Positions 1 to 64,000 of a stretch of 64,000 nucleotides of DNA are shown here, in pieces. The notes under the pieces were generated by a model. The model was not told where the DNA came from and ran no database searches. It saw only the letters and a list, made by a program, of their open reading frames with translations. Source of the DNA: Pseudomonadota bacterium (lineage in GTDB: Archaea; Thermoplasmatota; SW-10-69-26; JACQPN01; JAJPHT01); the NCBI GenBank assembly GCA_021325135.1, contig JAJPHT010000020.1, positions 23,377-87,376 of the forward strand, read 5' to 3'. Numbering within the stretch: position 1 is the first letter of the stretch; each line of letters starts with the position of its first letter. The translations under genes and the position numbers were made by a program.

Positions 1-1
1 C

Positions 2-676
2 GTGACGGGGCCGCGCCCCGGCATGCTGCCCGACCTCGTGATCAACTCCCTGGACGCGGGCAGCAACGTCAAGGCGGGCGACCGCCCCACCTTCCGCGTG
101 GCCGTCCAGAACCAGGGCAACGCCACCGCCAACGGCACCGTCGTGCGCCTCTACGTCGACGGCCAGGCCGTGGGCGACGTCGTCATCCCCACGCTCTACC
201 AGGGCACGACGCTGGGCGGCGCGGTCGCCAACTGGACCGCCACCGAGGGGCCGCACACCCTCCTGGCCGTCGCCGACCCGGACGGCGCCATCGCGGAGCT
301 CAACGAGGCGAACAACAACCGCACGGTGAACTTCACCGTCGCCCCGGCCAGCGGCATCGACCTCGTGCCCACGTCGCTCTACCCGACGCCTGCGTACCCC
401 TCCGCAGGCTACCCGGCGACGTTCAGCGCGAACGTGCGCAACCAGGGCGACACCCCCTCGACGTCCTTCTACGTCCGCTTCCTCGTGGACGGCGTCGCCG
501 TCGGGGCCGACAAGCTCGTGCCCGCCCTCCAGGCCGGCGGCTCGACCACCGTGACCAGCGACTCGTGGATCGCGACCCGCGGCACGCACACGGTGACGGT
601 CGTGGTGGACAGCGGCAACAACGTGGGCGAGACGCACGAGGACAACAACTCGCTCTCGACGAGCGTCGTGGTGTGA
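2..676 (+). CDS. CARDB-domain surface protein, C-terminal fragment (5' end outside window)
   Basis: ORF is open at the window edge. Two tandem ~110-aa units carry CARDB-like strands (VQNQGNATA...LYVDG / VRNQGDTPS...FLVDG) and each ends in an NEANNN / HEDNNS motif. Confidence 0.7.
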   Translation: MTGPRPGMLPDLVINSLDAGSNVKAGDRPTFRVAVQNQGNATANGTVVRLYVDGQAVGDVVIPTLYQGTTLGGAVANWTATEGPHTLLAVADPDGAIAELNEANNNRTVNFTVAPASGIDLVPTSLYPTPAYPSAGYPATFSANVRNQGDTPSTSFYVRFLVDGVAVGADKLVPALQAGGSTTVTSDSWIATRGTHTVTVVVDSGNNVGETHEDNNSLSTSVVV

Positions 677-692
677 GGCCGCCTCGGGGCTG

Positions 693-2264
693 CTACTCCA
701 CGCCCTTCGCCACGTAGGGCCCCAGGCGGGAGTAGCCCAGCTTCGCGTAGTAGGGCCGCACGCCGACGCCCGCCGTGACCACCACGCGCGAGAGGCCGCG
801 CTCGCGGGCCAGGTCCTCGGCCTCGCGCACGAGGCGCGCGCCGTGGCCCTGGTGCTGGTGCGCGCCCTCGCGGTGGTCGCCGATGGGCACCTCGCTGCCG
901 AAGACCTTCAGCTCGCGCAGGAGCAGCGCGCCCCGGCACTCGGGGCGGTGCGCGAGGGGCGAGGGCTCGCGCAGGCGCACGAAGCCCACGAGGATGTCCT
1001 GCTCCACGTCCTCCAAGGCCAGGAAATGCTCCGTGCCGCCGGCGCTGGGGTAGCTCTGGCGCGTGAGCGTGATAGCAGCCGGCTCGCGCCCCTCCTTGTT
1101 GGCGACGTGGCCCGCCTCGCGGCAGCGGATGCAGCGGCAGCGCGTCCCGCGGCGCGCCATCTCGGCGTGGACCAGCTCGCGGAGATTGAGCTTCTTGACG
1201 CCCGCCTCGATGCGCGGCGTGGGGATGTCGCGGTCGATGCGCTGGATGCGCATCCACGGGGGCGTCTCCGCCTTGGCCTCCGCGAGGAGGTCCGCGCAGG
1301 CCTCCTCCGCGAGGGGCTCGAACCTCCCGGCCTTCCACATGCGGTGGAGCGCCGTGCCCTCGATGACGAGGGTGGGGTAGATCTTCAGCATGTCCGGCGC
1401 GAAGCGCGGGTCCGCGAACATGGCGCGCAGCGTCGCGAGGTCGCGCTCGCGGCTGCTCCCCGGCTGGCCGGGCATGACGTGGGCGCACAGCTTGAGCCCC
1501 GCGTCCTTCACCACCTGGAACGCCTCCACCGTCTCCTTCATGGTGTGCCCGCGGTGCGTGAGCCTGAGCACGTCGTCGAAGACCGTCTGCACGCCAAGCT
1601 CGTAGCGCGTGCAGCCCAATTCCAGCGAGAGGTCGACGTGGGGCGAGAGCGCCCAGTCGGGCTTCGTCTCGATGGTCAGGCCGATCATGCGCGACGGCGC
1701 CGACTCGTTGAGCGCCTGCGCCTCGGCGAGGGAGGCGCTCTCGCGGCCGTTCATGGCGTCCAGCGCGCGCTGCACGAACCAGCGCTGATAGCTTTCGTCG
1801 CGCGCCGTGAACGTGCCGCCCTGGACGATGAAGTCCACCTTGTCGGTGGGGTGGCCCGTCTTGTGGAGGTCCGCGAGGCGGCCCGCGGTCTGCCCGTGGG
1901 GATCGAAGCCGTGGCGCGCGGCGCGGCGCGCGGCGGGCTCGTCGCCGGTGTAGCTCTGCGCGGTGCCGAAATCGGGGCCGCCGGGGCAGTACGTGCACTT
2001 CCCGTGCGGGCACGCCTCGGGGCTCGACTGCACGGTGACGATGGTCACGCCGCTGATGCTGCGCGTGGGCCGGATTCTCAGCGCGGGCTCGACGACCCGG
2101 CGCTCCTCGGGCGTCGCGGCGGCGAGGATGTCCGCGTTGCTGGGCAGCCGCGCGACGCCAAGCTCGGAGGCGAGGCGGATCTTCGCGTTCTGCACCGCGG
2201 CGCGGTCCAGGGCGCCCGAGAGGATGCCCTCCACGATGCGGCGCGCGAGGACCTGCTCGCTCAT
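693..2264 (-). CDS. elp3: Elp3-type radical SAM/GNAT tRNA uridine(34) modification enzyme
   Basis: Full-length radical SAM plus C-terminal GNAT acetyltransferase architecture (CPHGKCTYCPGG cluster, ...YYAKLGY tail). Start taken at MSEQVLARR (ATG at 2264); the upstream part of track ORF 693..2723 is low-complexity and overlaps the PRC-barrel gene. Confidence 0.85.
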   Translation of the reverse strand: MSEQVLARRIVEGILSGALDRAAVQNAKIRLASELGVARLPSNADILAAATPEERRVVEPALRIRPTRSISGVTIVTVQSSPEACPHGKCTYCPGGPDFGTAQSYTGDEPAARRAARHGFDPHGQTAGRLADLHKTGHPTDKVDFIVQGGTFTARDESYQRWFVQRALDAMNGRESASLAEAQALNESAPSRMIGLTIETKPDWALSPHVDLSLELGCTRYELGVQTVFDDVLRLTHRGHTMKETVEAFQVVKDAGLKLCAHVMPGQPGSSRERDLATLRAMFADPRFAPDMLKIYPTLVIEGTALHRMWKAGRFEPLAEEACADLLAEAKAETPPWMRIQRIDRDIPTPRIEAGVKKLNLRELVHAEMARRGTRCRCIRCREAGHVANKEGREPAAITLTRQSYPSAGGTEHFLALEDVEQDILVGFVRLREPSPLAHRPECRGALLLRELKVFGSEVPIGDHREGAHQHQGHGARLVREAEDLARERGLSRVVVTAGVGVRPYYAKLGYSRLGPYVAKGVE

Positions 2265-2285
2265 CGCGCCGGCCCAGGCGGCTCC

Positions 2286-2299
2286 TCCTTCAAAAGCCC
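2286..2299 (-). promoter_or_regulatory. TATA-like GGGCTTTTGAAGGA upstream of elp3
   Basis: First base is 35 nt upstream of ATG 2264 (minus strand). Confidence 0.35.
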
Positions 2300-2351
2300 A
2301 TCCGATGGCCGCGCCACAAGACGAAAACCCTGACGCCGGGCAGGAGCCGCC

Positions 2352-2657
2352 ATGAGCAGCCTCAGCGCGGACGAGATCCGGGGGCGCAACGTGGTGGACA
2401 AGGAAGGCATCCAGCTTGGCGAGGTGCGGGACGTCGTCTTCGACCCCGAGCGCTGGCGCGTCACCGGCCTCCGCGTCGGCCTCGACCGCGACATCGCGGG
2501 CCGCCTCCAGGTCGAGCGCCCGCTCCTGGGCTCGCCCGTCCTCACCTTCTCGGCGGACCGCGTGCAAGCGGTGGGCGACACGATCATCCTCAACCTGGAG
2601 GCCCAGACGATCGCGGACCTGCTGCGCGAGGGGGGTTCGGGGGGCGCAGCCCCCTGA
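2352..2657 (+). CDS. PRC-barrel domain protein
   Basis: 101-aa ORF with a typical PRC-barrel N-terminus (GRNVVDKEGIQLGEVRDVVFD...RVTGL). The last codons and the TGA lie inside a palindromic element. Confidence 0.7.
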   Translation: MSSLSADEIRGRNVVDKEGIQLGEVRDVVFDPERWRVTGLRVGLDRDIAGRLQVERPLLGSPVLTFSADRVQAVGDTIILNLEAQTIADLLREGGSGGAAP

Positions 2658-2710
2658 CGTTTTGGTCGTCTGCTGGAACGGCTCTTTCACGTCAGGGGGG
2701 CGAGCCCCCC
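2639..2710. repeat. 72-bp inverted-repeat element with GGGGGC-N-GCCCCC sub-hairpins
   Basis: GGGGGGCGCAGCCCCCTGACGT (2639-2660) and ACGTCAGGGGGGCGAGCCCCCC (2689-2710) are near-perfect inverted repeats. The element contains the PRC-barrel gene's stop codon. Confidence 0.8.
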
Positions 2711-2758
2711 TGAAACCCCCCATTTTGCGCGCGCTGCGGCGCGCGCGACGAACCGATC

Positions 2759-3433
2759 CTATTCCTCGCGCTCCATCGCCCCAAGCGCCTCGCCGAACCC
2801 GCGCACGAGCGTCTCCACGAGCTTCTCCCGCGGGACGCGGACGCCCTCCTCCCCCAGGCTCGTGACGCGCGCGCGGATCTGCGCCTCGTCCGTGCGGAAG
2901 AGGCGCGCCATGCGCGCCTCGTCGCGCTCCACGATCACGGTGCCGTGCTGGAGGAGCGCGCGGCCGTCGCGCCGCTGCGCGCCGCCGCTCACCTTGCGGC
3001 CGTTCACGACGACGTTGGTGCCCTGGCGGCGCACGTAGCAGAGCGTCTCCCGCGTGTTGTCGGGCACGCTCTCGATCTCCGCGGGCAGGCCCAGGTGCCG
3101 CAGCGCGCGCACGATGCCCTCGGACACGAACGCGAAGGAGCCCGTGATATCGCGAGGGAGCCCCGGGTGGTCAAGGGGCAGGACGACGGCGTAGGTGACC
3201 TCGCTCTCGTTGTGCAGGATCGCGCCGCCCCCCGTCGCGCGGCGCACGACGCCCAGGCCCCACGCGCGCGCCGCGTCGAGGTCCACGTCGGCCTCCGTCT
3301 GCGAGCGGCCCAGGCTCACCGCCGCCGGGCGCCACCCGTAGAGGCGGACCGTGGGGACCCCTTCCGCGAGGAGCGCCTCGTCGCGCGCCATGTTGGCGTG
3401 CGCGTCGAGGTGGCCGTCGAGGAGGAGGCGCAT
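2759..3433 (-). CDS. lipoate-protein ligase / octanoyltransferase catalytic-domain protein (BPL_LplA_LipB family)
   Basis: 224 aa from MRLLLDGHLD. Shows LYGW..AVSLGRSQ and RR.TGGGAILH motifs of LplA/LipM-type enzymes. lipA lies 2 kb away. Confidence 0.75.
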   Translation of the reverse strand: MRLLLDGHLDAHANMARDEALLAEGVPTVRLYGWRPAAVSLGRSQTEADVDLDAARAWGLGVVRRATGGGAILHNESEVTYAVVLPLDHPGLPRDITGSFAFVSEGIVRALRHLGLPAEIESVPDNTRETLCYVRRQGTNVVVNGRKVSGGAQRRDGRALLQHGTVIVERDEARMARLFRTDEAQIRARVTSLGEEGVRVPREKLVETLVRGFGEALGAMEREE

Positions 3434-3455
3434 GGCGGAGCCACGCGGGGGATTG

Positions 3456-3469
3456 GAGATGAAGGTTTG
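3456..3469 (-). promoter_or_regulatory. promoter-like motif CAAACCTTCATCTC upstream of the lipoate ligase gene
   Basis: First base is 36 nt upstream of ATG 3433 (minus strand). Confidence 0.4.
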
Positions 3470-3489
3470 CTGACTCCGGCGAGCGCGGA

Positions 3490-3711
3490 TCACTCCTGCC
3501 TCCGTCTCCATGAGATGCGCAAGCCGTCGATCTGGAACGACTCCGCGCCGCTCTTGAGCATGGCCACCAAGGCGAGGAGAATCGCGCCAAGGATGCCCAC
3601 GAGGGCCACCAAGGGCCAACCGATGATCATCATGACCACCGGAGCGGCCATTCCCAGAAGGCTCCAGGCGATTCTTCGCGGCTCGATCACGGGCATCGCT
3701 CCGGGTAACAC
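3490..3711 (-). CDS. small hydrophobic membrane protein (hypothetical)
   Basis: 73-aa ORF with two predicted TM stretches. An AT-rich TATA-like ATACATATTC (3734-3743) lies about 27 nt upstream of the ATG. Confidence 0.4.
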   Translation of the reverse strand: MLPGAMPVIEPRRIAWSLLGMAAPVVMMIIGWPLVALVGILGAILLALVAMLKSGAESFQIDGLRISWRRRQE

Positions 3712-3759
3712 GGAGCCGTGAAGGTGGGACGTGATACATATTCTCGACGTTCACGAGCG

Positions 3760-3820
3760 GATGCTATCGGACCTGGAGCGCTGTTCCCTATGATGCTTGC
3801 CATCCCATAGCATCGATGCT
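3760..3820. promoter_or_regulatory. array of GATGCT half-sites including a perfect 12-bp palindrome AGCATCGATGCT
   Basis: GATGCT occurs at 3760, 3792 and 3815, and AGCATC at 3809. 3809-3820 is a perfect palindrome. The array lies in the lower-GC spacer upstream of the candidate ncRNA and of the divergent 73-aa gene. Confidence 0.35.
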
Positions 3821-3832
3821 TCTGACGCCCGC

Positions 3833-4147
3833 GCGAGGCGATGGGGCGCTAGCCCGGGCGCTGGCCTGGAGGATCGTATCCCGCTCCGGTCCGCATATGA
3901 AAGAGCGACTTGCGCTATCATGGCGGGATGGGTGGGGCCCGCCTCAGCGAAGGCGCGCTCGGGGACGAGAGCAGCATGCCGAGGAAGGAAGCAGGCGCGG
4001 GGGAGCCCGCGATGAAGGTTGCCGCGCCTTGGGCTTCGGGGCGCCCCGTCGAAGAGCATCCTCGAAGCTCAACGGCGCGGGCCGCCCAAGGGCGGACCTT
4101 GCCGGGGGCTCCCCGGCGGCTCCCTCGGGGCCATCGCCTTGCCTCGC
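3833..4147 (+). ncRNA. candidate structured non-coding RNA (identity unverified; SRP-RNA-like GGAAGGAAGCAG motif present)
   Basis: Lies in a ~490-bp stretch without a credible ORF. Ends can pair (GCGAGG-CGATGG 3833-3844 with CCATCG..CCTCGC 4131-4147). Many nested GC hairpins, including GCGGG-GGAG-CCCGC at 3995-4008 and CCGGGG-GCT-CCCCGG at 4100-4114. Strand and ends are uncertain. Confidence 0.3.
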
Positions 4148-4206
4148 ACGCGGGGCCCAACGGGGAGGGAAGGCAAGCCCCTTGTCGTGGCGCTGCTTGA
4201 GGGTCC

Positions 4207-5508
4207 TCACCCGGCGGGGACCGGCGCGACGCCGGCGAGCACGCGCTGGGCGCCGCCGGGCGTCGCCACGACGAGGTCGCTCCCCGCGTGGGCGAGGAGC
4301 GTCGGCCCCAGGAGGCCGCCGTCGGCCACGGCGATCGTGCTCGCGGGGATGCCGAAGAGGTCGCGCAGGGTCGCGCCCAGGTCCAGCTCCGAGACGAGGA
4401 AGTCCTCGAAGCTCCCGGCGTCCTCGCTGGCGGCCTTGACGTGGAGGCGCACCGAGGACGCGGAGGTCGCGTCGCCCGTGCCGCCCACGTCGGGGAAGCC
4501 CAGGAGGAACTGCCCCGTGGAGCCCCCGGGCACCTGATCCGCCCACACGATGGGGGCCGAGCCCTCCGCCTTCTCCTGGCCCAGGGAGACGCCGCCGTCC
4601 CACGTCCCCGCGGTGACGGCGCCGGGGAAGTAGAGGCCGAAGAGGTCGCTCCAGCCGTGGGGGTAGGGCGATGCGGCGGAGAGGGTCTGGTCGCGGGCCG
4701 CGGCGGCGGGGCGCGCGTCGGGGGAGACGCTCCCCTCCACCTTGGGATCGCCGATGCGGATGGCCTCGGCGAGGGGGAAGAGGGGCAGGCCCGAGACCTC
4801 GTCGTACACGGCGACGTGGAGCCCCTGCCCGGTGGCCACCACGGGGAGCGCGATGGGGGCGCGCCCCTGCTGGGCCCGCACGAAGTCGTCCGGCGTCGCG
4901 GGGGGCGTGGCGGAGAGCTTGGGCGCCTCGGCGAGGAAGCGCAGGCCGAACGCCGCATCCGCCTGGGCCCCGCGGAGCGCGACGACCACGTGGAGGAGCG
5001 TGCCCTCCTGGCGGCCGTTCATGAAGACCTCGCCGAAGGCAGGGCTCGACCTGGCCTCGATCTTCTGGGCCTGCCCACCCAGGAGCCCCAGGGGCTCCAC
5101 GGTCCCCGAGACGCTTCCCACGCTGAGGACCTCGATGAGCTTCCCGTCCTTCTCCGCGAACGCCGCCATCATCCACGCGCTGAGGTTGCCGCCCTCGGGG
5201 AGGAGGGGGGAGACAAGGAGGTCGACGGCGTCGTACTGGTTGAAGAAGCGGTCCTTGTGGACGCTGCCCGCGGGCACCGTGACGTTGAACGCGGTGAGCG
5301 CGCCTTCGGGGGCGACGCTGGCGTTCACCACGAGCCAGTCGTCCAGCGTGGGGGCCCGGCTTGCGTTGGCGGGCGTCGCGTTGAGCCGCGCCAGGGCGGG
5401 GGGTGGGGGCTCGGAGGCCAGCGTCGGGGGCACCGAAGAGGGGGAGAGGCAGCCGGCGAGGCCGGTGCCTAGGATGGCGAGGACGGTGATCAGGGTCAGG
5501 GCACGCAC
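4207..5508 (-). CDS. putative secreted lipoprotein, unknown function
   Basis: GTG start gives VRALTLITVLAILGTGLAGC (signal peptide plus lipobox). GGAGG lies 9-13 nt upstream. The rest of track ORF 4207..5925 is upstream read-through. Confidence 0.6.
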   Translation of the reverse strand: MRALTLITVLAILGTGLAGCLSPSSVPPTLASEPPPPALARLNATPANASRAPTLDDWLVVNASVAPEGALTAFNVTVPAGSVHKDRFFNQYDAVDLLVSPLLPEGGNLSAWMMAAFAEKDGKLIEVLSVGSVSGTVEPLGLLGGQAQKIEARSSPAFGEVFMNGRQEGTLLHVVVALRGAQADAAFGLRFLAEAPKLSATPPATPDDFVRAQQGRAPIALPVVATGQGLHVAVYDEVSGLPLFPLAEAIRIGDPKVEGSVSPDARPAAAARDQTLSAASPYPHGWSDLFGLYFPGAVTAGTWDGGVSLGQEKAEGSAPIVWADQVPGGSTGQFLLGFPDVGGTGDATSASSVRLHVKAASEDAGSFEDFLVSELDLGATLRDLFGIPASTIAVADGGLLGPTLLAHAGSDLVVATPGGAQRVLAGVAPVPAG

Positions 5509-5590
5509 GGGCGAAGCCTCCAAGCGCGCCGGCCAGTCCCGCGCCCTAACAAAGGCATTTTGGCGATTGGATGCAACTCTGCGGGGGGCC

Positions 5591-5604
5591 GAAACCCTCA
5601 AGGG
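5591..5604 (+). promoter_or_regulatory. BRE/TATA-like promoter motif GAAACCCTCAAGGG upstream of lipA
   Basis: First base is 36 nt upstream of the GTG. Identical 14-mer at 15692-15705. Confidence 0.45.
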
Positions 5605-5626
5605 TGGACCCTTCGTCGCCCCAAGC

Positions 5627-6547
5627 GTGACCTCGGCCCCCGCGCAGCCCAAGCCGCGCTGGCTCGTGCGCCCCCTGCCCAGCGGGCCCAAGGTCGCGCA
5701 GATCCAGGGCCTCCTGGCCGAGCACAACCTCCACACCGTGTGCGAGGAGGCGCGCTGCCCCAACCGCGGCGAGTGCTGGAGCCAGGGCGAGGCGACGCTC
5801 ATGATCATGGGCGACACGTGCTCGCGCGGCTGCCGCTTCTGCGACGTGAAGACGGGGAGCAAGCTGGAGATGATGGCGCTCCCCCTGGACCCGCTGGAGC
5901 CCGCCAAGGTGGCGAACACCGTCAAGACGCTGGGCCTCTCCTACGCGGTCATCACCAGCGTGGACCGCGACGAATTGCCCGACCAGGGCGCGGACCACTG
6001 GGCGCGCACCATCCAGGCGTGCCGATACCTTGCGCCCGACACCGTGCTGGACGTGCTGCTGCCGGACTTCCGCGGCGAGCGGGACCTGATCCGGCGCGTC
6101 GTGGAGGCGAAGCCCCACGTCCTCGCGCACAACGTCGAGACCGTCGAGCGCCTCCAGGGGAAGGTCCGCGACCACCGCGCGAGCTATCAGCAGACCCTCG
6201 ACGTGCTGCGCGCGTTCAAGGAGATGGCGCCGCGCACGCCCACCAAGAGCGGCATCATGGTGGGGCACGGCGAGACGCGGGAGGAGCTTCTCCAGACGCT
6301 CCGGGACCTGCGCGCGGCGGGCGTCGACTTCGTGACCGTGGGCCAGTACCTCCGCCCTTCGGAGTGGCACCTGCCCGTCCAGGACTACGTCCACCCCAAC
6401 GACTTCGTGGAGATCGAGCAGGCCGCGTGGGCCCTGGGGTTCAAGCATGTCGTGGCGGGCCCTTTCGTGCGCTCCAGCTACCGGGCCTGGGAGGTCGAGC
6501 GCCTCGTGCGCGAGGCCCACGGCATGCCCGCCAGCAAGAAAGGCTAA
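5627..6547 (+). CDS. lipA: lipoyl synthase
   Basis: CEEARCPNRGEC and MGDTCSRGCRFC clusters, SVDRDEL, and the RSSY tail are diagnostic of LipA. GTG start chosen 36 nt downstream of the promoter-like motif. Confidence 0.9.
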   Translation: MTSAPAQPKPRWLVRPLPSGPKVAQIQGLLAEHNLHTVCEEARCPNRGECWSQGEATLMIMGDTCSRGCRFCDVKTGSKLEMMALPLDPLEPAKVANTVKTLGLSYAVITSVDRDELPDQGADHWARTIQACRYLAPDTVLDVLLPDFRGERDLIRRVVEAKPHVLAHNVETVERLQGKVRDHRASYQQTLDVLRAFKEMAPRTPTKSGIMVGHGETREELLQTLRDLRAAGVDFVTVGQYLRPSEWHLPVQDYVHPNDFVEIEQAAWALGFKHVVAGPFVRSSYRAWEVERLVREAHGMPASKKG

Positions 6548-6574
6548 GTGGGGCCTCCAGGCGTCCGCCTCACC

Positions 6575-8164
6575 ATGAAGGGCCCCCTTGCCGCTCTGCT
6601 CCTCGTCGCCACCCTCCTGGGCGCGGGATGCCTCTCCTCCACCGAGACGCCCGCCTCCACCGCGGGGGCGAAGCTGGGCGCCGGGGCCACCATCAAGGAC
6701 ACCCTCGCCCTGGTGAGCACCGCGGGGGACAACCTCAGCGGCGCGCCCGTCTCGGGCGTCGTCCCCGCCATCTTCGACGTGCACCACGACGGCGGCGAGC
6801 CCACCATCGGCATCACGAAGGACGGCACGCTCTTCTACGCCGGCGCGACGTTCAAGAACGACGTCGCGGGCCAGAACCCCTGCACGGGCCTCTTCCCCGC
6901 CAACCCCGTCGCGGGCGACCCCCTCTGCTTCCCGCGCACGGACATCCTGCGCAGCGAGGACGGCGGCAAGACGTGGAAGGACGTGACGCCCTACCTCCCG
7001 GGAGGCCTCGTGCGCGAGCACTGGGACACGGGCGACCCCTACGTCTACGTCGACCCCGCCACCGACCGCGTGTTCGACATCGACCAGCGCCTCCAGCTCA
7101 CCTGCCACACCGTCACGACCAGCGACGACAAGGGCGCCTCGTGGGACCCCGTGGACGGCAAGGCGTGCCAGACGCCCCCCGCGGACCACCAGACCATCGT
7201 CGCCGCCAAGCCGCGCATGCTGGTGACGACGCCCCTCTACCCCGACGTCGTCTACTACTGCAACAACCAGATCGCGGCCTCCTCCTGCGCGCGCAGCCTG
7301 GACGGCGCGCAGACCTTCCAGGCCATCCCGCCCCCCTACCTGGGCGCGAGCCCCTCGGACGGCCTTCCCGTCGACCCGGACAACGTGTTCGGCCCCGGCT
7401 TCTGCGGCGGCCTGCACGGCCACCTCAAGGCGGCGCCCGACGGCACGGTCTACCTTCCCAAGGCCCAGTGCGGCCACCCCGAGGTCGCCGTGACGCAGGA
7501 CGACGGCACCAGCTGGAGCGAGGTCGTCGTGGCGCCCGGCATGCGCGCCGCGGGCGACCCCACCGTGGCCGTGGACCGCAACAACACCGCCTACTACGTG
7601 TTCATCGACCGCGACGACTGGCACCTCTACCTGTCCAGCAGCAAGGACGCGGGCGCCCACTGGACGAAGCCCGTGGACGTGACCGTCCCCGGCGTCGAGG
7701 CCACGAACCTCCCCGCCCTCGTCGCGGGCGACGACGGCCGCCTCGCCCTCGCCTACGTGGGCACGACGACGCGCAACGCGTACAACATCAGCGCCGACAA
7801 CGTCAGTGCCCTCAACAACGAGACGTGGGACGGCTACCTCGCCGTCATCACCGGCGCCAACGCCGAGAAGCCCACCGTCACCACCGCCCGCGTGAACGCC
7901 CCCGGCGACCCCATCGTGCGCGGCCAGTGCGGGCCCGGCCGCTGCCGCACGCTCTTCGACTTCATCGACGTGCAGATGGACAAGGACGGCCGCCCCTGGG
8001 TCGCCCTCGTGGACAACTGCGTCGACGCGTGCGCCAACGCCACCGGCACCGCCAAGGACAGCGTCGCGCGCGCCGGCTTCGTCACCACCTTCGAGCAGGG
8101 GCCCGGGCTCCTCGCCGCCATGCCTACGCTGCCTCCCATCCACGCGGCGGGCAAGACGGGTTGA
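6575..8164 (+). CDS. BNR/sialidase-like beta-propeller lipoprotein
   Basis: MKGPLAALLLVATLLGAGC lipobox signal. Repeated SxDxGxTW BNR motifs (SEDGGKTW, SDDKGASW, TQDDGTSW, SKDAGAHW). Confidence 0.75.
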   Translation: MKGPLAALLLVATLLGAGCLSSTETPASTAGAKLGAGATIKDTLALVSTAGDNLSGAPVSGVVPAIFDVHHDGGEPTIGITKDGTLFYAGATFKNDVAGQNPCTGLFPANPVAGDPLCFPRTDILRSEDGGKTWKDVTPYLPGGLVREHWDTGDPYVYVDPATDRVFDIDQRLQLTCHTVTTSDDKGASWDPVDGKACQTPPADHQTIVAAKPRMLVTTPLYPDVVYYCNNQIAASSCARSLDGAQTFQAIPPPYLGASPSDGLPVDPDNVFGPGFCGGLHGHLKAAPDGTVYLPKAQCGHPEVAVTQDDGTSWSEVVVAPGMRAAGDPTVAVDRNNTAYYVFIDRDDWHLYLSSSKDAGAHWTKPVDVTVPGVEATNLPALVAGDDGRLALAYVGTTTRNAYNISADNVSALNNETWDGYLAVITGANAEKPTVTTARVNAPGDPIVRGQCGPGRCRTLFDFIDVQMDKDGRPWVALVDNCVDACANATGTAKDSVARAGFVTTFEQGPGLLAAMPTLPPIHAAGKTG

Positions 8165-8220
8165 GAGATCGCGGGGCGCGCCGCAACGCTGATCGCCTCC
8201 GCCCGCGGTCTGCGCCGCGC

Positions 8221-8451
8221 ATGCGCGCCTCCGTCCTGCTCCTGGCCTCCCTCGCCCTCCTCCTCGCCGCCGTCCCGCTGACGCCCGGGGCCTCCGCGGC
8301 CTCCTGCGCCGTCCGCGACCCCGGCGTGGGGCCCATCGGCACGGACACCGCGGAGTACGCCACCGACGTGTGCAACGACACGCTGGGATACGCCCAGGCC
8401 GTCTGCAACGACGCCCTCAACCCCTTCGGCCTCGGCTGCACGATCGCGTAG
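8221..8451 (+). CDS. small secreted 4-Cys protein (hypothetical)
   Basis: 76 aa with MRASVLLLASLALLLAAVPLTPGASA signal peptide. The mature part has 4 Cys with spacing similar to the 18014..18247 product. Confidence 0.5.
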   Translation: MRASVLLLASLALLLAAVPLTPGASAASCAVRDPGVGPIGTDTAEYATDVCNDTLGYAQAVCNDALNPFGLGCTIA

Positions 8452-8474
8452 GGGCCGCTCTCGTCCCTGTTGTC

Positions 8475-8493
8475 GCTGGGGGCGGAGCCCCCA
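8475..8493 (+). repeat. CTGGGGGC-GGA-GCCCCCAG hairpin (REP-like)
   Basis: 8-bp GC stem, 24 nt after the stop of the 8221..8451 gene. Left flank TCGCTGGGGGC and right flank ..GCAAG match the element at 15641-15677. Confidence 0.6.
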
Positions 8494-8533
8494 GAAAGAG
8501 CAAGAGGGGGCTTGCCACAAAGCGGGCCCGCTC

Positions 8534-8547
8534 GAAACCCCCAAATC
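8534..8547 (+). promoter_or_regulatory. promoter-like motif GAAACCCCCAAATC upstream of ltaE
   Basis: First base is 36 nt upstream of ATG 8570. Confidence 0.45.
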
Positions 8548-8569
8548 CCCCCGGCGGGTTCGCCCCGGC

Positions 8570-9613
8570 ATGAAGGGCCCGACGCGGAGCTTCGCCAGCG
8601 ACAACAACTCCGGCGTGCACCCGCGGGTCATGCGCGCGCTGGAGGACGCGAACCGCGACCACGTCCTGGCCTACGGCGACGACCCATACACCGAGGCGGC
8701 GCGGCGGCGCTTCAAGCAGGTCCTCGGCGAGCACGCCGAGGCGTTCTTCGTCTTCAACGGCACGGCAGCCAACGTGCTGGGCCTCGCGTCGCTGGTGAAG
8801 CCGTACCACGCGGTGATCACCAGCGAGTGGGCGCACGTCGCGCAGGACGAGTGCGGAGCCCCCGAGAAGCACCTGGGCACGAAGCTCCTCCTCGTGGCCG
8901 CGCCGGATGGCAAGCTGACGCCCGAGCGCGTGGCGCCCCACGTCAAGGGCCTGGGCGACCAGCACCACGTCCAGCCGCGCGTCGTCTCCATCACGCAGAG
9001 CACCGAGCTTGGCACCGTCTACACGCCCGCCGAGGTGCGCGCGCTGGCGGACTACTGCCACGCGCGGGGCATGTTCCTCCACGTGGACGGCGCGCGCATC
9101 GCCAACGCCGCCGCGGCGCTGGGCGTCGAGCTGCGGGCCATCACCACCGACGCGGGCGTGGACGTGCTCAGCTTCGGGGGCACCAAGAACGGGCTCATGT
9201 TCGGCGAGGCCGTCGTGCTCCTGCGCGCGGGGCTCGCGGACGACTTCCGCTTCCTGCGCAAGCAGGGCATGCAGCTGGCCAGCAAGATGCGCTTCGTCGC
9301 CGCGCAGTTCGACGCGCTCCTCCAGGACGACCTGTGGCGCAAGAGCGCGGAGCACGCGAACCGCATGGCGAAGCTCCTCGCCGCCGAGACCACCAAGGTC
9401 CCCGGCGTCAAGCTCGCGCGCCCCGTGGAGGCCAACGCGGCCTTCCCCCTCCTGCCCGCCCGCGTCGCCGAGGCGCTCCAGAAGGACTGGCTCTTCTACC
9501 CGTGGGACCCCGCGCGCGGCGAGTACCGCTGGGTCTGCTCCTTCGACACCACCGAGGCCGACGTCAAGGCGTTCGTGGCGGCGCTGCGCGACGCGATGGC
9601 GAAGCACGGGTGA
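8570..9613 (+). CDS. ltaE: low-specificity L-threonine aldolase (PLP-dependent beta-eliminating lyase family)
   Basis: FASDNNSGVHP..., GTAANVL, and SFGGTKNG (PLP lysine region) are typical of LtaE-type aldolases. Confidence 0.8.
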   Translation: MKGPTRSFASDNNSGVHPRVMRALEDANRDHVLAYGDDPYTEAARRRFKQVLGEHAEAFFVFNGTAANVLGLASLVKPYHAVITSEWAHVAQDECGAPEKHLGTKLLLVAAPDGKLTPERVAPHVKGLGDQHHVQPRVVSITQSTELGTVYTPAEVRALADYCHARGMFLHVDGARIANAAAALGVELRAITTDAGVDVLSFGGTKNGLMFGEAVVLLRAGLADDFRFLRKQGMQLASKMRFVAAQFDALLQDDLWRKSAEHANRMAKLLAAETTKVPGVKLARPVEANAAFPLLPARVAEALQKDWLFYPWDPARGEYRWVCSFDTTEADVKAFVAALRDAMAKHG

Positions 9614-9631
9614 TGGTCGCTCTCCCGGTCG

Positions 9632-9717
9632 CCTCCGGCGAGGGGAATCCCCGAATCTCCGAATCTCAGAATCACCCTCGGCGATCCGGCGATTCGGGGC
9701 GTTTCCCTCGCCGGAGG
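9632..9717. repeat. 86-bp imperfect inverted repeat with internal CGAATC octamer repeats
   Basis: CCTCCGGCGAGGGGAATCCCCGAATC (9632-9657) pairs with GATTCGGGGCGTTTCCCTCGCCGGAGG (9691-9717) at ~22 of 27 positions. The centre has CCGAATC/TCCGAATC/TCAGAATC. Confidence 0.7.
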
Positions 9718-9770
9718 AGCGGGGATCGCCGCAAGGGTGAAGTGCGAAGCCCGGCCTGGCCCGACGCAGC

Positions 9771-10463
9771 ATGAGCCGCAAGTGGCTGCGCGAGCGCAGC
9801 AAGGACTTCTGGTACAAGCTCGCCAAGAAGGAGGGGTGGCGCACCCGGGCGAGCTTCAAGCTCATGCAGCTGGACGAGAAGTTCGAGCTTCTCTTCGAGG
9901 GCGCGCGGGTGGTGGACCTGGGCGCAGCCCCTGGCGGCTGGAGCCAGGTCGCGGTGGAGCTGGTCGGCCCCGAGGGGAAGGTCGTGGGCGTGGACCTCGA
10001 CCGCATCGAGCCCATGGAGGGCGTCACCTTCCTGCGCGGCGACATGACGGACCCCGAGACGGTCTCCCGCGTCATGGAGGCCTGCGGCGGCGTGGCCGAC
10101 GTGGTCATCAGCGACATGAGCCCCAACATCAGCGGCGCCTACGCCACGGACCACGCGCGCAGCATCCACCTCTGCGAGATGGCCCTGGAGTTCGCCGGCA
10201 AGGTGCTCGTGCGCGACGGCGCGTTCGTCTGCAAGGTCTTCGAAGGCGACATGTTCCACGACCTCCTGGGCAAGGTGCGCGCCCAGTTCGCGGACGTGAA
10301 GGTCGCGAACCCCGCCGCGTCGCGCTCCGCCAGCAGCGAGGTCTACGTCGTCGCGCAGGGCTTCCGCGGCCCCGGCCGGTACCCGCCCCTGGCGAAGCCC
10401 AAGGAGTGGCAGGAAGGGGACGAGCTTCCCCCCAGCCGCAAGGAGCGGAGGAAGCCGGAGTGA
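9771..10463 (+). CDS. rlmE: 23S rRNA U2552 ribose 2'-O-methyltransferase (RlmE/FtsJ)
   Basis: YKLAKKEGWRTRASFKL..VVDLGAAPGGWSQV..VISDMSPNISG are FtsJ family motifs. Confidence 0.85.
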   Translation: MSRKWLRERSKDFWYKLAKKEGWRTRASFKLMQLDEKFELLFEGARVVDLGAAPGGWSQVAVELVGPEGKVVGVDLDRIEPMEGVTFLRGDMTDPETVSRVMEACGGVADVVISDMSPNISGAYATDHARSIHLCEMALEFAGKVLVRDGAFVCKVFEGDMFHDLLGKVRAQFADVKVANPAASRSASSEVYVVAQGFRGPGRYPPLAKPKEWQEGDELPPSRKERRKPE

Positions 10464-11359
10464 GGACCCTCCGCGTCCGCGTCGGCCATTCTCCCGATTC
10501 GGCCGAAGCTGCGGCCTCGGCCTCTCGTGAGCATGGCCTCCGCGTCCGCGTCGGCCATTCTCCCGATCCGGACGACGCCTTCATGGTGTGGGCCCTGCAC
10601 GCCGGCCTCGTCCGCGAGGATGATATCACCATCGAGCTTGTCCCCAAGGACATCGAGTCCCTGAACCAGATGGCGCTGCGCGGCGAGGGGCCCGAGGCCA
10701 GCGCGCTCTCCATGGCGACGTTCGCCCGCGTCGCGGACACCCACTGGCTCCTGCCCCACGGCGCGTCGTTCGGCGACGGGTACGGGCCCATCGTGGTCGC
10801 GCGGGAGGACGTGGACCTGCGGCGCGTCGCTATCGCGGCGCCCGGCGAGGGCACCACCGCCTACGCGACGCTGAGGATGGCGCTTCCCGGCGCGCGCTGC
10901 GTGCAGATGCCCTTCGACGAGATTCTCCCCGCCGTGCAGCAGGGCAAGGCCGAGGCGGGCCTGCTCATCCACGAGGGGCAGATCACCTGGCAGCGCGAGG
11001 GCGTGCGCAGGCTCCTGGACCTGGGCGTGTGGTGGAAGGGCGAGACGGGCCTCCCCCTGCCGCTGGGCATCAACGCGCTGCGCAAGGACCTGGGCCCTAC
11101 GCTGGGCGCGCGCGTGAACCGGCTCCTCGCGCGCAGCGTCGAGGCGGGGCTCGCGCATCGCGCGGAGGCCCTGGAGTACGCACGCGGCTTCGGGCGTGGC
11201 CTCCCCACGCAGGACGCCGACACGTTCGTCTCCATGTACGTCAACGCGCTGACGCGCGACATGGGCGAGCGCGGCCGCGCCGCGGTGGCCGAATGGCTGC
11301 GCCGGGCCGCGGACGCGGGGCTCGTGCCTCGCGGGGCGCGGGTCGAGATGGCTCCTTGA
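10460..11359 (+). CDS. mqnD: MqnD-like menaquinone (futalosine pathway) biosynthesis protein, VitK2_biosynth family
   Basis: LRVRVGHSPDPDDAFMVWAL..DIESLNQ..LLIHEGQ motifs. GTG start overlaps the rlmE stop (GTGA). The N-terminus contains an in-frame duplication. Confidence 0.7.
   Translation: MRTLRVRVGHSPDSAEAAASASREHGLRVRVGHSPDPDDAFMVWALHAGLVREDDITIELVPKDIESLNQMALRGEGPEASALSMATFARVADTHWLLPHGASFGDGYGPIVVAREDVDLRRVAIAAPGEGTTAYATLRMALPGARCVQMPFDEILPAVQQGKAEAGLLIHEGQITWQREGVRRLLDLGVWWKGETGLPLPLGINALRKDLGPTLGARVNRLLARSVEAGLAHRAEALEYARGFGRGLPTQDADTFVSMYVNALTRDMGERGRAAVAEWLRRAADAGLVPRGARVEMAP
10468..10567 (+). repeat. 31-nt perfect direct repeat (69-nt period) at the 5' end of the mqnD-like gene
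   Basis: CCTCCGCGTCCGCGTCGGCCATTCTCCCGAT occurs at 10468-10498 and again at 10537-10567, in the same reading frame (LRVRVGHSPD twice). Confidence 0.9.
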
Positions 11360-11431
11360 GCGTTCGCGACTGGCGCGATCTCCTTCGTCACCACGCAACG
11401 CGACGAAGGGGCATCCACAGAACGGGAGCGC

Positions 11432-12199
11432 CTAGGCCCCGCGCTCCTCGCGCACGATGCGCCCCGACTCCATGTGCACGGTGCGGTCGCACAGCGACGC
11501 GACGTGCGGGTCGTGCGTCACGACGACGTAGGTCTGCCCGCGCTCGCGGTTGAGGCCGCGCATGAGGGCGAACACCTCGCGGCCGGTGGCGGTGTCGAGG
11601 TTGCCCGTGGGCTCGTCGGCCCAGACGATGGCGGGGTCGTTCACCAGCGAGCGCGCGATGGCGACGCGCTGCTGCTGGCCGCCCGACAATTCCGCGGGGC
11701 GGTGGTCCGCGCGCTCCGCGATGCCCACGGCGGCCAGCGCGCCGAGGGCCTTGCTGCGCGCCTCCTCGGGGGCGAGCCCTGCCACGAGGAGGGGCACCTC
11801 GACGTTCTCGATGGCCGTGAGCACGGGGAGGAGGTTGAACGCCTGGAAGACGAAGCCCATGCGCTTCGCGCGCTGGAGCGTGCGCGAGCGCTCGGAGCGC
11901 GCCGCGAGGGCGACGCCCTCGATCTCCACCGTGCCGCCGTCGATGGCGTCGAGGCCGGCGAGGCAGTTGAGGAGCGTCGTCTTGCCGCAGCCGGAGGGGC
12001 CCATGATGGCCAGCATCTCGCCGCGCGCGACGTCGAGGTCCACGCCCTGGAGCGCCGGCGTCTCGACGCCCTCGCCCCGGTAGACCTTGGTCACGCCACG
12101 CGCGCGCACGATGGGCGCCGCGGGGTCGGGCGCGGGCTCGGGGGCGGCGGGCGCGCGGCGCAGGCGCAGGGGCACGCACGCGCATGGAGCCCGTGCCAT
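11432..12199 (-). CDS. ABC transporter ATP-binding protein (MacB/LolD-like)
   Basis: Walker [10 protein letters not shown], signature [13 protein letters not shown], Walker [16 protein letters not shown] at 12199; alternative GTG at 12109. Confidence 0.85.
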
Positions 12200-12247
12200 A
12201 AAGGCCGCCGCCACAAGCTTGATGGCCGATCCTTCGGCTCGCCGCGC

Positions 12248-15200
12248 GTGGCGCGCCTCGGGCTCGCGGCCAAGCTCGCGCGGCGCAACCTGCTGCGCCG
12301 CCGCGCGCAGACCGCCATCGTCCTCGCCGGGCTCTTGGTGGGCACCGCCGTCGTCGCGGCCTCGCTCTCCGTGGCGGACAGCCTCCGCTACGGCATCCGC
12401 CGCTCCACCTTCGACGGGCTGGGCCCCGCCGACGAGTTCGTCCAGCTTGCGGGCCAGCGCTACTTCCCCGCCGGCGTCTACGACGCGCTGAAGAACGACA
12501 GCGCGCTGCGCGGCGCGACGCGCGGGCTCTCGCCGGTGGTGATCGACTCGGGGAGCGTCCGCGACGCGCGCACCCGCGAGACCGAGCCCGCCGTGGGCAT
12601 CGCGGGCTTCGACCCCGCCGCGGACCGCCCCTTCGGCCTCTTCACGCTCCAGGACGGGCGCCGCACGGACGGCGGCGAGCTTGGGCCGCAGGACGCGTAC
12701 CTCGCGGAGGACGTCGCGGCGCGCCTCGACGCGAAGCCGGGCGACACGCTGGTGGTGGGCGTGCAGCGCGCGGGGTTGCCGCTCTCCGACGTGGTGTTCA
12801 GCATCCACGGCAACATCTCGGGCGTGGGCGGCGGCTGCGTCTCGCCCCCGGTGCCTGTTCCCGTCGTCCCCGGCGCGCCCCCCGTGCCGCCCGTCCCGTG
12901 CGCCTACACGCCCGACCCGGTGGACAACGTCACGTACACGATCCCCGTGGGGCGCGGCGCCGCGCTGCTCACCGTGCTGCTGGAGCCCATCGGAGCCGAG
13001 GACTCGCCGACCCGGCCCGATCTGGATATCATCGCGACCTCGCCCAGCGGCAACCGCACCGAGGCGACGCAGGGGCTTCCCGGCGCGCCCAGCGACCCCG
13101 CCGTGCTCCGCATCGAAGGGAATCGATATCTCGAGCGCGGCGACTGGACGATCCAGGTCACGACCAAGGGGGGCGCGGAGGGCAAGTTCAACGGCGGCAT
13201 CTTCGTCTCCTACGCGCAGTACGACGCCACCGGGCAGGGCGCGGGCGCCGGGGAGACGGTCATCGGCGACGCGGACGCCTCGGCCTACCTCGCGGTGGGC
13301 GCCAGCGCCGCGGCGCACGAGAACGTCACGCTCAAGGGCATCGTCAAGCGCGAGGGCAAGGGGCAGTTCCTCGGCACGACGGGCCTCTTTCTCAACCTCC
13401 CCGGCGCGCAGGCTCTCGTGGGGCAGCCCGGGCAGGTCAACGCCGTGAAGATGAGCAACGACGGCAGCGTCGAGACGGGCTGGCAGCGCGGCGCCGCCGC
13501 GACCGCTGCCGCCACGCGCGTCCTGGACGCGCAGCGCGCCGCGCACCCGGACGACCCCGTGTACGACCACCTCGCGCCCGCGCCCGTGAAGGCGCTGGGC
13601 CTCGCGGGCGCGGAGCAGGAGAGCAGGTTCTACCGCGACTTCCTCGCCGCCGTCTCCACGCTCACCGTCATCGCGGGCGTGCTGCTGGTGGTCAACGTCT
13701 TCGTGCTCCTCGCGCAGGAGCGCCAGCGCGAGCTTGGCGCCGCGCGCGCCATCGGCCTCTCGCGCGCCGACGTCGTCGCCTCCTTCGTCGTCGAAGGCGC
13801 GATCCTCGCCGCCCTCGCCGCGGTGGGCGGCGTGCTCGTGGGCCTCGTCGGCGCCGCGGGCGTCCTCTTCGGCTTCGACTTCATCCTCAGCGCCGTGGGC
13901 ACGGGGCTGGGCACGTTCGTTCTCCATCCCGAGCCCGCGAGCCTCGCCCTCGCGGCGGGGCTCGGCTTCGTCGTGACGCTGGCCGCGGCCGCAGGGGCGT
14001 CGTACCGCATCGGCGGCATGAACGTCGTGCGCGCCCTGCGCGGCCTGGAGGACGACCCCGCCCACCGGCGCGGCGCATGGGCCGGCGCGGCTGCGCTCGT
14101 CCTCCTGGCCGTCGTCTCGCTCCTCCTGGGCCCCTTCGCCGCATGGGCCTTTGCGCCCCCCCTCCTCACGGGCGCCGCCGCGGCGCTCCTCGCGCGCCGT
14201 CGCTGGGCCCCGCCGCTGGCGGGGCTCCTTCTCGTGGCGGAGGGCGGGCTTGCCATCTTCCTCCTCACGCCGCCCGCGGACGCCGTGGGCCGCGTCCTGG
14301 GCGTCCTGCGCGGCGTGCCCGTCGCGCTGGGCCTGACGCTCCTGGCCCTGGGCGCGCCCGCCCTCGCGCGCGGCGCGGAGCGATTGCTATCACGCGTGCG
14401 CGCGCTGCGGCCCACCGCGCCCCTCGCGGTGCGCTATCCCCTCCGCCGCCGCGGGCAGACGGGGCTCACGGTCACGATGTTCGCCTTCGTGACGCTGATC
14501 CTCGTCTTCTTCAGCATCTTCGGCACGACCTTCGCGCTGGACATCGCGGGCGAGACGGGCGGCTACGACGTGTACGCCACCACCGACGCGCCCTACAGCG
14601 ACCTGCGCTACGCCTACGACCAGCAGCCCCCCGGCGCGCGCGACGCCTACGCCCTGGCCAACGTCACCTCGCAGGACCCGCTCCTCGTCGCCACCGTCGC
14701 GGGCGGGAGCCTCCTCACGCTGGACGGCGCGCGGCCGCACTACAAGGGCGCGCCCGTGGACCGCGTCTTCGCCTCGCTGCCCAGCTTCCCCAAGCGCGAG
14801 CAGTTCGCCTTCGCCGAGCTCGACCCCGCCTACCCCAACGGCAGCGCCGCCTTCGAGGCCCTCCTCAAGGACCCCACCCTCGCCATCGTCAGCGTCGCAT
14901 ACACGCTCGACGAGACGGGCAACCCCGGCGCGCACCACGTCGGCGCGGACCTCACGCTCCACTTGGCCACGGGCGACAAGCATCTGCGCGTCATCGGCGT
15001 CATGAAGGAGCTCTACCTGGGCGGCGTGTGGGTGAATCCCCTGGTGCTGCGCACGGGCTTCCAGCAGGTCAGCGGCGGCTACCTCCTCAAGGCCGCGCCG
15101 GGCCACGAGCCCGCAGCCGTCGCGCGGCAGCTGGAGCGCAGCTTCGACGGCACGGGCCTCCACGCGGTCGACCTGCGCACCGAGGCGGGCGTCGTCCTGG

Positions 15201-15616
15201 AGGAGAACGAGCAGTTCCTCCGCATGTTCCAGATGTTCCTGGGCTTCGGCCTCCTCGTGGGCATCGCGTCGCTGGCGGTCGTCTCCGCGCGCAGCGTGCT
15301 GGAGCGCCGCGCCCACATCGGCGTGCTGCGCGCGCTGGGCCACACGCGCCTCTCCATCCTCACGTGGCTCCTGGGCGAGTCGCTCCTGGTCACCATCCTG
15401 GGCACGCTCGTGGGCGTCGCCGCCGGCTCGCTCCTCGCCTTCGGCGTGTGGTTCACCACCGTGCGCCCCGTCATGGCGGTGCCCTTCGCGTACTCGTACA
15501 TCGTGATCCCGGTGATCCTCCTCATCACGTGGGGCTGCGCGCTGGCGGCCGTCTTCCTCCCGGGATTCCTCGCGACTCGGGCCACGCCCGCCGAGATGGT
15601 GCGGCGCGTCGATTGA
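12248..15616 (+). CDS. ABC transporter permease with two FtsX-type membrane domains and a very large extracytoplasmic domain
   Basis: ~1120 aa. N-terminus is [19 protein letters not shown]. Two FtsX-like 4-TM blocks (near 13650-14050 and 15200-15600). Pro-rich and beta-sandwich-like insert at 12830-13260. Confidence 0.75.
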
Positions 15617-15620
15617 TTGC

Positions 15621-15677
15621 TTTTTTGAAGACCTCCTTTTGCCTTCTCGCTGGGGGCTCCGCCCCCAGCGAGAAGGC
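15621..15677 (+). terminator. oligo-T tract plus 17-bp perfect hairpin downstream of the ABC permease gene
   Basis: T6 at 15621-15626 begins 5 nt after the TGA. GCCTTCTCGCTGGGGGC-TCC-GCCCCCAGCGAGAAGGC lies at 15641-15677. Confidence 0.5.
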
Positions 15678-15691
15678 AAGTCTCGACTGCG

Positions 15692-15705
15692 GAAACCCTC
15701 AAGGG
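15692..15705 (+). promoter_or_regulatory. promoter-like motif GAAACCCTCAAGGG upstream of the hydroxylase gene
   Basis: First base is 35 nt upstream of the in-frame GTG at 15727. Confidence 0.4.
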
Positions 15706-15726
15706 GGCGCACGCCGAGGCGGGGCG

Positions 15727-16377
15727 GTGCCCGAGCGCCGTCGCGCGACGCGCAGCGTCCTCCCGTGGCTCACGCACCGGAGGATGATCCCCAAGTGGGT
15801 GGCGCTCGTGGCGGCGGCCGCGCTGGCCTTCGCGCGCGGCCCCGCGCCCCACGCGGGCTGGCTCCTCCTCGCGGGGCTCCTGGCGTTCTTCCCCAGCGAG
15901 TACCTCGTCCACCGCGGCGTGTTCCACTTCTTCGCCGACAAGAGGGCGGGCGCCGTCGTCTCGCGCCAGCACGTCGAGCACCACCGGAGGCCCGACGACC
16001 TGGACTTCCTCTTCAACAACCCGCTCATCAGCGTGGGCGTGGGCGTCCTCTACTTCCTCGTCGCGCTGGCGGTCTCGCGCAGCGTGGCGGCCGCGGCGGC
16101 GTTCTCCCTGGGCAACTTCGCGGGGCTCCTCTACTACGAGCACGTCCACTTCACCGCGCACCGCCCCGGGAGCCGGCCGTGGACGCCGTGGAGCCGCCGC
16201 ATGAAGCGGTTCCACCTCTGGCACCACTACAAGCACGAGCGGCTCTGGTTCGGCGTCACCTCGCCCCTCTTCGACCGCGCGTTCGGCTCCGACGCGGACC
16301 CCTCCCAGGTGCCCCCCAGCGCCACCGTGCGCACCCTGGTCCCCACCGCCGAACAGCAAGAATGGATGCGACGTTGA
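15727..16377 (+). CDS. fatty acid hydroxylase / sterol desaturase family membrane protein
   Basis: Histidine boxes HVEHH, HxxxH (EHVHFTAH) and HLWHHYKH. GTG 15727 chosen because the promoter-like motif lies 35 nt upstream; alternative ATG at 15784. Confidence 0.65.
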   Translation: MPERRRATRSVLPWLTHRRMIPKWVALVAAAALAFARGPAPHAGWLLLAGLLAFFPSEYLVHRGVFHFFADKRAGAVVSRQHVEHHRRPDDLDFLFNNPLISVGVGVLYFLVALAVSRSVAAAAAFSLGNFAGLLYYEHVHFTAHRPGSRPWTPWSRRMKRFHLWHHYKHERLWFGVTSPLFDRAFGSDADPSQVPPSATVRTLVPTAEQQEWMRR

Positions 16378-16660
16378 GGCGTGCCACGCGCCAGCGCACA
16401 GTTTATCCATTCCATCGCCTTGTGGGGGCTGCGCGAGGCGCGCCAGCGCGCCCGAAAACCCTCGTTTCCGCTGGACCATCGGCACCCGCGCCATCACCTG
16501 GATTTCCACTGGAGCCGGCTCCCGTTTGTCGCCGGAATCCACACCAGACTTGGGTTTGGGCGCGGCTCCGCTCTCCATCTGAAGCGTGGGGGTTGCTCCA
16601 GCCGGCCCGCGGCAGGCCGGTCGGCGCACGTTCAAATCCCCCTCCCGCGCAGCCGGGCGC

Positions 16661-17746
16661 ATGAAGCTCTGGCCCCTGGTCGTGGGCGCCGTGCTCTTCG
16701 TCGCGGGCGTCCAGGCCTGGAGCGCGGCGGCCCTCCTGCGCGACCGCGCCGAGGAGACCTCCCTGGCCACGCAGCTTGCCGCGGAGCGGGCGCGCTCCCA
16801 CGCGCTGGCGACGGAGGCGGACCGCGCGGACGCGCAGCTCCAGGCGGCTCGCGCCGAGGCGGGCGCCCTCTCGGGCGCGCTGGCGGGGAACCAGAGCCGC
16901 GCGGCGTCGCTCTCCACCGATCTCGCTGCGCTGGGGCGCGAGCGCGACGCGGCCCTTGCCCAGGTGAACGCGACCGAGGCGGAGCTGGCCGACGCCAAGG
17001 GCGGCATCTTCGACCGGCAGCAGCTCCTGGGCGAGCTTCAGGCGCAGCGGGCGGACTACGCGGCCCTCGACGCGCGATATCAATCGGCGCTCGATGGCGC
17101 GTTCCCGACGCTGGCGAGCATCCAGGCGGGGAACGTGACGTGGCGCTTCGTGGACGCCGAGGGCGTCGCGCATGCGTGGCGCTACCCCCTGGAGGACTAC
17201 CAGGCCTACGCGCAGCGGGCGCGGCCCGACGCGGTGGTCGCCATGCGCACGGCGGACGGGACGATCCTCACGGCGGCGGACCCGCGCCCCTACGTCACGC
17301 CCTCGTTCTTCGCCTCCGACATCGGGGACCTCACCCGGGGGAAGACCGACCGGGAGTTCGTGCGCGACGCGTTCGCGGTGAAGGGCCAGCTGGTGGTCTA
17401 CGGCTTCGCGCTGGCGGACCAGGAGGGGCACGCGTACAAGTATCCCGCCGAGACGCTGACCGAGGGGTCGGGCCTCTGCGGCGACACCACCATCCTCCTG
17501 GCGAGCCTGCTCCTGGCGGGCGAGGCGCAGGCCCACTACGGGCTCAGGCTCAAGGTGTGGATCGTGGACGTGGACCCCGAGCGCGCGGTCACGATCGCGG
17601 ACCCCGAGACGGTGAACCACGCGCTCCTGGAGGTGGACTTCCGCGACGGCGAGACGTGGGACCTGGAGACCACCACCGCGGGGCTCTACCGGTATCCGGA
17701 GGTCCACGGGTGGAGCTTCGACGTCGAGCCGCCCGCCGGGGCGTGA
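16661..17746 (+). CDS. membrane-anchored coiled-coil protein with C-terminal transglutaminase-like (Cys-His-Asp) domain
   Basis: MKLWPLVVGAVLFVAGV anchor, ~130-aa Ala/Gln/Arg-rich heptad-like segment, then GSGLCGDTTILLASLL ... HALLEV ... WDLETT, resembling a transglutaminase-like core. Confidence 0.6.
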   Translation: MKLWPLVVGAVLFVAGVQAWSAAALLRDRAEETSLATQLAAERARSHALATEADRADAQLQAARAEAGALSGALAGNQSRAASLSTDLAALGRERDAALAQVNATEAELADAKGGIFDRQQLLGELQAQRADYAALDARYQSALDGAFPTLASIQAGNVTWRFVDAEGVAHAWRYPLEDYQAYAQRARPDAVVAMRTADGTILTAADPRPYVTPSFFASDIGDLTRGKTDREFVRDAFAVKGQLVVYGFALADQEGHAYKYPAETLTEGSGLCGDTTILLASLLLAGEAQAHYGLRLKVWIVDVDPERAVTIADPETVNHALLEVDFRDGETWDLETTTAGLYRYPEVHGWSFDVEPPAGA

Positions 17747-17797
17747 CCGCCGGCAAAGGCACCAGGTCCATAAACCCGCGCGCCCTGCTCGAGAGGC

Positions 17798-18010
17798 ATG
17801 CCTCCCGGGAAGACCACGGAGAAGTCGTACACCATGAAGCACGCGCTGTCGGACGCGGCGGCCATGCTCAAGGAGCAGTTCGGGAAGGACCCCGACCAGC
17901 AGGCGACCGTCGCGCTGGCGACCTTCCTCTACACGGCGCACGAGCGCGAGGAGTTCCTCAAGAACCGCCCCGAGGCGGACGGCACGGCGTATGGCGCGCC
18001 CGTGCGTTGA
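17798..18010 (+). CDS. small hypothetical protein
   Basis: 70-aa ORF with host-like high GC3 and normal amino-acid composition. No recognisable domain. Confidence 0.4.
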   Translation: MPPGKTTEKSYTMKHALSDAAAMLKEQFGKDPDQQATVALATFLYTAHEREEFLKNRPEADGTAYGAPVR

Positions 18011-18013
18011 GCC

Positions 18014-18247
18014 TCACAGCGGGGGGCCGATGAACTCCACGCAGTGCTCGTAGCCCGCGACGCCGAAGACGGTCGCGCAGAAGTCGTTGACGTTGCCGTA
18101 GTCCAGCGTCGCGCACTCGTAGGGCATGGGGTTGATGAACGCCAGGTAGCGGGTGGGCGTGCAGGCCGTCTTGGTGACGCGGGCCGACGCGGCGGGGATC
18201 GCCAGGAGGGCGACGAGCAGGAGGCTGAGCAGGAGGGTGCGTCGCAT
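18014..18247 (-). CDS. small secreted 4-Cys protein (hypothetical)
   Basis: 77 aa with MRRTLLLSLLLVALLAIPAASA signal peptide. Has 4 Cys, the last three spaced 11 residues apart. Resembles the 8221..8451 product. Confidence 0.5.
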   Translation of the reverse strand: MRRTLLLSLLLVALLAIPAASARVTKTACTPTRYLAFINPMPYECATLDYGNVNDFCATVFGVAGYEHCVEFIGPPL

Positions 18248-18351
18248 GGGGACCGCGCCTGCGACCGGCGCGGAAGGGGAAGGCCCTTTCGCGGGCGCAC
18301 CCGGGGGGACACGAGGGAAAGCCCTAAGCCGGCGGCCGGGCTCGCGGGCGC

Positions 18352-19245
18352 GTGGAGCGCCCCTCCCGCGCGCGGACGATCCTCGAGTTCGTGAAGATCG
18401 AGCACGCCCTCTTCGCGCTCCCCTTCGTGCTCGCGGGCATGATCGAGGGGTTCCGCGAGCGCGGCGTCCCGCTGCGCCCCACCGCGGAGGGCGCGCGCCT
18501 CCTGCTCCTCGTCCTCGTGGCGGCCGTCTCCGCGCGGACGCTGGCCATGACGCTCAACCGCATCGTGGACCGCGGCCTCGACGCGCGCAACCCGCGCACC
18601 GCAGGCCGCGCCATCCCCGCGGGCCTCCTCTCCACGCGCGCCGCGTGGGCGCTGGCCGCGGTCTCGCTCGTCCTCCTCGTCGCGGCCTCGGCGCTCCTCA
18701 ACCCCCTGGTGCTGGCGCTGACGCCCGTCCTCGCGCTCCTCTTCTTCGCCTACCCCTACGCGAAGCGCGTCACCTGGGCGTGCCACTTCGTGCTGGGCCT
18801 CGCCTTCCTCTGCGCGCCCGCGGGCGGCTTCCTGGCGGTGACGGGCTCCTTCGCGGGCTGGACGCGCGTGCTGCCCCTGTCGCTGGCGGCCATGGCGTGG
18901 GTGTCCGGCTTTGATATCATCTACGCCCTGCTGGACCTCCCCTTCGACCGCGCGAACGAGGTCAGGAGCGTGCCCGCCGTCTTCGGCGAGGGCCCCGCGC
19001 GGCGCGTGGCGGTGGGGCTCCACGTGCTCACCGTGCTCCTCCTCGCCATCTACGCCCGCCTCGCGGGCTTGGGCTGGCCCATGTACCTCGCCGTCGTCGC
19101 CATCGCGGCGCTCCTCGCCTACGAGCACGCGACCGTCGACCCCAGCGACCCGGTGGCCATCAACAAGGCGTTCTTCCAGGTCAACGCCGTCGTGGGCTGG
19201 GTCGCGCTGGCGGGCGTCGCCGCCGCCCTCTGGCTCGCCGCGTGA
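18352..19245 (+). CDS. UbiA-family aromatic prenyltransferase (MqnP / 4-hydroxybenzoate polyprenyltransferase-like)
   Basis: FVKIEHALFALPF..., NRIVDRGLDARNPRTAGRAIP (Asp-rich motif 1), DIIYALLD (motif 2), and about 8 TM segments. Confidence 0.8.
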   Translation: MERPSRARTILEFVKIEHALFALPFVLAGMIEGFRERGVPLRPTAEGARLLLLVLVAAVSARTLAMTLNRIVDRGLDARNPRTAGRAIPAGLLSTRAAWALAAVSLVLLVAASALLNPLVLALTPVLALLFFAYPYAKRVTWACHFVLGLAFLCAPAGGFLAVTGSFAGWTRVLPLSLAAMAWVSGFDIIYALLDLPFDRANEVRSVPAVFGEGPARRVAVGLHVLTVLLLAIYARLAGLGWPMYLAVVAIAALLAYEHATVDPSDPVAINKAFFQVNAVVGWVALAGVAAALWLAA

Positions 19246-19307
19246 CGCATACGCTCTCGGGACAAACCGCATCTCCGCCCGCGGAGGGTCCCCCGCGGGA
19301 TTCGGGC

Positions 19308-19829
19308 ATGCGCACGCCTTGGCTTCTCCTTGCGCTCCTCGCCTTCGCCGGCGCGGCGCAGGGATCGGACGCGATCGGCTACCAGAGCGGGACCAACCAG
19401 TGCGCGATCCTCGCCTACGAGGCCATAACACCACCGTCCCTTTGCCCCCACGTCGACCAGTCGGGCACGGCCACGCTGCTGGGCTGCGCGGGCGACCGCT
19501 GCACGGTGCGCGTCGACGCCAGCGCCCTCGCCCTGGGCGTCCTCCCCGCGGCGCAACGCGCGCTGGCGGTGGAGGCGCAGATCGCGGACGCCTCGGAGCC
19601 CGCGGCCCCTGCGTGCAGCGTGCTCAGCGAGGGCCCCAACGTCGCGTGCGACGGCGCGGCGGACCTCGACCTCCCGGTGGCGGCCGGCGCGTGCACCCTC
19701 TTCCGCGTGCGCGCCGCCCTCTCGGACCTGGGCGCTGACGGCGTGACCTTCGTCTACCGCCTCGCCACCGAGCGCGAACTTCAGGTGTGCCGCGACCTCG
19801 GCGGCTCCGCGACGATCTCCCTGGGCTGA
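19308..19829 (+). CDS. secreted Cys-rich protein (hypothetical)
   Basis: MRTPWLLLALLAFAGAAQG signal peptide, 8 Cys, no recognisable domain. Confidence 0.5.
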   Translation: MRTPWLLLALLAFAGAAQGSDAIGYQSGTNQCAILAYEAITPPSLCPHVDQSGTATLLGCAGDRCTVRVDASALALGVLPAAQRALAVEAQIADASEPAAPACSVLSEGPNVACDGAADLDLPVAAGACTLFRVRAALSDLGADGVTFVYRLATERELQVCRDLGGSATISLG

Positions 19830-19832
19830 GCC

Positions 19833-21224
19833 CTACGAGAGGCGCGGCGCCGCGGCCATGAGCCCCACGCCCTGCTTGAGCACGGCCACGTTGGTCTCGC
19901 TGTTGCGCGTCGCCGGGTCGGTCGCGCACTTGTGGTTGCAGCCGTCGGTGTACGCGACGTACACTCGCCCCTGGCCGTCGCGCTGCATGTCGAAGAAGTC
20001 CAGCAGGTTGCGGTCGGGCGTGCCGTCGTCGCCGCCGTTGTGGACGCGCCCGATGGAGACGGGGTTGTCGTCGGGCGTCAGCTGCTGCGTGACCATCGTC
20101 GCGTTCGCGCCGGAGAGGAGGCCGGTGGTCCACGTGACGTAGAGGTGCCAGCGCGCGTCCTTCGCGGCGTCGTCGGAGTTGGGCGACTTCCACGAGGAGG
20201 TGTCCGCCGTGGTTCCATAGTAGCCGAACATGACGCGGCCCGGGTCGCCCGCGATGGAGACGGCCATCATGCTGGACTTGACCTCGGGGGGAGAGACCTT
20301 GATGGCGGGGCCCCACGTCTTGCCCTTGTCCGTGGAGACGCTGGCGTACATGTGCGCGTCCTTGCCGGGCCAGACGAGGTACGCGTTGCCTGCGGTGTCG
20401 ATGGCGATGCTGGGATCGTCGCCGGGCGTGGAGCGGCCCACGCCTCCGGTCTCGATGACGTGCTGCTCCCACGTCATGCCCGAGTCGCGGGAGACGGCCA
20501 CGACGGGCTGGTCGCAGCCGGCCGCGGGCAGGTAGAGGATGCCGTCCTTGTCGGACTTGAGGTGGCCGTTGAGGCCGCCGCAGTGCGCCTGGTCGATGGC
20601 GATGACGCCGCCCGCGAAGGTGAGGCCGCCGTCCAGCGAGCGCGCGATGCCGCTGAACGCCGCGCCGTTCCAGCCGTAGTAGACCACGTCGGGGTAGCCC
20701 ACGGTCACCGTCGTCGCGCCCTGGGGCTTGCCGGTGCCCACGGTCTGGTGGTCGTCCGCGGGGATGCCGCACGCGGCGGGGTTGTAGAGCCACGTCGCGC
20801 CCTCGTCGTCGCTGAACGCCAGGTAGCTGCACGCGACGTAGAGGTGGTCGAGGAAGACGCGCCCCGTGTCCTGGTCGACCCACAGCATGGGGTCCAGCGT
20901 GCGCGGGAAGTTCGCGGGGGGCGACGCCAGCGTCCACGAGCTGCCGTTGTCGGTGGAGCGGAACACGTCGTTGGACGACACGACGAAGATCGTCCCCTTG
21001 CCCGTGACGCCCAGCGTGGGCTCGGCGCCCGAGTGCTTCACGTCGCTGAGGAGCCACGTCGCGTTGGCGCCCTCCGGGAGGGGCACCGCCTTGCCGGTCC
21101 CGTCGTAGGCGTAGAGCCCGTGCGTGGCGGGGGGCTGCACGACGGCGCCCGGCACCGAAGGGGGCACGGACTGGAAGCAGCCCGCCAGGAGGAGGGCGAC
21201 GAGGAGGAGCAGCGAGGCGCGCAC
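19833..21224 (-). CDS. BNR/sialidase-like beta-propeller lipoprotein (paralog)
   Basis: GTG start gives (M)RASLLLLVALLLAGC lipobox. BNR motifs STDNGSSW, SDDEGATW, SRDSGMTW, STDKGKTW. Alignable by eye to the 6575..8164 product. Confidence 0.75.
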   Translation of the reverse strand: MRASLLLLVALLLAGCFQSVPPSVPGAVVQPPATHGLYAYDGTGKAVPLPEGANATWLLSDVKHSGAEPTLGVTGKGTIFVVSSNDVFRSTDNGSSWTLASPPANFPRTLDPMLWVDQDTGRVFLDHLYVACSYLAFSDDEGATWLYNPAACGIPADDHQTVGTGKPQGATTVTVGYPDVVYYGWNGAAFSGIARSLDGGLTFAGGVIAIDQAHCGGLNGHLKSDKDGILYLPAAGCDQPVVAVSRDSGMTWEQHVIETGGVGRSTPGDDPSIAIDTAGNAYLVWPGKDAHMYASVSTDKGKTWGPAIKVSPPEVKSSMMAVSIAGDPGRVMFGYYGTTADTSSWKSPNSDDAAKDARWHLYVTWTTGLLSGANATMVTQQLTPDDNPVSIGRVHNGGDDGTPDRNLLDFFDMQRDGQGRVYVAYTDGCNHKCATDPATRNSETNVAVLKQGVGLMAAAPRLS

Positions 21225-21245
21225 GCACGGTCACGGCCAGCGGGG

Positions 21246-21259
21246 GCATTTCACGTTTG
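21246..21259 (-). promoter_or_regulatory. promoter-like motif CAAACGTGAAATGC upstream of the BNR paralog
   Basis: First base is 35 nt upstream of GTG 21224 (minus strand). Confidence 0.4.
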
Positions 21260-21338
21260 CGGAGGCAACGCTGCGCTTGCCTGCGTCAAGACGCCTCTGA
21301 CTCGGCTTGAGCACCCCCCTTGGCCTTCTCCTGGCCGC

Positions 21339-23078
21339 ATGACGCGCACCATCCTCGCGCTCCTGACCACCTCGATCCTGCTCGCGGCCCTGGCGCCCTT
21401 GTCCCAGTCGGCCGCGCTCCCAGCCCTCGACGACGCCGGAAGGTTCGTGCTCCCCGAGGGGGCCACGCTGCGCCTCCACGCGGACACGAAGATCGTCGCC
21501 CCCCAGGGGATCCGCATCGACGGCACGATCCTGGGCGAGCGCACGCTGGACGGGCGCGGCGCGAGCCTCGTGCTGGAGACGCCCGGCGACGTCACCCTGC
21601 GCGGCAGCATCGTGCTGGCCGACGGGGCGGACGGCGTGGCCGGCCAGCGCGGCGGCGACGGGGGCGGCCTGGTGGTCGTCTCCCGCAGCGTCCGCCTTGA
21701 GCCTGGCTCCCTCGTCGCCCTGGGCGCGGGGGGGCACGGCGGCGACGTCCGGACCGAAGACCCCCTCTCCGTGGCGCGCGGCGGCGACGGCGGCCGCGGC
21801 GGCCCCCTCGTCCTGCAGGCGACCGAGGCCTTCCTGGATGGGATGGTCCTCCTGGGCAGGGGCGGCGACGGCGGCAGGGCGGACGCGGTCCTCGCGGCCG
21901 TGGGCGGCTCGGGCGGGCCCTCCTCGGTGCTGGTCGCGCCGCGCGGCCACACCGCGATCGCGGGGGGCGCCTGCGCCGACGAGACGTGCCTCGGCCTCTC
22001 CACGCTCCTGGCCTGCGGCGCCGACGCGGATTGCGCAGGCCGCGAGGTCTGCCTCCCCTCCTGCGAAGGGCTCTCGATCCCGTGCCTCCAGGTCGCGTGC
22101 GCGGCGCCCCTGGACGCCCGGCCCTCCGTCCACGCGCCCCTGCCTGGCCAGCCCGCGAGCCCGGCCATCGTCGCGACGTGCGGCGGGAACGGCGCCGGGG
22201 CCACCACGTCCGCGGCCCCGAGCCCCAGCGGCCTCCCCGGCTCCAACGGCGCGGCTCCGGGCGACCCGGGGACCTCGGGCACCGGAGGCTTCCCGGGCAT
22301 CAGCACCACGGCGACGGGAGGCGACGGCGGGCCCGGCCTCCTCTGCGGCGGCACGGGCGGGAGCGCCACCGCCTTCGGAGGCACCGGAGGCAACGGCGGC
22401 AACGGAGGCAACGGCGGATCCGACCCGTCCCTCCCTGGCGGCAAGGGCGGGGGCGGCGGCCCCGGAGGCGTGGGCGGCAACGGCGGCGCGACCGGGGGCG
22501 CCGGCGGAGCCGCGACGCTGGGCACGGGCGGTGCGGGCGGCGACGCCTCGGGCATCGGAGGCAACGGCGGCTGCGGAGGGAACGGAGGCAACGGCGGCTC
22601 CGTGGGCGGCTCGGGCGGCGATGGAGGCCTCGGCGGCGCGGCCGGCGCTGGCGTCGCCACGGGAGGGGTCGGGGGCACCAGCGTGGTCGGCCTCGGAGGG
22701 AACGCGGGCAAGGCCAATGCCTTCGGCGGCTACGGAGGCTGCGGGGGGAGCGGCGGCAACGGCGACTTCTTCGGCGGCGCCGGCGGCAGCGGCGGCGACG
22801 GCGGCGTGGGGGGAGGAGCCGGGGCCTTCGGTTCCGCGGGCGGCAGCGCCCTGGTGGGCGTCAGCGGCAACGGCGGCGACGCCACGAACCAGCCCGGAGG
22901 CGGCGGCGACGGTGGCTACGGCGGCTATGGAAGCCCCGACGGCTGTGGCGGGTCCGGCGGCGCGGGCGGCGCCGGCAGCTCCACCCCGGGCCTGCCGGGC
23001 GGCACGCTGCCAGGGAGCGCCGGCAACAGCAATGGGCCCACCACGGGCCCCTCCGGCTACGGCCCGTCGTGCTCGTGA
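21339..23078 (+). CDS. secreted beta-helix-like / Cys-rich / glycine-rich (PGRS-like) repeat protein
   Basis: MTRTILALLTTSILLAALAPLSQSAA signal. N-terminal GDGGG/GGHGG turns, a 10-Cys linker, then ~290 aa of GGxGGxGG repeats (GGNGGNGGNGG, GGAGGSGGDGG). Confidence 0.65.
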   Translation: MTRTILALLTTSILLAALAPLSQSAALPALDDAGRFVLPEGATLRLHADTKIVAPQGIRIDGTILGERTLDGRGASLVLETPGDVTLRGSIVLADGADGVAGQRGGDGGGLVVVSRSVRLEPGSLVALGAGGHGGDVRTEDPLSVARGGDGGRGGPLVLQATEAFLDGMVLLGRGGDGGRADAVLAAVGGSGGPSSVLVAPRGHTAIAGGACADETCLGLSTLLACGADADCAGREVCLPSCEGLSIPCLQVACAAPLDARPSVHAPLPGQPASPAIVATCGGNGAGATTSAAPSPSGLPGSNGAAPGDPGTSGTGGFPGISTTATGGDGGPGLLCGGTGGSATAFGGTGGNGGNGGNGGSDPSLPGGKGGGGGPGGVGGNGGATGGAGGAATLGTGGAGGDASGIGGNGGCGGNGGNGGSVGGSGGDGGLGGAAGAGVATGGVGGTSVVGLGGNAGKANAFGGYGGCGGSGGNGDFFGGAGGSGGDGGVGGGAGAFGSAGGSALVGVSGNGGDATNQPGGGGDGGYGGYGSPDGCGGSGGAGGAGSSTPGLPGGTLPGSAGNSNGPTTGPSGYGPSCS

Positions 23079-23133
23079 GGGCTCCTTGCCGCCGCCCCTC
23101 GCTGTTTTCGCACCCTTCGCCGTTGGGGAAGGC

Positions 23134-23817
23134 ATGGCCGAAGCGGCGTCGCGCGCCGGGGAGGAGCCTGACGACCTGACCCGCGCGCTGGTGGCGGTGG
23201 GGAACCGCACGAGGCTGCGCATCCTGCACCGGCTCGCGCAGCCGGCGTTCGTCCCCGACCTGGCGCGCGAGATGGGCCTCACGCGCCAGGCGGTGGCGCA
23301 TCACCTGGAGGAATTGATGGCCGTGGGCCTCGTGGAGGCGGAGCGCGGCGCGCGCCGGGGCATCCTGCCCGCCACGCGTTACGTCGCCAGCGCGTGCGGC
23401 CTCTTCGCGTTCAAGGAGAGCGTGCTGGGCCTCGCCGTGATGCCCAGCGCGAGGGCGGAGCCGCCGCTGCCCACCCGCCCCCTGGGCCCGGGCCGGGTGG
23501 GGAGCGCGTCGCGGGGCGCGGGGCTCCTCCTCGCCCACGGCGACGCGCCGGGACGGTGGTTCGACCTGCGCGCGGGGACGAGCTGGATCCTGGGGCGCGA
23601 CGCCAAGGCGGACGTGCGCCTCGCATACGATCCCTTCGTGAGCACGCGCCACGCCCACCTGCGCCGCGAGGGGGCGCGCTGGAGCCTCACCGACCTGCAC
23701 AGCACCAACGGCACGCTGGTGAACTTCGAGCCCCTGGACGCGGGCGAGGAGCGCGAGGTCGAGCCGGGCGACCTGCTCACGGTGGGAAGGAGCCGGCTTC
23801 TCCTGCGGAGCCCGTGA
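23134..23817 (+). CDS. ArsR-type winged-HTH plus FHA domain regulator
   Basis: N-terminal NRTRLRILHRLAQPAFVPDLAREMGLTRQAVAHHLEEL (ArsR-like wHTH). C-terminal WILGRD...VSTRHAHL...DLHSTNGTLVN (FHA). Confidence 0.75.
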   Translation: MAEAASRAGEEPDDLTRALVAVGNRTRLRILHRLAQPAFVPDLAREMGLTRQAVAHHLEELMAVGLVEAERGARRGILPATRYVASACGLFAFKESVLGLAVMPSARAEPPLPTRPLGPGRVGSASRGAGLLLAHGDAPGRWFDLRAGTSWILGRDAKADVRLAYDPFVSTRHAHLRREGARWSLTDLHSTNGTLVNFEPLDAGEEREVEPGDLLTVGRSRLLLRSP

Positions 23818-23821
23818 TAGC

Positions 23822-25774
23822 TTGGACGCCATCGCCCTGGCCTTCGCGGCGGACCTGGCCCTCGGGCTCTTTCTCCTGGCGCTGGCCGCCCTGGCGCCAA
23901 GGGCCGCGCGTCCCGGCCCCTCGCGCTGGCTCCTGGCGGCCTACCTTGCCCTCGTGGGGCTCGACTACGTCTCGGACGGCCTGGCGCGGCTGCTGGACGT
24001 GAAGACCCACACCCCGCTGCTCGATTGGCTCTCCATCGGCACGCAGGCGCTCGACCCGCCCGTGCTCTTCCTCTTCGCCCTGGCCGTGACGGGCGCGCGG
24101 GTGCGGTGGTCCCGCGCGCTCCCCGCGTGCGCCGGGATCCTCCTCGTCACGTTCCGGCCGCAGCTTCTGGGCATCCCCGTGCAGGTCGGGCCCTTCGCCT
24201 ACGCGGCCGTGGCGCTGGCGGCCTACGTCGGGAGCTTCGCCCTCCTGGCGCGCAGCCACCTCGCGGCCGCCGATGGCGACGAGCGCGAGCCGCGCGGCGT
24301 GCTGGTCGTCGCCTTCGGCGTCGTGTGCCTCACGCGAGTTCCCCTGGCGCTCATCGACTTCCGCATCCTGCCCGTCGGGCCGCCCGGCCGGCAGGGAAGC
24401 GCCAGCTGGATGCTGGAGGCCCTTCTCTTCGGCGCGTTCGTCGCCTTCGCGCTGCTCTCGCGCGCCTTCGCCCGGCCCTCCGCGTGGCCCCACGCCCGCC
24501 GCGTCCTCATCGCCACCGGAGCGCTGCTCACGGTCCTGGATGGCGAGTGGCTGCTGCGGTTCGTCCCCTACCTCCAGGCGCCCTCCTACGCGCTGCTCTG
24601 GTCGGCGCGGTGGTTCCTCTTCCTTGCCGTCGTCATCGCGGGGCTGCGCCGCCACGACCTGCTCGGGCTCTCCGCCACCGTGGCGCCTTGGCTGCGCAGG
24701 ACGTATGCGGCGCTCCTTGGCGTCGTGGCGGCCGTGCTCGCCGCCTCCTTCGCGCGGGCGCTCCCGGGCGTGTCGGACCTGGGCGCGGCCGCAGCCGGCG
24801 CCGCCGTGGTGGGCGCGGGGGTGGGCGCCGGCTTCGCCATCCGCGCGGCGGTGCCCAGGACGCCTTCGGAGGCCGAGTGGCGGCGCGCCGCCGTCTATCG
24901 CGCGCACCTGGCGCTGGGCTCGCCGCCTGCGGAGCTGGACGCCGCTCGCCGCGAGCTTGGCCTCTCGGAGCGGGAGGCGCGCGCCATCGCGAGCGCCTTC
25001 CGCGTGGAGCGGGAGGTCCCCGCCGACGCGCTGCCGGAGCGCGTGGAGCCCGGCCACGTCCTCCTGGGCCGCTATCGCGTGGAGCGGGTGCTGGGCGTGG
25101 GCGCCTTCGGCCGCGCCTACTCCGCCGTGGACCTTGCCGAGGAGCGTCGCGTCGTCCTGAAGGAGTTGCTCCCGTCGTGGCGCGGAGACGAGGAGGCCCT
25201 CGCCCGGTTCCTCCGCGAGGCGGAGGTCGCGCTGCGCGTCCGCCACCCCAACCTCGTGGGGCTGCGCGGCATCGAGCGGCTCGCCTCGGGGCACGTCCTG
25301 GTGCTGGACCACGTCGAGGGCGAGACGCTCGCGGCGCGCCTGGCCCGCGGACCCCTGGAGGAGGCGGAGTCGCGCCGCCTCGCCCGGGACGTCCTGGAGG
25401 CGCTCGACGCCCTGCATCGGCGCGGCATCCTGCATCGCGACGTGAAGCCCGAGAACGTCATGCTGCGGCCCGACGGCTCCGCGGTGCTGCTGGACTTCGG
25501 CGCCGCCACGGCCCCCGGGACCGGCACGCGCCCCGCGCTGGGCCACCCCGGCACGCCGGGGTACGCGAGCCCCGAGCAGCGCCGCGGCGAGCCTTTGGCC
25601 CCCTCCAGCGACCTCTATGGCGTGGGCGCGCTCCTGTGGCGGGGCCTCACCGGCGAGCCGCACCCTCGGGGCCGGGCGCCTCCGTCCTGGGCCGCGCCCC
25701 TGGCGAAGGCCACCTCGCCGCGCCCGGAGGATCGATATCAGGACGCGGACGCGTTCCTCGCCGCCCTCTCGTGA
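23822..25774 (+). CDS. polytopic membrane Ser/Thr protein kinase (N-terminal ~10-TM sensor, C-terminal Hanks kinase)
   Basis: TTG start 4 nt after the FHA gene stop. Kinase motifs LGVGAFGRAY, VVLKEL, HRDVKPENVML, DFG, GTPGYASPE. Confidence 0.8.
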   Translation: MDAIALAFAADLALGLFLLALAALAPRAARPGPSRWLLAAYLALVGLDYVSDGLARLLDVKTHTPLLDWLSIGTQALDPPVLFLFALAVTGARVRWSRALPACAGILLVTFRPQLLGIPVQVGPFAYAAVALAAYVGSFALLARSHLAAADGDEREPRGVLVVAFGVVCLTRVPLALIDFRILPVGPPGRQGSASWMLEALLFGAFVAFALLSRAFARPSAWPHARRVLIATGALLTVLDGEWLLRFVPYLQAPSYALLWSARWFLFLAVVIAGLRRHDLLGLSATVAPWLRRTYAALLGVVAAVLAASFARALPGVSDLGAAAAGAAVVGAGVGAGFAIRAAVPRTPSEAEWRRAAVYRAHLALGSPPAELDAARRELGLSEREARAIASAFRVEREVPADALPERVEPGHVLLGRYRVERVLGVGAFGRAYSAVDLAEERRVVLKELLPSWRGDEEALARFLREAEVALRVRHPNLVGLRGIERLASGHVLVLDHVEGETLAARLARGPLEEAESRRLARDVLEALDALHRRGILHRDVKPENVMLRPDGSAVLLDFGAATAPGTGTRPALGHPGTPGYASPEQRRGEPLAPSSDLYGVGALLWRGLTGEPHPRGRAPPSWAAPLAKATSPRPEDRYQDADAFLAALS

Positions 25775-25808
25775 TGGCGCCAGGGATCGTCGGGGCGGCG
25801 CCGTCGCC

Positions 25809-27008
25809 CTAGCGCGGCCCGCCGCCCAGCTTCACGGGCACGCCGCGGCCGCGGTTCCCGACCTTGCCCAGGTGCACGGAGAGCTGCCCCGTGTCGTGGG
25901 GCTTCTCGTCCTCGGTGGGGTCGTCGAAGCGCCGCAGGATCGCGTAGTACGTGTCGCGCTGCGCGGGGACGTAGCCCCCTTCGCGGAGGTAGCGCCGCGC
26001 CGCGGGCGGGTCCATGCCGAAGAGCGTGCCCGCCGCGCTGATGACGTTCTCCTCCATGAGCACGCCGCCCCAGTCGTTGGCGCCCATCTGGAGCGCCACC
26101 TGCGCGACCTTCGGGCCCTCGGTGACCCAGCCGGCCTGCACGTTGGCGAAGTTGTCCAGGTAGAGCCGCGAGAGCGCGATGGTCCTCAGGTAGTCCTCGG
26201 TGGTGGCGTGGCTCTTCTTGAGGCGCGTGCTGCCGTCGGTCTGGAAGCTCCACGGGATGAAGGCGGTGAAGCCGCGCGCTCCGCGGGCGACGGCGCGGTC
26301 CTGCACCTCGCGCACGCGGTCCAGGTGCTCCACGCGGTGGCGCCACTCCTCGCCCATGCCGAACATCATGGTGGCGGTGGAGGTCATGCCCAGCTTGTGG
26401 CACTCCTCGTGGATCTCCATGTAGACCGAGGCCTTGGTCTTCAGCGGCGAGACGCGGTCGCGGATCTCGTCCGAGAGGATCTCCATGCCGCCGCCGGGCA
26501 GCGACTTCAAGCCCGCGGCGCGGAAGCGCTCCAGCACCTCGCGGTAGGAGAGCTTCTCCTGCTGGGCGTAGAACTCGATCTCCGTCGCTGTAAGTGAGTG
26601 GATGTCCACCTGAGGGAAGCGCTCGCGCACCGCGCGGAAGAGCTGCTCAAGGTAGCTCATGGGCAGGTCGGGGTTGAGGCCGCCCTGGAGGAGCACCTGC
26701 GTGCCGCCCCACGCGACCAGGGGCTCGATCTTGGCGAGCACCTGCTCGATGGAGAGCGAGTAGGCGTCCTTCTCCTTCGCGGTGCGGTAGAAGCCGCAGA
26801 AGTCGCAGAGCGCGACGCACACGTTGGTGTAGTTGATGTTGCGGTCCACGACGTAGGTGACCACCTTGGGGTCGGTCACGGCGTTGCGGCGCGCGTTGGC
26901 CGCCGCCGCGAGGTCGAGGAAGGGCGCCTGCGCGACGAGGACGCCCTCCTCCGGGGTCAGGCGGCCGCCCTGCGCGGCCTTGTCGAGAAGCTGCTGGACG
27001 CGGGTCAT
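25809..27008 (-). CDS. radical SAM menaquinone biosynthesis enzyme, MqnC/MqnE family (MqnC-like)
   Basis: DRNINYTNVCVALCDFCGFYR CxxxCxxC cluster, GGTQVLLQGG, and a TIM-barrel radical SAM layout as in futalosine-pathway cyclases/synthases. Overlaps mqnA by ATGA. Confidence 0.75.
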   Translation of the reverse strand: MTRVQQLLDKAAQGGRLTPEEGVLVAQAPFLDLAAAANARRNAVTDPKVVTYVVDRNINYTNVCVALCDFCGFYRTAKEKDAYSLSIEQVLAKIEPLVAWGGTQVLLQGGLNPDLPMSYLEQLFRAVRERFPQVDIHSLTATEIEFYAQQEKLSYREVLERFRAAGLKSLPGGGMEILSDEIRDRVSPLKTKASVYMEIHEECHKLGMTSTATMMFGMGEEWRHRVEHLDRVREVQDRAVARGARGFTAFIPWSFQTDGSTRLKKSHATTEDYLRTIALSRLYLDNFANVQAGWVTEGPKVAQVALQMGANDWGGVLMEENVISAAGTLFGMDPPAARRYLREGGYVPAQRDTYYAILRRFDDPTEDEKPHDTGQLSVHLGKVGNRGRGVPVKLGGGPR

Positions 27009-27919
27009 GGCGCGACCTCCAGGGGCGTCAGCGGCGGGACTTTGGGCATCTCCCCCACCTTGCGCGCCAGGTCGAAGTAGCGCGCGAGGCCCGCGAGCTT
27101 GGGCGCGTCGAGGTCGTAGTTGAGGTCGCGGAAGTAGCGCTCCATGAACGCCCGCGAGAGGAAGAGCTTGCGGCGCGCGTGCTCCACGATGGGCGCGCGG
27201 TTGGCGCGCCCCCACGCCTTGCTGGCCAGGAGCGCGTGGTGCACGGCGCGCAACGCCTCGGGGTCGCGCTGGGCGAAGTCGCGGCGGGCGGCCCACACGG
27301 CGAACACCATGGGCGTGCCGGTCCAGCGCGTCCACTCGTCGGCGAGGTCGAGGCGCCCCAGGTTGGGGTACGCCAGCGAGGCGCGCAGCGCGGCGTCGCC
27401 GATGAGGAGCACGCCGTCGTAGGCGTGGCCGATCTCCTCCAGGTCCGCGTCGCCCTGCACGATCGCGGCGTCGAGGCCGAGGCGCTCGCGCATGAGGATC
27501 TTCAGCAGCACGACGCTGGTGGCGCTCTCTCCGGTCACGCACACCTTCCCGCCGCGCAGCGATTCGACGCCGTTGCGGAAGAAGAGGGACACGCTGTGGA
27601 CGAACCCCGTGCTGTTGATGGAGAGGCCCGGCAGAAGCTCCAGCGAGTCCGCATGCTGCGCGTAGGCGAAGCTGGACACGGGGCTCACCTGGAGGGCACC
27701 CGAGGCCAGCTGCGCGTTGAGCGTCGTGGGCGGCGCCTTCACGAGCTCCGCGCCCGGGGGCAGCGGCACCGCGCCCGTCTCCAGGCCGTAGTAGACGGGG
27801 AGCGAGTTGAGGTAGTCGATATACCCGAGTCTTACGGGGGCGGCTCGCGAGCCGCCCCCGTAAGACTCGGGTGCGCGACGAACGCTGCGTTCGTCGCTGT
27901 AGCCCACGCGGACCTTCAT
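27005..27919 (-). CDS. mqnA: chorismate dehydratase MqnA (futalosine pathway)
   Basis: LGYIDYLNSLPVYYGL N-terminal motif, VitK2_biosynth fold signature, and placement between two Mqn radical SAM genes. Codons 8-33 are a palindromic insertion. Confidence 0.8.
   Translation of the reverse strand: MKVRVGYSDERSVRRAPESYGGGSRAAPVRLGYIDYLNSLPVYYGLETGAVPLPPGAELVKAPPTTLNAQLASGALQVSPVSSFAYAQHADSLELLPGLSINSTGFVHSVSLFFRNGVESLRGGKVCVTGESATSVVLLKILMRERLGLDAAIVQGDADLEEIGHAYDGVLLIGDAALRASLAYPNLGRLDLADEWTRWTGTPMVFAVWAARRDFAQRDPEALRAVHHALLASKAWGRANRAPIVEHARRKLFLSRAFMERYFRDLNYDLDAPKLAGLARYFDLARKVGEMPKVPPLTPLEVAP
27823..27897. repeat. two adjacent perfect palindromes inside the mqnA coding sequence
   Basis: 27824-27871 is a 48-nt perfect palindrome CCCGAGTCTTACGGGGGCGGCTCG|CGAGCCGCCCCCGTAAGACTCGGG (50 nt with the flanking A/T). 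27875-27897 is a 23-nt perfect palindrome GCGACGAACGC-T-GCGTTCGTCGC. Confidence 0.9.
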
Positions 27920-29038
27920 TCAGGCCACCGCCAGGGGCGTCAGCTCGCGGGGGATGGGGTGATAGCTTCCGAAGGCGTACTCGGGGACGAAGCCCGCGCT
28001 GGTGATGAGGGGCGTGAGGTCCTCCTTCTTGACGAAGGCCCACGTCTTGCCTCCGGCCGCCTGGAGGATGCGCTCCTCGAAGGCCGCGCCGCCGATGTCG
28101 TCGACGCCGAAGTGCAGCGCGACCTGCGCCATGGGCTTGCCCACGGTGACCCACGGGAGCTTGATGTGGGAGACGTTGTCCAGGTAGAGCCGCGCGATGC
28201 TCACCATGCGCAGCGTGTCGAACGCGCTGGGGCCCATGGCGCCGGTCTTGGCGTGGAGCTCCGTGTTCTCGGGGTTCCACGCGAGGCCCAGGAAGGCGTT
28301 GAAGCCGCGGGTGCGGTCCTGCATCTCGCGGACGCGGCGCAGGTGGTCGACGCGCTCCTCCGCCGTCTCCACGTGGCCGTAGAGGATGCTCACGTTGGTG
28401 GGGATGCCCAGCGCGTGCGCCTCCTCGTGGACCTGGAGGAAGCGGTCGCCCGCGATCTTGGTGGCCATCATGCGCTTGCGCGCCTCGGGATGGAACACCT
28501 CCGCGCCGCCCCCGGGAATGCTATCAAGGCCAGCGGCACGGAGACGCCGCAGCGTCTCCGTGATCGACAGCTTCTCGCGCTTGGCGAGGAAGTCGACCTC
28601 GACGCCGGTCATGCCCTGGATGTGGGCCTGGGGGCTGACCTTCTTGAGGCGCCGGAACATCTCCTCGAAGTAGGCGAGGTCGCACTCAGGGGTGAGGCCG
28701 CCCACGACGTGCCACTCGTTGACGCCCACCTTGGCGGCGGCCTTGGCTTTCTCCTCGATCTCGTCCAGGGTCATGAGGTAGGCCTTCTCGCTGCCGCTCT
28801 TGGCGAAGAAGGCGCAGAACCCGCAGTCCGCGGCGCAGATGTTGGTGTGGTTGACGTTGAGGTCCGTGCGGGTGTAGACCTTGTTGCCGTGGCGCTTCGC
28901 GCGCTCGCGGTGCGCCAGCCTGCCCAGGGCGACGACGTCCTGCACGGCGAAGAGGGCCAGGGCGTCCTCGTCGGTGATCCGCTCGCTCCTGGCGAGCTTG
29001 CGCTCGACCTCGTCCAGGATGGGCATTCTCATCGGCAT
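27920..29038 (-). CDS. radical SAM menaquinone biosynthesis enzyme, MqnC/MqnE family (MqnE-like)
   Basis: NVNHTNICAADCGFCAFF cluster and VGGLTPE. The stop abuts the mqnA ATG (TGAATG). Start at one of three ATGs: 29038, 29032 or 29026. Confidence 0.75.
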   Translation of the reverse strand: MPMRMPILDEVERKLARSERITDEDALALFAVQDVVALGRLAHRERAKRHGNKVYTRTDLNVNHTNICAADCGFCAFFAKSGSEKAYLMTLDEIEEKAKAAAKVGVNEWHVVGGLTPECDLAYFEEMFRRLKKVSPQAHIQGMTGVEVDFLAKREKLSITETLRRLRAAGLDSIPGGGAEVFHPEARKRMMATKIAGDRFLQVHEEAHALGIPTNVSILYGHVETAEERVDHLRRVREMQDRTRGFNAFLGLAWNPENTELHAKTGAMGPSAFDTLRMVSIARLYLDNVSHIKLPWVTVGKPMAQVALHFGVDDIGGAAFEERILQAAGGKTWAFVKKEDLTPLITSAGFVPEYAFGSYHPIPRELTPLAVA

Positions 29039-29055
29039 CGGCGAGGGGGCGGCGG

Positions 29056-29069
29056 CTTTTAAGGGTATC
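29056..29069 (-). promoter_or_regulatory. promoter-like motif GATACCCTTAAAAG upstream of the mqn operon
   Basis: Lies 31 nt upstream of ATG 29038 and 37 nt upstream of ATG 29032 (minus strand). Confidence 0.4.
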
Positions 29070-29131
29070 ACCCTGGAGCCACGTTGGGATGGGGGTTTTC
29101 CGCCGGGGGGCGGCCCACTCCGCCGCGAGTG

Positions 29132-29983
29132 TCACGCGAGGCGCGGGGCCGCGAAGGTGACCGGGTCCAGGGGGCCGGTGGTGGCGTGGCTGCCGTCGGC
29201 GAAGCCCAGGGTGGCGACGGGGTCGATCTCGGCGGGGGGCGAGGCGTCCTCCAGCGTGAAGAGCATCCCCATCATGGCGCCCGCGGGCACGACCACGTGG
29301 TAGGGGTCCGCCGCGTCGTCCAGGCCCGCGAGGCGCCCGGCGTCAGAGCGGGCGAGGACGCTGAACGCCTTGCCGTCGGAGACGAGGGGGCGGCCGGTGC
29401 GCAGGTCGCGGAAGGAGACGTCCACGGTCTCGTTGCGCCCGGTGCCGTTGCACAGGACGTAGGCGTAGCGCGCGCCGCCGCCGGTGGGCACGTCCTTGGC
29501 GCCCGCGCTCTGCACCACGGAGACGCGCCCAGGGCAGGGCGGGCCGTCGGGGACCGCGACGGTGCGCGACTCGCCGTGGCCCACGGCCTGCCCGTCCTGG
29601 GCGAAGGAGTACGAGACGTGGAGGTCCGCGGGCGCGTCCGCGGGGACCGGGAGGAACGAGGTCGCGATGAGGAAGCCGTCCTGCCCGAACGCCTTCATGG
29701 GCGCGTGGATCGAGTCGTCGACGCCCGCTTCAGGCACGCGGATGAGCAGGTCGCCGGTGAAGTCCTGGGCGCCTGCGTTGGAGGCCAGGGAGAAGATGGC
29801 GGCCACGTGCCCGCGAGGAGCGGGGAAGATCACGAGGGGGTCGAGGGTGGGGTAGGGGCCCGTGGCGCTGGCGAGCCACGGCGATCCCGTGGGGTCGAGG
29901 GCGGGGTCGGCGCGCGTCGCGCCGGGAAGGACCAGGGGGGCAAGCAGCGCCAGGAGGGTGGCGGCCCGCAGGATGCCTCGCAC
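29132..29983 (-). CDS. secreted protein, unknown function
   Basis: MRGILRAATLLALLAPLVLPGATRA signal peptide. 283 aa with normal composition and no recognisable domain. Confidence 0.55.
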   Translation of the reverse strand: MRGILRAATLLALLAPLVLPGATRADPALDPTGSPWLASATGPYPTLDPLVIFPAPRGHVAAIFSLASNAGAQDFTGDLLIRVPEAGVDDSIHAPMKAFGQDGFLIATSFLPVPADAPADLHVSYSFAQDGQAVGHGESRTVAVPDGPPCPGRVSVVQSAGAKDVPTGGGARYAYVLCNGTGRNETVDVSFRDLRTGRPLVSDGKAFSVLARSDAGRLAGLDDAADPYHVVVPAGAMMGMLFTLEDASPPAEIDPVATLGFADGSHATTGPLDPVTFAAPRLA

Positions 29984-30029
29984 GCGCGGGAAGCGCCTCG
30001 GCCCTCCATCACGCTTCGGGTGTCACCCG

Positions 30030-30896
30030 TCAGTGGGAACGCTGCACGGCCTCGGCCTGGAGCCCGCCCACGACGACGGGGAGCGCGGCGCGGACGAGCG
30101 CGAGGACCTTGCCGTCCAGCGAGCCCGAGGGCGCGGGGGTCCACGTCCAGTCGATCCCTGCGAACGGGTCGCGCCCCGTTCGCGAGGCCGGATCGTCGGC
30201 CTGCTGGTCCAGCGGGGCCACGCGGCAGAGGGAGTCGGAGAGCACCAGCATGGCGCCCGCGCGGAAGCCGCGCTTCTTGGCCACGGCATAGAGGCCGGCG
30301 GTCTCCATGTCCACGGCGTGCGCGCCGCGGGCGCGGTACCGCTTGGCCTTGCCCACGGTTTCCCGGTAGGGCGTGTCGGTGGTCCAGACGGTGCCGCACT
30401 GGTACGCGACGCCCGGGTCCTCGCCCAGGCTCATCTCCAGCGCGTCCTTCATGATGGGCGTCGCCGCGACCTCGTCGGTGGAGTCCAGGTACGCGCGCGA
30501 CGTGCCGTCCTCGCCCAGCGCGCGCTCCACCACGAGGAGGTCGCCGCTTTGGAGGAGCGGGTGGACGATGCCCGCGAAGCCGATGCCCACGAACGTGTCG
30601 ACGCCGCACGCGTGGAGCTTGTCCGCGACCAGCGCCGTGGCGGGCGCGCCAATTCCAGGGTTGACGAGGATGAAAGGCTCGCCGGCCCACGTTCCGCGGT
30701 AGAGCTTCGCGACGCCGGCCTTGAGGTCCGTGGGCTTGGCGTGCGACACCTGCCGCACGACCTCGAAGAGGGGCTCGCCCCACGTCAGGAGCGCGCGCAT
30801 GGGCACGCTTCCGGGCGCGACCTGCGCGCCCCCGTGCTCCGCGCGCCGCTTGAGGCCCGCGAGGGGCGTCACGATCTCGCGGTCGTCGTCGCTCAT
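30030..30896 (-). CDS. PNP/UDP family-1 nucleoside phosphorylase/hydrolase (possible futalosine hydrolase role)
   Basis: GIGAPATALVADKL..., GFAG..., and DMETAGLYAVA motifs of the PNP_UDP_1 fold. Start at MSDDDREIV. Confidence 0.7.
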   Translation of the reverse strand: MSDDDREIVTPLAGLKRRAEHGGAQVAPGSVPMRALLTWGEPLFEVVRQVSHAKPTDLKAGVAKLYRGTWAGEPFILVNPGIGAPATALVADKLHACGVDTFVGIGFAGIVHPLLQSGDLLVVERALGEDGTSRAYLDSTDEVAATPIMKDALEMSLGEDPGVAYQCGTVWTTDTPYRETVGKAKRYRARGAHAVDMETAGLYAVAKKRGFRAGAMLVLSDSLCRVAPLDQQADDPASRTGRDPFAGIDWTWTPAPSGSLDGKVLALVRAALPVVVGGLQAEAVQRSH

Positions 30897-31020
30897 GCTG
30901 CCGCCCAAGCCGCCCCCCGCACTTATGTCTATTCGTGCGCGGCGATGGCTTGGGGGCCACCGGGACGCCGAAGGAACAAACTCGCGGGGGCGGGGCGTCT
31001 TGGCGGGCCGGAACGGCGAG

Positions 31021-31034
31021 GATACCTTCAAGAT
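31021..31034 (+). promoter_or_regulatory. promoter-like motif GATACCTTCAAGAT upstream of the 76-aa gene
   Basis: First base is 37 nt upstream of ATG 31058. Confidence 0.4.
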
Positions 31035-31057
31035 TGGAACCCGCTCTCGCCGCCCTC

Positions 31058-31288
31058 ATGCCCGAGCCCTCGGAGAAGCCCGCGCCCGTGGAGGCCACGA
31101 AGAAGTTCGAGGGCCCCGTCACCATCGAGCGCTCGTTCAAGGTGGACGGCAAGAAGCTCACCGTCCTCGTCACGTTCCCCGCGGGGGTGGTCAAGGAGGT
31201 GGGCATGGAGCAGCTTCTCCTGGCCGCGAACCGCGCCATCGTGACGGTGGACTCCAAGAACCACGCCGTGGACCAGTTCCGCCCGTGA
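31058..31288 (+). CDS. small hypothetical protein
   Basis: 76 aa from MPEPSEKPAP. The promoter-like GATACCTTCAAGAT motif lies 37 nt upstream. High GC3. Confidence 0.45.
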   Translation: MPEPSEKPAPVEATKKFEGPVTIERSFKVDGKKLTVLVTFPAGVVKEVGMEQLLLAANRAIVTVDSKNHAVDQFRP

Positions 31289-31294
31289 GGGGCC

Positions 31295-31924
31295 ATGCGG
31301 CGCGTCGCGGTGGACGGGGGCGAGGTCATCCTCGTGGCCACCGTGCAGGGGCTCGTCGCGGAGGCGGAGCGCGTGCGGGAGGCCTTCGAGGCGACGCAGC
31401 CGCGCGCCGTGGCGCTGGGCGTCTCGCCCGAGGCCGCCGCGGCGCTGCTGCGCCATGAGCCCGTGGAGGGCGTGGACCCCTTCGACGACCTGCCCGACGC
31501 GGAGCTCGCCTACTCCGTGCGCCTCCAGGAGTACGGGCCCGTCGCGCTGCCTCCGCCCGACCTCATGGAGGCCGTGCGCCTCGCGCGCGCCGCTGATGTG
31601 CCCGTGCGCGGCGCGGACCTGCCCGAGGCGCGCTACGAGGACGTGTTCGCCTCCGAGGTCTCCGCGTGGGGCCTGCTGCGCTACGGGCGCGTGCAGCGCA
31701 AGCTCGTGAAGCGCCCCCCGAAGGCGGCCGACGCGCGCGCGTTTGCCCTGGCGTGGGACGCCGCCGTGCGTCGCGTCAAGGGCATCGACCGCGTCGAGCG
31801 CGCGCGGGAGGCGCACATCGCCAGCGCCGCGCGCCTCATCGCGCGGGAGGTGGGCAGCCCCGCCCTCCTCGTGCTGGACGCCGCGCGGGAAGCCGGCGTG
31901 CTCCAGGCCCTCGGCGTTGCGTGA
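31295..31924 (+). CDS. hypothetical protein (weak TraB/GumN-like resemblance)
   Basis: 209-aa ORF 7 nt after the previous gene. The N-terminal VILVATVQGLVAEAERV..PRAVALGVSPE layout resembles TraB-family proteins, but the GTAH motif is not conserved. Confidence 0.5.
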   Translation: MRRVAVDGGEVILVATVQGLVAEAERVREAFEATQPRAVALGVSPEAAAALLRHEPVEGVDPFDDLPDAELAYSVRLQEYGPVALPPPDLMEAVRLARAADVPVRGADLPEARYEDVFASEVSAWGLLRYGRVQRKLVKRPPKAADARAFALAWDAAVRRVKGIDRVERAREAHIASAARLIAREVGSPALLVLDAAREAGVLQALGVA

Positions 31925-31988
31925 AGGGTCGCGGCAGGCCGCCTGGATTGCGGGTAGCTTCATGTGGAGAAGCGGCTAAAGGGTCCCG

Positions 31989-32282
31989 ATGCGCGCTGCC
32001 CTCCGCGAGACCGGGTCCATCCTCGTCCGCGCGCCCCGCGACCGGGTCTTCGAGGCGATCAAGGAGGCGATGGAGGGCGAGCCCGACCTCCGCGCCGAGG
32101 CGGCCCGCCGCGTCGAGTCCCCCTTCTCCACCTTCGTCCTGCGGGACGCCCCCGGAGGGGGCACCGAGGTCATCCACGCGCGCCGCGAGAGCCTCACCCT
32201 GGGCGCGTCGCGCCGCCCCCGCGACGAGCTTCGCGCGCAGGTCGAGCTTGATCTGTTCCGGTTGGCGCAGAAGTTCTCCTGA
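31989..32282 (+). CDS. small hypothetical protein
   Basis: 97-aa ORF with host-like codon usage. Followed 8 nt later by a MITE-like palindrome. Confidence 0.45.
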   Translation: MRAALRETGSILVRAPRDRVFEAIKEAMEGEPDLRAEAARRVESPFSTFVLRDAPGGGTEVIHARRESLTLGASRRPRDELRAQVELDLFRLAQKFS

Positions 32283-32289
32283 GCCCTTT

Positions 32290-32404
32290 GGTCAAGGGTC
32301 CAAAGAACGCGACGAGCGCCACGAGCGCAAAGGGCGCGACGACGAAAGACACCGTGGCGACCTTGGCGCTCTTTGCGCTCATCGCGTTCTTTGGACCCTT
32401 GACC
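32290..32404. mobile_element. MITE-like palindromic element, copy 1 (115 bp)
   Basis: GGTCAAGGGTCCAAAGAACGCGA...TCGCGTTCTTTGGACCCTTGACC. The outer 23 bp of the arms are perfect inverted repeats and the arms are ~85% complementary over ~45 bp. About 90% identical to the element at 36357-36465. Confidence 0.7.
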
Positions 32405-32424
32405 GAGGAGATGCCCCTAAGGGG

Positions 32425-32706
32425 TCACGCCACGCCGGGGTCCCACCCAGGCGCGGCGGCCGCGGGGGCGCTCTTCGGGGCTCGGGGAAGCGCCTTGACC
32501 AGCGTGATCTCGCTGATGGCGGTGAGGGGGAAAAGGCGCACTTCGGCCTTCTGGTCGTCCTCCAGGACGAGGTGCTCGGAGGTGCCCACGCTCTGGACGC
32601 CGGCGAAGCGGCCTTCGTCGGTGACCTTCTGGACCACGCCGTCCACGAGGTAGCGGCGCTCGATCCGAAGCACGTCGCCCAGCACGAGGGTGATCTCCTG
32701 GCTCAT
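32425..32706 (-). CDS. small hypothetical protein
   Basis: 93-aa ORF immediately downstream of the histidine kinase gene. Beta-rich N-terminal domain and Pro/Ala tail. Confidence 0.45.
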   Translation of the reverse strand: MSQEITLVLGDVLRIERRYLVDGVVQKVTDEGRFAGVQSVGTSEHLVLEDDQKAEVRLFPLTAISEITLVKALPRAPKSAPAAAAPGWDPGVA

Positions 32707-32733
32707 GCTCCCCGTGTCGGCGCGCGGATCGTA

Positions 32734-34845
32734 TCATAGGCTGCGGCTCGTCCGCTCGCCCGGAGGCCCCCCGGGGACCTGGGAACCCGCGGGGAGCGTG
32801 AACCGGAACGTGGACCCGCGCCCGGTCCCCTGGCTCTCGCAGCCGATCTGCCCGCCGTGGGACTCCACGATCCCCTTGGCGACGTAGAGGCCCAGCCCCG
32901 CGCCGGAGCGCGTCTTGTCCATGTGGTCGTGGAGCTGGCTGAAGGGCTTGAAGAGGCGCCCGATGTCGTCGGCCGCGATGCCGGCGCCCGTGTCGGCCAC
33001 CTCCACGCACGCGCTCCCGTCGCGCATCCTCACGGAGACGAGGACGCGCCCCCCGGCGGGCGTGAACTTCAGGGCGTTGCGGATGAGGTTGAACAGCACC
33101 TGCGTGATGCGGGGCGCGTCGGCGGGCACGACCGCGGCCTCTCCTTCCAGGTCGAGGGAGATGCCCTCCTGGAGCGCGGCCTCGTGGAACGACTCCACGG
33201 CCTCCTCCGCGAGGCGGCGCACGTCGGTGGGCGCGGGGCGCACGTCGAGGCGCCCCGACTGCACGCGCGCCGAGTCGATGACGTCGCGCAGCAGAAGGCC
33301 AAGCTGGTCCACGTTGCGCGAGAGCACCGAGACGCTGGTGCGCTGGCGGTCGGAGAGGGGCCCCAGCTTCTCGGAGCGGAGCATGTGCGCCTGGAGCTTG
33401 ATGGGCGTGAGCGGCGTGCCGAGCTCGTGGGCGGCGTTGTTGATGAACTGCGTCTTGATGCGGTCGATCTCGCGGAGGCGCTCGTTCATGGACTGCAGCT
33501 CGCGCTGCTCGGCCAGGGCGCGCTCGGTGCGGCGCCGCTCGGTCACGTCGCGGAAGCTCCACACGCGGCCGATGACGTCGTCGCCCACGCGCTGGGGCTG
33601 CGAGTAGCGCTCGAAGGTGCGCCCGTCGCGGAACTCCAGCACGTCGAAGCTCGCCGTCTCGCGGTCCTGGTAGAGGTCGTCCACCTTGGCGCGGAAGCCG
33701 GAGGGGTCGAGGAGCTGGTCCTGCACGTAGGAGAGGGCGCGCGCGTCCTCGCCCGCCTCCAGGATGGACATGGGGATGCCCCACATCTCGACGAACTTCT
33801 TGTTGAAGCCCGCGATCTTGCCCCCCTGGTCGACGACGAGGATGCCGTCGGTGGTGGACTCCAGCGTCGCGGTGAGGGTGGAGACGGCGCGGCGCAGCGC
33901 CTCCTCGGCGCGCTTGCGCTCGGTGACGTCGCGCAGCGTGATGACGGTCCCGATGATGGCGTCGTTGTTGCGGATGGGCGTGCGCTCGATCTCCACGGGG
34001 ACCTGGGCGCCGTCCTTGCGGCGCACGTGCACGGGCGCGTCGCTCACCAGGTGGGGCCCGCGGGGCAGCCAGGCAAGCTCCAGGGGCGCCGCGCCGTCGC
34101 TGGTCTGGATGAGCGCGTCGATGCTCTTGCCCTGGAGGTCGCCCACGGCGTGCTGCGTCATGGCGGCCGCGGCGGGGTTGGCGAACGTCACGAGGCCGTC
34201 GAGGTCCAGGCCGATGATGCCCTCGCCCGCGGAGTCCAGCACGAGCGCCGTGCGGCGGCGCGCCGTCTCCGCGACCTTCCACCCCATGAGGAGCGCGACG
34301 CTCTCGCCCAACACGAGGGAGGCGTGGATGAGCGCCCACTTCCAGGGGTGCGCGTAGGCGTCTCCGTGGTTGTAGACGAGGGTGGGGAAGAGCGTCCCGA
34401 TGATGCCGTGGTCCAGCGCGACGTAGGCGATGGCCAGGAGGAAGGGGATCCAGTCCTGGTAGAGCGCGATCACGGCCAGCACGACGAAGAAGTGGAAGTG
34501 CGCCTCGATGTAGCCCCCGGAGAACTGGACGATCATCGCCGAGGAGGTCACGAGGGCGAGGGCCGCGACCGCGCCCCGGAAGCGGCGCCGGGCGCCCGGC
34601 CACGACGCGACGAGGCCGATGGCGCCCACCAGCGCGCCCTCCGCCAGCGCGAGCGCGGGGAGGACGCCCATGTAGAGGCCGAAGGCGGCGACGCCCGCGG
34701 CGTGGCCGTAGATCACGAAGAGGATCGCGCGGTGCCTCGCCCTCCACTCGTCCTCGGGCAGCTCGCGCCCTTCGGGCAGCGCGCGGCGCAGGGCGTCCGA
34801 GAGGCGGGCGGCGAAGGGGCTGCCGGCGGGGAGGGCGCTGGACAC
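32734..34845 (-). CDS. membrane sensor histidine kinase with tandem PAS domains
   Basis: N-terminal multi-TM region, three PAS-like blocks, HisKA (NNAAHELGTPLTPI), and HATPase_c (N-box NLIRNALKF, G-boxes DTGAGI, GLGLYV). GTG start with GGAGGAG upstream. Confidence 0.85.
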   Translation of the reverse strand: MSSALPAGSPFAARLSDALRRALPEGRELPEDEWRARHRAILFVIYGHAAGVAAFGLYMGVLPALALAEGALVGAIGLVASWPGARRRFRGAVAALALVTSSAMIVQFSGGYIEAHFHFFVVLAVIALYQDWIPFLLAIAYVALDHGIIGTLFPTLVYNHGDAYAHPWKWALIHASLVLGESVALLMGWKVAETARRRTALVLDSAGEGIIGLDLDGLVTFANPAAAAMTQHAVGDLQGKSIDALIQTSDGAAPLELAWLPRGPHLVSDAPVHVRRKDGAQVPVEIERTPIRNNDAIIGTVITLRDVTERKRAEEALRRAVSTLTATLESTTDGILVVDQGGKIAGFNKKFVEMWGIPMSILEAGEDARALSYVQDQLLDPSGFRAKVDDLYQDRETASFDVLEFRDGRTFERYSQPQRVGDDVIGRVWSFRDVTERRRTERALAEQRELQSMNERLREIDRIKTQFINNAAHELGTPLTPIKLQAHMLRSEKLGPLSDRQRTSVSVLSRNVDQLGLLLRDVIDSARVQSGRLDVRPAPTDVRRLAEEAVESFHEAALQEGISLDLEGEAAVVPADAPRITQVLFNLIRNALKFTPAGGRVLVSVRMRDGSACVEVADTGAGIAADDIGRLFKPFSQLHDHMDKTRSGAGLGLYVAKGIVESHGGQIGCESQGTGRGSTFRFTLPAGSQVPGGPPGERTSRSL

Positions 34846-34937
34846 GGTCGTCTCCTCCCCCCATGGTCTGGGGACCCGACCTTAAGGAGTGGGATACGGA
34901 CGGAAGAGACGGGGCGTTCGGACCCGTCGCAAGGGGG

Positions 34938-35387
34938 ATGCGCCACCCCGCCCGTGCCCCCGCCATGAGGGCCTTGGAGCGGGCGGCCGGGGGGCTCTCC
35001 CTCTTCGCGGGGCTCGTCCACGCCGACCTGGGGCCCGCCCACTTCCGCGTCTGGTGGGGCTACGGCCTCTTCTTCGCCGTCGCCGCCCTTGCGCAACTTC
35101 TCCTGGGGCTGGCGCTCCTCCTGGACGCCCTCGACCCCGCCCGCCTGGGGCCCTCCCTGCCGAGGCTGAAGCGCGCGATGTACGCCTCGGGCATCGTGGG
35201 GAACGCGCTCCTCATCGGCCTCTATGTCCTCACGCGCACGTGGGGCATCCCCCTCTTCGGGCCCGCGGCGGGGGGCATCGAGCGCGTGGCGCCGCTGGAC
35301 GTCGCGACGGAGATCGCGCAGGCGGGGACCATCGCGCTCCTTGCGACGCTCCTCGCGAGGACCCCCAAGGGTTATGCGGCGCGCTGA
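34938..35387 (+). CDS. integral membrane protein (hypothetical)
   Basis: About 4 TM segments. The start is ambiguous (34863, 34938 or 34965). Confidence 0.5.
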   Translation: MRHPARAPAMRALERAAGGLSLFAGLVHADLGPAHFRVWWGYGLFFAVAALAQLLLGLALLLDALDPARLGPSLPRLKRAMYASGIVGNALLIGLYVLTRTWGIPLFGPAAGGIERVAPLDVATEIAQAGTIALLATLLARTPKGYAAR

Positions 35388-35401
35388 GGGTGCGCGGCGC
35401 C

Positions 35402-36343
35402 ATGGCGCTCCTCCCGGTGGGGTGGGTCCCGAAGCTGGAGCTGCTCGTCATCGCCGCGGGCCTCGCCTACGTCCTGCGCCCCGCTGTGCCCAAGGCCTAC
35501 GCGCTGGGCATCCTCATGCTCGCCGTCTACGCGCTGGACGTCGTGGGCGGCCTGCTGGGCCAGGGGAGCGTCACGCCGGAGCTTGGCTTCCGCGCGGACC
35601 GCCTCCTCCACGGCGACGCGTGGTGGACGCCCGTCACCGCGATGTTCGTCCACGCCGGGCTCGCCCACCTCGTGGGCAACCTGTTCATCCTCCTCACCGC
35701 GGGCCCCGCGCTGGAGGACCGCGTCGGCGAGCGCAAGTTCCTCGTCATCTTCTTCGCCGCCGGCCTCGCCGGCTTCGCCGCGCACGCGATCCTGGCGTAC
35801 ACGACGACCATCGTCACGCCCGGAGAGCTGGCCGTGGGCGCGTCGGGCGCCATCTTCGGCGTGCTCACCGCCTTCGCGCTGCGCCACCCGCGGGAGCGCC
35901 TGCCGCTGATCATGCTCTTCGTGCTCTGGCTCCCCGCCATCGCGGTCCTGGGCATCTACCTCGTCTACAACGTCGCGCTCATGTTCCTGGACAGCGGCGT
36001 CGCGTGGTGGGGCCACTTCGCCGGCTTCCTCGTGGGCATGGCCTTCGCGTACACGCTCCCCCGCGTCGACCCGCGCTCGCCCGTGGGGCGCAGGCCCCGC
36101 GTGGACGCCGAGAAGCTGGCGCCCTACGCCACGACGCCCGAGACCCGCCGCATCGTCGAGCAGGTGCGCACGCTGAGCACCGGCACGCCCACCAAGGACG
36201 ACGCCGTCTTCGCCGACGCCTGGGTGGATCGCTTCTTCTCCAAGGCCACCTGCCCCCAGGGGCACGCCTTCACGCGCTCCGGGACGCACGCCACCTGCTC
36301 TGGAGGCGAGACGACGGTGGAGTTCGCGCGGGCCGCGAAATGA
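35402..36343 (+). CDS. rhomboid-family intramembrane serine protease with C-terminal soluble extension
   Basis: HAGLAHLVGN, catalytic GASGAIFG and WWGHFAGF motifs. A ~100-aa tail contains a CPQGH...H.TC cluster. Confidence 0.8.
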   Translation: MALLPVGWVPKLELLVIAAGLAYVLRPAVPKAYALGILMLAVYALDVVGGLLGQGSVTPELGFRADRLLHGDAWWTPVTAMFVHAGLAHLVGNLFILLTAGPALEDRVGERKFLVIFFAAGLAGFAAHAILAYTTTIVTPGELAVGASGAIFGVLTAFALRHPRERLPLIMLFVLWLPAIAVLGIYLVYNVALMFLDSGVAWWGHFAGFLVGMAFAYTLPRVDPRSPVGRRPRVDAEKLAPYATTPETRRIVEQVRTLSTGTPTKDDAVFADAWVDRFFSKATCPQGHAFTRSGTHATCSGGETTVEFARAAK

Positions 36344-36356
36344 TATCTCCATTCGC

Positions 36357-36465
36357 CCAGGGTCCAAAGAACGCGATGAGCGCGAAGAGCGCAAAGGACG
36401 CGACGACGAAAGGAACCCTCGCGACCTTGGCGCTCTTCGCGCTCATCGCGTTCTTTGGACCCTGG
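36357..36465. mobile_element. MITE-like palindromic element, copy 2 (109 bp)
   Basis: Perfect 36-bp terminal inverted repeats CCAGGGTCCAAAGAACGCGATGAGCGCGAAGAGCGC around a 37-nt centre. Fills the spacer between the convergent rhomboid and flavoprotein genes. Confidence 0.75.
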
Positions 36466-36478
36466 ACCAGAGCAGTCA

Positions 36479-36991
36479 TCACCGCCGCTGCGCCGCCAGG
36501 TAGTCCACCACGCGGGAAGCCAGAGCCCGCGCGTCCCGCGTCGCCTTGAGGTCCATGAGGATCTCGCCCTCGCGCGCGGCGCGGCCCACGACGTACCCGA
36601 CGAAGGCCATGCGGTGGACGGCGAAGAAGTGGGCGAGACCCATGCAGGCCAGCTCGCCGCCGCTCTCGGACTCCACCGCGAGGGCCGCGCCGACCTTGCC
36701 TTCGAACGCGCCGCGCCGGGCGTCCTCCCACGTCGCGTCCAGGAGGGCCTTGAGGCGCGCGGCGGGCATGCCGAAGTGGCTGGGCGTCCCCAGGAGGATC
36801 GCGTCGGCCTCGCGCATCTTGGCCGTGATGATATCAAAGGCGTCCGTATTGCGCCGGCCGGGCGCGCCGTAGTCCGCCAGCGCGACGAGGTCCACCTGCG
36901 CGCGGCCGCGCACGGCCTTCAGCGCCTCGTCCAGGAGGACCGTGGTGTTGCCCTTCGCCCGGGGGCTGCCGGAGATCGCCAGGACCCTCAT
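36479..36991 (-). CDS. NADPH-dependent FMN reductase / flavodoxin-like fold protein
   Basis: MRVLAISGSPRAKGNT...ILLGTPSHFG is typical of the FMN_red family. The start overlaps the nadE stop (ATGA). Confidence 0.75.
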   Translation of the reverse strand: MRVLAISGSPRAKGNTTVLLDEALKAVRGRAQVDLVALADYGAPGRRNTDAFDIITAKMREADAILLGTPSHFGMPAARLKALLDATWEDARRGAFEGKVGAALAVESESGGELACMGLAHFFAVHRMAFVGYVVGRAAREGEILMDLKATRDARALASRVVDYLAAQRR

Positions 36992-37809
36992 CCCTGCGCC
37001 CTCCTGCGGGGCTCGCGCCAGTCCCAGCCCGGCGTGCGGAAGCCCATCTTGGGGATCACAAGGGGGTTGCGCTTGTGGGCGCCCGCGAGGATGCGACGCT
37101 CCACGGCGCGCACGGTCTCCAGGGGCATGCCGCTCCTGCGCGCGACGGTGGCGGCGTCGTGCCCGCCCTCGAACTCCGCCAGCACGCGGTCCAGGTCCGC
37201 GTAGCGGATGCCCATCTCGCCCTCGTCGGTCTGGCCGGCGAAGAGGCCCGCCGTGGGGGGCTTCTCCACGATGGCGTCGGGAATCCCGACGTGCCGCGCC
37301 AGGGCCCACACCTCGGTCTTGTAGAGGTCGCCAATGGGGTACACGTCCGCCGCGCCGTCGCCCCACTTGGTGAAGTAGCCCGTGAGAAGCTCGCTCTTGT
37401 TGCCCGTGCCCAGCACGAGGCGGCCCGTGGCCGCGGCGTGCGCGTAGAGGACCAGCATCCTCGCGCGGGGCCTCACGTTGTGCGCGCCCATGCCCGTGGG
37501 CCGATGCGCGGGGCACGCCTCCTCCACCGCCGAGACGATGCGGGTGATCTCGACGCGCTCGTGGGGGATGCCCAGGTGGCGGCAGACCATCTCGCCGTGC
37601 GCCGCGTCCTGCGGGTCCGACGTCGCGTGGGGCAGCAGAAGGCCCAGCACGCGCTCCGCCCCCACGGCCTCCTTGGCGAGCGCCGCCACCAGCGCGCTGT
37701 CGATGCCGCCCGAGACGCCCAGGACGTATCCCGAGGCGCCCGCCTCCTCGCCATACGTGCGGAGGAAGTCCACGAGCTGCCGCCGCGCGGCCTCGGGGTC
37801 GAACGCCAT
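36988..37809 (-). CDS. nadE: NH3-dependent NAD+ synthetase
   Basis: GVSGGIDSALVAAL PP-loop, GTGNKSELLTGYFTKWGDG, and DLYKTEV motifs. Confidence 0.85.
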   Translation of the reverse strand: MAFDPEAARRQLVDFLRTYGEEAGASGYVLGVSGGIDSALVAALAKEAVGAERVLGLLLPHATSDPQDAAHGEMVCRHLGIPHERVEITRIVSAVEEACPAHRPTGMGAHNVRPRARMLVLYAHAAATGRLVLGTGNKSELLTGYFTKWGDGAADVYPIGDLYKTEVWALARHVGIPDAIVEKPPTAGLFAGQTDEGEMGIRYADLDRVLAEFEGGHDAATVARRSGMPLETVRAVERRILAGAHKRNPLVIPKMGFRTPGWDWREPRRRAQG

Positions 37810-37948
37810 CGGGCGGCCATCCTGGGGGCGCGGGAAAAGGGTTCCTCCCCGGGGGCCGGCCCCTTCGGCCCGCCAGGAGGGCCCTCCATTGGAAGCATCC
37901 ACGCACATCCTGAAACGTCGCCGGGTCCATGCGAGGCCTGACCAAAGC

Positions 37949-39046
37949 ATGGCCGACCCGATCTTCACGGTGCTCGCCGTCCTCATCGTCATCGCCCTCC
38001 TGGTGCTCGCCCTCAGCGGCATCCGCATCGTGCAGCCCTACGAGCAGGGGCTCTGGATCGTGCTGGGCAAGTTCCGCGGCAAGCTGAACCCCGGCTTCAA
38101 CTGGGTCTACCCGCTGGTCTCCCAGGTGGTGAAGCTCGACCTGCGCACGCAGGTCCTCGAGGTGCCGCGCCAGGAGGTCATCACCAAGGACAACTCGCCC
38201 ACCAACGTGGACGCCATCGTGTACCTGCGCGTGCTCACGCCCGACAAGGCGTTCTTCGAGGTCACGGACTACCGGCACGCCACCATCGCGCTGGCGCAGA
38301 CGACGCTGCGCAGCATCATCGGCGACATGGACCTCGACGAGGTGCTCTACAACCGCGAGCGCATCAACACGCGCCTGCGCGACATCCTCGACGAGGCGAC
38401 CAGCAACTGGGGCGTCAAGGTGGAGAGCGTCGAGATCCGCGAGGTCGACCCCGTCGGCCGCGTCAAGACCGCCATGGAGGAGCAGACCTCCGCCGAGCGT
38501 GAGCGACGCGCGGCCATCCTGCGCGCGGACGGCGAGAAGCGCGCCAAGATCCTCACCGCCGAAGGCGACAAGAGGAGCCGCATCCTCCAGGCGGAGGGCG
38601 TGCGCCAGGCGAAGGTCCTGGAGGCCGAAGGCACGCGCGTCGCGCAGATCCTGGAGCGCCAGGGCCAGGCGCAGGGCCTCCGCATCCTCGCGCTTGGCGG
38701 CGCCACGCTGGACCAGAAGAGCCTCACCGTCCTCTCGCTGGACGCGCTCACCTCCCTGGGCGAAGGGCAGGCCACCAAGATCGTGCTCCCCTTCGAGGTC
38801 TCCACGCTGCTCAAGAACGCCAGCGAGTACGTGAAGGGCGGCGCGCAGGAGCCGCCGCGCCAGCCCAGCGACGTGCGCCAGCTGGAAGGCATCATCGGCG
38901 AGGCCGACAAGGTGCTGGGCCGCATCCCCAGCCCCGACGAGCTGACCAAGGAGCTCTCCGTCATCGAGAAGGAGATCGAGGACGAGACCAAGAGCGCCGA
39001 GGACATGGCCAACGCCACCAAGGGGAAGTCGCCTCCCCCCGCCTGA
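37949..39046 (+). CDS. SPFH/band-7 (stomatin/prohibitin-like) membrane protein
   Basis: N-terminal TM, an SPFH core (ITKDNSPTNVDAIVYLRV...LRSIIGDMDLDEVL) and a long coiled-coil tail. Confidence 0.85.
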   Translation: MADPIFTVLAVLIVIALLVLALSGIRIVQPYEQGLWIVLGKFRGKLNPGFNWVYPLVSQVVKLDLRTQVLEVPRQEVITKDNSPTNVDAIVYLRVLTPDKAFFEVTDYRHATIALAQTTLRSIIGDMDLDEVLYNRERINTRLRDILDEATSNWGVKVESVEIREVDPVGRVKTAMEEQTSAERERRAAILRADGEKRAKILTAEGDKRSRILQAEGVRQAKVLEAEGTRVAQILERQGQAQGLRILALGGATLDQKSLTVLSLDALTSLGEGQATKIVLPFEVSTLLKNASEYVKGGAQEPPRQPSDVRQLEGIIGEADKVLGRIPSPDELTKELSVIEKEIEDETKSAEDMANATKGKSPPPA

Positions 39047-39057
39047 CCTCCCGAGCC

Positions 39058-39109
39058 CGGGTCGCATCATCTCCACCTAACACCGTTCCCCCGGGAGACG
39101 ATGCGGCCC
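39058..39109 (+). terminator. hairpin downstream of the SPFH gene
   Basis: CCGGGTCGCATCATCTCC / GGAGACGATGCGGCCCG pair at 15 of 17 positions with an 18-nt loop, starting 12 nt after the stop codon. Confidence 0.35.
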
Positions 39110-39207
39110 GCGGGCGGCCTCCAGGCGGAGGTCCTCTCTTCTGTAAGTCATTCTTCACAGGAATCCTCCGAAAATGGCTTTCCACCACCATCGTTGGTGG
39201 AGCGCGC

Positions 39208-39615
39208 ATGGCCATGTCCCGAAGCCTGGTTTCCGTCGGTCTGAGCCTCTTCGCCCTCCTCGCCACGGCCCTCCCCGCGGGCTCCGCCCTGGGCCACGTG
39301 CCCAGCCAGATCTCCGTCCACCTGCAAGGGGTCGCCAACTGCAACCTTTGCAGCTTCGACGTCCACACGTGGACCTTCGACTACGACGGCGCCAACGGCG
39401 GCTGCACGAGCGAGGTCCACCTCGACGACAACGGCGTCGACGTCCCCTCGGACCCCGTCTGCGTGTACGTCACCGAGACGGCCATCACCATCACGGGCAA
39501 CGGGGCCCACCTGGGCGGCGCGGGCGATGGCGAGGACGCCGGGGCCTTCGAGGTCTCGGGCGAGATCTGGGGCCAGCTCTCCGTGGGCGGCGGTCTCGTC
39601 ACCGACGACGCCTAG
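39208..39615 (+). CDS. small secreted protein (hypothetical)
   Basis: MAMSRSLVSVGLSLFALLATALPAGSALG signal peptide, 4 Cys, acidic Gly-rich C-terminus, no C-terminal TM sorting signal. Confidence 0.5.
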   Translation: MAMSRSLVSVGLSLFALLATALPAGSALGHVPSQISVHLQGVANCNLCSFDVHTWTFDYDGANGGCTSEVHLDDNGVDVPSDPVCVYVTETAITITGNGAHLGGAGDGEDAGAFEVSGEIWGQLSVGGGLVTDDA

Positions 39616-39691
39616 GCGCAGGCGAGGGCGCCCCGCGTCCCACAGCCTATCGCAAAGCCTTATGTAGGGTCCTGGGCTCCTTTTCGCTCCG

Positions 39692-40603
39692 ATGGGCCTG
39701 GATTCTCCAGTGGTGCAAGCCCTCCTTCTGGCGGTCGTCTGGGCGGGCATCGGCCTCCTGGCCCTGGGCTACTTCTGGAAGGACAAGCGCAGCCACCTGC
39801 TGCGGGCGTGGGGCTGGGTCCTCTTCGCCTCGTACTGGCCCTTCCAGGCGCCGCACTTCTTCGGCGGCGACGAGCCCGACCCCATCAACGGCTGGTTCAC
39901 GCTGCTGGGCCCGCTCTTTCTGCTTTGGGTCGCGTGGCACGAGTGGCGCTCCTACGCGTGGGACGAGGACCCTGCCGCGCTGCGCTGGTTCGCCGGCGCC
40001 TCCGCCGTCTCGGCGGCCACGTACTTCGTCATCTTCCAGATCCCCGGCGTGCAGAATTGGATCATGCAGGGCACCGCGCAGCAAAGCGCGTGGCTCTACA
40101 ACGTCCTCTTCAGCCACGCCAGCGGACACGTCGCCTACGTCCCCACCTCCAGCCTTTCCCCCGACGGCTACGACATCATGCTCACGGGCGACGGCAGCCC
40201 CTACGCCGTCACGGTCGTCCTGGCATGCACGGCCATCCAGAGCATGATGATCTTCGTGGGCGCCATCGCGTGCCTCGCCGCCGACACGCGCCGCAAGATG
40301 TGGGGCTACCTCATGACGGTGCCCACCATCTACTTCCTCAATCTCTTCCGCAACGCGGGCATCATCTACGGCTACCACGACCTGCATTGGAGCATGTTCG
40401 GCCTGGAGCCCTTCGAGTGGATGCACTCCTACGTGGGCAAGATCGGCTCGCTGCTGGCGCTTGTGGTGATCGCGCTGGGCGTCTTCGCGACGCTCCCCGA
40501 GCTCCACAGCAACATCCTCGACCTCTTCGACCTCAGGAAGAGGAACAAGCCCGGCTTTTTCAAGCAGCCGCCCAAGGAGCAGGCTCCCGCGCCCGAGGCG
40601 TAA
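39692..40603 (+). CDS. archaeosortase (exosortase/archaeosortase family transpeptidase)
   Basis: Polytopic protein with the family's catalytic Cys context (VVLACTAIQSM), the conserved Arg in NLFRNAG, and a downstream His (WMHSYVGK). Subfamily not assignable by eye. Confidence 0.75.
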   Translation: MGLDSPVVQALLLAVVWAGIGLLALGYFWKDKRSHLLRAWGWVLFASYWPFQAPHFFGGDEPDPINGWFTLLGPLFLLWVAWHEWRSYAWDEDPAALRWFAGASAVSAATYFVIFQIPGVQNWIMQGTAQQSAWLYNVLFSHASGHVAYVPTSSLSPDGYDIMLTGDGSPYAVTVVLACTAIQSMMIFVGAIACLAADTRRKMWGYLMTVPTIYFLNLFRNAGIIYGYHDLHWSMFGLEPFEWMHSYVGKIGSLLALVVIALGVFATLPELHSNILDLFDLRKRNKPGFFKQPPKEQAPAPEA

Positions 40604-40609
40604 CGGGCC

Positions 40610-41071
40610 TCACGCGTGGTGCGCCGGCTCCACGACCAGGATGATCCCCTCGACGCCGGTCACGCGCACGCGGGTGTGGGGCGCGATGGCGGGGCCGCGG
40701 GTGATGGCGCTCCACGTCTCCTGGTGGATCTTCACCTTGCCGCGGGGCGCGTCGTGGGTCACGGGGACGGTGACGAGCCCTTCGAGGCCCACAAGGGAAT
40801 CGGCGGACTTCGTGGTGGGCGCCTTGTCGGGGGTCGCCATGCGGCGGTACACGAGGATCGTGATGACGGTGGCGGGAACGCCCGTGGCGATGGCGATGAG
40901 GGGCGCGTAGACGGTGAAGAGGTCGAAGGGCACGATGAGCTCGCAGGCGCCCAGGATGACCAGGATCGTCGCGGGCACGGCGATGAAGAAGCCCGGGATG
41001 AGGGCCTCCAGGATGAACATCACGACGCCCAGGGAGACGAGGCCGTAGCCGATCAGCGTCGGGTCGACCAT
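40610..41071 (-). CDS. NfeD-family membrane protein (short form, TM plus OB-fold)
   Basis: Three N-terminal TM helices and a C-terminal beta domain (GKVKIHQETWSA...VRVTGVEG) typical of the NfeD C-terminal OB domain. Confidence 0.75.
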   Translation of the reverse strand: MVDPTLIGYGLVSLGVVMFILEALIPGFFIAVPATILVILGACELIVPFDLFTVYAPLIAIATGVPATVITILVYRRMATPDKAPTTKSADSLVGLEGLVTVPVTHDAPRGKVKIHQETWSAITRGPAIAPHTRVRVTGVEGIILVVEPAHHA

Positions 41072-41100
41072 GACGCCTCCTCATCGGGAGCCCGTGCGCT

Positions 41101-42753
41101 TCAAGCTATGCTCCCGGCGTCCAGCGCGAGACCCAGGGGGCCCCACGCCTGCTGCGCCTGCGCGGCGGCGGCGCGCGCGTCGGCGCCGGGGGCAAGCGGC
41201 GCCACCACCACGGCGCCCAGGGGCTTGCCCGCGCCTGCCACGAGGCTGGCGCTGCTCCACGCGACGTCCGCGGGGCCGCCCTCCACGGATTCCACCGCGA
41301 CGGCGACGCGCCCCACGCGGTCGTCCCCCAGGACGAGGCGAGTCGTGAGCAGCGTGCCCGGGGCCCAGTCCGGGGTTGATAGCACGAGCGTGCGCGAGCG
41401 GGTGACGTTGTCCAGCGCGGCCTGCGCGCTGGGCCAGCGCCCTCCGGGGGGCATGCTCCAGGGGGGATCGCCCGGCCCGCCGAAGGCGAGGAGCCGCAGG
41501 CCGGGGACGGGGCGCGACTCCGCAGCGGCGATCTCGCCCACGGGCGTCTCCAGCATGGCGGCCAGCGAGGGCGCGGCGAGCCCGGGGACCGGAGGCAGCT
41601 TCGCGACGTCCACGTCCAGGGGCGCGCGGAAGAGGAGCGCGCCCTTCGCGGCGGGGGCGGGCCCGGGGCCTTGAGGCGCGGGGCGCGCGCGCAGGCCCAG
41701 GGCGACGGCGTCCGCGCTGCGGTTGCGCGCGTCGGAAAGCGCAGGCAGGAGGGCGGGCGAGGCGACGACCACGAGCCCCGAGGCCTCGTCGGCGCGCGCT
41801 CCCGTGAGGCGCTGCGCGTCGGCGGGGGTGAGGAGGGCGACGCCCGCGGGGATCGCGCGCTCGACGAGGCGCGAGACGCGGAGCGTCGCCTGCTCGTCGC
41901 GGCCCCATGATAGCAATTCCCGCGTCTGGGCCGGGCCGTCGGGCTCGACCACGAGGCGGTCGTCGAACCACGTGTAGCCCGGCTCGCGCACGCGCACGAT
42001 GCCCGCCGCCGCGCCGTTGAGCGTCGTCTTGTTGCTCTCCAGGCGGAAGCGGATCGTCCACGCGCCGGGCGCGATCGGCCCGTCCACCGTCGCGAGCGTG
42101 GGGCGCGCCAGTTCGTCCAGCGTCGCGTTCCACGGGGTGCGCTCGCCCGAGGGGCTCTCGAAGGAGCCGTTCCACCACGCGGGCAGGCCTCCAGGGCCAA
42201 GCTCCGCGCCTTCGGGGATGAACGCGAGGTCCTGCGAGTCGGGCGGCACCGCGAGGCGGATCGCGAGCTGGCCGCCCTCGGGCGGAAGGAAGCAGACGGT
42301 CGCCGTGGGCGTCCTGTCGCACGGGCGGATGCGTTCCATCTCGTAGCCCGCGGTCACGAGAGGCTTGGGGAACGTCGAGGCGCGCAGCGCGAGCGCGTCC
42401 CCCGCCGCGAGGCCGTTCGCGCGGGCCCACGTCCCGTTGAGCGCGATCTCTCCTGGGGCGGGCGGGTCCAGGGCGCCCGTGGCGTCGAGCGCGCGCGCCG
42501 CGCCCAGGTCCAGCGAGGCGAAGTCCAGCGCGAAGGGCTCGCCGTGGGCCGTGGCGACGCCGCCGCCGAACCATGCGGCGCCCGCGGCGGAGGGGCCCTG
42601 CGCGTCGGCGAGGAGGCCCCGCATGCTCGCCTCGGGGAGGGGCCAGCGCCCGTCGACGGCGAGGAGCATGGGCCCGGCGGGCGCGTCGCCCGCCTTGGGC
42701 GCGCTGCACCCCGCGAGGAGGGCCAGGACCAGGAGGGGCCGGAGGGCGCGCAA
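41101..42753 (-). CDS. putative lipoprotein, unknown function
   Basis: TTG start gives (M)RALRPLLVLALLAGC lipobox. 550 aa. The upstream 148 codons of the track ORF are Arg/Pro/Ser junk. Confidence 0.55.
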   Translation of the reverse strand: MRALRPLLVLALLAGCSAPKAGDAPAGPMLLAVDGRWPLPEASMRGLLADAQGPSAAGAAWFGGGVATAHGEPFALDFASLDLGAARALDATGALDPPAPGEIALNGTWARANGLAAGDALALRASTFPKPLVTAGYEMERIRPCDRTPTATVCFLPPEGGQLAIRLAVPPDSQDLAFIPEGAELGPGGLPAWWNGSFESPSGERTPWNATLDELARPTLATVDGPIAPGAWTIRFRLESNKTTLNGAAAGIVRVREPGYTWFDDRLVVEPDGPAQTRELLSWGRDEQATLRVSRLVERAIPAGVALLTPADAQRLTGARADEASGLVVVASPALLPALSDARNRSADAVALGLRARPAPQGPGPAPAAKGALLFRAPLDVDVAKLPPVPGLAAPSLAAMLETPVGEIAAAESRPVPGLRLLAFGGPGDPPWSMPPGGRWPSAQAALDNVTRSRTLVLSTPDWAPGTLLTTRLVLGDDRVGRVAVAVESVEGGPADVAWSSASLVAGAGKPLGAVVVAPLAPGADARAAAAQAQQAWGPLGLALDAGSIA

Positions 42754-42826
42754 CGCGGCGCGCAGGGCGGCGCAGGGACTTGAAGGGCGCGCAAGGTCGA
42801 TAGGGGGCGACCGGCCTGCGCGGCGC

Positions 42827-44062
42827 GTGACCCGCGGCGCTGCCCTCCTCGCCCTCGCGCTCCTGCTTTCGGGCTGCGCCTCGGTGGGCCCCTCGGGGTC
42901 GCCCACGCGCGCCACGCAGGCGACGCCTGGCGCCAGCGCCCCCTTCCTGGCCACGGACCTGGGCCCCGGCGGCCCCGAGCCCGTCGTGCGGCTGACGCCC
43001 GAGGGCGCGCTGGCCGTCGCGGCGCAGGACCCCGAGGGCGGAGGCCCGCGCGTGTGGATCTCCCACGACCAGGGCGCCACGTTCGCCCTCAGCCGCGTCA
43101 ACGCGCAAGGGGCAGGCGAGGTGGACCTCGCGGCGGCGAGCGGGGCGCTCTTCGTCACGCAGCTTGGCACCAGCGGCAACGTCGTCTCCGTCTCCAAGGA
43201 CGGCGGCCAGTCGTGGCAGACCTCGCCCCTGGGGCCGCAGTCGCAGTACTTCGACCGCGAGTGGCTGGGCGTCGACGACGCGGGGCACGTCTACATCGTC
43301 TCGCGGCCCCGGGGCGACAACACGGCGAGCCAGGTGTCGCGCAGCGACGACAATGGGCTCACGTTCCTGCCGCAGGGGGACCCGTGGGACGCGGCGCACG
43401 AGCCGGGCCTGACCAACGGCAACCTCGTGCCCTGGAGCGGCGGGCTCTCCATGCCCTACGTCTGCCGCGACGGCGCGGGCGTGTGCGTCGCCACGAGCAA
43501 GGACAAGGGTGTCACCTGGACGCGCTCCCTGGCGCGGGAGAGCGCCGCGGGCGTCGCGCACGTCTACGCAAGCCTCGCGGCCACCTCGTCGGGGCTCCTC
43601 GTCGCGTGGAGCGAGCCGGTGGACGGGCGCCTCGCGGTCTTCGCCTCCTCCAGCGCGGATGGCGCCTCGTGGAGCGCGCCCGTGCGCGTCTCGGGGAAGG
43701 GGGAGAGCGCGCTGGAGCCGTGGCCCGCGGCGCGGGGGGGCACGGCGTGGATCGCCTACCTCTCCACCGACGTCCCGCTGGACGCAGGCGACGCCTCGGG
43801 GGCCGCCAACGCGCGCTGGACGCCCATGGCGGCGCGCGTCGACGCGCACGGCGCGCCGCAGGGCGCCCCCCGCGCGCTCACGTCCGGGCCCGTGCATCCG
43901 GGCCCCGTCTCGCCCCCCGTGGGCCGGGGCGGCGGCGCCGCGCCCAACCGCCTCTTCGGCGACTTCTTCACCGCGATCGTGGACTCCCGCGGCAAGCTCG
44001 TGGTCGCGCTGGAGAAGGACGACGGGACCGCGAGCCGGGACCTTGTTCTCCGCGAGCCCTGA
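42827..44062 (+). CDS. BNR/sialidase-like beta-propeller lipoprotein (paralog)
   Basis: GTG start gives (M)TRGAALLALALLLSGC. BNR motifs SHDQGATF, SKDGGQSW, SDDNGLTF, SKDKGVTW, SADGASW. Confidence 0.7.
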   Translation: MTRGAALLALALLLSGCASVGPSGSPTRATQATPGASAPFLATDLGPGGPEPVVRLTPEGALAVAAQDPEGGGPRVWISHDQGATFALSRVNAQGAGEVDLAAASGALFVTQLGTSGNVVSVSKDGGQSWQTSPLGPQSQYFDREWLGVDDAGHVYIVSRPRGDNTASQVSRSDDNGLTFLPQGDPWDAAHEPGLTNGNLVPWSGGLSMPYVCRDGAGVCVATSKDKGVTWTRSLARESAAGVAHVYASLAATSSGLLVAWSEPVDGRLAVFASSSADGASWSAPVRVSGKGESALEPWPAARGGTAWIAYLSTDVPLDAGDASGAANARWTPMAARVDAHGAPQGAPRALTSGPVHPGPVSPPVGRGGGAAPNRLFGDFFTAIVDSRGKLVVALEKDDGTASRDLVLREP

Positions 44063-44145
44063 GGCCCAACCTGTATAGAGTCCCAGGAGAAGGCTTAATC
44101 GGGCCAAGCCGCTGGCCGCCACCGGAGCTTTGGAGGCTTCCCAGC

Positions 44146-47100
44146 TTGACCGCCGATCCCAACCGCCGCGCCCGGGCCGCCATCGCCGCCCTCCTCTTCC
44201 TCCTCCCCGCCGGGAGCGCCCTCCTCCACGTGGCCGACGCGGCCAGCGGGACCAACGTCGTCACCGACCCCGCGGGCGACAACACGGGCGGCGGCCCCCA
44301 GGCGGACGTGCTCCGCGTGGGCGCCAGCAACGACGCCTCCAAGCTCTACTTCTACGTCGAAGTGGGTAGCACGTCGCCCCCCGCGGCGGACGTCGAGTAC
44401 CAGGTGGACTTCACCGCGCCCGGCCAGCCCCCCTCGGCCCGGCAGTACAGCATCGTTGCGACCTACAGCGCGTCGGGCTCCATGGGCCCCGCCACGCTGG
44501 ACTTCCTCACCGACGTCACGGGCTCCAGCGCGCGCACCGAGCAGGCCTCCATCGTGGGCGACGAGATCGTCTTCGCCATGAGCCGCGCCGACGTGAGCAG
44601 CCCGCCCACGGGCGCGACGTTCACCGCCATCGACGCGCTGACCTACCCGCCCGCCGACCCCACCACCACGTGGGACGACACCTCCAGCGGCTCCTACACC
44701 ATGGCGGCGCCCACGCCGGCCACGCCCAGCGCGCCCTCCATCACCGGCGCCGCGGGCAGCCCCTCCAGCGTCGCGCTCTCGTGGAGCGCGCCCGCCAGCA
44801 GCGGCTCCTCCTCCGTGACCGGCTACAAGGTGTACCGCGGCACGACCAGCGGCGGCGAGACCCTGCTCGCCACGCTGGGCAACGTGCTCAGCTACGCCGA
44901 CTCCGCCGTCTCCGCGGGCCAGACCTACTTCTACCAGGTCAGCGCGGTGAACTCCGCGGGCGAGGGCCCCCGCAGCGCCGAGGCCTCCGCCACCGTGGCC
45001 GCGCCCACGCTGCCCGGCGCGGTGCAGGGCCTCTCCGCCACCGCGGGCGATGGCAAGGCCACGCTCTCGTGGAGCGCGCCCGCCAGCGACGGCGGGAGCC
45101 CCATCACGGCCTACCAGGTCTTCCAGGGCAGCGCGCCGGGCGCCGAGGGCCCCACGGCCGTCGCCACCGTCGCCGGCGCCAGCGCCACCCTCACGGGCCT
45201 CGCCAACGGGCAGACCTACTACTTCCGCGTCCGCGCGCAGAACGCCGTCGGCCTCGGCCCCGAAGGGAGCGAGGTCACGGTGACGCCGTCGCTCGCCGAC
45301 GCGCCCACCGCGTTCGAGGACTACCACAACACGCTGGGCGACACCTCCAGCGCGGGCGAGCCCAGCCTCGGCGTCGACCAGGAGACCGGCGCGGTCCTCT
45401 ACACCTCGGGCTTCAACACGTACAAGATCACCAACCTGCGCCCCAACGCCGACGCGCGGACGCCGGGCGCCGCGACGTGGGCCGACGTGAGCAACGTCAA
45501 GTTCGCGCCCACCGTGCTGGGCGACCCCATCGGCTGGCTCGACCGCCACACCAACCGCTTCTTCCAGGCCGAGCTCCTCGTGCCGCCCGACTGCAGCCAG
45601 ATGGGCTACACGGACGACGGCGGCGCCACCTGGAACGTGAGCGACGGCTCGTGCAACACGCCCAACGGCGAGGACCACGAGACCGTGGGCGGCGGCCCCT
45701 TCCACGGCGAGAAGGGCCCTCAGCTTGGCAGCGCGTACCCCGACTCGGTCTACTACTGCACGCAGGCCAACGCGCTGGCCACGTGCGCCGTCTCCGAGGA
45801 CGGCGGCGTGACGTTCCAGCCCGCCCGCGTCATCTACCACACGATCCTCAACCAGAACACCATCGCCACGGCGGACGGCGCGGACCCCTCGGGCTTCTGC
45901 TTCAACCTGCATGGCCACGTGAAGGTCTCGCCCACCGGCATCGCCGCGGTGCCCAACAAGAACTGCTACACCACGGGCTCCCAGGAGACGAAGGGCGGCG
46001 TCACGACGTCGGACGACGGCAACACGTGGCGCATCTTCTCCATCCCCAGCAGCACGCAGGACCCCAACGGCGGCGACGACGACCCCAGCCTCGACTGGAG
46101 CCAGTCCCGCGCGCCGGGCGCCACGCACGACCGCCTCTGGTACGGCTACTACGACGGCGACCACCACATGAAGATCGCCCACAGCGACGACCTGGGCGCG
46201 ACGTGGTCCCCGAGCTTCGACGTGGGCGCCAGCCTCGGCCTCGTGAACACCAAGTTCCCCGAGGTCGTCGCAGGCGACTGGGACCGCGCCGCCATCGCCT
46301 TCCTGGGCTCCGCCACCGCGGGCGACAACCAGGCCTCCGGCTTCAACGGCGTCTGGCACCTCTACGTCGCGACCACCTACGACGGCGGCCAGACGTGGAC
46401 CACCGTCAAGGCCAGCACGGACCCTGTGCAGAAGGGCTGCATCAGCATGGGCGGCACCACCAGCAGCACGTGCCGCAACCTGCTTGACTTCATGGACGCG
46501 CAGCTGGACGCCACCGGCCATGTCGCGGTCGCCTACCCCGACGGGTGCGAAGGCGCCTGCGCCGCGGACGAGAACCCGCACGCGTGGTCCTCCTCCTACA
46601 GCAACGACGCGGCGCCCGCCCTGGCCTACCAGAGCGGCGGCCGCGGCCTGCTCTCCGCCTTCGACACGTCGAAGACCGTCCCCGCGGCGCCCGTCATCAT
46701 GGCCTCCGCGGGCAACGGCCTCGTGCGCCTCCAGTGGGCGCCGCCCAACGACGGCAACAGCCCCATCACGGGCTACCTCGTCGAGCGCGACGGCTCGCTC
46801 CTCGCCACGCTGGGCGCGGTCGCGAGCTTCGAGGACCGCAGCGTCGCCAACGGCGCGACCTACGGCTACCAGGTGGCCGCCATCAACTCCGTGGGCACCG
46901 GCGCCCTGAGCGCGCCCGTCTCCGCGACGCCCTTCTTCGACGACCAGGCGCCCACGCAGGTCACGGACCTCCAGGCCAGCGCGGCGGCGGACCACGCCAT
47001 CTCGCTCCTTTGGGACGCCTCCAGCGACGACCACGGCGTCGACCACTATGATATCATCCGCGACGGCGCGGTGGTCGCCAGCGTCAGCAGCGCCACGACG

Positions 47101-49989
47101 GCGTTCGCGGACTCGGGCCTCCAGAACGGCCGCGCGTACGGCTACCGCGTCGTCGCGGTGGACGCCAGCGGCAACGCGGCGCCCGAGAGCGACGCGGTCA
47201 CCGCGAAGCCCGTCCGCACCCTCTCCGCGGCCCTCGTGGCGGCGGACGGGACAGGGGACGCGACCGGCGGGGCGCCCGCAAGCGCGGACCTCCAGGGCGC
47301 GGGCCTGGGCTACGACGGCAGCAACCTGCGCGTCGAGTGGCCCATCGCCGACCTCGCGGCCGCGCCCACGACGATCCGCCACGACATGGCGTTCACCATC
47401 AACTCGCAGAACTACGTCTTCGAGTACGAGCGCGGCGGCACGCGCTGCAATCTCTACACGCAGACCAGCGCCGCGGGCTTCGACCCCGTCGCCAACGCCA
47501 ACCCGTACACCTGCGGCGTGGACGCGGCGCGCGGCGTCGTCTGGGGCCTCGTGCCCAACGCCGCGCTGCGCAACGTCCTCGTGGCGGGCGCGCAGGTCAC
47601 CGGCGTCTCCGCCGACACCTGCATGCTGGACACCTCCAGCGGCGGCGTCACGGGCCTCTCGTGCTACTCGCCCCCCCGCGGCGACCGCGCGCCCGACGCC
47701 GGCTCCGCGACCTACGTCGTGGGCACGCCCAACTCGGCGGGCCACGTCGTCATGGGCGGCCTCGGGGACCAGGCCGGCGCCGAGGGCAGCCTGGTATCGT
47801 TCCAGGTGCCCGCGACGAGCCCCGAGGGCGACAAGGTCGCCTTCTCGGCGACCGGCCTCCCCGCCGGCGCGACGCTGGACCCCGACACGGGCGCCTTCTC
47901 GTGGACGCCCACCTTCGCGCAGGCGGGCCGCTACCCCGTGACGCTCACGGCGGACGACGGCGCGGCCAGCGCGACGAAGGCGATCAACCTCACCATCGCC
48001 AACGTCGACCGCGCGCCAGTCCTCGACGCGGTGGCCGACCAGACGGTGGCGGGCGGCTCGTCCCTCGCGCTGGCGCTCCACGCCACCGACGCGGACGGCG
48101 ACGCGCTGACCTACGGCGGCGCCAACCTGCCGCCCGGCGCCACGGTGGACGCCGCGACGGGCGCCTTCCGCTTCGCGCCCCCGGCCCACGCCGCCGCGAG
48201 CTACCCCGGCGTCGTGCTCTCCGCCTTCGACGGCGAGAAGTACGGCAACCAGACCTTTGATATCATGGTCACGGACGTGGAGACGGCGCCCGCGCTGGAC
48301 GCCATCGCGGACCAGACCGTGGCCGAGGGCGGCTCCATCGCCTTCCAGGCGCGCGCGACGGACGCCGAGGGCGACGCGCTCGCCTACGCCATCGAGGGCG
48401 CGCCGGAGGGCGCCTCCTTCGACCCGCAGACGGGCGCCTTCTCCTACGCGGCGCCCTTCGCGACGGGCCACGACTCGCCCGCCTACGCGCTGCGCGTCAC
48501 GGTCAGCGACGGCGAGCAGAGCGCGGAGCGCGACCTCACGCTCACCGTGGCGGACGTGGACCGCGCGCCGGCCTTCGGCCCCCTGGAGAACGTGAAGGTC
48601 AACGAGACGGAGCCCATCTCCTTCCCGGTGAGCGCCACCGACGCGGACCTCGACGCGGTGACGCTCTCCGCGGACAGCCTCCCCGAGGGCGCGACGTTCG
48701 ACGACGGCCAATTCTCCTGGACGCCCACCTTCGACCAGTCGGGCAACTACCCCGTCGCGTTCCACGCGTCGGACGGCATCGCCACGACGACGCGCACGGT
48801 CATCCTCACCGTGGGCGCCGTCGACCGCGCGCCCATCTTCGACGCGACGCCCGACCAGGCCGGCGCCGAGGGGAGCTTGCTGTCGTTCGCCGTCCACGCC
48901 GCGGACCCCGACGGCGACGCGGTGGCCTACCACGCCACGGGCCTGCCCCAGGGCGCGACGCTGGACGCGCAGACGGGCGCCTTCTCGTGGACGCCCGGCT
49001 TCACGCAGGCGGGCAGCTACGCGGTGACGTTCACCGCCAGCGACTCGCAGCTCTCGGTCAACGAGACGGTGGCCCTCGCCATCGCCGACGTGGACCGCGC
49101 GCCCGTCGTCGCGCCCCCGCAGGCGGTCAACGTCCTGGAGGGCACGCCCATCCAGCTCGTCGTCCACGCGGCGGACCCCGACGGCACCGCGGTCGCGCTG
49201 AGCGCGGCCGGCCTCCCAGAGGGCGCGACGTTCGCGGACCACGGCGACGGCACCGGCAGCTTCGCGTGGACCCCCGCGCCCGGCGCGCACGGCGCCTACG
49301 CGCCCTCGTTCACGGCGACGTCCAACGGGCTTTCGGGCTCCGCGACGCTGGGCCTCACGGTGCGCTTCCGCGCGAACTTCACGGTGGACGCCACGGACCC
49401 CACGACGATCCACGCCTCGCCCGGCCAGGCGGTCGACCTCGACGCGGTGGTGACGAACCTCGGCGTCGAGCCCGACTCGTTCTCCTTCGGCCTCGCGCAG
49501 ACGCAGGCCTGGGGAGGCGCCGCCCCCGCGACGACGAACCTCGCCGCGGGCGAGAGCCGGCACGTGACGGTCCACCTGGTGGCGCCCGCCAGCGGCACCC
49601 TCGACCGCGTGAACCTCACCGTCTCGTCGCTGGGCCAGCCCGGCGCATCGAAGACGGCGAGCTGGACCGCGGACGTGCCGCTGGTGCTCAGCGTGCGCCT
49701 TGACAGCGCAAGCCTGCACCCCTGGCAGCGCCCCGCGGGCGTCGTGCGCGCCACGCACCTCGACGGCTCCCCCGCCGCGGGCGTGGCCGTGACCCTCGCC
49801 CAGGCCTCGGACGCGCTGGCCCTGGCGGCCTCCACGCTCTCGGGCCACGCGGACGCCAACGGCCTGTGGTTCTTCGACTTCGGCAGCGACGCCATGGCGC
49901 GCGCCCCCGGCAGCCACACCCTGGCCGCCACGGCGGGCCTCGCCGGCGTCGCGCCCACGCGCGTCGCCACGGCCTACACCGTCGGCTAG
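44146..49989 (+). CDS. giant secreted surface protein: FN3 x4, BNR propeller, six cadherin-like/putative-Ig repeats, CARDB-like C-terminal domains
   Basis: TTG start with GGAGG 9 nt upstream. Signal-like AAIAALLFLLPAGSALL. FN3 blocks (SWSAP...GY.VYRG). BNR domain about 45300-46650. Six ~90-aa DVDRAP...TDADGD...GATLD..TGAFSWTP units. Confidence 0.8.
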   Translation: MTADPNRRARAAIAALLFLLPAGSALLHVADAASGTNVVTDPAGDNTGGGPQADVLRVGASNDASKLYFYVEVGSTSPPAADVEYQVDFTAPGQPPSARQYSIVATYSASGSMGPATLDFLTDVTGSSARTEQASIVGDEIVFAMSRADVSSPPTGATFTAIDALTYPPADPTTTWDDTSSGSYTMAAPTPATPSAPSITGAAGSPSSVALSWSAPASSGSSSVTGYKVYRGTTSGGETLLATLGNVLSYADSAVSAGQTYFYQVSAVNSAGEGPRSAEASATVAAPTLPGAVQGLSATAGDGKATLSWSAPASDGGSPITAYQVFQGSAPGAEGPTAVATVAGASATLTGLANGQTYYFRVRAQNAVGLGPEGSEVTVTPSLADAPTAFEDYHNTLGDTSSAGEPSLGVDQETGAVLYTSGFNTYKITNLRPNADARTPGAATWADVSNVKFAPTVLGDPIGWLDRHTNRFFQAELLVPPDCSQMGYTDDGGATWNVSDGSCNTPNGEDHETVGGGPFHGEKGPQLGSAYPDSVYYCTQANALATCAVSEDGGVTFQPARVIYHTILNQNTIATADGADPSGFCFNLHGHVKVSPTGIAAVPNKNCYTTGSQETKGGVTTSDDGNTWRIFSIPSSTQDPNGGDDDPSLDWSQSRAPGATHDRLWYGYYDGDHHMKIAHSDDLGATWSPSFDVGASLGLVNTKFPEVVAGDWDRAAIAFLGSATAGDNQASGFNGVWHLYVATTYDGGQTWTTVKASTDPVQKGCISMGGTTSSTCRNLLDFMDAQLDATGHVAVAYPDGCEGACAADENPHAWSSSYSNDAAPALAYQSGGRGLLSAFDTSKTVPAAPVIMASAGNGLVRLQWAPPNDGNSPITGYLVERDGSLLATLGAVASFEDRSVANGATYGYQVAAINSVGTGALSAPVSATPFFDDQAPTQVTDLQASAAADHAISLLWDASSDDHGVDHYDIIRDGAVVASVSSATTAFADSGLQNGRAYGYRVVAVDASGNAAPESDAVTAKPVRTLSAALVAADGTGDATGGAPASADLQGAGLGYDGSNLRVEWPIADLAAAPTTIRHDMAFTINSQNYVFEYERGGTRCNLYTQTSAAGFDPVANANPYTCGVDAARGVVWGLVPNAALRNVLVAGAQVTGVSADTCMLDTSSGGVTGLSCYSPPRGDRAPDAGSATYVVGTPNSAGHVVMGGLGDQAGAEGSLVSFQVPATSPEGDKVAFSATGLPAGATLDPDTGAFSWTPTFAQAGRYPVTLTADDGAASATKAINLTIANVDRAPVLDAVADQTVAGGSSLALALHATDADGDALTYGGANLPPGATVDAATGAFRFAPPAHAAASYPGVVLSAFDGEKYGNQTFDIMVTDVETAPALDAIADQTVAEGGSIAFQARATDAEGDALAYAIEGAPEGASFDPQTGAFSYAAPFATGHDSPAYALRVTVSDGEQSAERDLTLTVADVDRAPAFGPLENVKVNETEPISFPVSATDADLDAVTLSADSLPEGATFDDGQFSWTPTFDQSGNYPVAFHASDGIATTTRTVILTVGAVDRAPIFDATPDQAGAEGSLLSFAVHAADPDGDAVAYHATGLPQGATLDAQTGAFSWTPGFTQAGSYAVTFTASDSQLSVNETVALAIADVDRAPVVAPPQAVNVLEGTPIQLVVHAADPDGTAVALSAAGLPEGATFADHGDGTGSFAWTPAPGAHGAYAPSFTATSNGLSGSATLGLTVRFRANFTVDATDPTTIHASPGQAVDLDAVVTNLGVEPDSFSFGLAQTQAWGGAAPATTNLAAGESRHVTVHLVAPASGTLDRVNLTVSSLGQPGASKTASWTADVPLVLSVRLDSASLHPWQRPAGVVRATHLDGSPAAGVAVTLAQASDALALAASTLSGHADANGLWFFDFGSDAMARAPGSHTLAATAGLAGVAPTRVATAYTVG
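47740..49362 (+). repeat. six tandem ~270-280-nt coding repeats (cadherin-like/putative Ig units) within the giant surface protein gene
   Basis: Units start near 47740, 47998, 48271, 48550, 48814 and 49084. Each encodes (A/T)DV(D/E)(R/T)AP...ATDA(D/E)GD...P.GAT.D..TGAFSWTP...Y.V..TA.D. Confidence 0.8.
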
Positions 49990-50066
49990 CGAGCCGCCAC
50001 CCCGCCGGGCGCTGCGCCCCCGCGCCCGGCCCCTCCCTTTTTCTGCCCTCGCCACGTTGCCCCAGC

Positions 50067-50705
50067 GTGCTCGCCGGAGTCGACGAAGCCGGGCGCGGCC
50101 CCGTGCTCGGGCCCCTCGTGGTGGCCGCCGTCCTCATCGAGTCCGACAAGCCGCTGCGCAAGCTGGGCGTCAAGGACTCCAAGCAGCTCTCCCCCAAGCG
50201 CCGCGAGGAGATGGCGCCGCAGATCCGCGAGCTTTGCCGCGCCACCGCGCTGCGCGTCGTCCACGCCGAGGAATTGAACGCGCGCATGCCGGGGGAGAAC
50301 CTCAACGAGATCGAGGTCGACGCCTTCGCCGAGCTGCTGCGCCACCTGGCGCCCCACACGGCGGTCCTCGACGCGTGCGACGTCAACGCCGAGCGCTTCG
50401 GCCAGCGCGTGGGCGCCCGCCTCGCCGCGCCCTGCGTCATCCGCTCCGAGCACGAGGCCGACGCGCGCCACCCCGTCGTCGCGGCCGCCAGCATCCTCGC
50501 CAAGGTCGAGCGCGACCGGATCGTCGCCGAGCTTGCCGCCCAGCACGGCGCCCTGGGCAGCGGCTACAGCCATGACGTGGCCACCACGACCTGGCTGAAG
50601 GACTACGTGGCCCGCCACAACGCCCTTCCCGCCTTCGCCCGCCGCGAATGGGAGACCGCCCGCCGCCTCCTCAAGAAGGACCGCACCCTCCTCGAGTTCG
50701 GGTGA
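50067..50705 (+). CDS. rnhB: ribonuclease HII
   Basis: (V)LAGVDEAGRGPVLGPLVVA, KDSKQLS, ADARHPVVAAASILAKV, and GSGY motifs. Confidence 0.85.
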   Translation: MLAGVDEAGRGPVLGPLVVAAVLIESDKPLRKLGVKDSKQLSPKRREEMAPQIRELCRATALRVVHAEELNARMPGENLNEIEVDAFAELLRHLAPHTAVLDACDVNAERFGQRVGARLAAPCVIRSEHEADARHPVVAAASILAKVERDRIVAELAAQHGALGSGYSHDVATTTWLKDYVARHNALPAFARREWETARRLLKKDRTLLEFG

Positions 50706-50762
50706 CCCGGGCCCCAGGGCCCCAGCCGCAGGACCTAAGCCTCCCGCCCCCCTCCGCCCCTT

Positions 50763-51158
50763 GTGAGCGCCGCGCAATCTTCATCGTCGCCCGCGCCTGC
50801 ACGCCCCACGATGATCCAGTCGGTGGAGGAGGCCGTCAAGCGGATGGAGGCCGGGTTCTGGCGCCGCTACAACGCCAGCCCCGACCTCCAGAGGAAGCTC
50901 GCCGGCAAGACCCGCGTCATCCAGCTGGCCATCCCCGACGCCGACTCCTACTGGTTCCACATCGTGGACGGCAAGATCCACGACATCCAGCAGGGCCAGC
51001 ACGAGAAGCCCGACGCGCAGGTCACCGTCCACAAGGCCGACCTCCTGGCCGTCCTCAACGGCGAGATGAAGGCCATGCAGGCCTACCTCTCGGGCAAGGT
51101 GAAGGTGCGCGCCGGGCTCTCCGACCTCCTCTTCGCCAAGAGCCTGCTGGGCGCCTAA
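50763..51158 (+). CDS. SCP2 sterol-binding domain protein
   Basis: C-terminal LLAVLNGEMKAMQAYLSGKVKVRAGLSDLL is a typical SCP2 signature. GTG 50763 fits the upstream TATA-like CCTAAG; alternative ATG at 50811. Confidence 0.65.
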   Translation: MSAAQSSSSPAPARPTMIQSVEEAVKRMEAGFWRRYNASPDLQRKLAGKTRVIQLAIPDADSYWFHIVDGKIHDIQQGQHEKPDAQVTVHKADLLAVLNGEMKAMQAYLSGKVKVRAGLSDLLFAKSLLGA

Positions 51159-52111
51159 CGCTGGGGCGCCGCCGGCGCGGGGGGCCTCGCAGCGCCCCTG
51201 CCCGAGCGGGCGGAGCGCCACGCCACGAGCGCGACCGCGCCCCCGCCCACGAACCCCGCCAGCGCCGAGAGGACGCCCCCCACGAAGGGGATCCACGAGA
51301 CGGCGACGAGCACGAGCACGCCCACCAGGGCCCCGAGATACGGGTGCGCGGGCGTGGCGCGCCGGCGGTGGAGCAGAAGCTCGCCCACGCGGATGCCCAC
51401 GACGACGTAGCCGAAGAACCACAGCAGCGGCAGCACCAGGAAGAGGACGCCCAGCGCGGTGGGGATGCCCACCAGCGTCGCGAACGCCAGGATGGCGAGG
51501 ATGGGGACGCCGATCCACAGGATCGCGGCCGACAGGAGCGTCGCGCCCGGGCTTCCCGTGAGCGCGGCGCCCGCCGCAAGGAACTGCCGCGGCGCGAAGG
51601 CCGCCGCCAGGAGCCCCGCCACCACGAGCGCCACCGACACGCCGACGCCCACGAGGATCCCCACGAAGGCGGCCCACCGCCCCAGCGCCGAGACCAGGGA
51701 CTCGCCGTGGTTGACCGAGCCCTGCACCTGGGCGCCTGGCGCCTGGGTGAGCGTCGACTTGACGAGCGTCACGTCGCCGCGCACCAACGCCCCGTCGCGA
51801 AGGTCGGCGACGCCGCTCGTCACGACGAGCGTTCCCACCTTCCCGCCCCCCAGCACGACGGCCGTGCCGTTGACGACGACCAGCGAACCCACGTCGCCCG
51901 CCACCGTCGCCGTGCCGTTGACGACCAGCACGCCGCCCACCGTCTCGTTGGCCTGCACGCTCGCGTCGCCCTCGACGCGCAGGAGGAAGCCCTTGGCCGC
52001 AGGCGCGGGACCCGTGGGCTGGGCGGCCGCGAGCGCCGCGACCGCCAGAAGGACTGCCATCGCCAGAAGGGAAGCGCGCGTGGAGCGCATGCCGCCGCGC
52101 ATGGCGCGCAT
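51155..52111 (-). CDS. membrane protein with extracytoplasmic bactofilin-like beta-helical repeats (hypothetical)
   Basis: Signal peptide, then ~120 aa of V.G.V..G repeats (VGGVLVVNGTATVAGDVGSLVVVNGTAVVLGGGKVGTL), then about 6 TM helices. Start is one of three ATGs: 52111, 52102 or 52090. Confidence 0.55.
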   Translation of the reverse strand: MRAMRGGMRSTRASLLAMAVLLAVAALAAAQPTGPAPAAKGFLLRVEGDASVQANETVGGVLVVNGTATVAGDVGSLVVVNGTAVVLGGGKVGTLVVTSGVADLRDGALVRGDVTLVKSTLTQAPGAQVQGSVNHGESLVSALGRWAAFVGILVGVGVSVALVVAGLLAAAFAPRQFLAAGAALTGSPGATLLSAAILWIGVPILAILAFATLVGIPTALGVLFLVLPLLWFFGYVVVGIRVGELLLHRRRATPAHPYLGALVGVLVLVAVSWIPFVGGVLSALAGFVGGGAVALVAWRSARSGRGAARPPAPAAPQR

Positions 52112-52291
52112 GCGGCGGCCCACAGGAATACCCGTTCTCGCCCGGAACGCGATGGCGCGCCGCGCGGGCCCACGGCCCGGCTCGCCGCGCCCGGCCCGGG
52201 CCTCCCGCAGGCAGGGGACCTTTGGCCCCCACGGGAGGCCCGCCGCGCGGGTGTCGTCCCGCACGGCGGGGCTCCTGGGGTCTGTTGCAGA

Positions 52292-52624
52292 TCACGACGC
52301 GAAGCCGGTCTCTGCGAGGACTCCGTCCTGGTTCGTCATCGCGTCGGCCAGGATCATCGTGAAGAGCTCCCAGTGCGTCACGGGGCGCCCACGATGGAAC
52401 GTCACGAGGCCCTGCATCGCGTCAAAGACCGCCTTGTCTTCTGGGCGGACGTTGATCGACGCGAGCCGCGGCGGAAGGGGCGTCTCCATGATCAGCGCGT
52501 GCGGATCGAACGGCATGTGCTGCGCGCCGGGCGCGGGGCCATCGAGCCGGAAACGGGCGATGCGGCGGACGAGCTTTCTGCGGGGGTGGTTCGGGTCCAG
52601 GGGATCCATCGGTGCATGAGGCAT
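52292..52624 (-). CDS. hypothetical protein
   Basis: 110-aa ORF with slightly lower GC3 than its neighbours. No recognisable domain. Confidence 0.4.
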   Translation of the reverse strand: MPHAPMDPLDPNHPRRKLVRRIARFRLDGPAPGAQHMPFDPHALIMETPLPPRLASINVRPEDKAVFDAMQGLVTFHRGRPVTHWELFTMILADAMTNQDGVLAETGFAS

Positions 52625-52785
52625 GCACGGGCCAAGTGGGCGTCCATGACGCGAACCTTATCCCGTTATCACAGCAAGTCTTGGTCCTGGGCGCTCTTGG
52701 CAACCCGATTCTGGGTTGCTTTCGTAATTTAGGACTCATAGGACTCGCACGAACCGTACGGCGCGTACGAACCGTCAGCCCCTGC

Positions 52786-53739
52786 TTACCCCACGAACCC
52801 GTGCCCCACGATGCGCTGGTTCGGGTTGTCCAAGTTGACCAGCACGACGCGGTCGCCCGCGGCGTAGGCCAGCGGCTTCGCAAGCTCGAAGGACACGCTG
52901 CCCTCCTTGCCCGGGCCGAGGTCGCCCTTCGCGCGGGCTTGGACGACCTGCCAGCCGTGGGCGAGGTGGTAGACGCCCTCGTTCTTGACGCCCGCCTTGA
53001 AGAAGGGCGTCACGTGGCACTTCAGCGTCACGACGGTCCCGGCGTCCGCCACGAGGAGAGAACCTTCGGGCGCCAGGACGTGGCCGCGGTCGAGGTCGTC
53101 GTTCTCGATGTTCTTGAGCGCGAGGCCCACGTGGTCCCCCGTGTGCGCGTCGGCCACGTCGACGTCGTGGACCTGGATGCTGCGGACCTGCGCGGCCTTG
53201 GCGGTGGGGTAGGCGCGGAGGTTGTCGTGCTTGTGGACGACGCCCTGCCGGACGAAGCCGAGGACGACGGCCCCGATGCCCTTGACGTTGAAGTGGTGGT
53301 CGACGGGGATGCGGACCGGCCCGTCGCGGCTGGGCGCCGCAATCTCGGCGAGCTTCGCGCGCACGGCGCTGGGCTTGTCGTCGGTGGTCACAGGGATTCC
53401 GGCGAGGCTCGTGCCCTTCAGGAGCGGCGCGATCTGCTCGGGCTGGATGTAGTTCTGGAGCACGATGAGCCCCTTGTCCAGGCCGGCCGCGGCGGCGGCG
53501 AGGATGCTCTCGCCCAGGTCGCGGTTGACCTCCTTGACGACGATGAGGACGGCGTCGGCGGCGTTGACCGCGTAGCAGAGGGGCTGCACCTTCTCGGGGT
53601 GGCGGAAGGGGACGACCATGCTCACGGTGGTCTCGCCCTCCTTGAAGCTCATGAGCAGCACGTCGCTCTCAGTGCTCTTCTTGCCGAGCTCCTTGGCGTA
53701 GTCGAGGTTGCCGAGGACCCCGAGGGTGAGGGCGGGCAT
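52786..53739 (-). CDS. EF-Tu/EF-1alpha-like protein with degenerate GTPase domain (domain 2/3 retained)
   Basis: VDHHFNVKGIGAVVLGFV..G is a typical translation-factor domain 2 beta-barrel. The N-terminal region lacks the GxxxxGK[ST] P-loop (GVLGNLDYAKELGKKST). Confidence 0.7.
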   Translation of the reverse strand: MPALTLGVLGNLDYAKELGKKSTESDVLLMSFKEGETTVSMVVPFRHPEKVQPLCYAVNAADAVLIVVKEVNRDLGESILAAAAAGLDKGLIVLQNYIQPEQIAPLLKGTSLAGIPVTTDDKPSAVRAKLAEIAAPSRDGPVRIPVDHHFNVKGIGAVVLGFVRQGVVHKHDNLRAYPTAKAAQVRSIQVHDVDVADAHTGDHVGLALKNIENDDLDRGHVLAPEGSLLVADAGTVVTLKCHVTPFFKAGVKNEGVYHLAHGWQVVQARAKGDLGPGKEGSVSFELAKPLAYAAGDRVVLVNLDNPNQRIVGHGFVG

Positions 53740-53760
53740 CGAGGCGCGAGAGGTGGCCCG

Positions 53761-53774
53761 GTCTTAATGGTTTC
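53761..53774 (-). promoter_or_regulatory. promoter-like motif GAAACCATTAAGAC upstream of the EF-Tu-like gene
   Basis: First base is 35 nt upstream of ATG 53739 (minus strand). Confidence 0.45.
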
Positions 53775-53791
53775 CCGGTGGGCGCGGGGCT

Positions 53792-54295
53792 TCAGGCGAG
53801 GTCGGCGCGCGTGTCGAGGACGACCGTCCCGGCGGCGAGGTCGCCCATGCGCTGGTCCAGCTCGGTGGTGCGCAGGCTCCAGGCGTCCAGGGCGATGAAG
53901 ACGACGAAGAACGGCGTGACCCAGAGGAGCCGCAGCAGGTTGCGCAGGAAGCTCTCGAAGAGAGAGGGCTTGGCGCCGTCCATGCGCGCGACGCGCAGGC
54001 CGGCCACCATCTTGCCCGGCGTGCGGGCCCAGCGCGCCTCGAAGAGGGTGAAGTAGACGAGGCCGAGGCCGCCTTCGAAGATGCTCACGATCCAGAGGAG
54101 GCCCGCGGCGGGGCTGCGCTGGCCCAGCACGTCGATGTCCGGGATGCGCAGGACGCCCAGCGTGGCGAAGACGAAGGTGATGGTCCAGGCGAGGACGAAG
54201 ACGATGGTGCTGTCCAGGGCGAAGGCGACGGCGCGCCGCAGGGCGCCTGCGGTCGCGGGGGCGCGGCGCTTCCACGCGTAGGCGGCCGCGCTCAC
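53792..54295 (-). CDS. RDD-family membrane protein
   Basis: GALRRAVAFALDSTIV..., TPGKMVAGLRV, and LRNLLRLL motifs of the RDD family. GTG start overlaps the upstream stop. Confidence 0.7.
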   Translation of the reverse strand: MSAAAYAWKRRAPATAGALRRAVAFALDSTIVFVLAWTITFVFATLGVLRIPDIDVLGQRSPAAGLLWIVSIFEGGLGLVYFTLFEARWARTPGKMVAGLRVARMDGAKPSLFESFLRNLLRLLWVTPFFVVFIALDAWSLRTTELDQRMGDLAAGTVVLDTRADLA

Positions 54296-55401
54296 GCGAC
54301 GCCCTCCAGGTGGTGCGCGAGGCCGGCGCGGGGCGCGAGGGCCGCCACGAGCATCTTCGCGGTGGTGTTGGCCTCTCCCGCGTCCTGGAGCGAGGCGGGG
54401 GCGTCGCGCGCGGCCTCGGAGCGCTCGCGCAGCAGGGCGAGGTCGTGCTTGAGGGGGTCGGGCACGCCGTTGCCCAGCCACGCGGCGACGGCGGGCTCGC
54501 GGGCGAGGCTGTCGACGGCGAGCCAGCTCATGCGGACGCTGCGGTCGAACTGGCCCTCCTTGAGGGCGAGGTTGGAGGAGGCGATGCCGGCCAGGGCGCG
54601 CTCCAGGCCGTTGGGGCGCTCGACGCGGAGGAACGACTCGCGGACCTTGCGGCTGTCGCGCAGGGTCAGGGGCGGGCCCGGGTACGGGGGCGCCACGGGC
54701 GCGTCGGCGGCGGGCTTGCGCTTCATGCTCACCACGGCGCCCAGGTGCAGGGTCATGGCGAAGGCGCCCGCGAGGAACACCATGTCGAAGACGCCCGCGC
54801 CGCCGATGCTGATGATGGTGTTCTCGGAGGCGGAGGCGAAGTAGGACGCGATGTCGCGCACGTGGAGGAGGTCGGCCCCGATGAGCGCGCCCAGCGTGCC
54901 GCAGGCGTAGGCGATGGGCGCGCCGCGGCTGGGCTTGCGGAAGGAGACGGCGAGGGCGAAGACCAGCGCCACGGCGACGGGGAGGAAGAACTCGGGGTAG
55001 CGCGCGACGATGCCGGTTCCCGGGTCGAAGCTCACGATGCGCCATGCGGCCAGCGTCACGAGCGCGGTGCCCACGAGCGTCGGGAGGATGGGCAGCTTGC
55101 GCTTGTGGATCCACCACCCCACGAGCATGAGGGGGACCAGCGTGCCGCCCACGTTCACCGCGAGGTAGGTGCCGCCGTACACCGCGACGGGGATGTTGAC
55201 CGCGCCGCCCGCGATGCTGCCCAGGGTGAGGAAGGCGACCTCGCGGCCCGAGAAGCCCACCTCGCTGAAGAGGTCGGCGCGGCGGCGGAAGAGGAGGAAG
55301 ATGAGCCCCAGGCTGGCGAACGCCATGAAGAAGCTCCAGGGGACGTCCTGGAGCTGGACGGGCAGCCCGTCGGCCGCGACGAGCACGGGGATCGCCTCCA
55401 T
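54292..55401 (-). CDS. DUF1614-like polytopic membrane protein with C-terminal soluble helical domain
   Basis: N-terminal ~240 aa with GGAVNIPV...VNVGGTLVP...IGADLL...SIGGAGVFD motifs, recalled as DUF1614. C-terminal ~120 aa is helical. Confidence 0.6.
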   Translation of the reverse strand: MEAIPVLVAADGLPVQLQDVPWSFFMAFASLGLIFLLFRRRADLFSEVGFSGREVAFLTLGSIAGGAVNIPVAVYGGTYLAVNVGGTLVPLMLVGWWIHKRKLPILPTLVGTALVTLAAWRIVSFDPGTGIVARYPEFFLPVAVALVFALAVSFRKPSRGAPIAYACGTLGALIGADLLHVRDIASYFASASENTIISIGGAGVFDMVFLAGAFAMTLHLGAVVSMKRKPAADAPVAPPYPGPPLTLRDSRKVRESFLRVERPNGLERALAGIASSNLALKEGQFDRSVRMSWLAVDSLAREPAVAAWLGNGVPDPLKHDLALLRERSEAARDAPASLQDAGEANTTAKMLVAALAPRAGLAHHLEGVA

Positions 55402-55497
55402 CCTCGGCCCGGAACCACGGTGGGTGCCCTCAAATCCCTTTCCTCACCCGAGGGGGTCACTCCCAAGGCTTTTGAGGCGCCCCTCGGGTCCGGCGGC

Positions 55498-55824
55498 GTG
55501 GCGCGCTGGGTGCGGTGGGTCTTCGAGGCGCAGGCGCCCGCCGACGAGTTCCAGCGCCTCCTGGAGCGCGGCCTCACGCTGCGGGGCGTCGCGGTGGAGC
55601 CCGCGGAGCACTTCCACTTCACGGCCCGCGCGCTGGGCGCCCGCGCCTTCGTGGAGATCGCGTGGGCCGAGCAGGGGCTGGAGGTGCGCGTCAAGCTCAA
55701 GGCGGGCCTCTTCGCGAGCTCCAAGGGGTTGGAGCGCCTGCTGCTGGAGGCGGGCCGCGAGGCGCAGGCGCGCCTCCTTCCCAACGGCCCCCCGGGGCGC
55801 ATGCTGAAGGACCCGACGGCTTGA
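55498..55824 (+). CDS. small hypothetical protein
   Basis: 108 aa from GTG. Stop overlaps the next gene's start (TGATG). The start is uncertain. Confidence 0.4.
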   Translation: MARWVRWVFEAQAPADEFQRLLERGLTLRGVAVEPAEHFHFTARALGARAFVEIAWAEQGLEVRVKLKAGLFASSKGLERLLLEAGREAQARLLPNGPPGRMLKDPTA

Positions 55825-56867
55825 TGGCCGGGCCCCGGCATCGCGGCCGCGTGCTGCGCTGCCCGGACTGCGGCCGCGACGTGCCCGAGGTGCTCGGGGC
55901 GGACGCCCAGGAGTGCCCCCACTGCGGCGCGGAGGTGCTGGCCTTGGGCCCGGCGCCGCGCGCGGAGGGCGCGGGCCTCGTGGACGCGGCGGGCGCGGCG
56001 GCGGAGGCGTTCCGCTTCGCGCGGCGCCACTACGGAGGCGTGCTCCTCCTGTGGGTCCCCGCGCTGGTGGTGGACGTCGCGGCGGCGCTGGGCGTGGGCT
56101 ACTACGAGGCCTCGCACCCCATTCCGGCCGCGGGCGATCCGGGCGCGCAGGCCGCCGCGCTGAGCTACCTGGGCGTGGCGCTCCCCAGCTTCCTGCTCCT
56201 TGTGGCGCTCAACCTCGCGCTCTTCGCGCCCACGGGCGGCTACGTCCTCGACCGCACGGGCGTCACGCCCCCCGGCAAAAGCGCCCTGGCGGCCGCCGCG
56301 CGCGCGCCGCTGCTCCTCCTTGCGCTGGGGCTCGTGCTGACGCTCGTCTACCTGGGGGGCGCGCTCCTGGCCCTGGTGGGGCTCCTGGTGTTCTACCACT
56401 GGTTCCAGTTCGCGCCCGTGGCGCTCGCCCACCGGCGCAAGGGGCTGGGCGACGCGTTCGAGGCCAGCCGGCGCTTCGCCCGCGAGCGGCGCGTCTTCGG
56501 CTTCACCGCGCTCTCCTTCTTCGCCCTCCTCGCGGCGTTCCTCGCGCAGGTCCTTCTGTCGGCGGGCGCCGACGCGCTGCTGCGCCTCCTCCACGCGCAG
56601 AACCTCTGGACGGAGGCCGTGGCGGGCTGGGCGCCTGCGTGGCTCGTGACGCCCTTTCTGGCCATCCTGCCCGCCGCGTACTGGTCCCTGGCCGAGCGCG
56701 CGCCCGCGCAGGCGGCAACTCCGGCGGCCGCGCCAGAGGCCGCCCCCTCCGGGGGCTTCCGCACGACGAAGTGCCCGCAGTGCGGGACGCTGGTGCCCTA
56801 CGTGGCCACGGGCGCGCCCGTGGACGTGGAGTGCCCCGTGTGCGGCCGCAAGGGGCGGGTCCTCTGA
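55824..56867 (+). CDS. membrane protein flanked by N- and C-terminal zinc-ribbon motifs (hypothetical)
   Basis: CPDCG...CPHCG at the N-terminus, about 6 TM helices, and CPQCG...CPVCG at the C-terminus. Confidence 0.6.
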   Translation: MAGPRHRGRVLRCPDCGRDVPEVLGADAQECPHCGAEVLALGPAPRAEGAGLVDAAGAAAEAFRFARRHYGGVLLLWVPALVVDVAAALGVGYYEASHPIPAAGDPGAQAAALSYLGVALPSFLLLVALNLALFAPTGGYVLDRTGVTPPGKSALAAAARAPLLLLALGLVLTLVYLGGALLALVGLLVFYHWFQFAPVALAHRRKGLGDAFEASRRFARERRVFGFTALSFFALLAAFLAQVLLSAGADALLRLLHAQNLWTEAVAGWAPAWLVTPFLAILPAAYWSLAERAPAQAATPAAAPEAAPSGGFRTTKCPQCGTLVPYVATGAPVDVECPVCGRKGRVL

Positions 56868-56871
56868 GGGC

Positions 56872-57087
56872 TCACTGCGGCGTGTGGATGATTTGCTTCA
56901 CGGCGTTGATGGCGTCCGCGGCGCTGGGGACGTACACGTAGGTCGGATCCGTCAGGGGCAGGCCCGAGCCGCAGAGGGCGTTGATGGTCGCGACGGCGTT
57001 GTCTCCCGAGCGGAAGTAGAAGCAGCAGATGGCGCTCTCCCGGTCGGAGTGGACGGCGGCGAAGGTGGGCTTCGAGTAGGGGCTCAT
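56872..57087 (-). CDS. small hypothetical protein
   Basis: 71 aa from MSPYSKPTF. GGAGG lies 9 nt upstream. High GC3. No recognisable domain. Confidence 0.45.
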   Translation of the reverse strand: MSPYSKPTFAAVHSDRESAICCFYFRSGDNAVATINALCGSGLPLTDPTYVYVPSAADAINAVKQIIHTPQ

Positions 57088-57106
57088 GGTCTCCATCCTC
57101 CGGGGG

Positions 57107-57131
57107 GCATGATCCGCAGGGGGGATCATGC
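57107..57131 (-). terminator. 9-bp perfect hairpin between the lipoprotein gene stop and the SD of the 71-aa gene
   Basis: GCATGATCC-GCAGGGG-GGATCATGC. Located 42 nt below the 57173 stop and ending 7 nt from the GGAGG of the downstream gene. Confidence 0.35.
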
Positions 57132-57172
57132 TTTGGGGCCAACGTTGCCGGGCGTGGTGGACTGTTACGCGC

Positions 57173-58096
57173 CTATCCCACGAGCCCTTGCCTCTCCTTG
57201 ACGCCCGTCACGACGACGTGGATGGTCCCCACGCCCGCGCACTTGGGGTCCAGGGTCCAGCGGTGCGCGCCCCGCGCGGCGGGGGCCTCGTCGGTGGCGG
57301 CGCCTGCGCCCAGGACCTGCGCGTGGGCGAGGGGCTGGCCCGCGTCGTCCAGGAGCGTGGCGTCGCAGGCGCCCGCGGTCCACGCGATCGAGAGGTGGGC
57401 GCGCACGCCGGAGTCCGCGGGGGGCACGTCCAGCGGCATGGGGAGCGGCAGGCTCGTGGGCGCGGAGTAGCGCAGGGAGGCCAGCGTCTCCTCGACGTAG
57501 TAGAGGCCGTGGTAGTTGGCGCCGAAGCCCGTGAGGTCCGCCACCAGGACCTGCTGGCCCCCCTTGCCGGGGTCGACGATCTCCAGGTGCGTGAGCCAGC
57601 CGGGGGTGGGCGCGTAGTCGTAGCGCGCGAAGGTCTGCCCCAGGCTGGAGGCCTCCACGTGGAAGCCCACCTCGGGGCCCGCCCCGGGGACCTGGATCGT
57701 GGCGGCGTGCGCGGTGGCGCGGGCCTCGTGCCCCCAGAAACGATAGCTCCACGACTGGCCGTCCGCGAGGGGCAATTGGAGCATGGGCCAGACCTCGTCG
57801 GCGATCTCGGGGTTGAGCCCGCGGGTGAGGTTGCCCAGGAAGGGGAGGCCGAAGAAGCCGTAGGAGGCGTTGGAGCCCAGGGTGAAGCCGTCGGGCTTCA
57901 CGCGGTCGACGATGAGGTCCATGTCCACGCTGAGGTTGCCGTGGAGGGTGGCGTGATAGCTCCACCAGTCGCCGGCCTGCCAGCGCTCGGCCTTGAGGAG
58001 CGGGGCGGCCTGGGGCGAGACGGTGGGCGAGGCCGCGTGGTCGAGGCAGCCGGCGAGGAGCAGGACGGCGAGCAGCAGCGACGTCGCGGCGCGCAT
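57173..58096 (-). CDS. putative lipoprotein, unknown function
   Basis: MRAATSLLLAVLLLAGC lipobox. 307 aa with a beta-rich composition. Confidence 0.6.
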   Translation of the reverse strand: MRAATSLLLAVLLLAGCLDHAASPTVSPQAAPLLKAERWQAGDWWSYHATLHGNLSVDMDLIVDRVKPDGFTLGSNASYGFFGLPFLGNLTRGLNPEIADEVWPMLQLPLADGQSWSYRFWGHEARATAHAATIQVPGAGPEVGFHVEASSLGQTFARYDYAPTPGWLTHLEIVDPGKGGQQVLVADLTGFGANYHGLYYVEETLASLRYSAPTSLPLPMPLDVPPADSGVRAHLSIAWTAGACDATLLDDAGQPLAHAQVLGAGAATDEAPAARGAHRWTLDPKCAGVGTIHVVVTGVKERQGLVG

Positions 58097-58301
58097 CTCG
58101 CTCCAGCGTGCGCGGGCGAGGCTTCAGCTTTGGGGGTGCGACGTGCCACGGAAAGGGCGTCGGAAGCCGCCCGCTCCATGATCAACCCGAGGCTCCTCGC
58201 GGACGCCCGACTGGCCGCCCTTGGCAGGATGGGTCCTGCAAGCGCTTAGGTCGTCGTGGCTTGATGGTCATGCCTCTGCTGCAGAGACGGAGGAGAAACC
58301 C

Positions 58302-59804
58302 TTGTCATCCCCGGTCCGCGTTTTCGCCGTGCTGACGTTGCTCTCGACGCTGGGCGCATCCCTTCCCTCCGCAGCCGCGGACACTGACGACAGGCCGATC
58401 CAGACGGTGCTCGCTCCCGTCCCGGTCATTGATCCGCGGGACCCTTGCACCTCGCCACAGCCCTCCGCCTTCTCGTTCCAGCTCGGCACCGGCATCGACG
58501 CCAATGAGAACGTGCTTCCTCAGGGGACGGTCGATCCGGCGTGGACCCTGTCCAGTCGCCCGCTGAGCATGTTCGGCGGAGCCGGCCCGGGGATCGCGCG
58601 GGTGGCAGAGGTCTACCCCGGCTGGACGCCATACACCTTCTGGCCGTACCACGCGGCCTGGATCACGTCTGCGCCCTCGGGTGAGATCGACTTCTCGGGG
58701 ACTTACGTCTACGAGCGCGAGTTCTACGTCTCGCCGCGGGCGCAGAACGTGCATCTCGACGTCGTCTACGCGGCGGATGACGGCGTCACGCTCTCCCTGG
58801 TCCAGCCCGGCGGAGCGGCGACGCTGCTCCTGGCCGACACGCCCTCAAACGCCTTCGCGCAGTGGCAAAGCGCTCCGGACCAGGCCCTTGCCAACGCAGG
58901 CCAGTTCGTCCTCGTGGCGAAGGTCACGAACATCCCCATGGGGGGCATGCCGGACGAGAACCCCACGGGTCTTCAGCTCGGCGTATCGCTTGCGGGCGAT
59001 TGCGCCCCCCTGATCCGTCCCGCCAATCCCGACCCCTGCCAGCCGTTCCCCGTCAGCTTCTACGTGGAGCTGGGCACCGGTCGCGACTTCAATGGCGCCC
59101 CCCTCCCTGGCGGGCAGATGGACCCCTTCTGGCAGGCAGACAGCTACCCCAAGGGGGGCGCGACGATCGCGGGCGCCGCCTACAGCCATGGCGTGGACCC
59201 GGCGCCGGGCACGTTGGCGCCCAACCCGACGTTGGAGACGTCCTGGATCAACCCCAATCCAGTGGGGCTCGAAGGCGACTTCGGCAACTACCAGTACAGC
59301 CGGCTCCTCGACGTTCCCCAAGGGTCCTACAATGACCAGCTGAGCATCTCCTTTGCCGCGGCTGGCCAGCCGTATTTCTTCCTCCTTGTGCCAATGGGTG
59401 GCGGAACGCCGATCCAGATTCCAGCCGGCGCCGGGAATTATTGGAGCTGGACCTCTCTCGGCCCCGTCTCCGTGAGCCCGGGTCTCTATCGGCTCGAAGC
59501 GCACGTGGGCTACAACGAATACGGGCCTTTCGTGGGCCTGGACGCTTCCGTCGTCCTCACGGGCACCTGCTCGGGCTCCACGACCCTCGTCCCCAGCCAG
59601 CAGGTGGGTCCGACGCCAGAGATCGGACCCTTGGTGACGCCGGAGGTGCCCGGGGTTTGCGTGCCCCTTCCGCCCGTGGGGGTGCCCGGTGGCGTCGTCC
59701 CCGCGCCGCCCCCCATCATCTGCCTCGGCTCCATTCCGGCGCAGCAGCTTACGCCGCCCATCCCGCCCCAGTCGTTCGTCACCCCGCCCATCGTCATCCC
59801 CTAG
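58302..59804 (+). CDS. secreted protein with internally duplicated ~200-aa domain and Pro-rich C-terminus (hypothetical)
   Basis: TTG start with GGAGG 8 nt upstream. Signal VRVFAVLTLLSTLGASLPSAAA. Two units begin DPC...LGTG.D.N...LP.G..DP.W. GC3 is visibly lower than in neighbours. Confidence 0.6.
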   Translation: MSSPVRVFAVLTLLSTLGASLPSAAADTDDRPIQTVLAPVPVIDPRDPCTSPQPSAFSFQLGTGIDANENVLPQGTVDPAWTLSSRPLSMFGGAGPGIARVAEVYPGWTPYTFWPYHAAWITSAPSGEIDFSGTYVYEREFYVSPRAQNVHLDVVYAADDGVTLSLVQPGGAATLLLADTPSNAFAQWQSAPDQALANAGQFVLVAKVTNIPMGGMPDENPTGLQLGVSLAGDCAPLIRPANPDPCQPFPVSFYVELGTGRDFNGAPLPGGQMDPFWQADSYPKGGATIAGAAYSHGVDPAPGTLAPNPTLETSWINPNPVGLEGDFGNYQYSRLLDVPQGSYNDQLSISFAAAGQPYFFLLVPMGGGTPIQIPAGAGNYWSWTSLGPVSVSPGLYRLEAHVGYNEYGPFVGLDASVVLTGTCSGSTTLVPSQQVGPTPEIGPLVTPEVPGVCVPLPPVGVPGGVVPAPPPIICLGSIPAQQLTPPIPPQSFVTPPIVIP

Positions 59805-59868
59805 GGCTCCTTCAGGGTTCGAGCCCGCTGAAAAGGCTGGCGCGCCGGAGCGGGCTCCGAGGACCGTG

Positions 59869-60501
59869 CTAGCGCGGCGGCTCGTCGGCGGGGGGCTGCG
59901 ACGCCTCGCCCTGCGGGAACGCGCTGAGCTTCTGGTTCCCCTTCTCGTCGGTGGTGGGGAGCTTCAGGCCCACCTTGTCGGCGAGGAAGTGCTTGATGCC
60001 CTCGCGGTCCGCGGCGGGGATGCCGAAGTACTCGGGGAAGCGCTCCGAGGTGACGAGGAGGAAGCTTCGCTCGTGGACGCGCTTGCGGACGAGGCCCGCC
60101 TCGGTCAGCTCCGCGATGTGGTCGTACACCTTGGGGCCGACCATGTCCTTGAGGTCGCTTTGCAGCACGGGCTGGTGGTACGCGATGAGGGCCAGCGTCT
60201 TGAGGAGCTTGAGGGGGATCTCCATGGGGGCGAGCTTGGTGGTGCTCGGCGCGTAGGCGGTGCGCACCTGCATGCCCCACTTGTCGCCGGCGCGACCGAT
60301 CTCCAGCGCGCTGTGCGCGGCGGCGTAGCGCGCCTGCAATTCCTTCAGCGCGCCGGGGACCTTGCGTTTGTCCAGGCCGGCGTTCTCGGCGATCTCCTCG
60401 ACGCTCACGGGCTTGCCGGCGCTGAAGAGCGCGGCCTCGACGACGAGGACGGGGTCAAGCTCAGCGTCGTCGGTCACGAGAAGCGCCTCAGTTGTTCGCA
60501 T
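59869..60501 (-). CDS. scpB: segregation and condensation protein B
   Basis: VVEAALFSAGKPVSVEEI... and two wHTH-like halves. Sits immediately downstream of, and overlaps, scpA. Confidence 0.8.
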   Translation of the reverse strand: MRTTEALLVTDDAELDPVLVVEAALFSAGKPVSVEEIAENAGLDKRKVPGALKELQARYAAAHSALEIGRAGDKWGMQVRTAYAPSTTKLAPMEIPLKLLKTLALIAYHQPVLQSDLKDMVGPKVYDHIAELTEAGLVRKRVHERSFLLVTSERFPEYFGIPAADREGIKHFLADKVGLKLPTTDEKGNQKLSAFPQGEASQPPADEPPR

Positions 60502-61474
60502 GCTTCATCTCCACGGTCTTCGCCTTCCGCGTGGGCGGCTTCCTCGCTTTGACGGGGAGCGTCGGCGTCTCGGGCGCGGGCGGGCTCATGTCCACGAAGT
60601 GGTCCGCGGACGGGTTCTGGATGAAGATCATGCCGTAGGGGAAGTCCTCCTGCCAGAGGCGGATCTTCTGCTCCCGGGCGAGGAAGAGGACGGAGACGAG
60701 CGTCTTCACGACGTCGTCGCGCGTCTTGTCCTGGATCTCGGTGATGGGGATGGGCACGCCGTTGCGTCCGAGGATGCGCTCCCAGACCTCGCGGATGTCG
60801 GCGTCCTGGTCCTCCTTGTGGGCGGCGCCCTCGGCGCGGCCGCGGCCGGCGGCACGGCGCTGGGACTTCAGCGCCTCGCGGCTCTCCACCAGGGCGGCGC
60901 GAAGGTCCGCTTCGCGGCGGGCCTCCTCCAGCGCGCTGACCAATTCCATGAGCGTGACCTTGCGATCCCCCTTGTGGCGGATCTTCTCGTCCAGGAGGTC
61001 GTCGGGGTCGGCGCCGAGGACGCGCTGGTTGTACGCGGCGTCCACGTCGCTGGGAAGCTCGTCCAGGCTGGGAAGGTCGTCCCAGCCAAGCTCCACGGGC
61101 TCGGGGGGCGGGGGCGGCTCGGCGCGCTCGCGGAGGTGCTCGCTCTGGAGGCGCAGGATGCTCCACGCCATGTGGAGGAGCTTGCCCGCGGTGAGGAGGT
61201 CGATCTGCGCGCCGTCCTTGACGCGCTGCATGTAGAGGGCGGTGAACTTCACCAGGTCGATGGCCCACGGGTCCATGCCCTGGTCCAGCACCAGCTCGAA
61301 GGCCAGCGAGATGCTGCGGTCGAAGGGGTCCTCGATGCCCACGTGGTGCCCCTGGCCGCGCTCCTTGACGAGGCGGATGTACTCGTTGATGCGCTCGTTC
61401 CCGTTCTCGTCGCTGAGGAGCGCCTTGTGGAACATGAGGTGGTTGACGAGCTGCTGCTCGCTGAGGCCGGCCAC
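60488..61474 (-). CDS. scpA: segregation and condensation protein A (kleisin)
   Basis: GTG start. N-terminal FDRSISLAFELVLDQGMDPWAIDLVKFT and C-terminal wHTH (VVKTLVSVLFLAREQKI) are typical of ScpA. Lies between smc and scpB. Confidence 0.8.
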   Translation of the reverse strand: MAGLSEQQLVNHLMFHKALLSDENGNERINEYIRLVKERGQGHHVGIEDPFDRSISLAFELVLDQGMDPWAIDLVKFTALYMQRVKDGAQIDLLTAGKLLHMAWSILRLQSEHLRERAEPPPPPEPVELGWDDLPSLDELPSDVDAAYNQRVLGADPDDLLDEKIRHKGDRKVTLMELVSALEEARREADLRAALVESREALKSQRRAAGRGRAEGAAHKEDQDADIREVWERILGRNGVPIPITEIQDKTRDDVVKTLVSVLFLAREQKIRLWQEDFPYGMIFIQNPSADHFVDMSPPAPETPTLPVKARKPPTRKAKTVEMKHANN

Positions 61475-61507
61475 TCTAGCTCGCCCCCTCGATCAGGCGC
61501 CTCGACA

Positions 61508-61590
61508 ACGCCACGACGCCACGACGCCACGACGCGACGCTTTCGAGAATCGTGGCGTCGTGGCGTCGTGGCGTCGTGGCGTCGCGACGT
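61508..61590. repeat. octamer-repeat hairpin between smc and scpA
   Basis: ACGCCACG x3 (61508-61531) plus ACGCGACG, a 10-nt spacer, then CGTGGCGT x4 (61551-61582) plus CGCGACGT. Gives a 24-bp perfect stem in several registers. Confidence 0.9.
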
Positions 61591-61603
61591 GACGGAGAGG
61601 CAA

Positions 61604-64000
61604 TCACGCGGGGGGCGCCTCCTGGGCAGGTTCGTCCGCAAGCTCGGAGATGCGCACCTCGCCGATGATCTCGGAGAGGCCGCTCTCCATCATGGTGACG
61701 CCGTAGACGTGCTCGGCCTCCTTCAGCGTCACCTTGCGCAGCGAGACGACGATGAACTGGGCGTGCTTGCTCTCGCTCTTGACCATGCGGGCGAGAAGCT
61801 CCGAGTTGACGCCGTCGAGGTTCTGGTCCACCTCGTCCAGATAATAGAATGGCGAGGGGTCGAACTCCTGGATGGCGAAGATGAACGCCATGGACGTCAA
61901 CGACTTCTCGCCGCCCGAGAGGGCTTCCAGGCGCGTGACCTTCTTGCCGGGGGGCTGGGCGCGCATGGTGAGGCCGCCTTCGAAGGGGCTCTCGGGGTTC
62001 TCCAGCAGAAGCTCGGCCTTGCCGCCGTTGCTGAGGCGGGCGTAGGTCTTGGCGAAGTTGACGTTGATCTCGTCGTAGACCTTGAAGAAGCCCTCCTTCT
62101 TCTTGGCGACGATCTCGTCCACCAGCGTGAGGAGGTGCGTGCGCTCGGTCTCCAGGCGCGCGGTCTCGGCGGTCAGCTCCTCCTTGCGCGCGGCCTGGCG
62201 GTCGTACTCCTCCAGGGCCAGCATGTTGACGTTGCCGAGGCGCTCCAATTGCGATTCCAGGGAGCGGACGCGGTTCCTCAGCTCGTCGACGCTCTCGGTG
62301 ACGGTCTCGGGGATGGGGATGGCGAACGTGCCAAGCTCCTCGCGGACCTCCGCCAGCGACGCCTCCAGCACGGGGATGCGGCCGCGGTAGTTGAGGATCA
62401 TGTCGTCCTTGCGGTTGCGCGCCTCGCGCACCTTGTCCGCGCGGACGTGGACCTCCATGCGCTCCTTCCCCAGCACGTCGCGCTGCGCGTTGAGGCCGGC
62501 GAGGGCCTCGTCCTGCTGCGCCTGGAGCGCCAAGAGCACGGCAAGCTCGTGCTCCTTCTCCTGGGCGAGGGCGCCGTTGACGCGGACGCTCTCCTCCTCC
62601 TGGGCGAGCTTGGCGTCGATCTGGGAGAGGCGCGCGGCGATCTCGGCGCGGCGCTCCTCCAGGAGGGCGAGGGAGTGCGATTTGGTCTCGACCTGCGAGC
62701 CGAGGTCGCGGACCTTCTCGCGCAGCGCGGCCGCGTCGCGGTCCTCCTTCTCCAGCTCCTTCGCCACGTCCTTGGGCGTGGCGGCGAGGAGGACCTGGGA
62801 CTTCTCCTCGCGCTCGGTCTCCATGGCGGCGAGGTCGACGGTGAGCGTCTGGAGCGCCTTGGCGTGGTCCTCGATCTCGCGCTCGGTGGCGAGGAGGTCG
62901 CGCTTCGCCTCGCCCGCCTGGGCGGTGAGGCTGGCGAGGCGGGCCTCGGCCTCGGCCTTCCTGCGGGTGGCGTCGGCCAGCTTGCCGCTGCGCTCCTGGT
63001 GGAGCAGCGTGGCCTCGCGGAGGCGGCCGTCCACGTCGTCGATCTGCGCGCGGACCCCCGAGAGGTCCGCCGAGAGCGCCTCTTGGTGCGCGACGGCGGC
63101 CTGGAGCTTCTTGCGGACGTCCTCGAACTGCGCGGCCTCGCCGGCGCCGAACTTGACCTTGGCGCCGAAGCTCTCGCGGTCGCCGCCGGTCATGGCGCCG
63201 CCCGCGTCGATGAGGTCGCCCTCCACGGTGACGAGGCGCACGCCGCCCATGAGCTTGCGCGCCGCGTCCATGCTCTTGACGATGACCGTGTCGCGGAAGA
63301 CGTACCAGAACGCGGGGCGGTACTCCTCGTCGAAGCGCAGCAGGTCGATGGCGAAGCCCAAGGCGTCGGGGCTCCGCACCGCCATGAGGGGCTTGCCCGC
63401 CGGGCGGCCGGGGACCATCTTGTTGAGGGGGAGGAACGTGGCGCGGCCCAGCTTGTTGCGCTTGAGAAGGTCGATCGCGCGGGCGGCGTCCTCGTCCGAT
63501 TCGGTGACGATGGCCTGCATCTTGCCGGCGGCCGCGACCTCCATGGCGGTGGCGAGCTTGTCGTCGACCTGCGCCAGCTCCGCGACGGTGCCGCAGATGC
63601 CTTTCAATTGCCCCTGGTCGCGGGCGGCGAGGATGGCGGAGACCGCGCGGTTGTACCCCTGCGCGACCTTCTCGTTGCTGTCCGCTTGGGCCTTGAGCAG
63701 GGAGTACTCGTTCTGGAGGCGCCGAAGCGCGGGCTCCAGCTCGCGAAGCTGGCCGTTCAATTCCGCCTCGCGCTTCTTCAGGGCGAAGAGATCCTTGCGG
63801 AGCGACTCGGGGTCGACGGCCGCCGCGGCGGCGCCCGACTCCTTGAAGGTGAACTCCACGTCGCGAAGCTCGAAGCGCTGCGTCTCGATGCCCTCCTCGG
63901 CCTCCGCGACGGCGTGGACGAGGCGCGCCTTGCGCTCCACCGCCCGCTCGTGGGCGAGGCGCGTCTCGTGGAGCGCGATCTCGGCCTTCTCATGGCGCAC
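61604..64000 (-). CDS. smc: chromosome partition protein SMC, C-terminal ~800 aa (N-terminus outside window)
   Basis: Long coiled coil, hinge (GICGTVAELAQVD...GRATFLPLN), C-terminal signature LSGGEKSLTSMAFIFAI, and Walker B YYLDEVD. Confidence 0.9.
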   Translation of the reverse strand: MRHEKAEIALHETRLAHERAVERKARLVHAVAEAEEGIETQRFELRDVEFTFKESGAAAAAVDPESLRKDLFALKKREAELNGQLRELEPALRRLQNEYSLLKAQADSNEKVAQGYNRAVSAILAARDQGQLKGICGTVAELAQVDDKLATAMEVAAAGKMQAIVTESDEDAARAIDLLKRNKLGRATFLPLNKMVPGRPAGKPLMAVRSPDALGFAIDLLRFDEEYRPAFWYVFRDTVIVKSMDAARKLMGGVRLVTVEGDLIDAGGAMTGGDRESFGAKVKFGAGEAAQFEDVRKKLQAAVAHQEALSADLSGVRAQIDDVDGRLREATLLHQERSGKLADATRRKAEAEARLASLTAQAGEAKRDLLATEREIEDHAKALQTLTVDLAAMETEREEKSQVLLAATPKDVAKELEKEDRDAAALREKVRDLGSQVETKSHSLALLEERRAEIAARLSQIDAKLAQEEESVRVNGALAQEKEHELAVLLALQAQQDEALAGLNAQRDVLGKERMEVHVRADKVREARNRKDDMILNYRGRIPVLEASLAEVREELGTFAIPIPETVTESVDELRNRVRSLESQLERLGNVNMLALEEYDRQAARKEELTAETARLETERTHLLTLVDEIVAKKKEGFFKVYDEINVNFAKTYARLSNGGKAELLLENPESPFEGGLTMRAQPPGKKVTRLEALSGGEKSLTSMAFIFAIQEFDPSPFYYLDEVDQNLDGVNSELLARMVKSESKHAQFIVVSLRKVTLKEAEHVYGVTMMESGLSEIIGEVRISELADEPAQEAPPA

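Follow-up and report, generated by a model that had tools for sequence, protein, structure and literature searches.

Rickettsia palindromic elements (RPEs) are stretches of hairpin-forming DNA that lie in frame within a housekeeping or metabolic gene and add a peptide at a tolerated position of the protein (PMC10969869). Intragenic REPs, tagged by GTAG or CGTC, are single or paired palindromes that add 20–30 residues; a notable share of them lies near the N-termini of ORFs, and they are thought to be mRNA-stabilising RNA elements (Di Nocera et al. 2013, PMC3733652). By definition, a REP carries the tetranucleotide GTAG (or CGTC) 5' of an imperfect palindrome of 20–40 nt (PMC3733652). RPEs measure about 100–150 bp and occur as dispersed families, with tens of copies in a genome and a peptide that is conserved; REPs have stems of 8–9 bp or more, a high copy number and often a RAYT transposase. 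Bacterial palindromes between direct repeats, and quasi-palindrome (template-switch) mutagenesis, are known for precise loss between short repeats that a hairpin juxtaposes, for paired changes that arise without selection and for a copy, inverted copy, copy layout. To our knowledge, good documentation of in-frame palindromic inserts exists for a few bacterial groups (RPEs and intragenic REPs) and hardly at all for archaea, and their effect on expression has almost never been measured.

The insert described here is an in-frame, translated, hairpin-forming element at a tolerated position, and in this it resembles RPEs and in-frame MITEs. It differs from RPEs in its archaeal host, its length of 78 nt, its location (always the same site of one gene), its single copy in all DNA searched, its own duplicate of the host's codons for the first beta-strand (beta1) and a peptide that is not conserved (dN/dS about 1.3); unlike a MITE, it has no terminal inverted repeats. 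It lies in mqnA, within a 64-kb stretch of DNA that we call the window. The mqnA product matched PF02621 (VitK2_biosynth) over residues 30–286 (235.8 bits, E 7e-70), and the solved MqnA structure 7AHR of the PDB aligned with residues 24–295 (E 6e-42); on these two grounds the host gene is MqnA, chorismate dehydratase. The AlphaFold2 model of the protein reached a pLDDT of 90.4. The gene sits between two radical-SAM/CofH_C genes: the TGA stop of the upstream one (27920–27922) abuts the mqnA ATG in a TGAATG junction, and the mqnA stop is overlapped by the ATG of the downstream one (ATGA). Termination-reinitiation coupling requires such overlaps or very short distances in both archaea and bacteria (PMC6728339, PMC10666635). 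Since archaeosortase A and Elp3 are encoded in the window and the MqnA homologs carry the label Thermoplasmatota archaeon, the host is an uncultured high-GC archaeon with a Thermoplasmatota-type mqnA.

Features of the mqnA locus, with positions counted from the first letter of the window
Feature	Position	Strand	Description or basis
In-frame insert of 78 nt (mqnA codons 8–33)	27821..27898	-	Presence or absence relative to orthologs; homologous insert in L001
Start codon and copy A (native N-terminus)	27899..27919	-	ATG AAG GTC CGC GTG GGC TAC = MKVRVGY
Small hairpin GCGACGAACGC-A-GCGTTCGTCGC	27875..27897	-	RNA: 10-bp stem, 3-nt loop
Large perfect palindrome	27823..27872	-	25+25 nt, no spacer; RNA: 23-bp stem, 4-nt loop
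Copy B, GTA AGA CTC GGG TAT (VRLGY)	27821..27835	-	Duplicate of the codons for beta-strand 1; part of the large stem's 3' arm
mqnA (chorismate dehydratase) ORF, insert included	27005..27919	-	304 aa; ORF list, Pfam, PDB
Upstream radical-SAM/CofH_C gene, MqnE/MqnC type	27920..29071	-	Pfam PF04055 + PF19288
Downstream radical-SAM/CofH_C gene	25809..27008	-	Pfam; sequence

Read in the direction of the gene (27898–27821), the insert codons are AGC GAC GAA CGC AGC GTT CGT CGC GCA CCC GAG TCT TAC followed by GGG GGC GGC TCG CGA GCC GCC CCC GTA AGA CTC GGG TAT, and they encode the peptide SDERSVRRAPESYGGGSRAAPVRLGY. The first-pass annotation had described two perfect palindromes here, one of 48 nt and one of 23 nt. 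Both are present: the larger is actually 50 nt long, and the smaller has an odd central base. The TGAATG junction and the TAC/TAT borders that it reported are likewise seen in the sequence. The 3' arm of the large palindrome holds the codons S-R-A-A-P-V-R-L-G, and the ends of the insert (AGCGACG... and ...CTCGGGTAT) are not complementary; the element consists of two separate hairpins in tandem. Copies A and B are identical at 9/15 positions. Copy A, with codons that all end in G or C like the remainder of mqnA, matches the N-terminal codons of the empty-site ortholog L027 (GTC CGC GTG GGA TAC) at 14/15 positions; copy B uses rare A/T-ending codons. Such codons make up 9/26 of the insert and 7/278 of the rest of mqnA (Fisher p 4.5e-7).

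The folding energy of the insert was -68.6 kcal/mol, whereas dinucleotide shuffles gave -31.1 +/- 3.2 (z -11.6, 0/200), and the pair of 24-mer arms of the large palindrome was reproduced by no shuffle. The segment 27821–27900 is the most stable 80-mer in the whole 64-kb window (z -5.5 against all windows), in keeping with the earlier claim of an extreme hairpin 21 nt past a start that abuts the upstream stop; the strong effect on translation or mRNA processing that was predicted from it is plausible. An Rfam 15 search of the whole window returned nothing at the gathering thresholds, and below them only generic hairpin matches (mir-674, 36.5 of 93 bits; Sso133, 31.5 of 44 bits).

We found about 67 close MqnA orthologs, mostly of 275–282 aa. 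The closest (P0001–P0003, 87–91% aa identity) lack the insert, contrary to the possibility that all close orthologs carry the 26-aa segment. In L027 (90% aa identity), the one close ortholog read at the DNA level, the gene begins TGA ATG GCC GTC CGC GTG GGA TAC/ATC, which is the same site minus exactly 78 nt. A homologous 78-nt insert occupies this site in L001, an independent soil contig from another sample and assembly whose MqnA is 69% identical to that of the window at the aa level. Because close orthologs are empty, L027 lacks exactly 78 nt and L001 carries a homolog, this is a real insertion relative to typical MqnA: the 78 nt are a genuine, old and heritable in-frame insertion behind an archaeal mqnA start. 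Nor is it unique, given L001 and the shorter relatives in other branches.

It is very improbable that the insert stems from an error of assembly or amplification (a fold-back chimera), or that the start has been mis-called and the palindromes form a non-coding leader. Long perfect palindromes are a known class of artefact, the exact window MqnA, with either start, was not found in the protein collection, and in L001 copy B carries an in-frame GTG, so the L001 segment could be an untranslated leader. However, the flanks of the insert continue normally on both sides, the L001 contig bears the same insert with compensatory differences, and type-2 inserts occur in three independent assemblies (L002, L003 and L022). 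These comparisons indicate that the insert is not an assembly artefact, while a mis-called start is countered by the lack of a usable start between codons 5 and 51 in the window.

The two full-length (type 1) copies, in the window and in L001, are identical at 66/78 nt. The L001 insert also folds stably (z -8.5). The small hairpin is identical at 22/23 nt, the sole change being the apical base, and the large stem is kept in L001, where 3 pairs differ on both sides and another 2 have opened to give a 2x2 internal loop. Of the 12 nt that differ, out of 78, 6 make up three compensatory pairs, 3 are in loop apices, 2 open the symmetric internal loop and 1 falls outside both stems; under random placement, the probability of at least three compensatory pairs is about 0.002. 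With only two type 1 copies, the covariation rests on three pairs, and a shuffle control on two sequences is weak (65/500). The linker (codons 8–28) has a dN/dS of 1.3 and a dS of 0.13, compared with 0.53 and 0.49 for the rest of mqnA. Between the full-length copies the stems are conserved by paired substitutions, and the linker peptide evolves as if unconstrained; stems that are kept while the peptide drifts suggest a constraint on the nucleic acid and not on the peptide. Paired changes in a DNA palindrome also arise without selection, via hairpin-templated (quasi-palindrome) correction. The window and L001 differ at 15% of nucleotides within the insert and at 25% elsewhere in mqnA, and the lower divergence of the insert could instead mean that it spread laterally once the lineages had separated. 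Over the 60 nt that follow the insert, identity is 93% with L001 and 88% with the sister L008, a difference of only 3 nt.

Shorter related inserts were found in other branches of the Thermoplasmatota clade. The five variants examined measure 78, 78, 48, 51 and 54 nt, and all are stop-free and multiples of 3. Types 1–3 have in common the 5' motif AGC GAS GAM CGC AGY (12/15 between the window and L002) and CCGAGT; a covariance model scored the type-2 insert at 19 bits (E 0.1). None of the shorter inserts has significant structure (z -0.05 to -2.35), so the hairpin is unnecessary for the persistence of the insert and most relatives manage without it. A hairpin general to all variants was accordingly rejected, with significant structure in type 1 alone. 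RNAalifold on a MAFFT alignment of the five variants did not recover the lineage-specific stems because of indels. The 15-nt direct repeat flanking the insert is identical at 14/15 positions in L002, 9/15 in the window and 8/15 in L003, and the identity in L002 looks like secondary homogenisation. Insert carriers are scattered across the gene tree, each beside empty sisters; the empty sister L025 reads as copy A fused to the TAT of copy B. Given the shorter, weakly structured relatives in other branches of the clade, the insert is old, patchy and often lost cleanly. A protein search with the N-terminal 70 aa returned 2 fragments and zero new insert carriers, and a metagenome scan with the MqnA alignment returned 10 loci only, among them a repeat of type 2 (L022) and zero new type 1.

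In the window, the in-frame starts of mqnA are codon 1 (ATG) and codon 5 (GTG), and the next is codon 51, which lies past the conserved IDYLNSLP motif. Since no in-frame start exists between codons 5 and 51, the insert must be translated in this genome, as first proposed. Pfam (from residue 30), 7AHR (from residue 24) and AlphaFold2 place residues 8–33 as extra to the fold, again in line with the first-pass annotation: the MqnA fold is predicted to begin at the second VRLGY copy, and in the model residues 1–28 are coil with low pLDDT and beta1 occupies residues 29–34, which is copy B. Residues 1–28 are therefore modelled as a disordered N-terminal tail outside the fold. The ribosome must read through both hairpins, by which the protein gains this tail of about 28 residues, and the fold is restored by the duplicated VRLGY of copy B. 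One homolog is annotated from an internal GTG; gene callers and alignments will mis-handle N-termini of such a kind.

The read-through product would bear the peptide SDERSVRRAPESYGGGSR, and a spliced or bypassed product would bear the N-terminal peptide MKVRVGYIDYLNSLP. That the segment is removed or skipped, by a bulge-helix-bulge (BHB) intron or by a bypass from GGC-UAC to GGG-UAU, leaving a normal protein, is highly improbable. The host is an archaeon, deletion of exactly 78 nt yields an ortholog-like MKVRVGY/IDYLNSLP, and matching Tyr codons precede and close the gap, a hairpin beginning 1 nt past the first of them. Against an intron, the relaxed scan found no BHB at the borders and no 78-nt excision; the loose matches also present in L001 would excise 26 or 40 nt and thus disrupt the frame, with a central helix mostly of G-U pairs, and copies A and B are similar to one another, not complementary. 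We therefore rejected the intron. The identical-sense codons UAC and UAU that flank the hairpin block recall bypassing in T4 gene 60 and the mitochondrial byp elements; however, a bypass gap cannot be translated and comes after a stop or hungry codon, whereas the mqnA block is open, in frame and preceded by a take-off codon that is followed by an ordinary AGC, neither stop nor rare. Moreover, the flanking codons mismatch in L004 (CGC and TGG), and five variants that are all stop-free multiples of 3 would be needed neither for an intron nor for a bypass gap. Bypassing is not needed, and a ribosomal hop across the 78 nt, from UAC to UAU, is barely credible.

No second copy of the insert was found in 155 kb (the 64-kb window and about 91 kb of related loci) by pattern search, BLAST or covariance model. 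A GTDB genome scan for the small hairpin gave 6 chance sites in Actinomycetota and Chloroflexota, all in unrelated contexts and none archaeal, and a search of viral contigs gave 0 matches. Borderline covariance-model matches at 2899–2965 and 33564–33642 were unrelated GC-rich double hairpins and were discarded. No transposase, RAYT included, was present among the 20 window ORFs scanned. Another dispersed palindromic repeat does occur in the window, as two 110-nt copies at 32295–32404 and 36359–36468 (91% identity).

With no second copy found in the DNA searched, mobility of the RPE or REP kind is unsupported. The comparison with Rickettsia palindromic elements drawn initially stands for the in-frame, translated, tolerated position; it rests on a dispersed multi-copy family, of which this DNA gave no second member. 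In a possible, if doubtful, reading, the insert has no function and is what remains, neutral or selfish, of a small palindromic mobile element (REP, RPE, MITE-like or IS200/IS605-type hairpin), tolerated in a disordered N-terminal position, its palindrome being kept by hairpin-templated repair and not by selection. It would fit with the palindromic, in-frame nature and tolerated position shared with RPEs and intragenic REPs (PMC10969869, PMC3733652), the TSD-like 15-nt repeat around the type-2 insert of L002, the atypical codon usage, the patchy distribution on the tree, the other dispersed palindromic repeat of the window and the loss of most structure from the shorter variants. The searches above run against it, as do several properties of the insert itself: its ends are not inverted repeats of one another, it carries the beta1 codons of its host, which would not be expected in a pre-existing mobile element, and its two copies differ by 15%, so that it has not moved recently. 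The REP tag is also misplaced, for the sense strand of mqnA reads CTAC-A-hairpin, so that on the opposite strand GTAG follows the hairpin on its 3' side, the wrong side for a REP; the stems are 10 and 23 bp, and no family of the insert was found.

A somewhat unlikely account of its origin is local: a fold-back or template switch at the 5' end of mqnA would have copied the beta1 codons, their inverted complement and the codons again, and the variants would later have been shaped by quasi-palindrome correction and internal deletions. This account bears on the origin alone and would fit either functional reading. In each variant, the 5' arm is reverse-complementary to the copy-B codons of its own lineage (ACCCGAGTCTTAC/GTAAGACTCGGGT, CGAGCCTG/CAGGCTCG and GACGCGTCGC/GCGACGCGTC), the L002 sequence past copy A is similar to the reverse complement of itself (CTCGGCTAT/AGCGAG), and no copy was found elsewhere in the GTDB scan, the related loci or the covariance-model search. 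On the other hand, the small hairpin and the AGC GAS GAM CGC AGY motif have no visible local template, copies A and B match at only 9/15 positions in the window, and the event is not reconstructable from present sequences. Mutational phenomena of this sort are usually seen as transient events, whereas the mqnA insert persists in lineages whose MqnA proteins are 31% different.

Overall, we give about an even chance to the insert being a translated mRNA/DNA hairpin module behind a stop-abutting start, probably tuning expression. Its origin may have been a hairpin element that inserted and duplicated about 15 nt of target, or a local fold-back event of the copy, inverted copy, copy type. The original first seven codons (MKVRVGY) still adjoin the upstream stop codon. 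The most likely role would be that of a translated mRNA hairpin behind a termination-reinitiation start, where it would slow or limit the entry of ribosomes into mqnA, act as a decay barrier between the upstream cistron and mqnA, or both; its position would leave unbroken the stop-start contact needed for coupling. Loss would be easy and precise, through slippage between the two GG-TAY repeats juxtaposed by the hairpin, which would explain the patchy distribution. We consider it unlikely that the insert is, further, a selected cis-acting 'hairpin-in-ORF' cassette, hitherto undescribed, that places a strong regulatory or stabilising stem between cistrons without loss of the stop-start contact, passes between related lineages by homologous recombination at the conserved GY/IDYLNSLP junction, and is lost by hairpin slippage. 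A hairpin-in-ORF module would be workable because it brings its own first beta-strand codons.

The mqnA case is unusually clean, with one site, natural filled and empty alleles and a diverged second copy. If the stems are functional, it would be a structured RNA element hidden in coding sequence and fitted to a translationally coupled operon; if they are neutral, it would be an archaeal example of how a palindrome persists, decays and is precisely lost.

We found that the mqnA ATG directly abuts the upstream stop codon (TGAATG), as the first-pass annotation had stated; the gene upstream is of the radical-SAM/CofH_C type, and so is the one downstream, whose ATG overlaps the mqnA stop (ATGA). 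In-frame starts in the window are limited to codons 1, 5 and 51, so the hairpins must be translated if MqnA is made, in agreement with the earlier claim. Of the two palindromes that make up the insert, the smaller was found where it had been reported, while the larger is perfect as claimed but 50 nt long rather than 48 nt. The insert RNA (78 nt) folded at -68.6 kcal/mol, against -31.1 +/- 3.2 kcal/mol for dinucleotide shuffles (z -11.6), and positions 27821-27900 were the most stable 80-mer in the entire 64-kb window. Codon usage of the insert deviates from the rest of mqnA: A/T-ending codons were 9 out of 26 in the insert and 7 out of 278 in the remaining gene (p 4.5e-7). Other futalosine-pathway genes lie in or near the mqnA cluster (18352-19245 and 25809-31031), namely an MqnP-like prenyltransferase, two radical-SAM MqnC/E-type genes and a PNP_UDP_1 (MqnB-like) gene; the same region holds an unannotated 283-aa ORF (29132-29983).

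Coordinates of mqnA, its insert and related features
Feature	Location	Strand	Description
mqnA	27005-27919	minus	304-aa MqnA; PF02621, 236 bits
Insert	27898-27821	minus	mqnA codons 8-33, two palindromes
Small palindrome	27875-27897	minus	23 nt
Large palindrome	27823-27872	minus	perfect, 50 nt, 25+25 arms, no spacer
Type 2 insert	L002 (48 nt); L003 and L022 (51 nt); same mqnA site		in-frame
Type 3 insert	L004 (54 nt); same mqnA site		in-frame
Archaeosortase A gene	39692-40603

Codons 8-33 had been read as an insertion, and the ortholog alignment supports this: the segment is missing from the closest MqnA relatives (P0001-P0003, 87-91% identity), and approximately 55 of the 66 MqnA proteins of the clade, with lengths of 275-282 aa, start with M-x(0-4)-[VR][RK][VL]G[YW]-IDYLNSLP. 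At the DNA level, the locus encoding P0002 (L027) reads TGA ATG GCC GTC CGC GTG GGA TAC/ATC GAC and the window TGA ATG AAG GTC CGC GTG GGC TAC/78 nt/ATC GAC. The site is cleanly empty in one and filled in the other, which identifies the first VRVGY (copy A) as the native N-terminus. VRLGY, the second copy (copy B), marks the start of the MqnA fold: the Pfam domain begins at residue 30, the alignment with S. coelicolor MqnA (7AHR) at residue 24, and the AlphaFold2 model (pLDDT 90.4) places beta1 at residues 29-34. Residues 1-28 are modelled as coil (pLDDT 36-51), and the N-terminal tail is outside the fold.

The insert is neither an artefact nor unique to the window, since an independent JGI soil contig (L001, encoding P0022, 69% aa identity) carries a 78-nt insert at the identical position with 66 of the 78 nt identical; we call these two full-length copies type 1. 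The host is an archaeon: archaeosortase A and Elp3 are encoded in the window (GC 72.6%, GC3 0.95-0.99), and the nearest named MqnA homologs belong to MAGs labelled 'Candidatus Thermoplasmatota archaeon', most of which come from soil metagenomes.

Shorter inserts occupy the same site in other loci, and N-terminal extensions were additionally present in P0004, P0005, P0032, P0018, P0054 and P0025. Types 1-3 have in common a 5' motif, AGC GAS GAM CGC AGY (12 of 15 nt identical between the window and L002), as well as CCGAGT and the copy B form GTN ARR CTC GGS TAY, and the type 2 insert scored 19 bits (E 0.1) with a covariance model made from type 1. On these grounds, we regard types 1-3 as diverged, partly deleted versions of a single old insert. 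Carriers were scattered over the clade NJ tree, each beside an empty sister (window/P0001, P0022/P0031, P0062/P0059). The empty sister L025 reads GTG ACG AAG CTG GGG TAT ATC, which combines the copy A of L003 with the rare copy-B TAT, as would be expected for a precise deletion between two GG-TAY repeats. Lateral spread of the insert by recombination is a possible alternative: over the 60 nt past the insert, the window matched L001 at 93% and the sister L008 at 88% identity, a difference of only 3 nt.

Several related loci showed peculiarities of their own. In L002 (2237-2299), copies A and B are identical at 14 of 15 nt (GTCAGGCTCGGCTAY) and the native N-terminus of its relatives differs, a hint that one copy has been converted by the other through gene conversion; the 5' arm CGAGCCTG is able to pair with either of them, giving alternative structures. 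Copy B of L001 (3073-3087) opens with an in-frame GTG (GTG AAA CTC GGG TAC) inside the 3' arm of the long stem, where the window has GTA, and the hairpins of that lineage could be an untranslated leader sequestering the start codon. The mqnA 5' extension of L005 (505-580; P0014) is an 8-nt tandem repeat (GCGAACAC, ~3.7 units), and the in-frame TTG after it may be the real start. Finally, L018 has a non-coding spacer of ~100 nt ahead of mqnA (~4300-4400) with a 22-nt inverted repeat (21/22 complementary, GGTTCCGCGGATCCGCGCATCC ... GGATGCGCGGATCCACGGAACC), so that this gene junction, too, has a long hairpin, here outside the ORF.

Further copies, which the first-pass annotation had proposed to look for, were found neither in the window, allowing 3 mismatches at most, nor by BLAST in 195 kb of DNA, nor with the covariance model in 155 kb of window and related loci, nor in viral contigs; the small hairpin had just 6 matches in 185,579 GTDB species genomes, all at unrelated bacterial sites. 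The insert ends are not inverted repeats of each other, and GTAG is on the wrong side of the hairpin for a REP. Since the insert includes beta1 codons of the host itself, an origin at the mqnA locus, via target duplication or fold-back, is favoured. A mobile origin is conceivable, given that the window has other palindromic repeats. A near-perfect palindrome of ~110 nt (core GGGTCCAAAGAACGCGA...TCGCGTTCTTTGGACCC), unrelated in sequence to the insert, occurs in two copies (32295-32404 and 36359-36468; 91% identical; -87 to -112 kcal/mol over folded surrounding stretches of ~120-180 nt), both outside confident ORFs of a rough ORF list, and so the genome has at least one dispersed palindromic repeat family. 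A long hairpin of inverted 8-nt tandem-repeat arrays, (ACGCCACG)n facing (CGTGGCGT)n, sits at 61497-61590 (-85.8 kcal/mol over the 131-nt stretch 61480-61610) between ORFs 60488-61474 and 61604-64000 (SMC). Right after a 1380-aa ORF (11474-15616) there is a hairpin with a perfect 19-bp stem and a 3-nt loop (15639-15679); together with a related copy (8470-8510, 84% identical), it is a candidate terminator-like repeat. The called ORF 693-2723 (Elp3) has a nested GC-rich inverted repeat within its first 31 codons (2630-2719; -78.8 kcal/mol over the 141-nt stretch 2600-2740); since the Elp3 domain begins only at residue 163, the ORF may have been called from too early a start, and the position of the hairpins may be between an lplA-like gene and elp3.

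Removal of the segment from the protein, by a BHB intron or by bypassing, is unlikely. A relaxed BHB scan gave no motif at the insert borders, and the sole BHB matches common to the window and L001 would excise 26 or 40 nt, breaking the frame. For gene 60-type bypassing, a stop or hungry codon after take-off is absent, and the take-off and landing codons of L004 do not match. All five insert variants are stop-free and multiples of three.

Between the type 1 copies, pairing is conserved rather than peptide. Out of 12 differences in 78 nt, one falls outside the stems and one changes the apical base of the small hairpin, leaving its 10-bp stem intact. In the long stem, six form three two-sided pairs (one C-G to U-A, two U-A to C-G), two are in the apical loop and two create a symmetric 2x2 internal loop. 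When 12 substitutions were placed at random, at least three compensatory pairs arose in 0.2% of trials, and slid-partner controls gave 0-1; the shuffle control for covariation reached 65/500, a test inherently weak with two sequences only. In linker codons 8-28, dN/dS was 1.3 (dS 0.13), compared to 0.53 (dS 0.49) in the remaining mqnA. The L001 insert folded at -60.4 kcal/mol (z -8.5), while the same test detected no significant structure in types 2-4 (z -0.05 to -2.35) or at empty sites; strong hairpins are thus a type 1 property, kept in two distant lineages and decayed or lost elsewhere.

The insert is real, old and translated in frame, with two stems and duplicate beta1 codons; paired changes have preserved its stems in the two full-length copies, the only ones found, and its peptide is unconstrained and disordered. 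We propose that its role is at the nucleic acid level, with an mRNA structure as the most likely form. Termination-reinitiation coupling needs overlap or very short spacing (PMC6728339, PMC10666635); with mqnA tightly packed between its neighbours, a stem between the cistrons would be possible only if the start codon keeps its place at the junction and ribosomes translate the stem in frame, which is the architecture found. Such a stem would slow or limit the entry of ribosomes into mqnA and/or shield one side of the transcript from exonucleases, and slippage between the flanking GG-TAY repeats would lead to insert loss and thus to its patchy distribution. We give this mechanism as a whole about even chances. 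Its main rival, a functionless relic with a palindrome maintained through hairpin-templated repair, appears less likely.

The closest known systems are two kinds of palindrome that are translated in frame, Rickettsia palindromic elements and intragenic REPs (PMC10969869, PMC3733652). The likeness to the former, already suggested, holds for the translated palindrome and, as in both systems, its tolerated surface or terminal position; of the features that define those families, end tags and TIRs are lacking, and multi-copy dispersal was not seen in the DNA searched. Unlike these elements, the insert is archaeal, single-site and N-terminal, behind a start abutting the upstream stop, and has duplicate host codons. 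The observation itself is solid and unusual, and the function proposed for the insert is putative yet testable.
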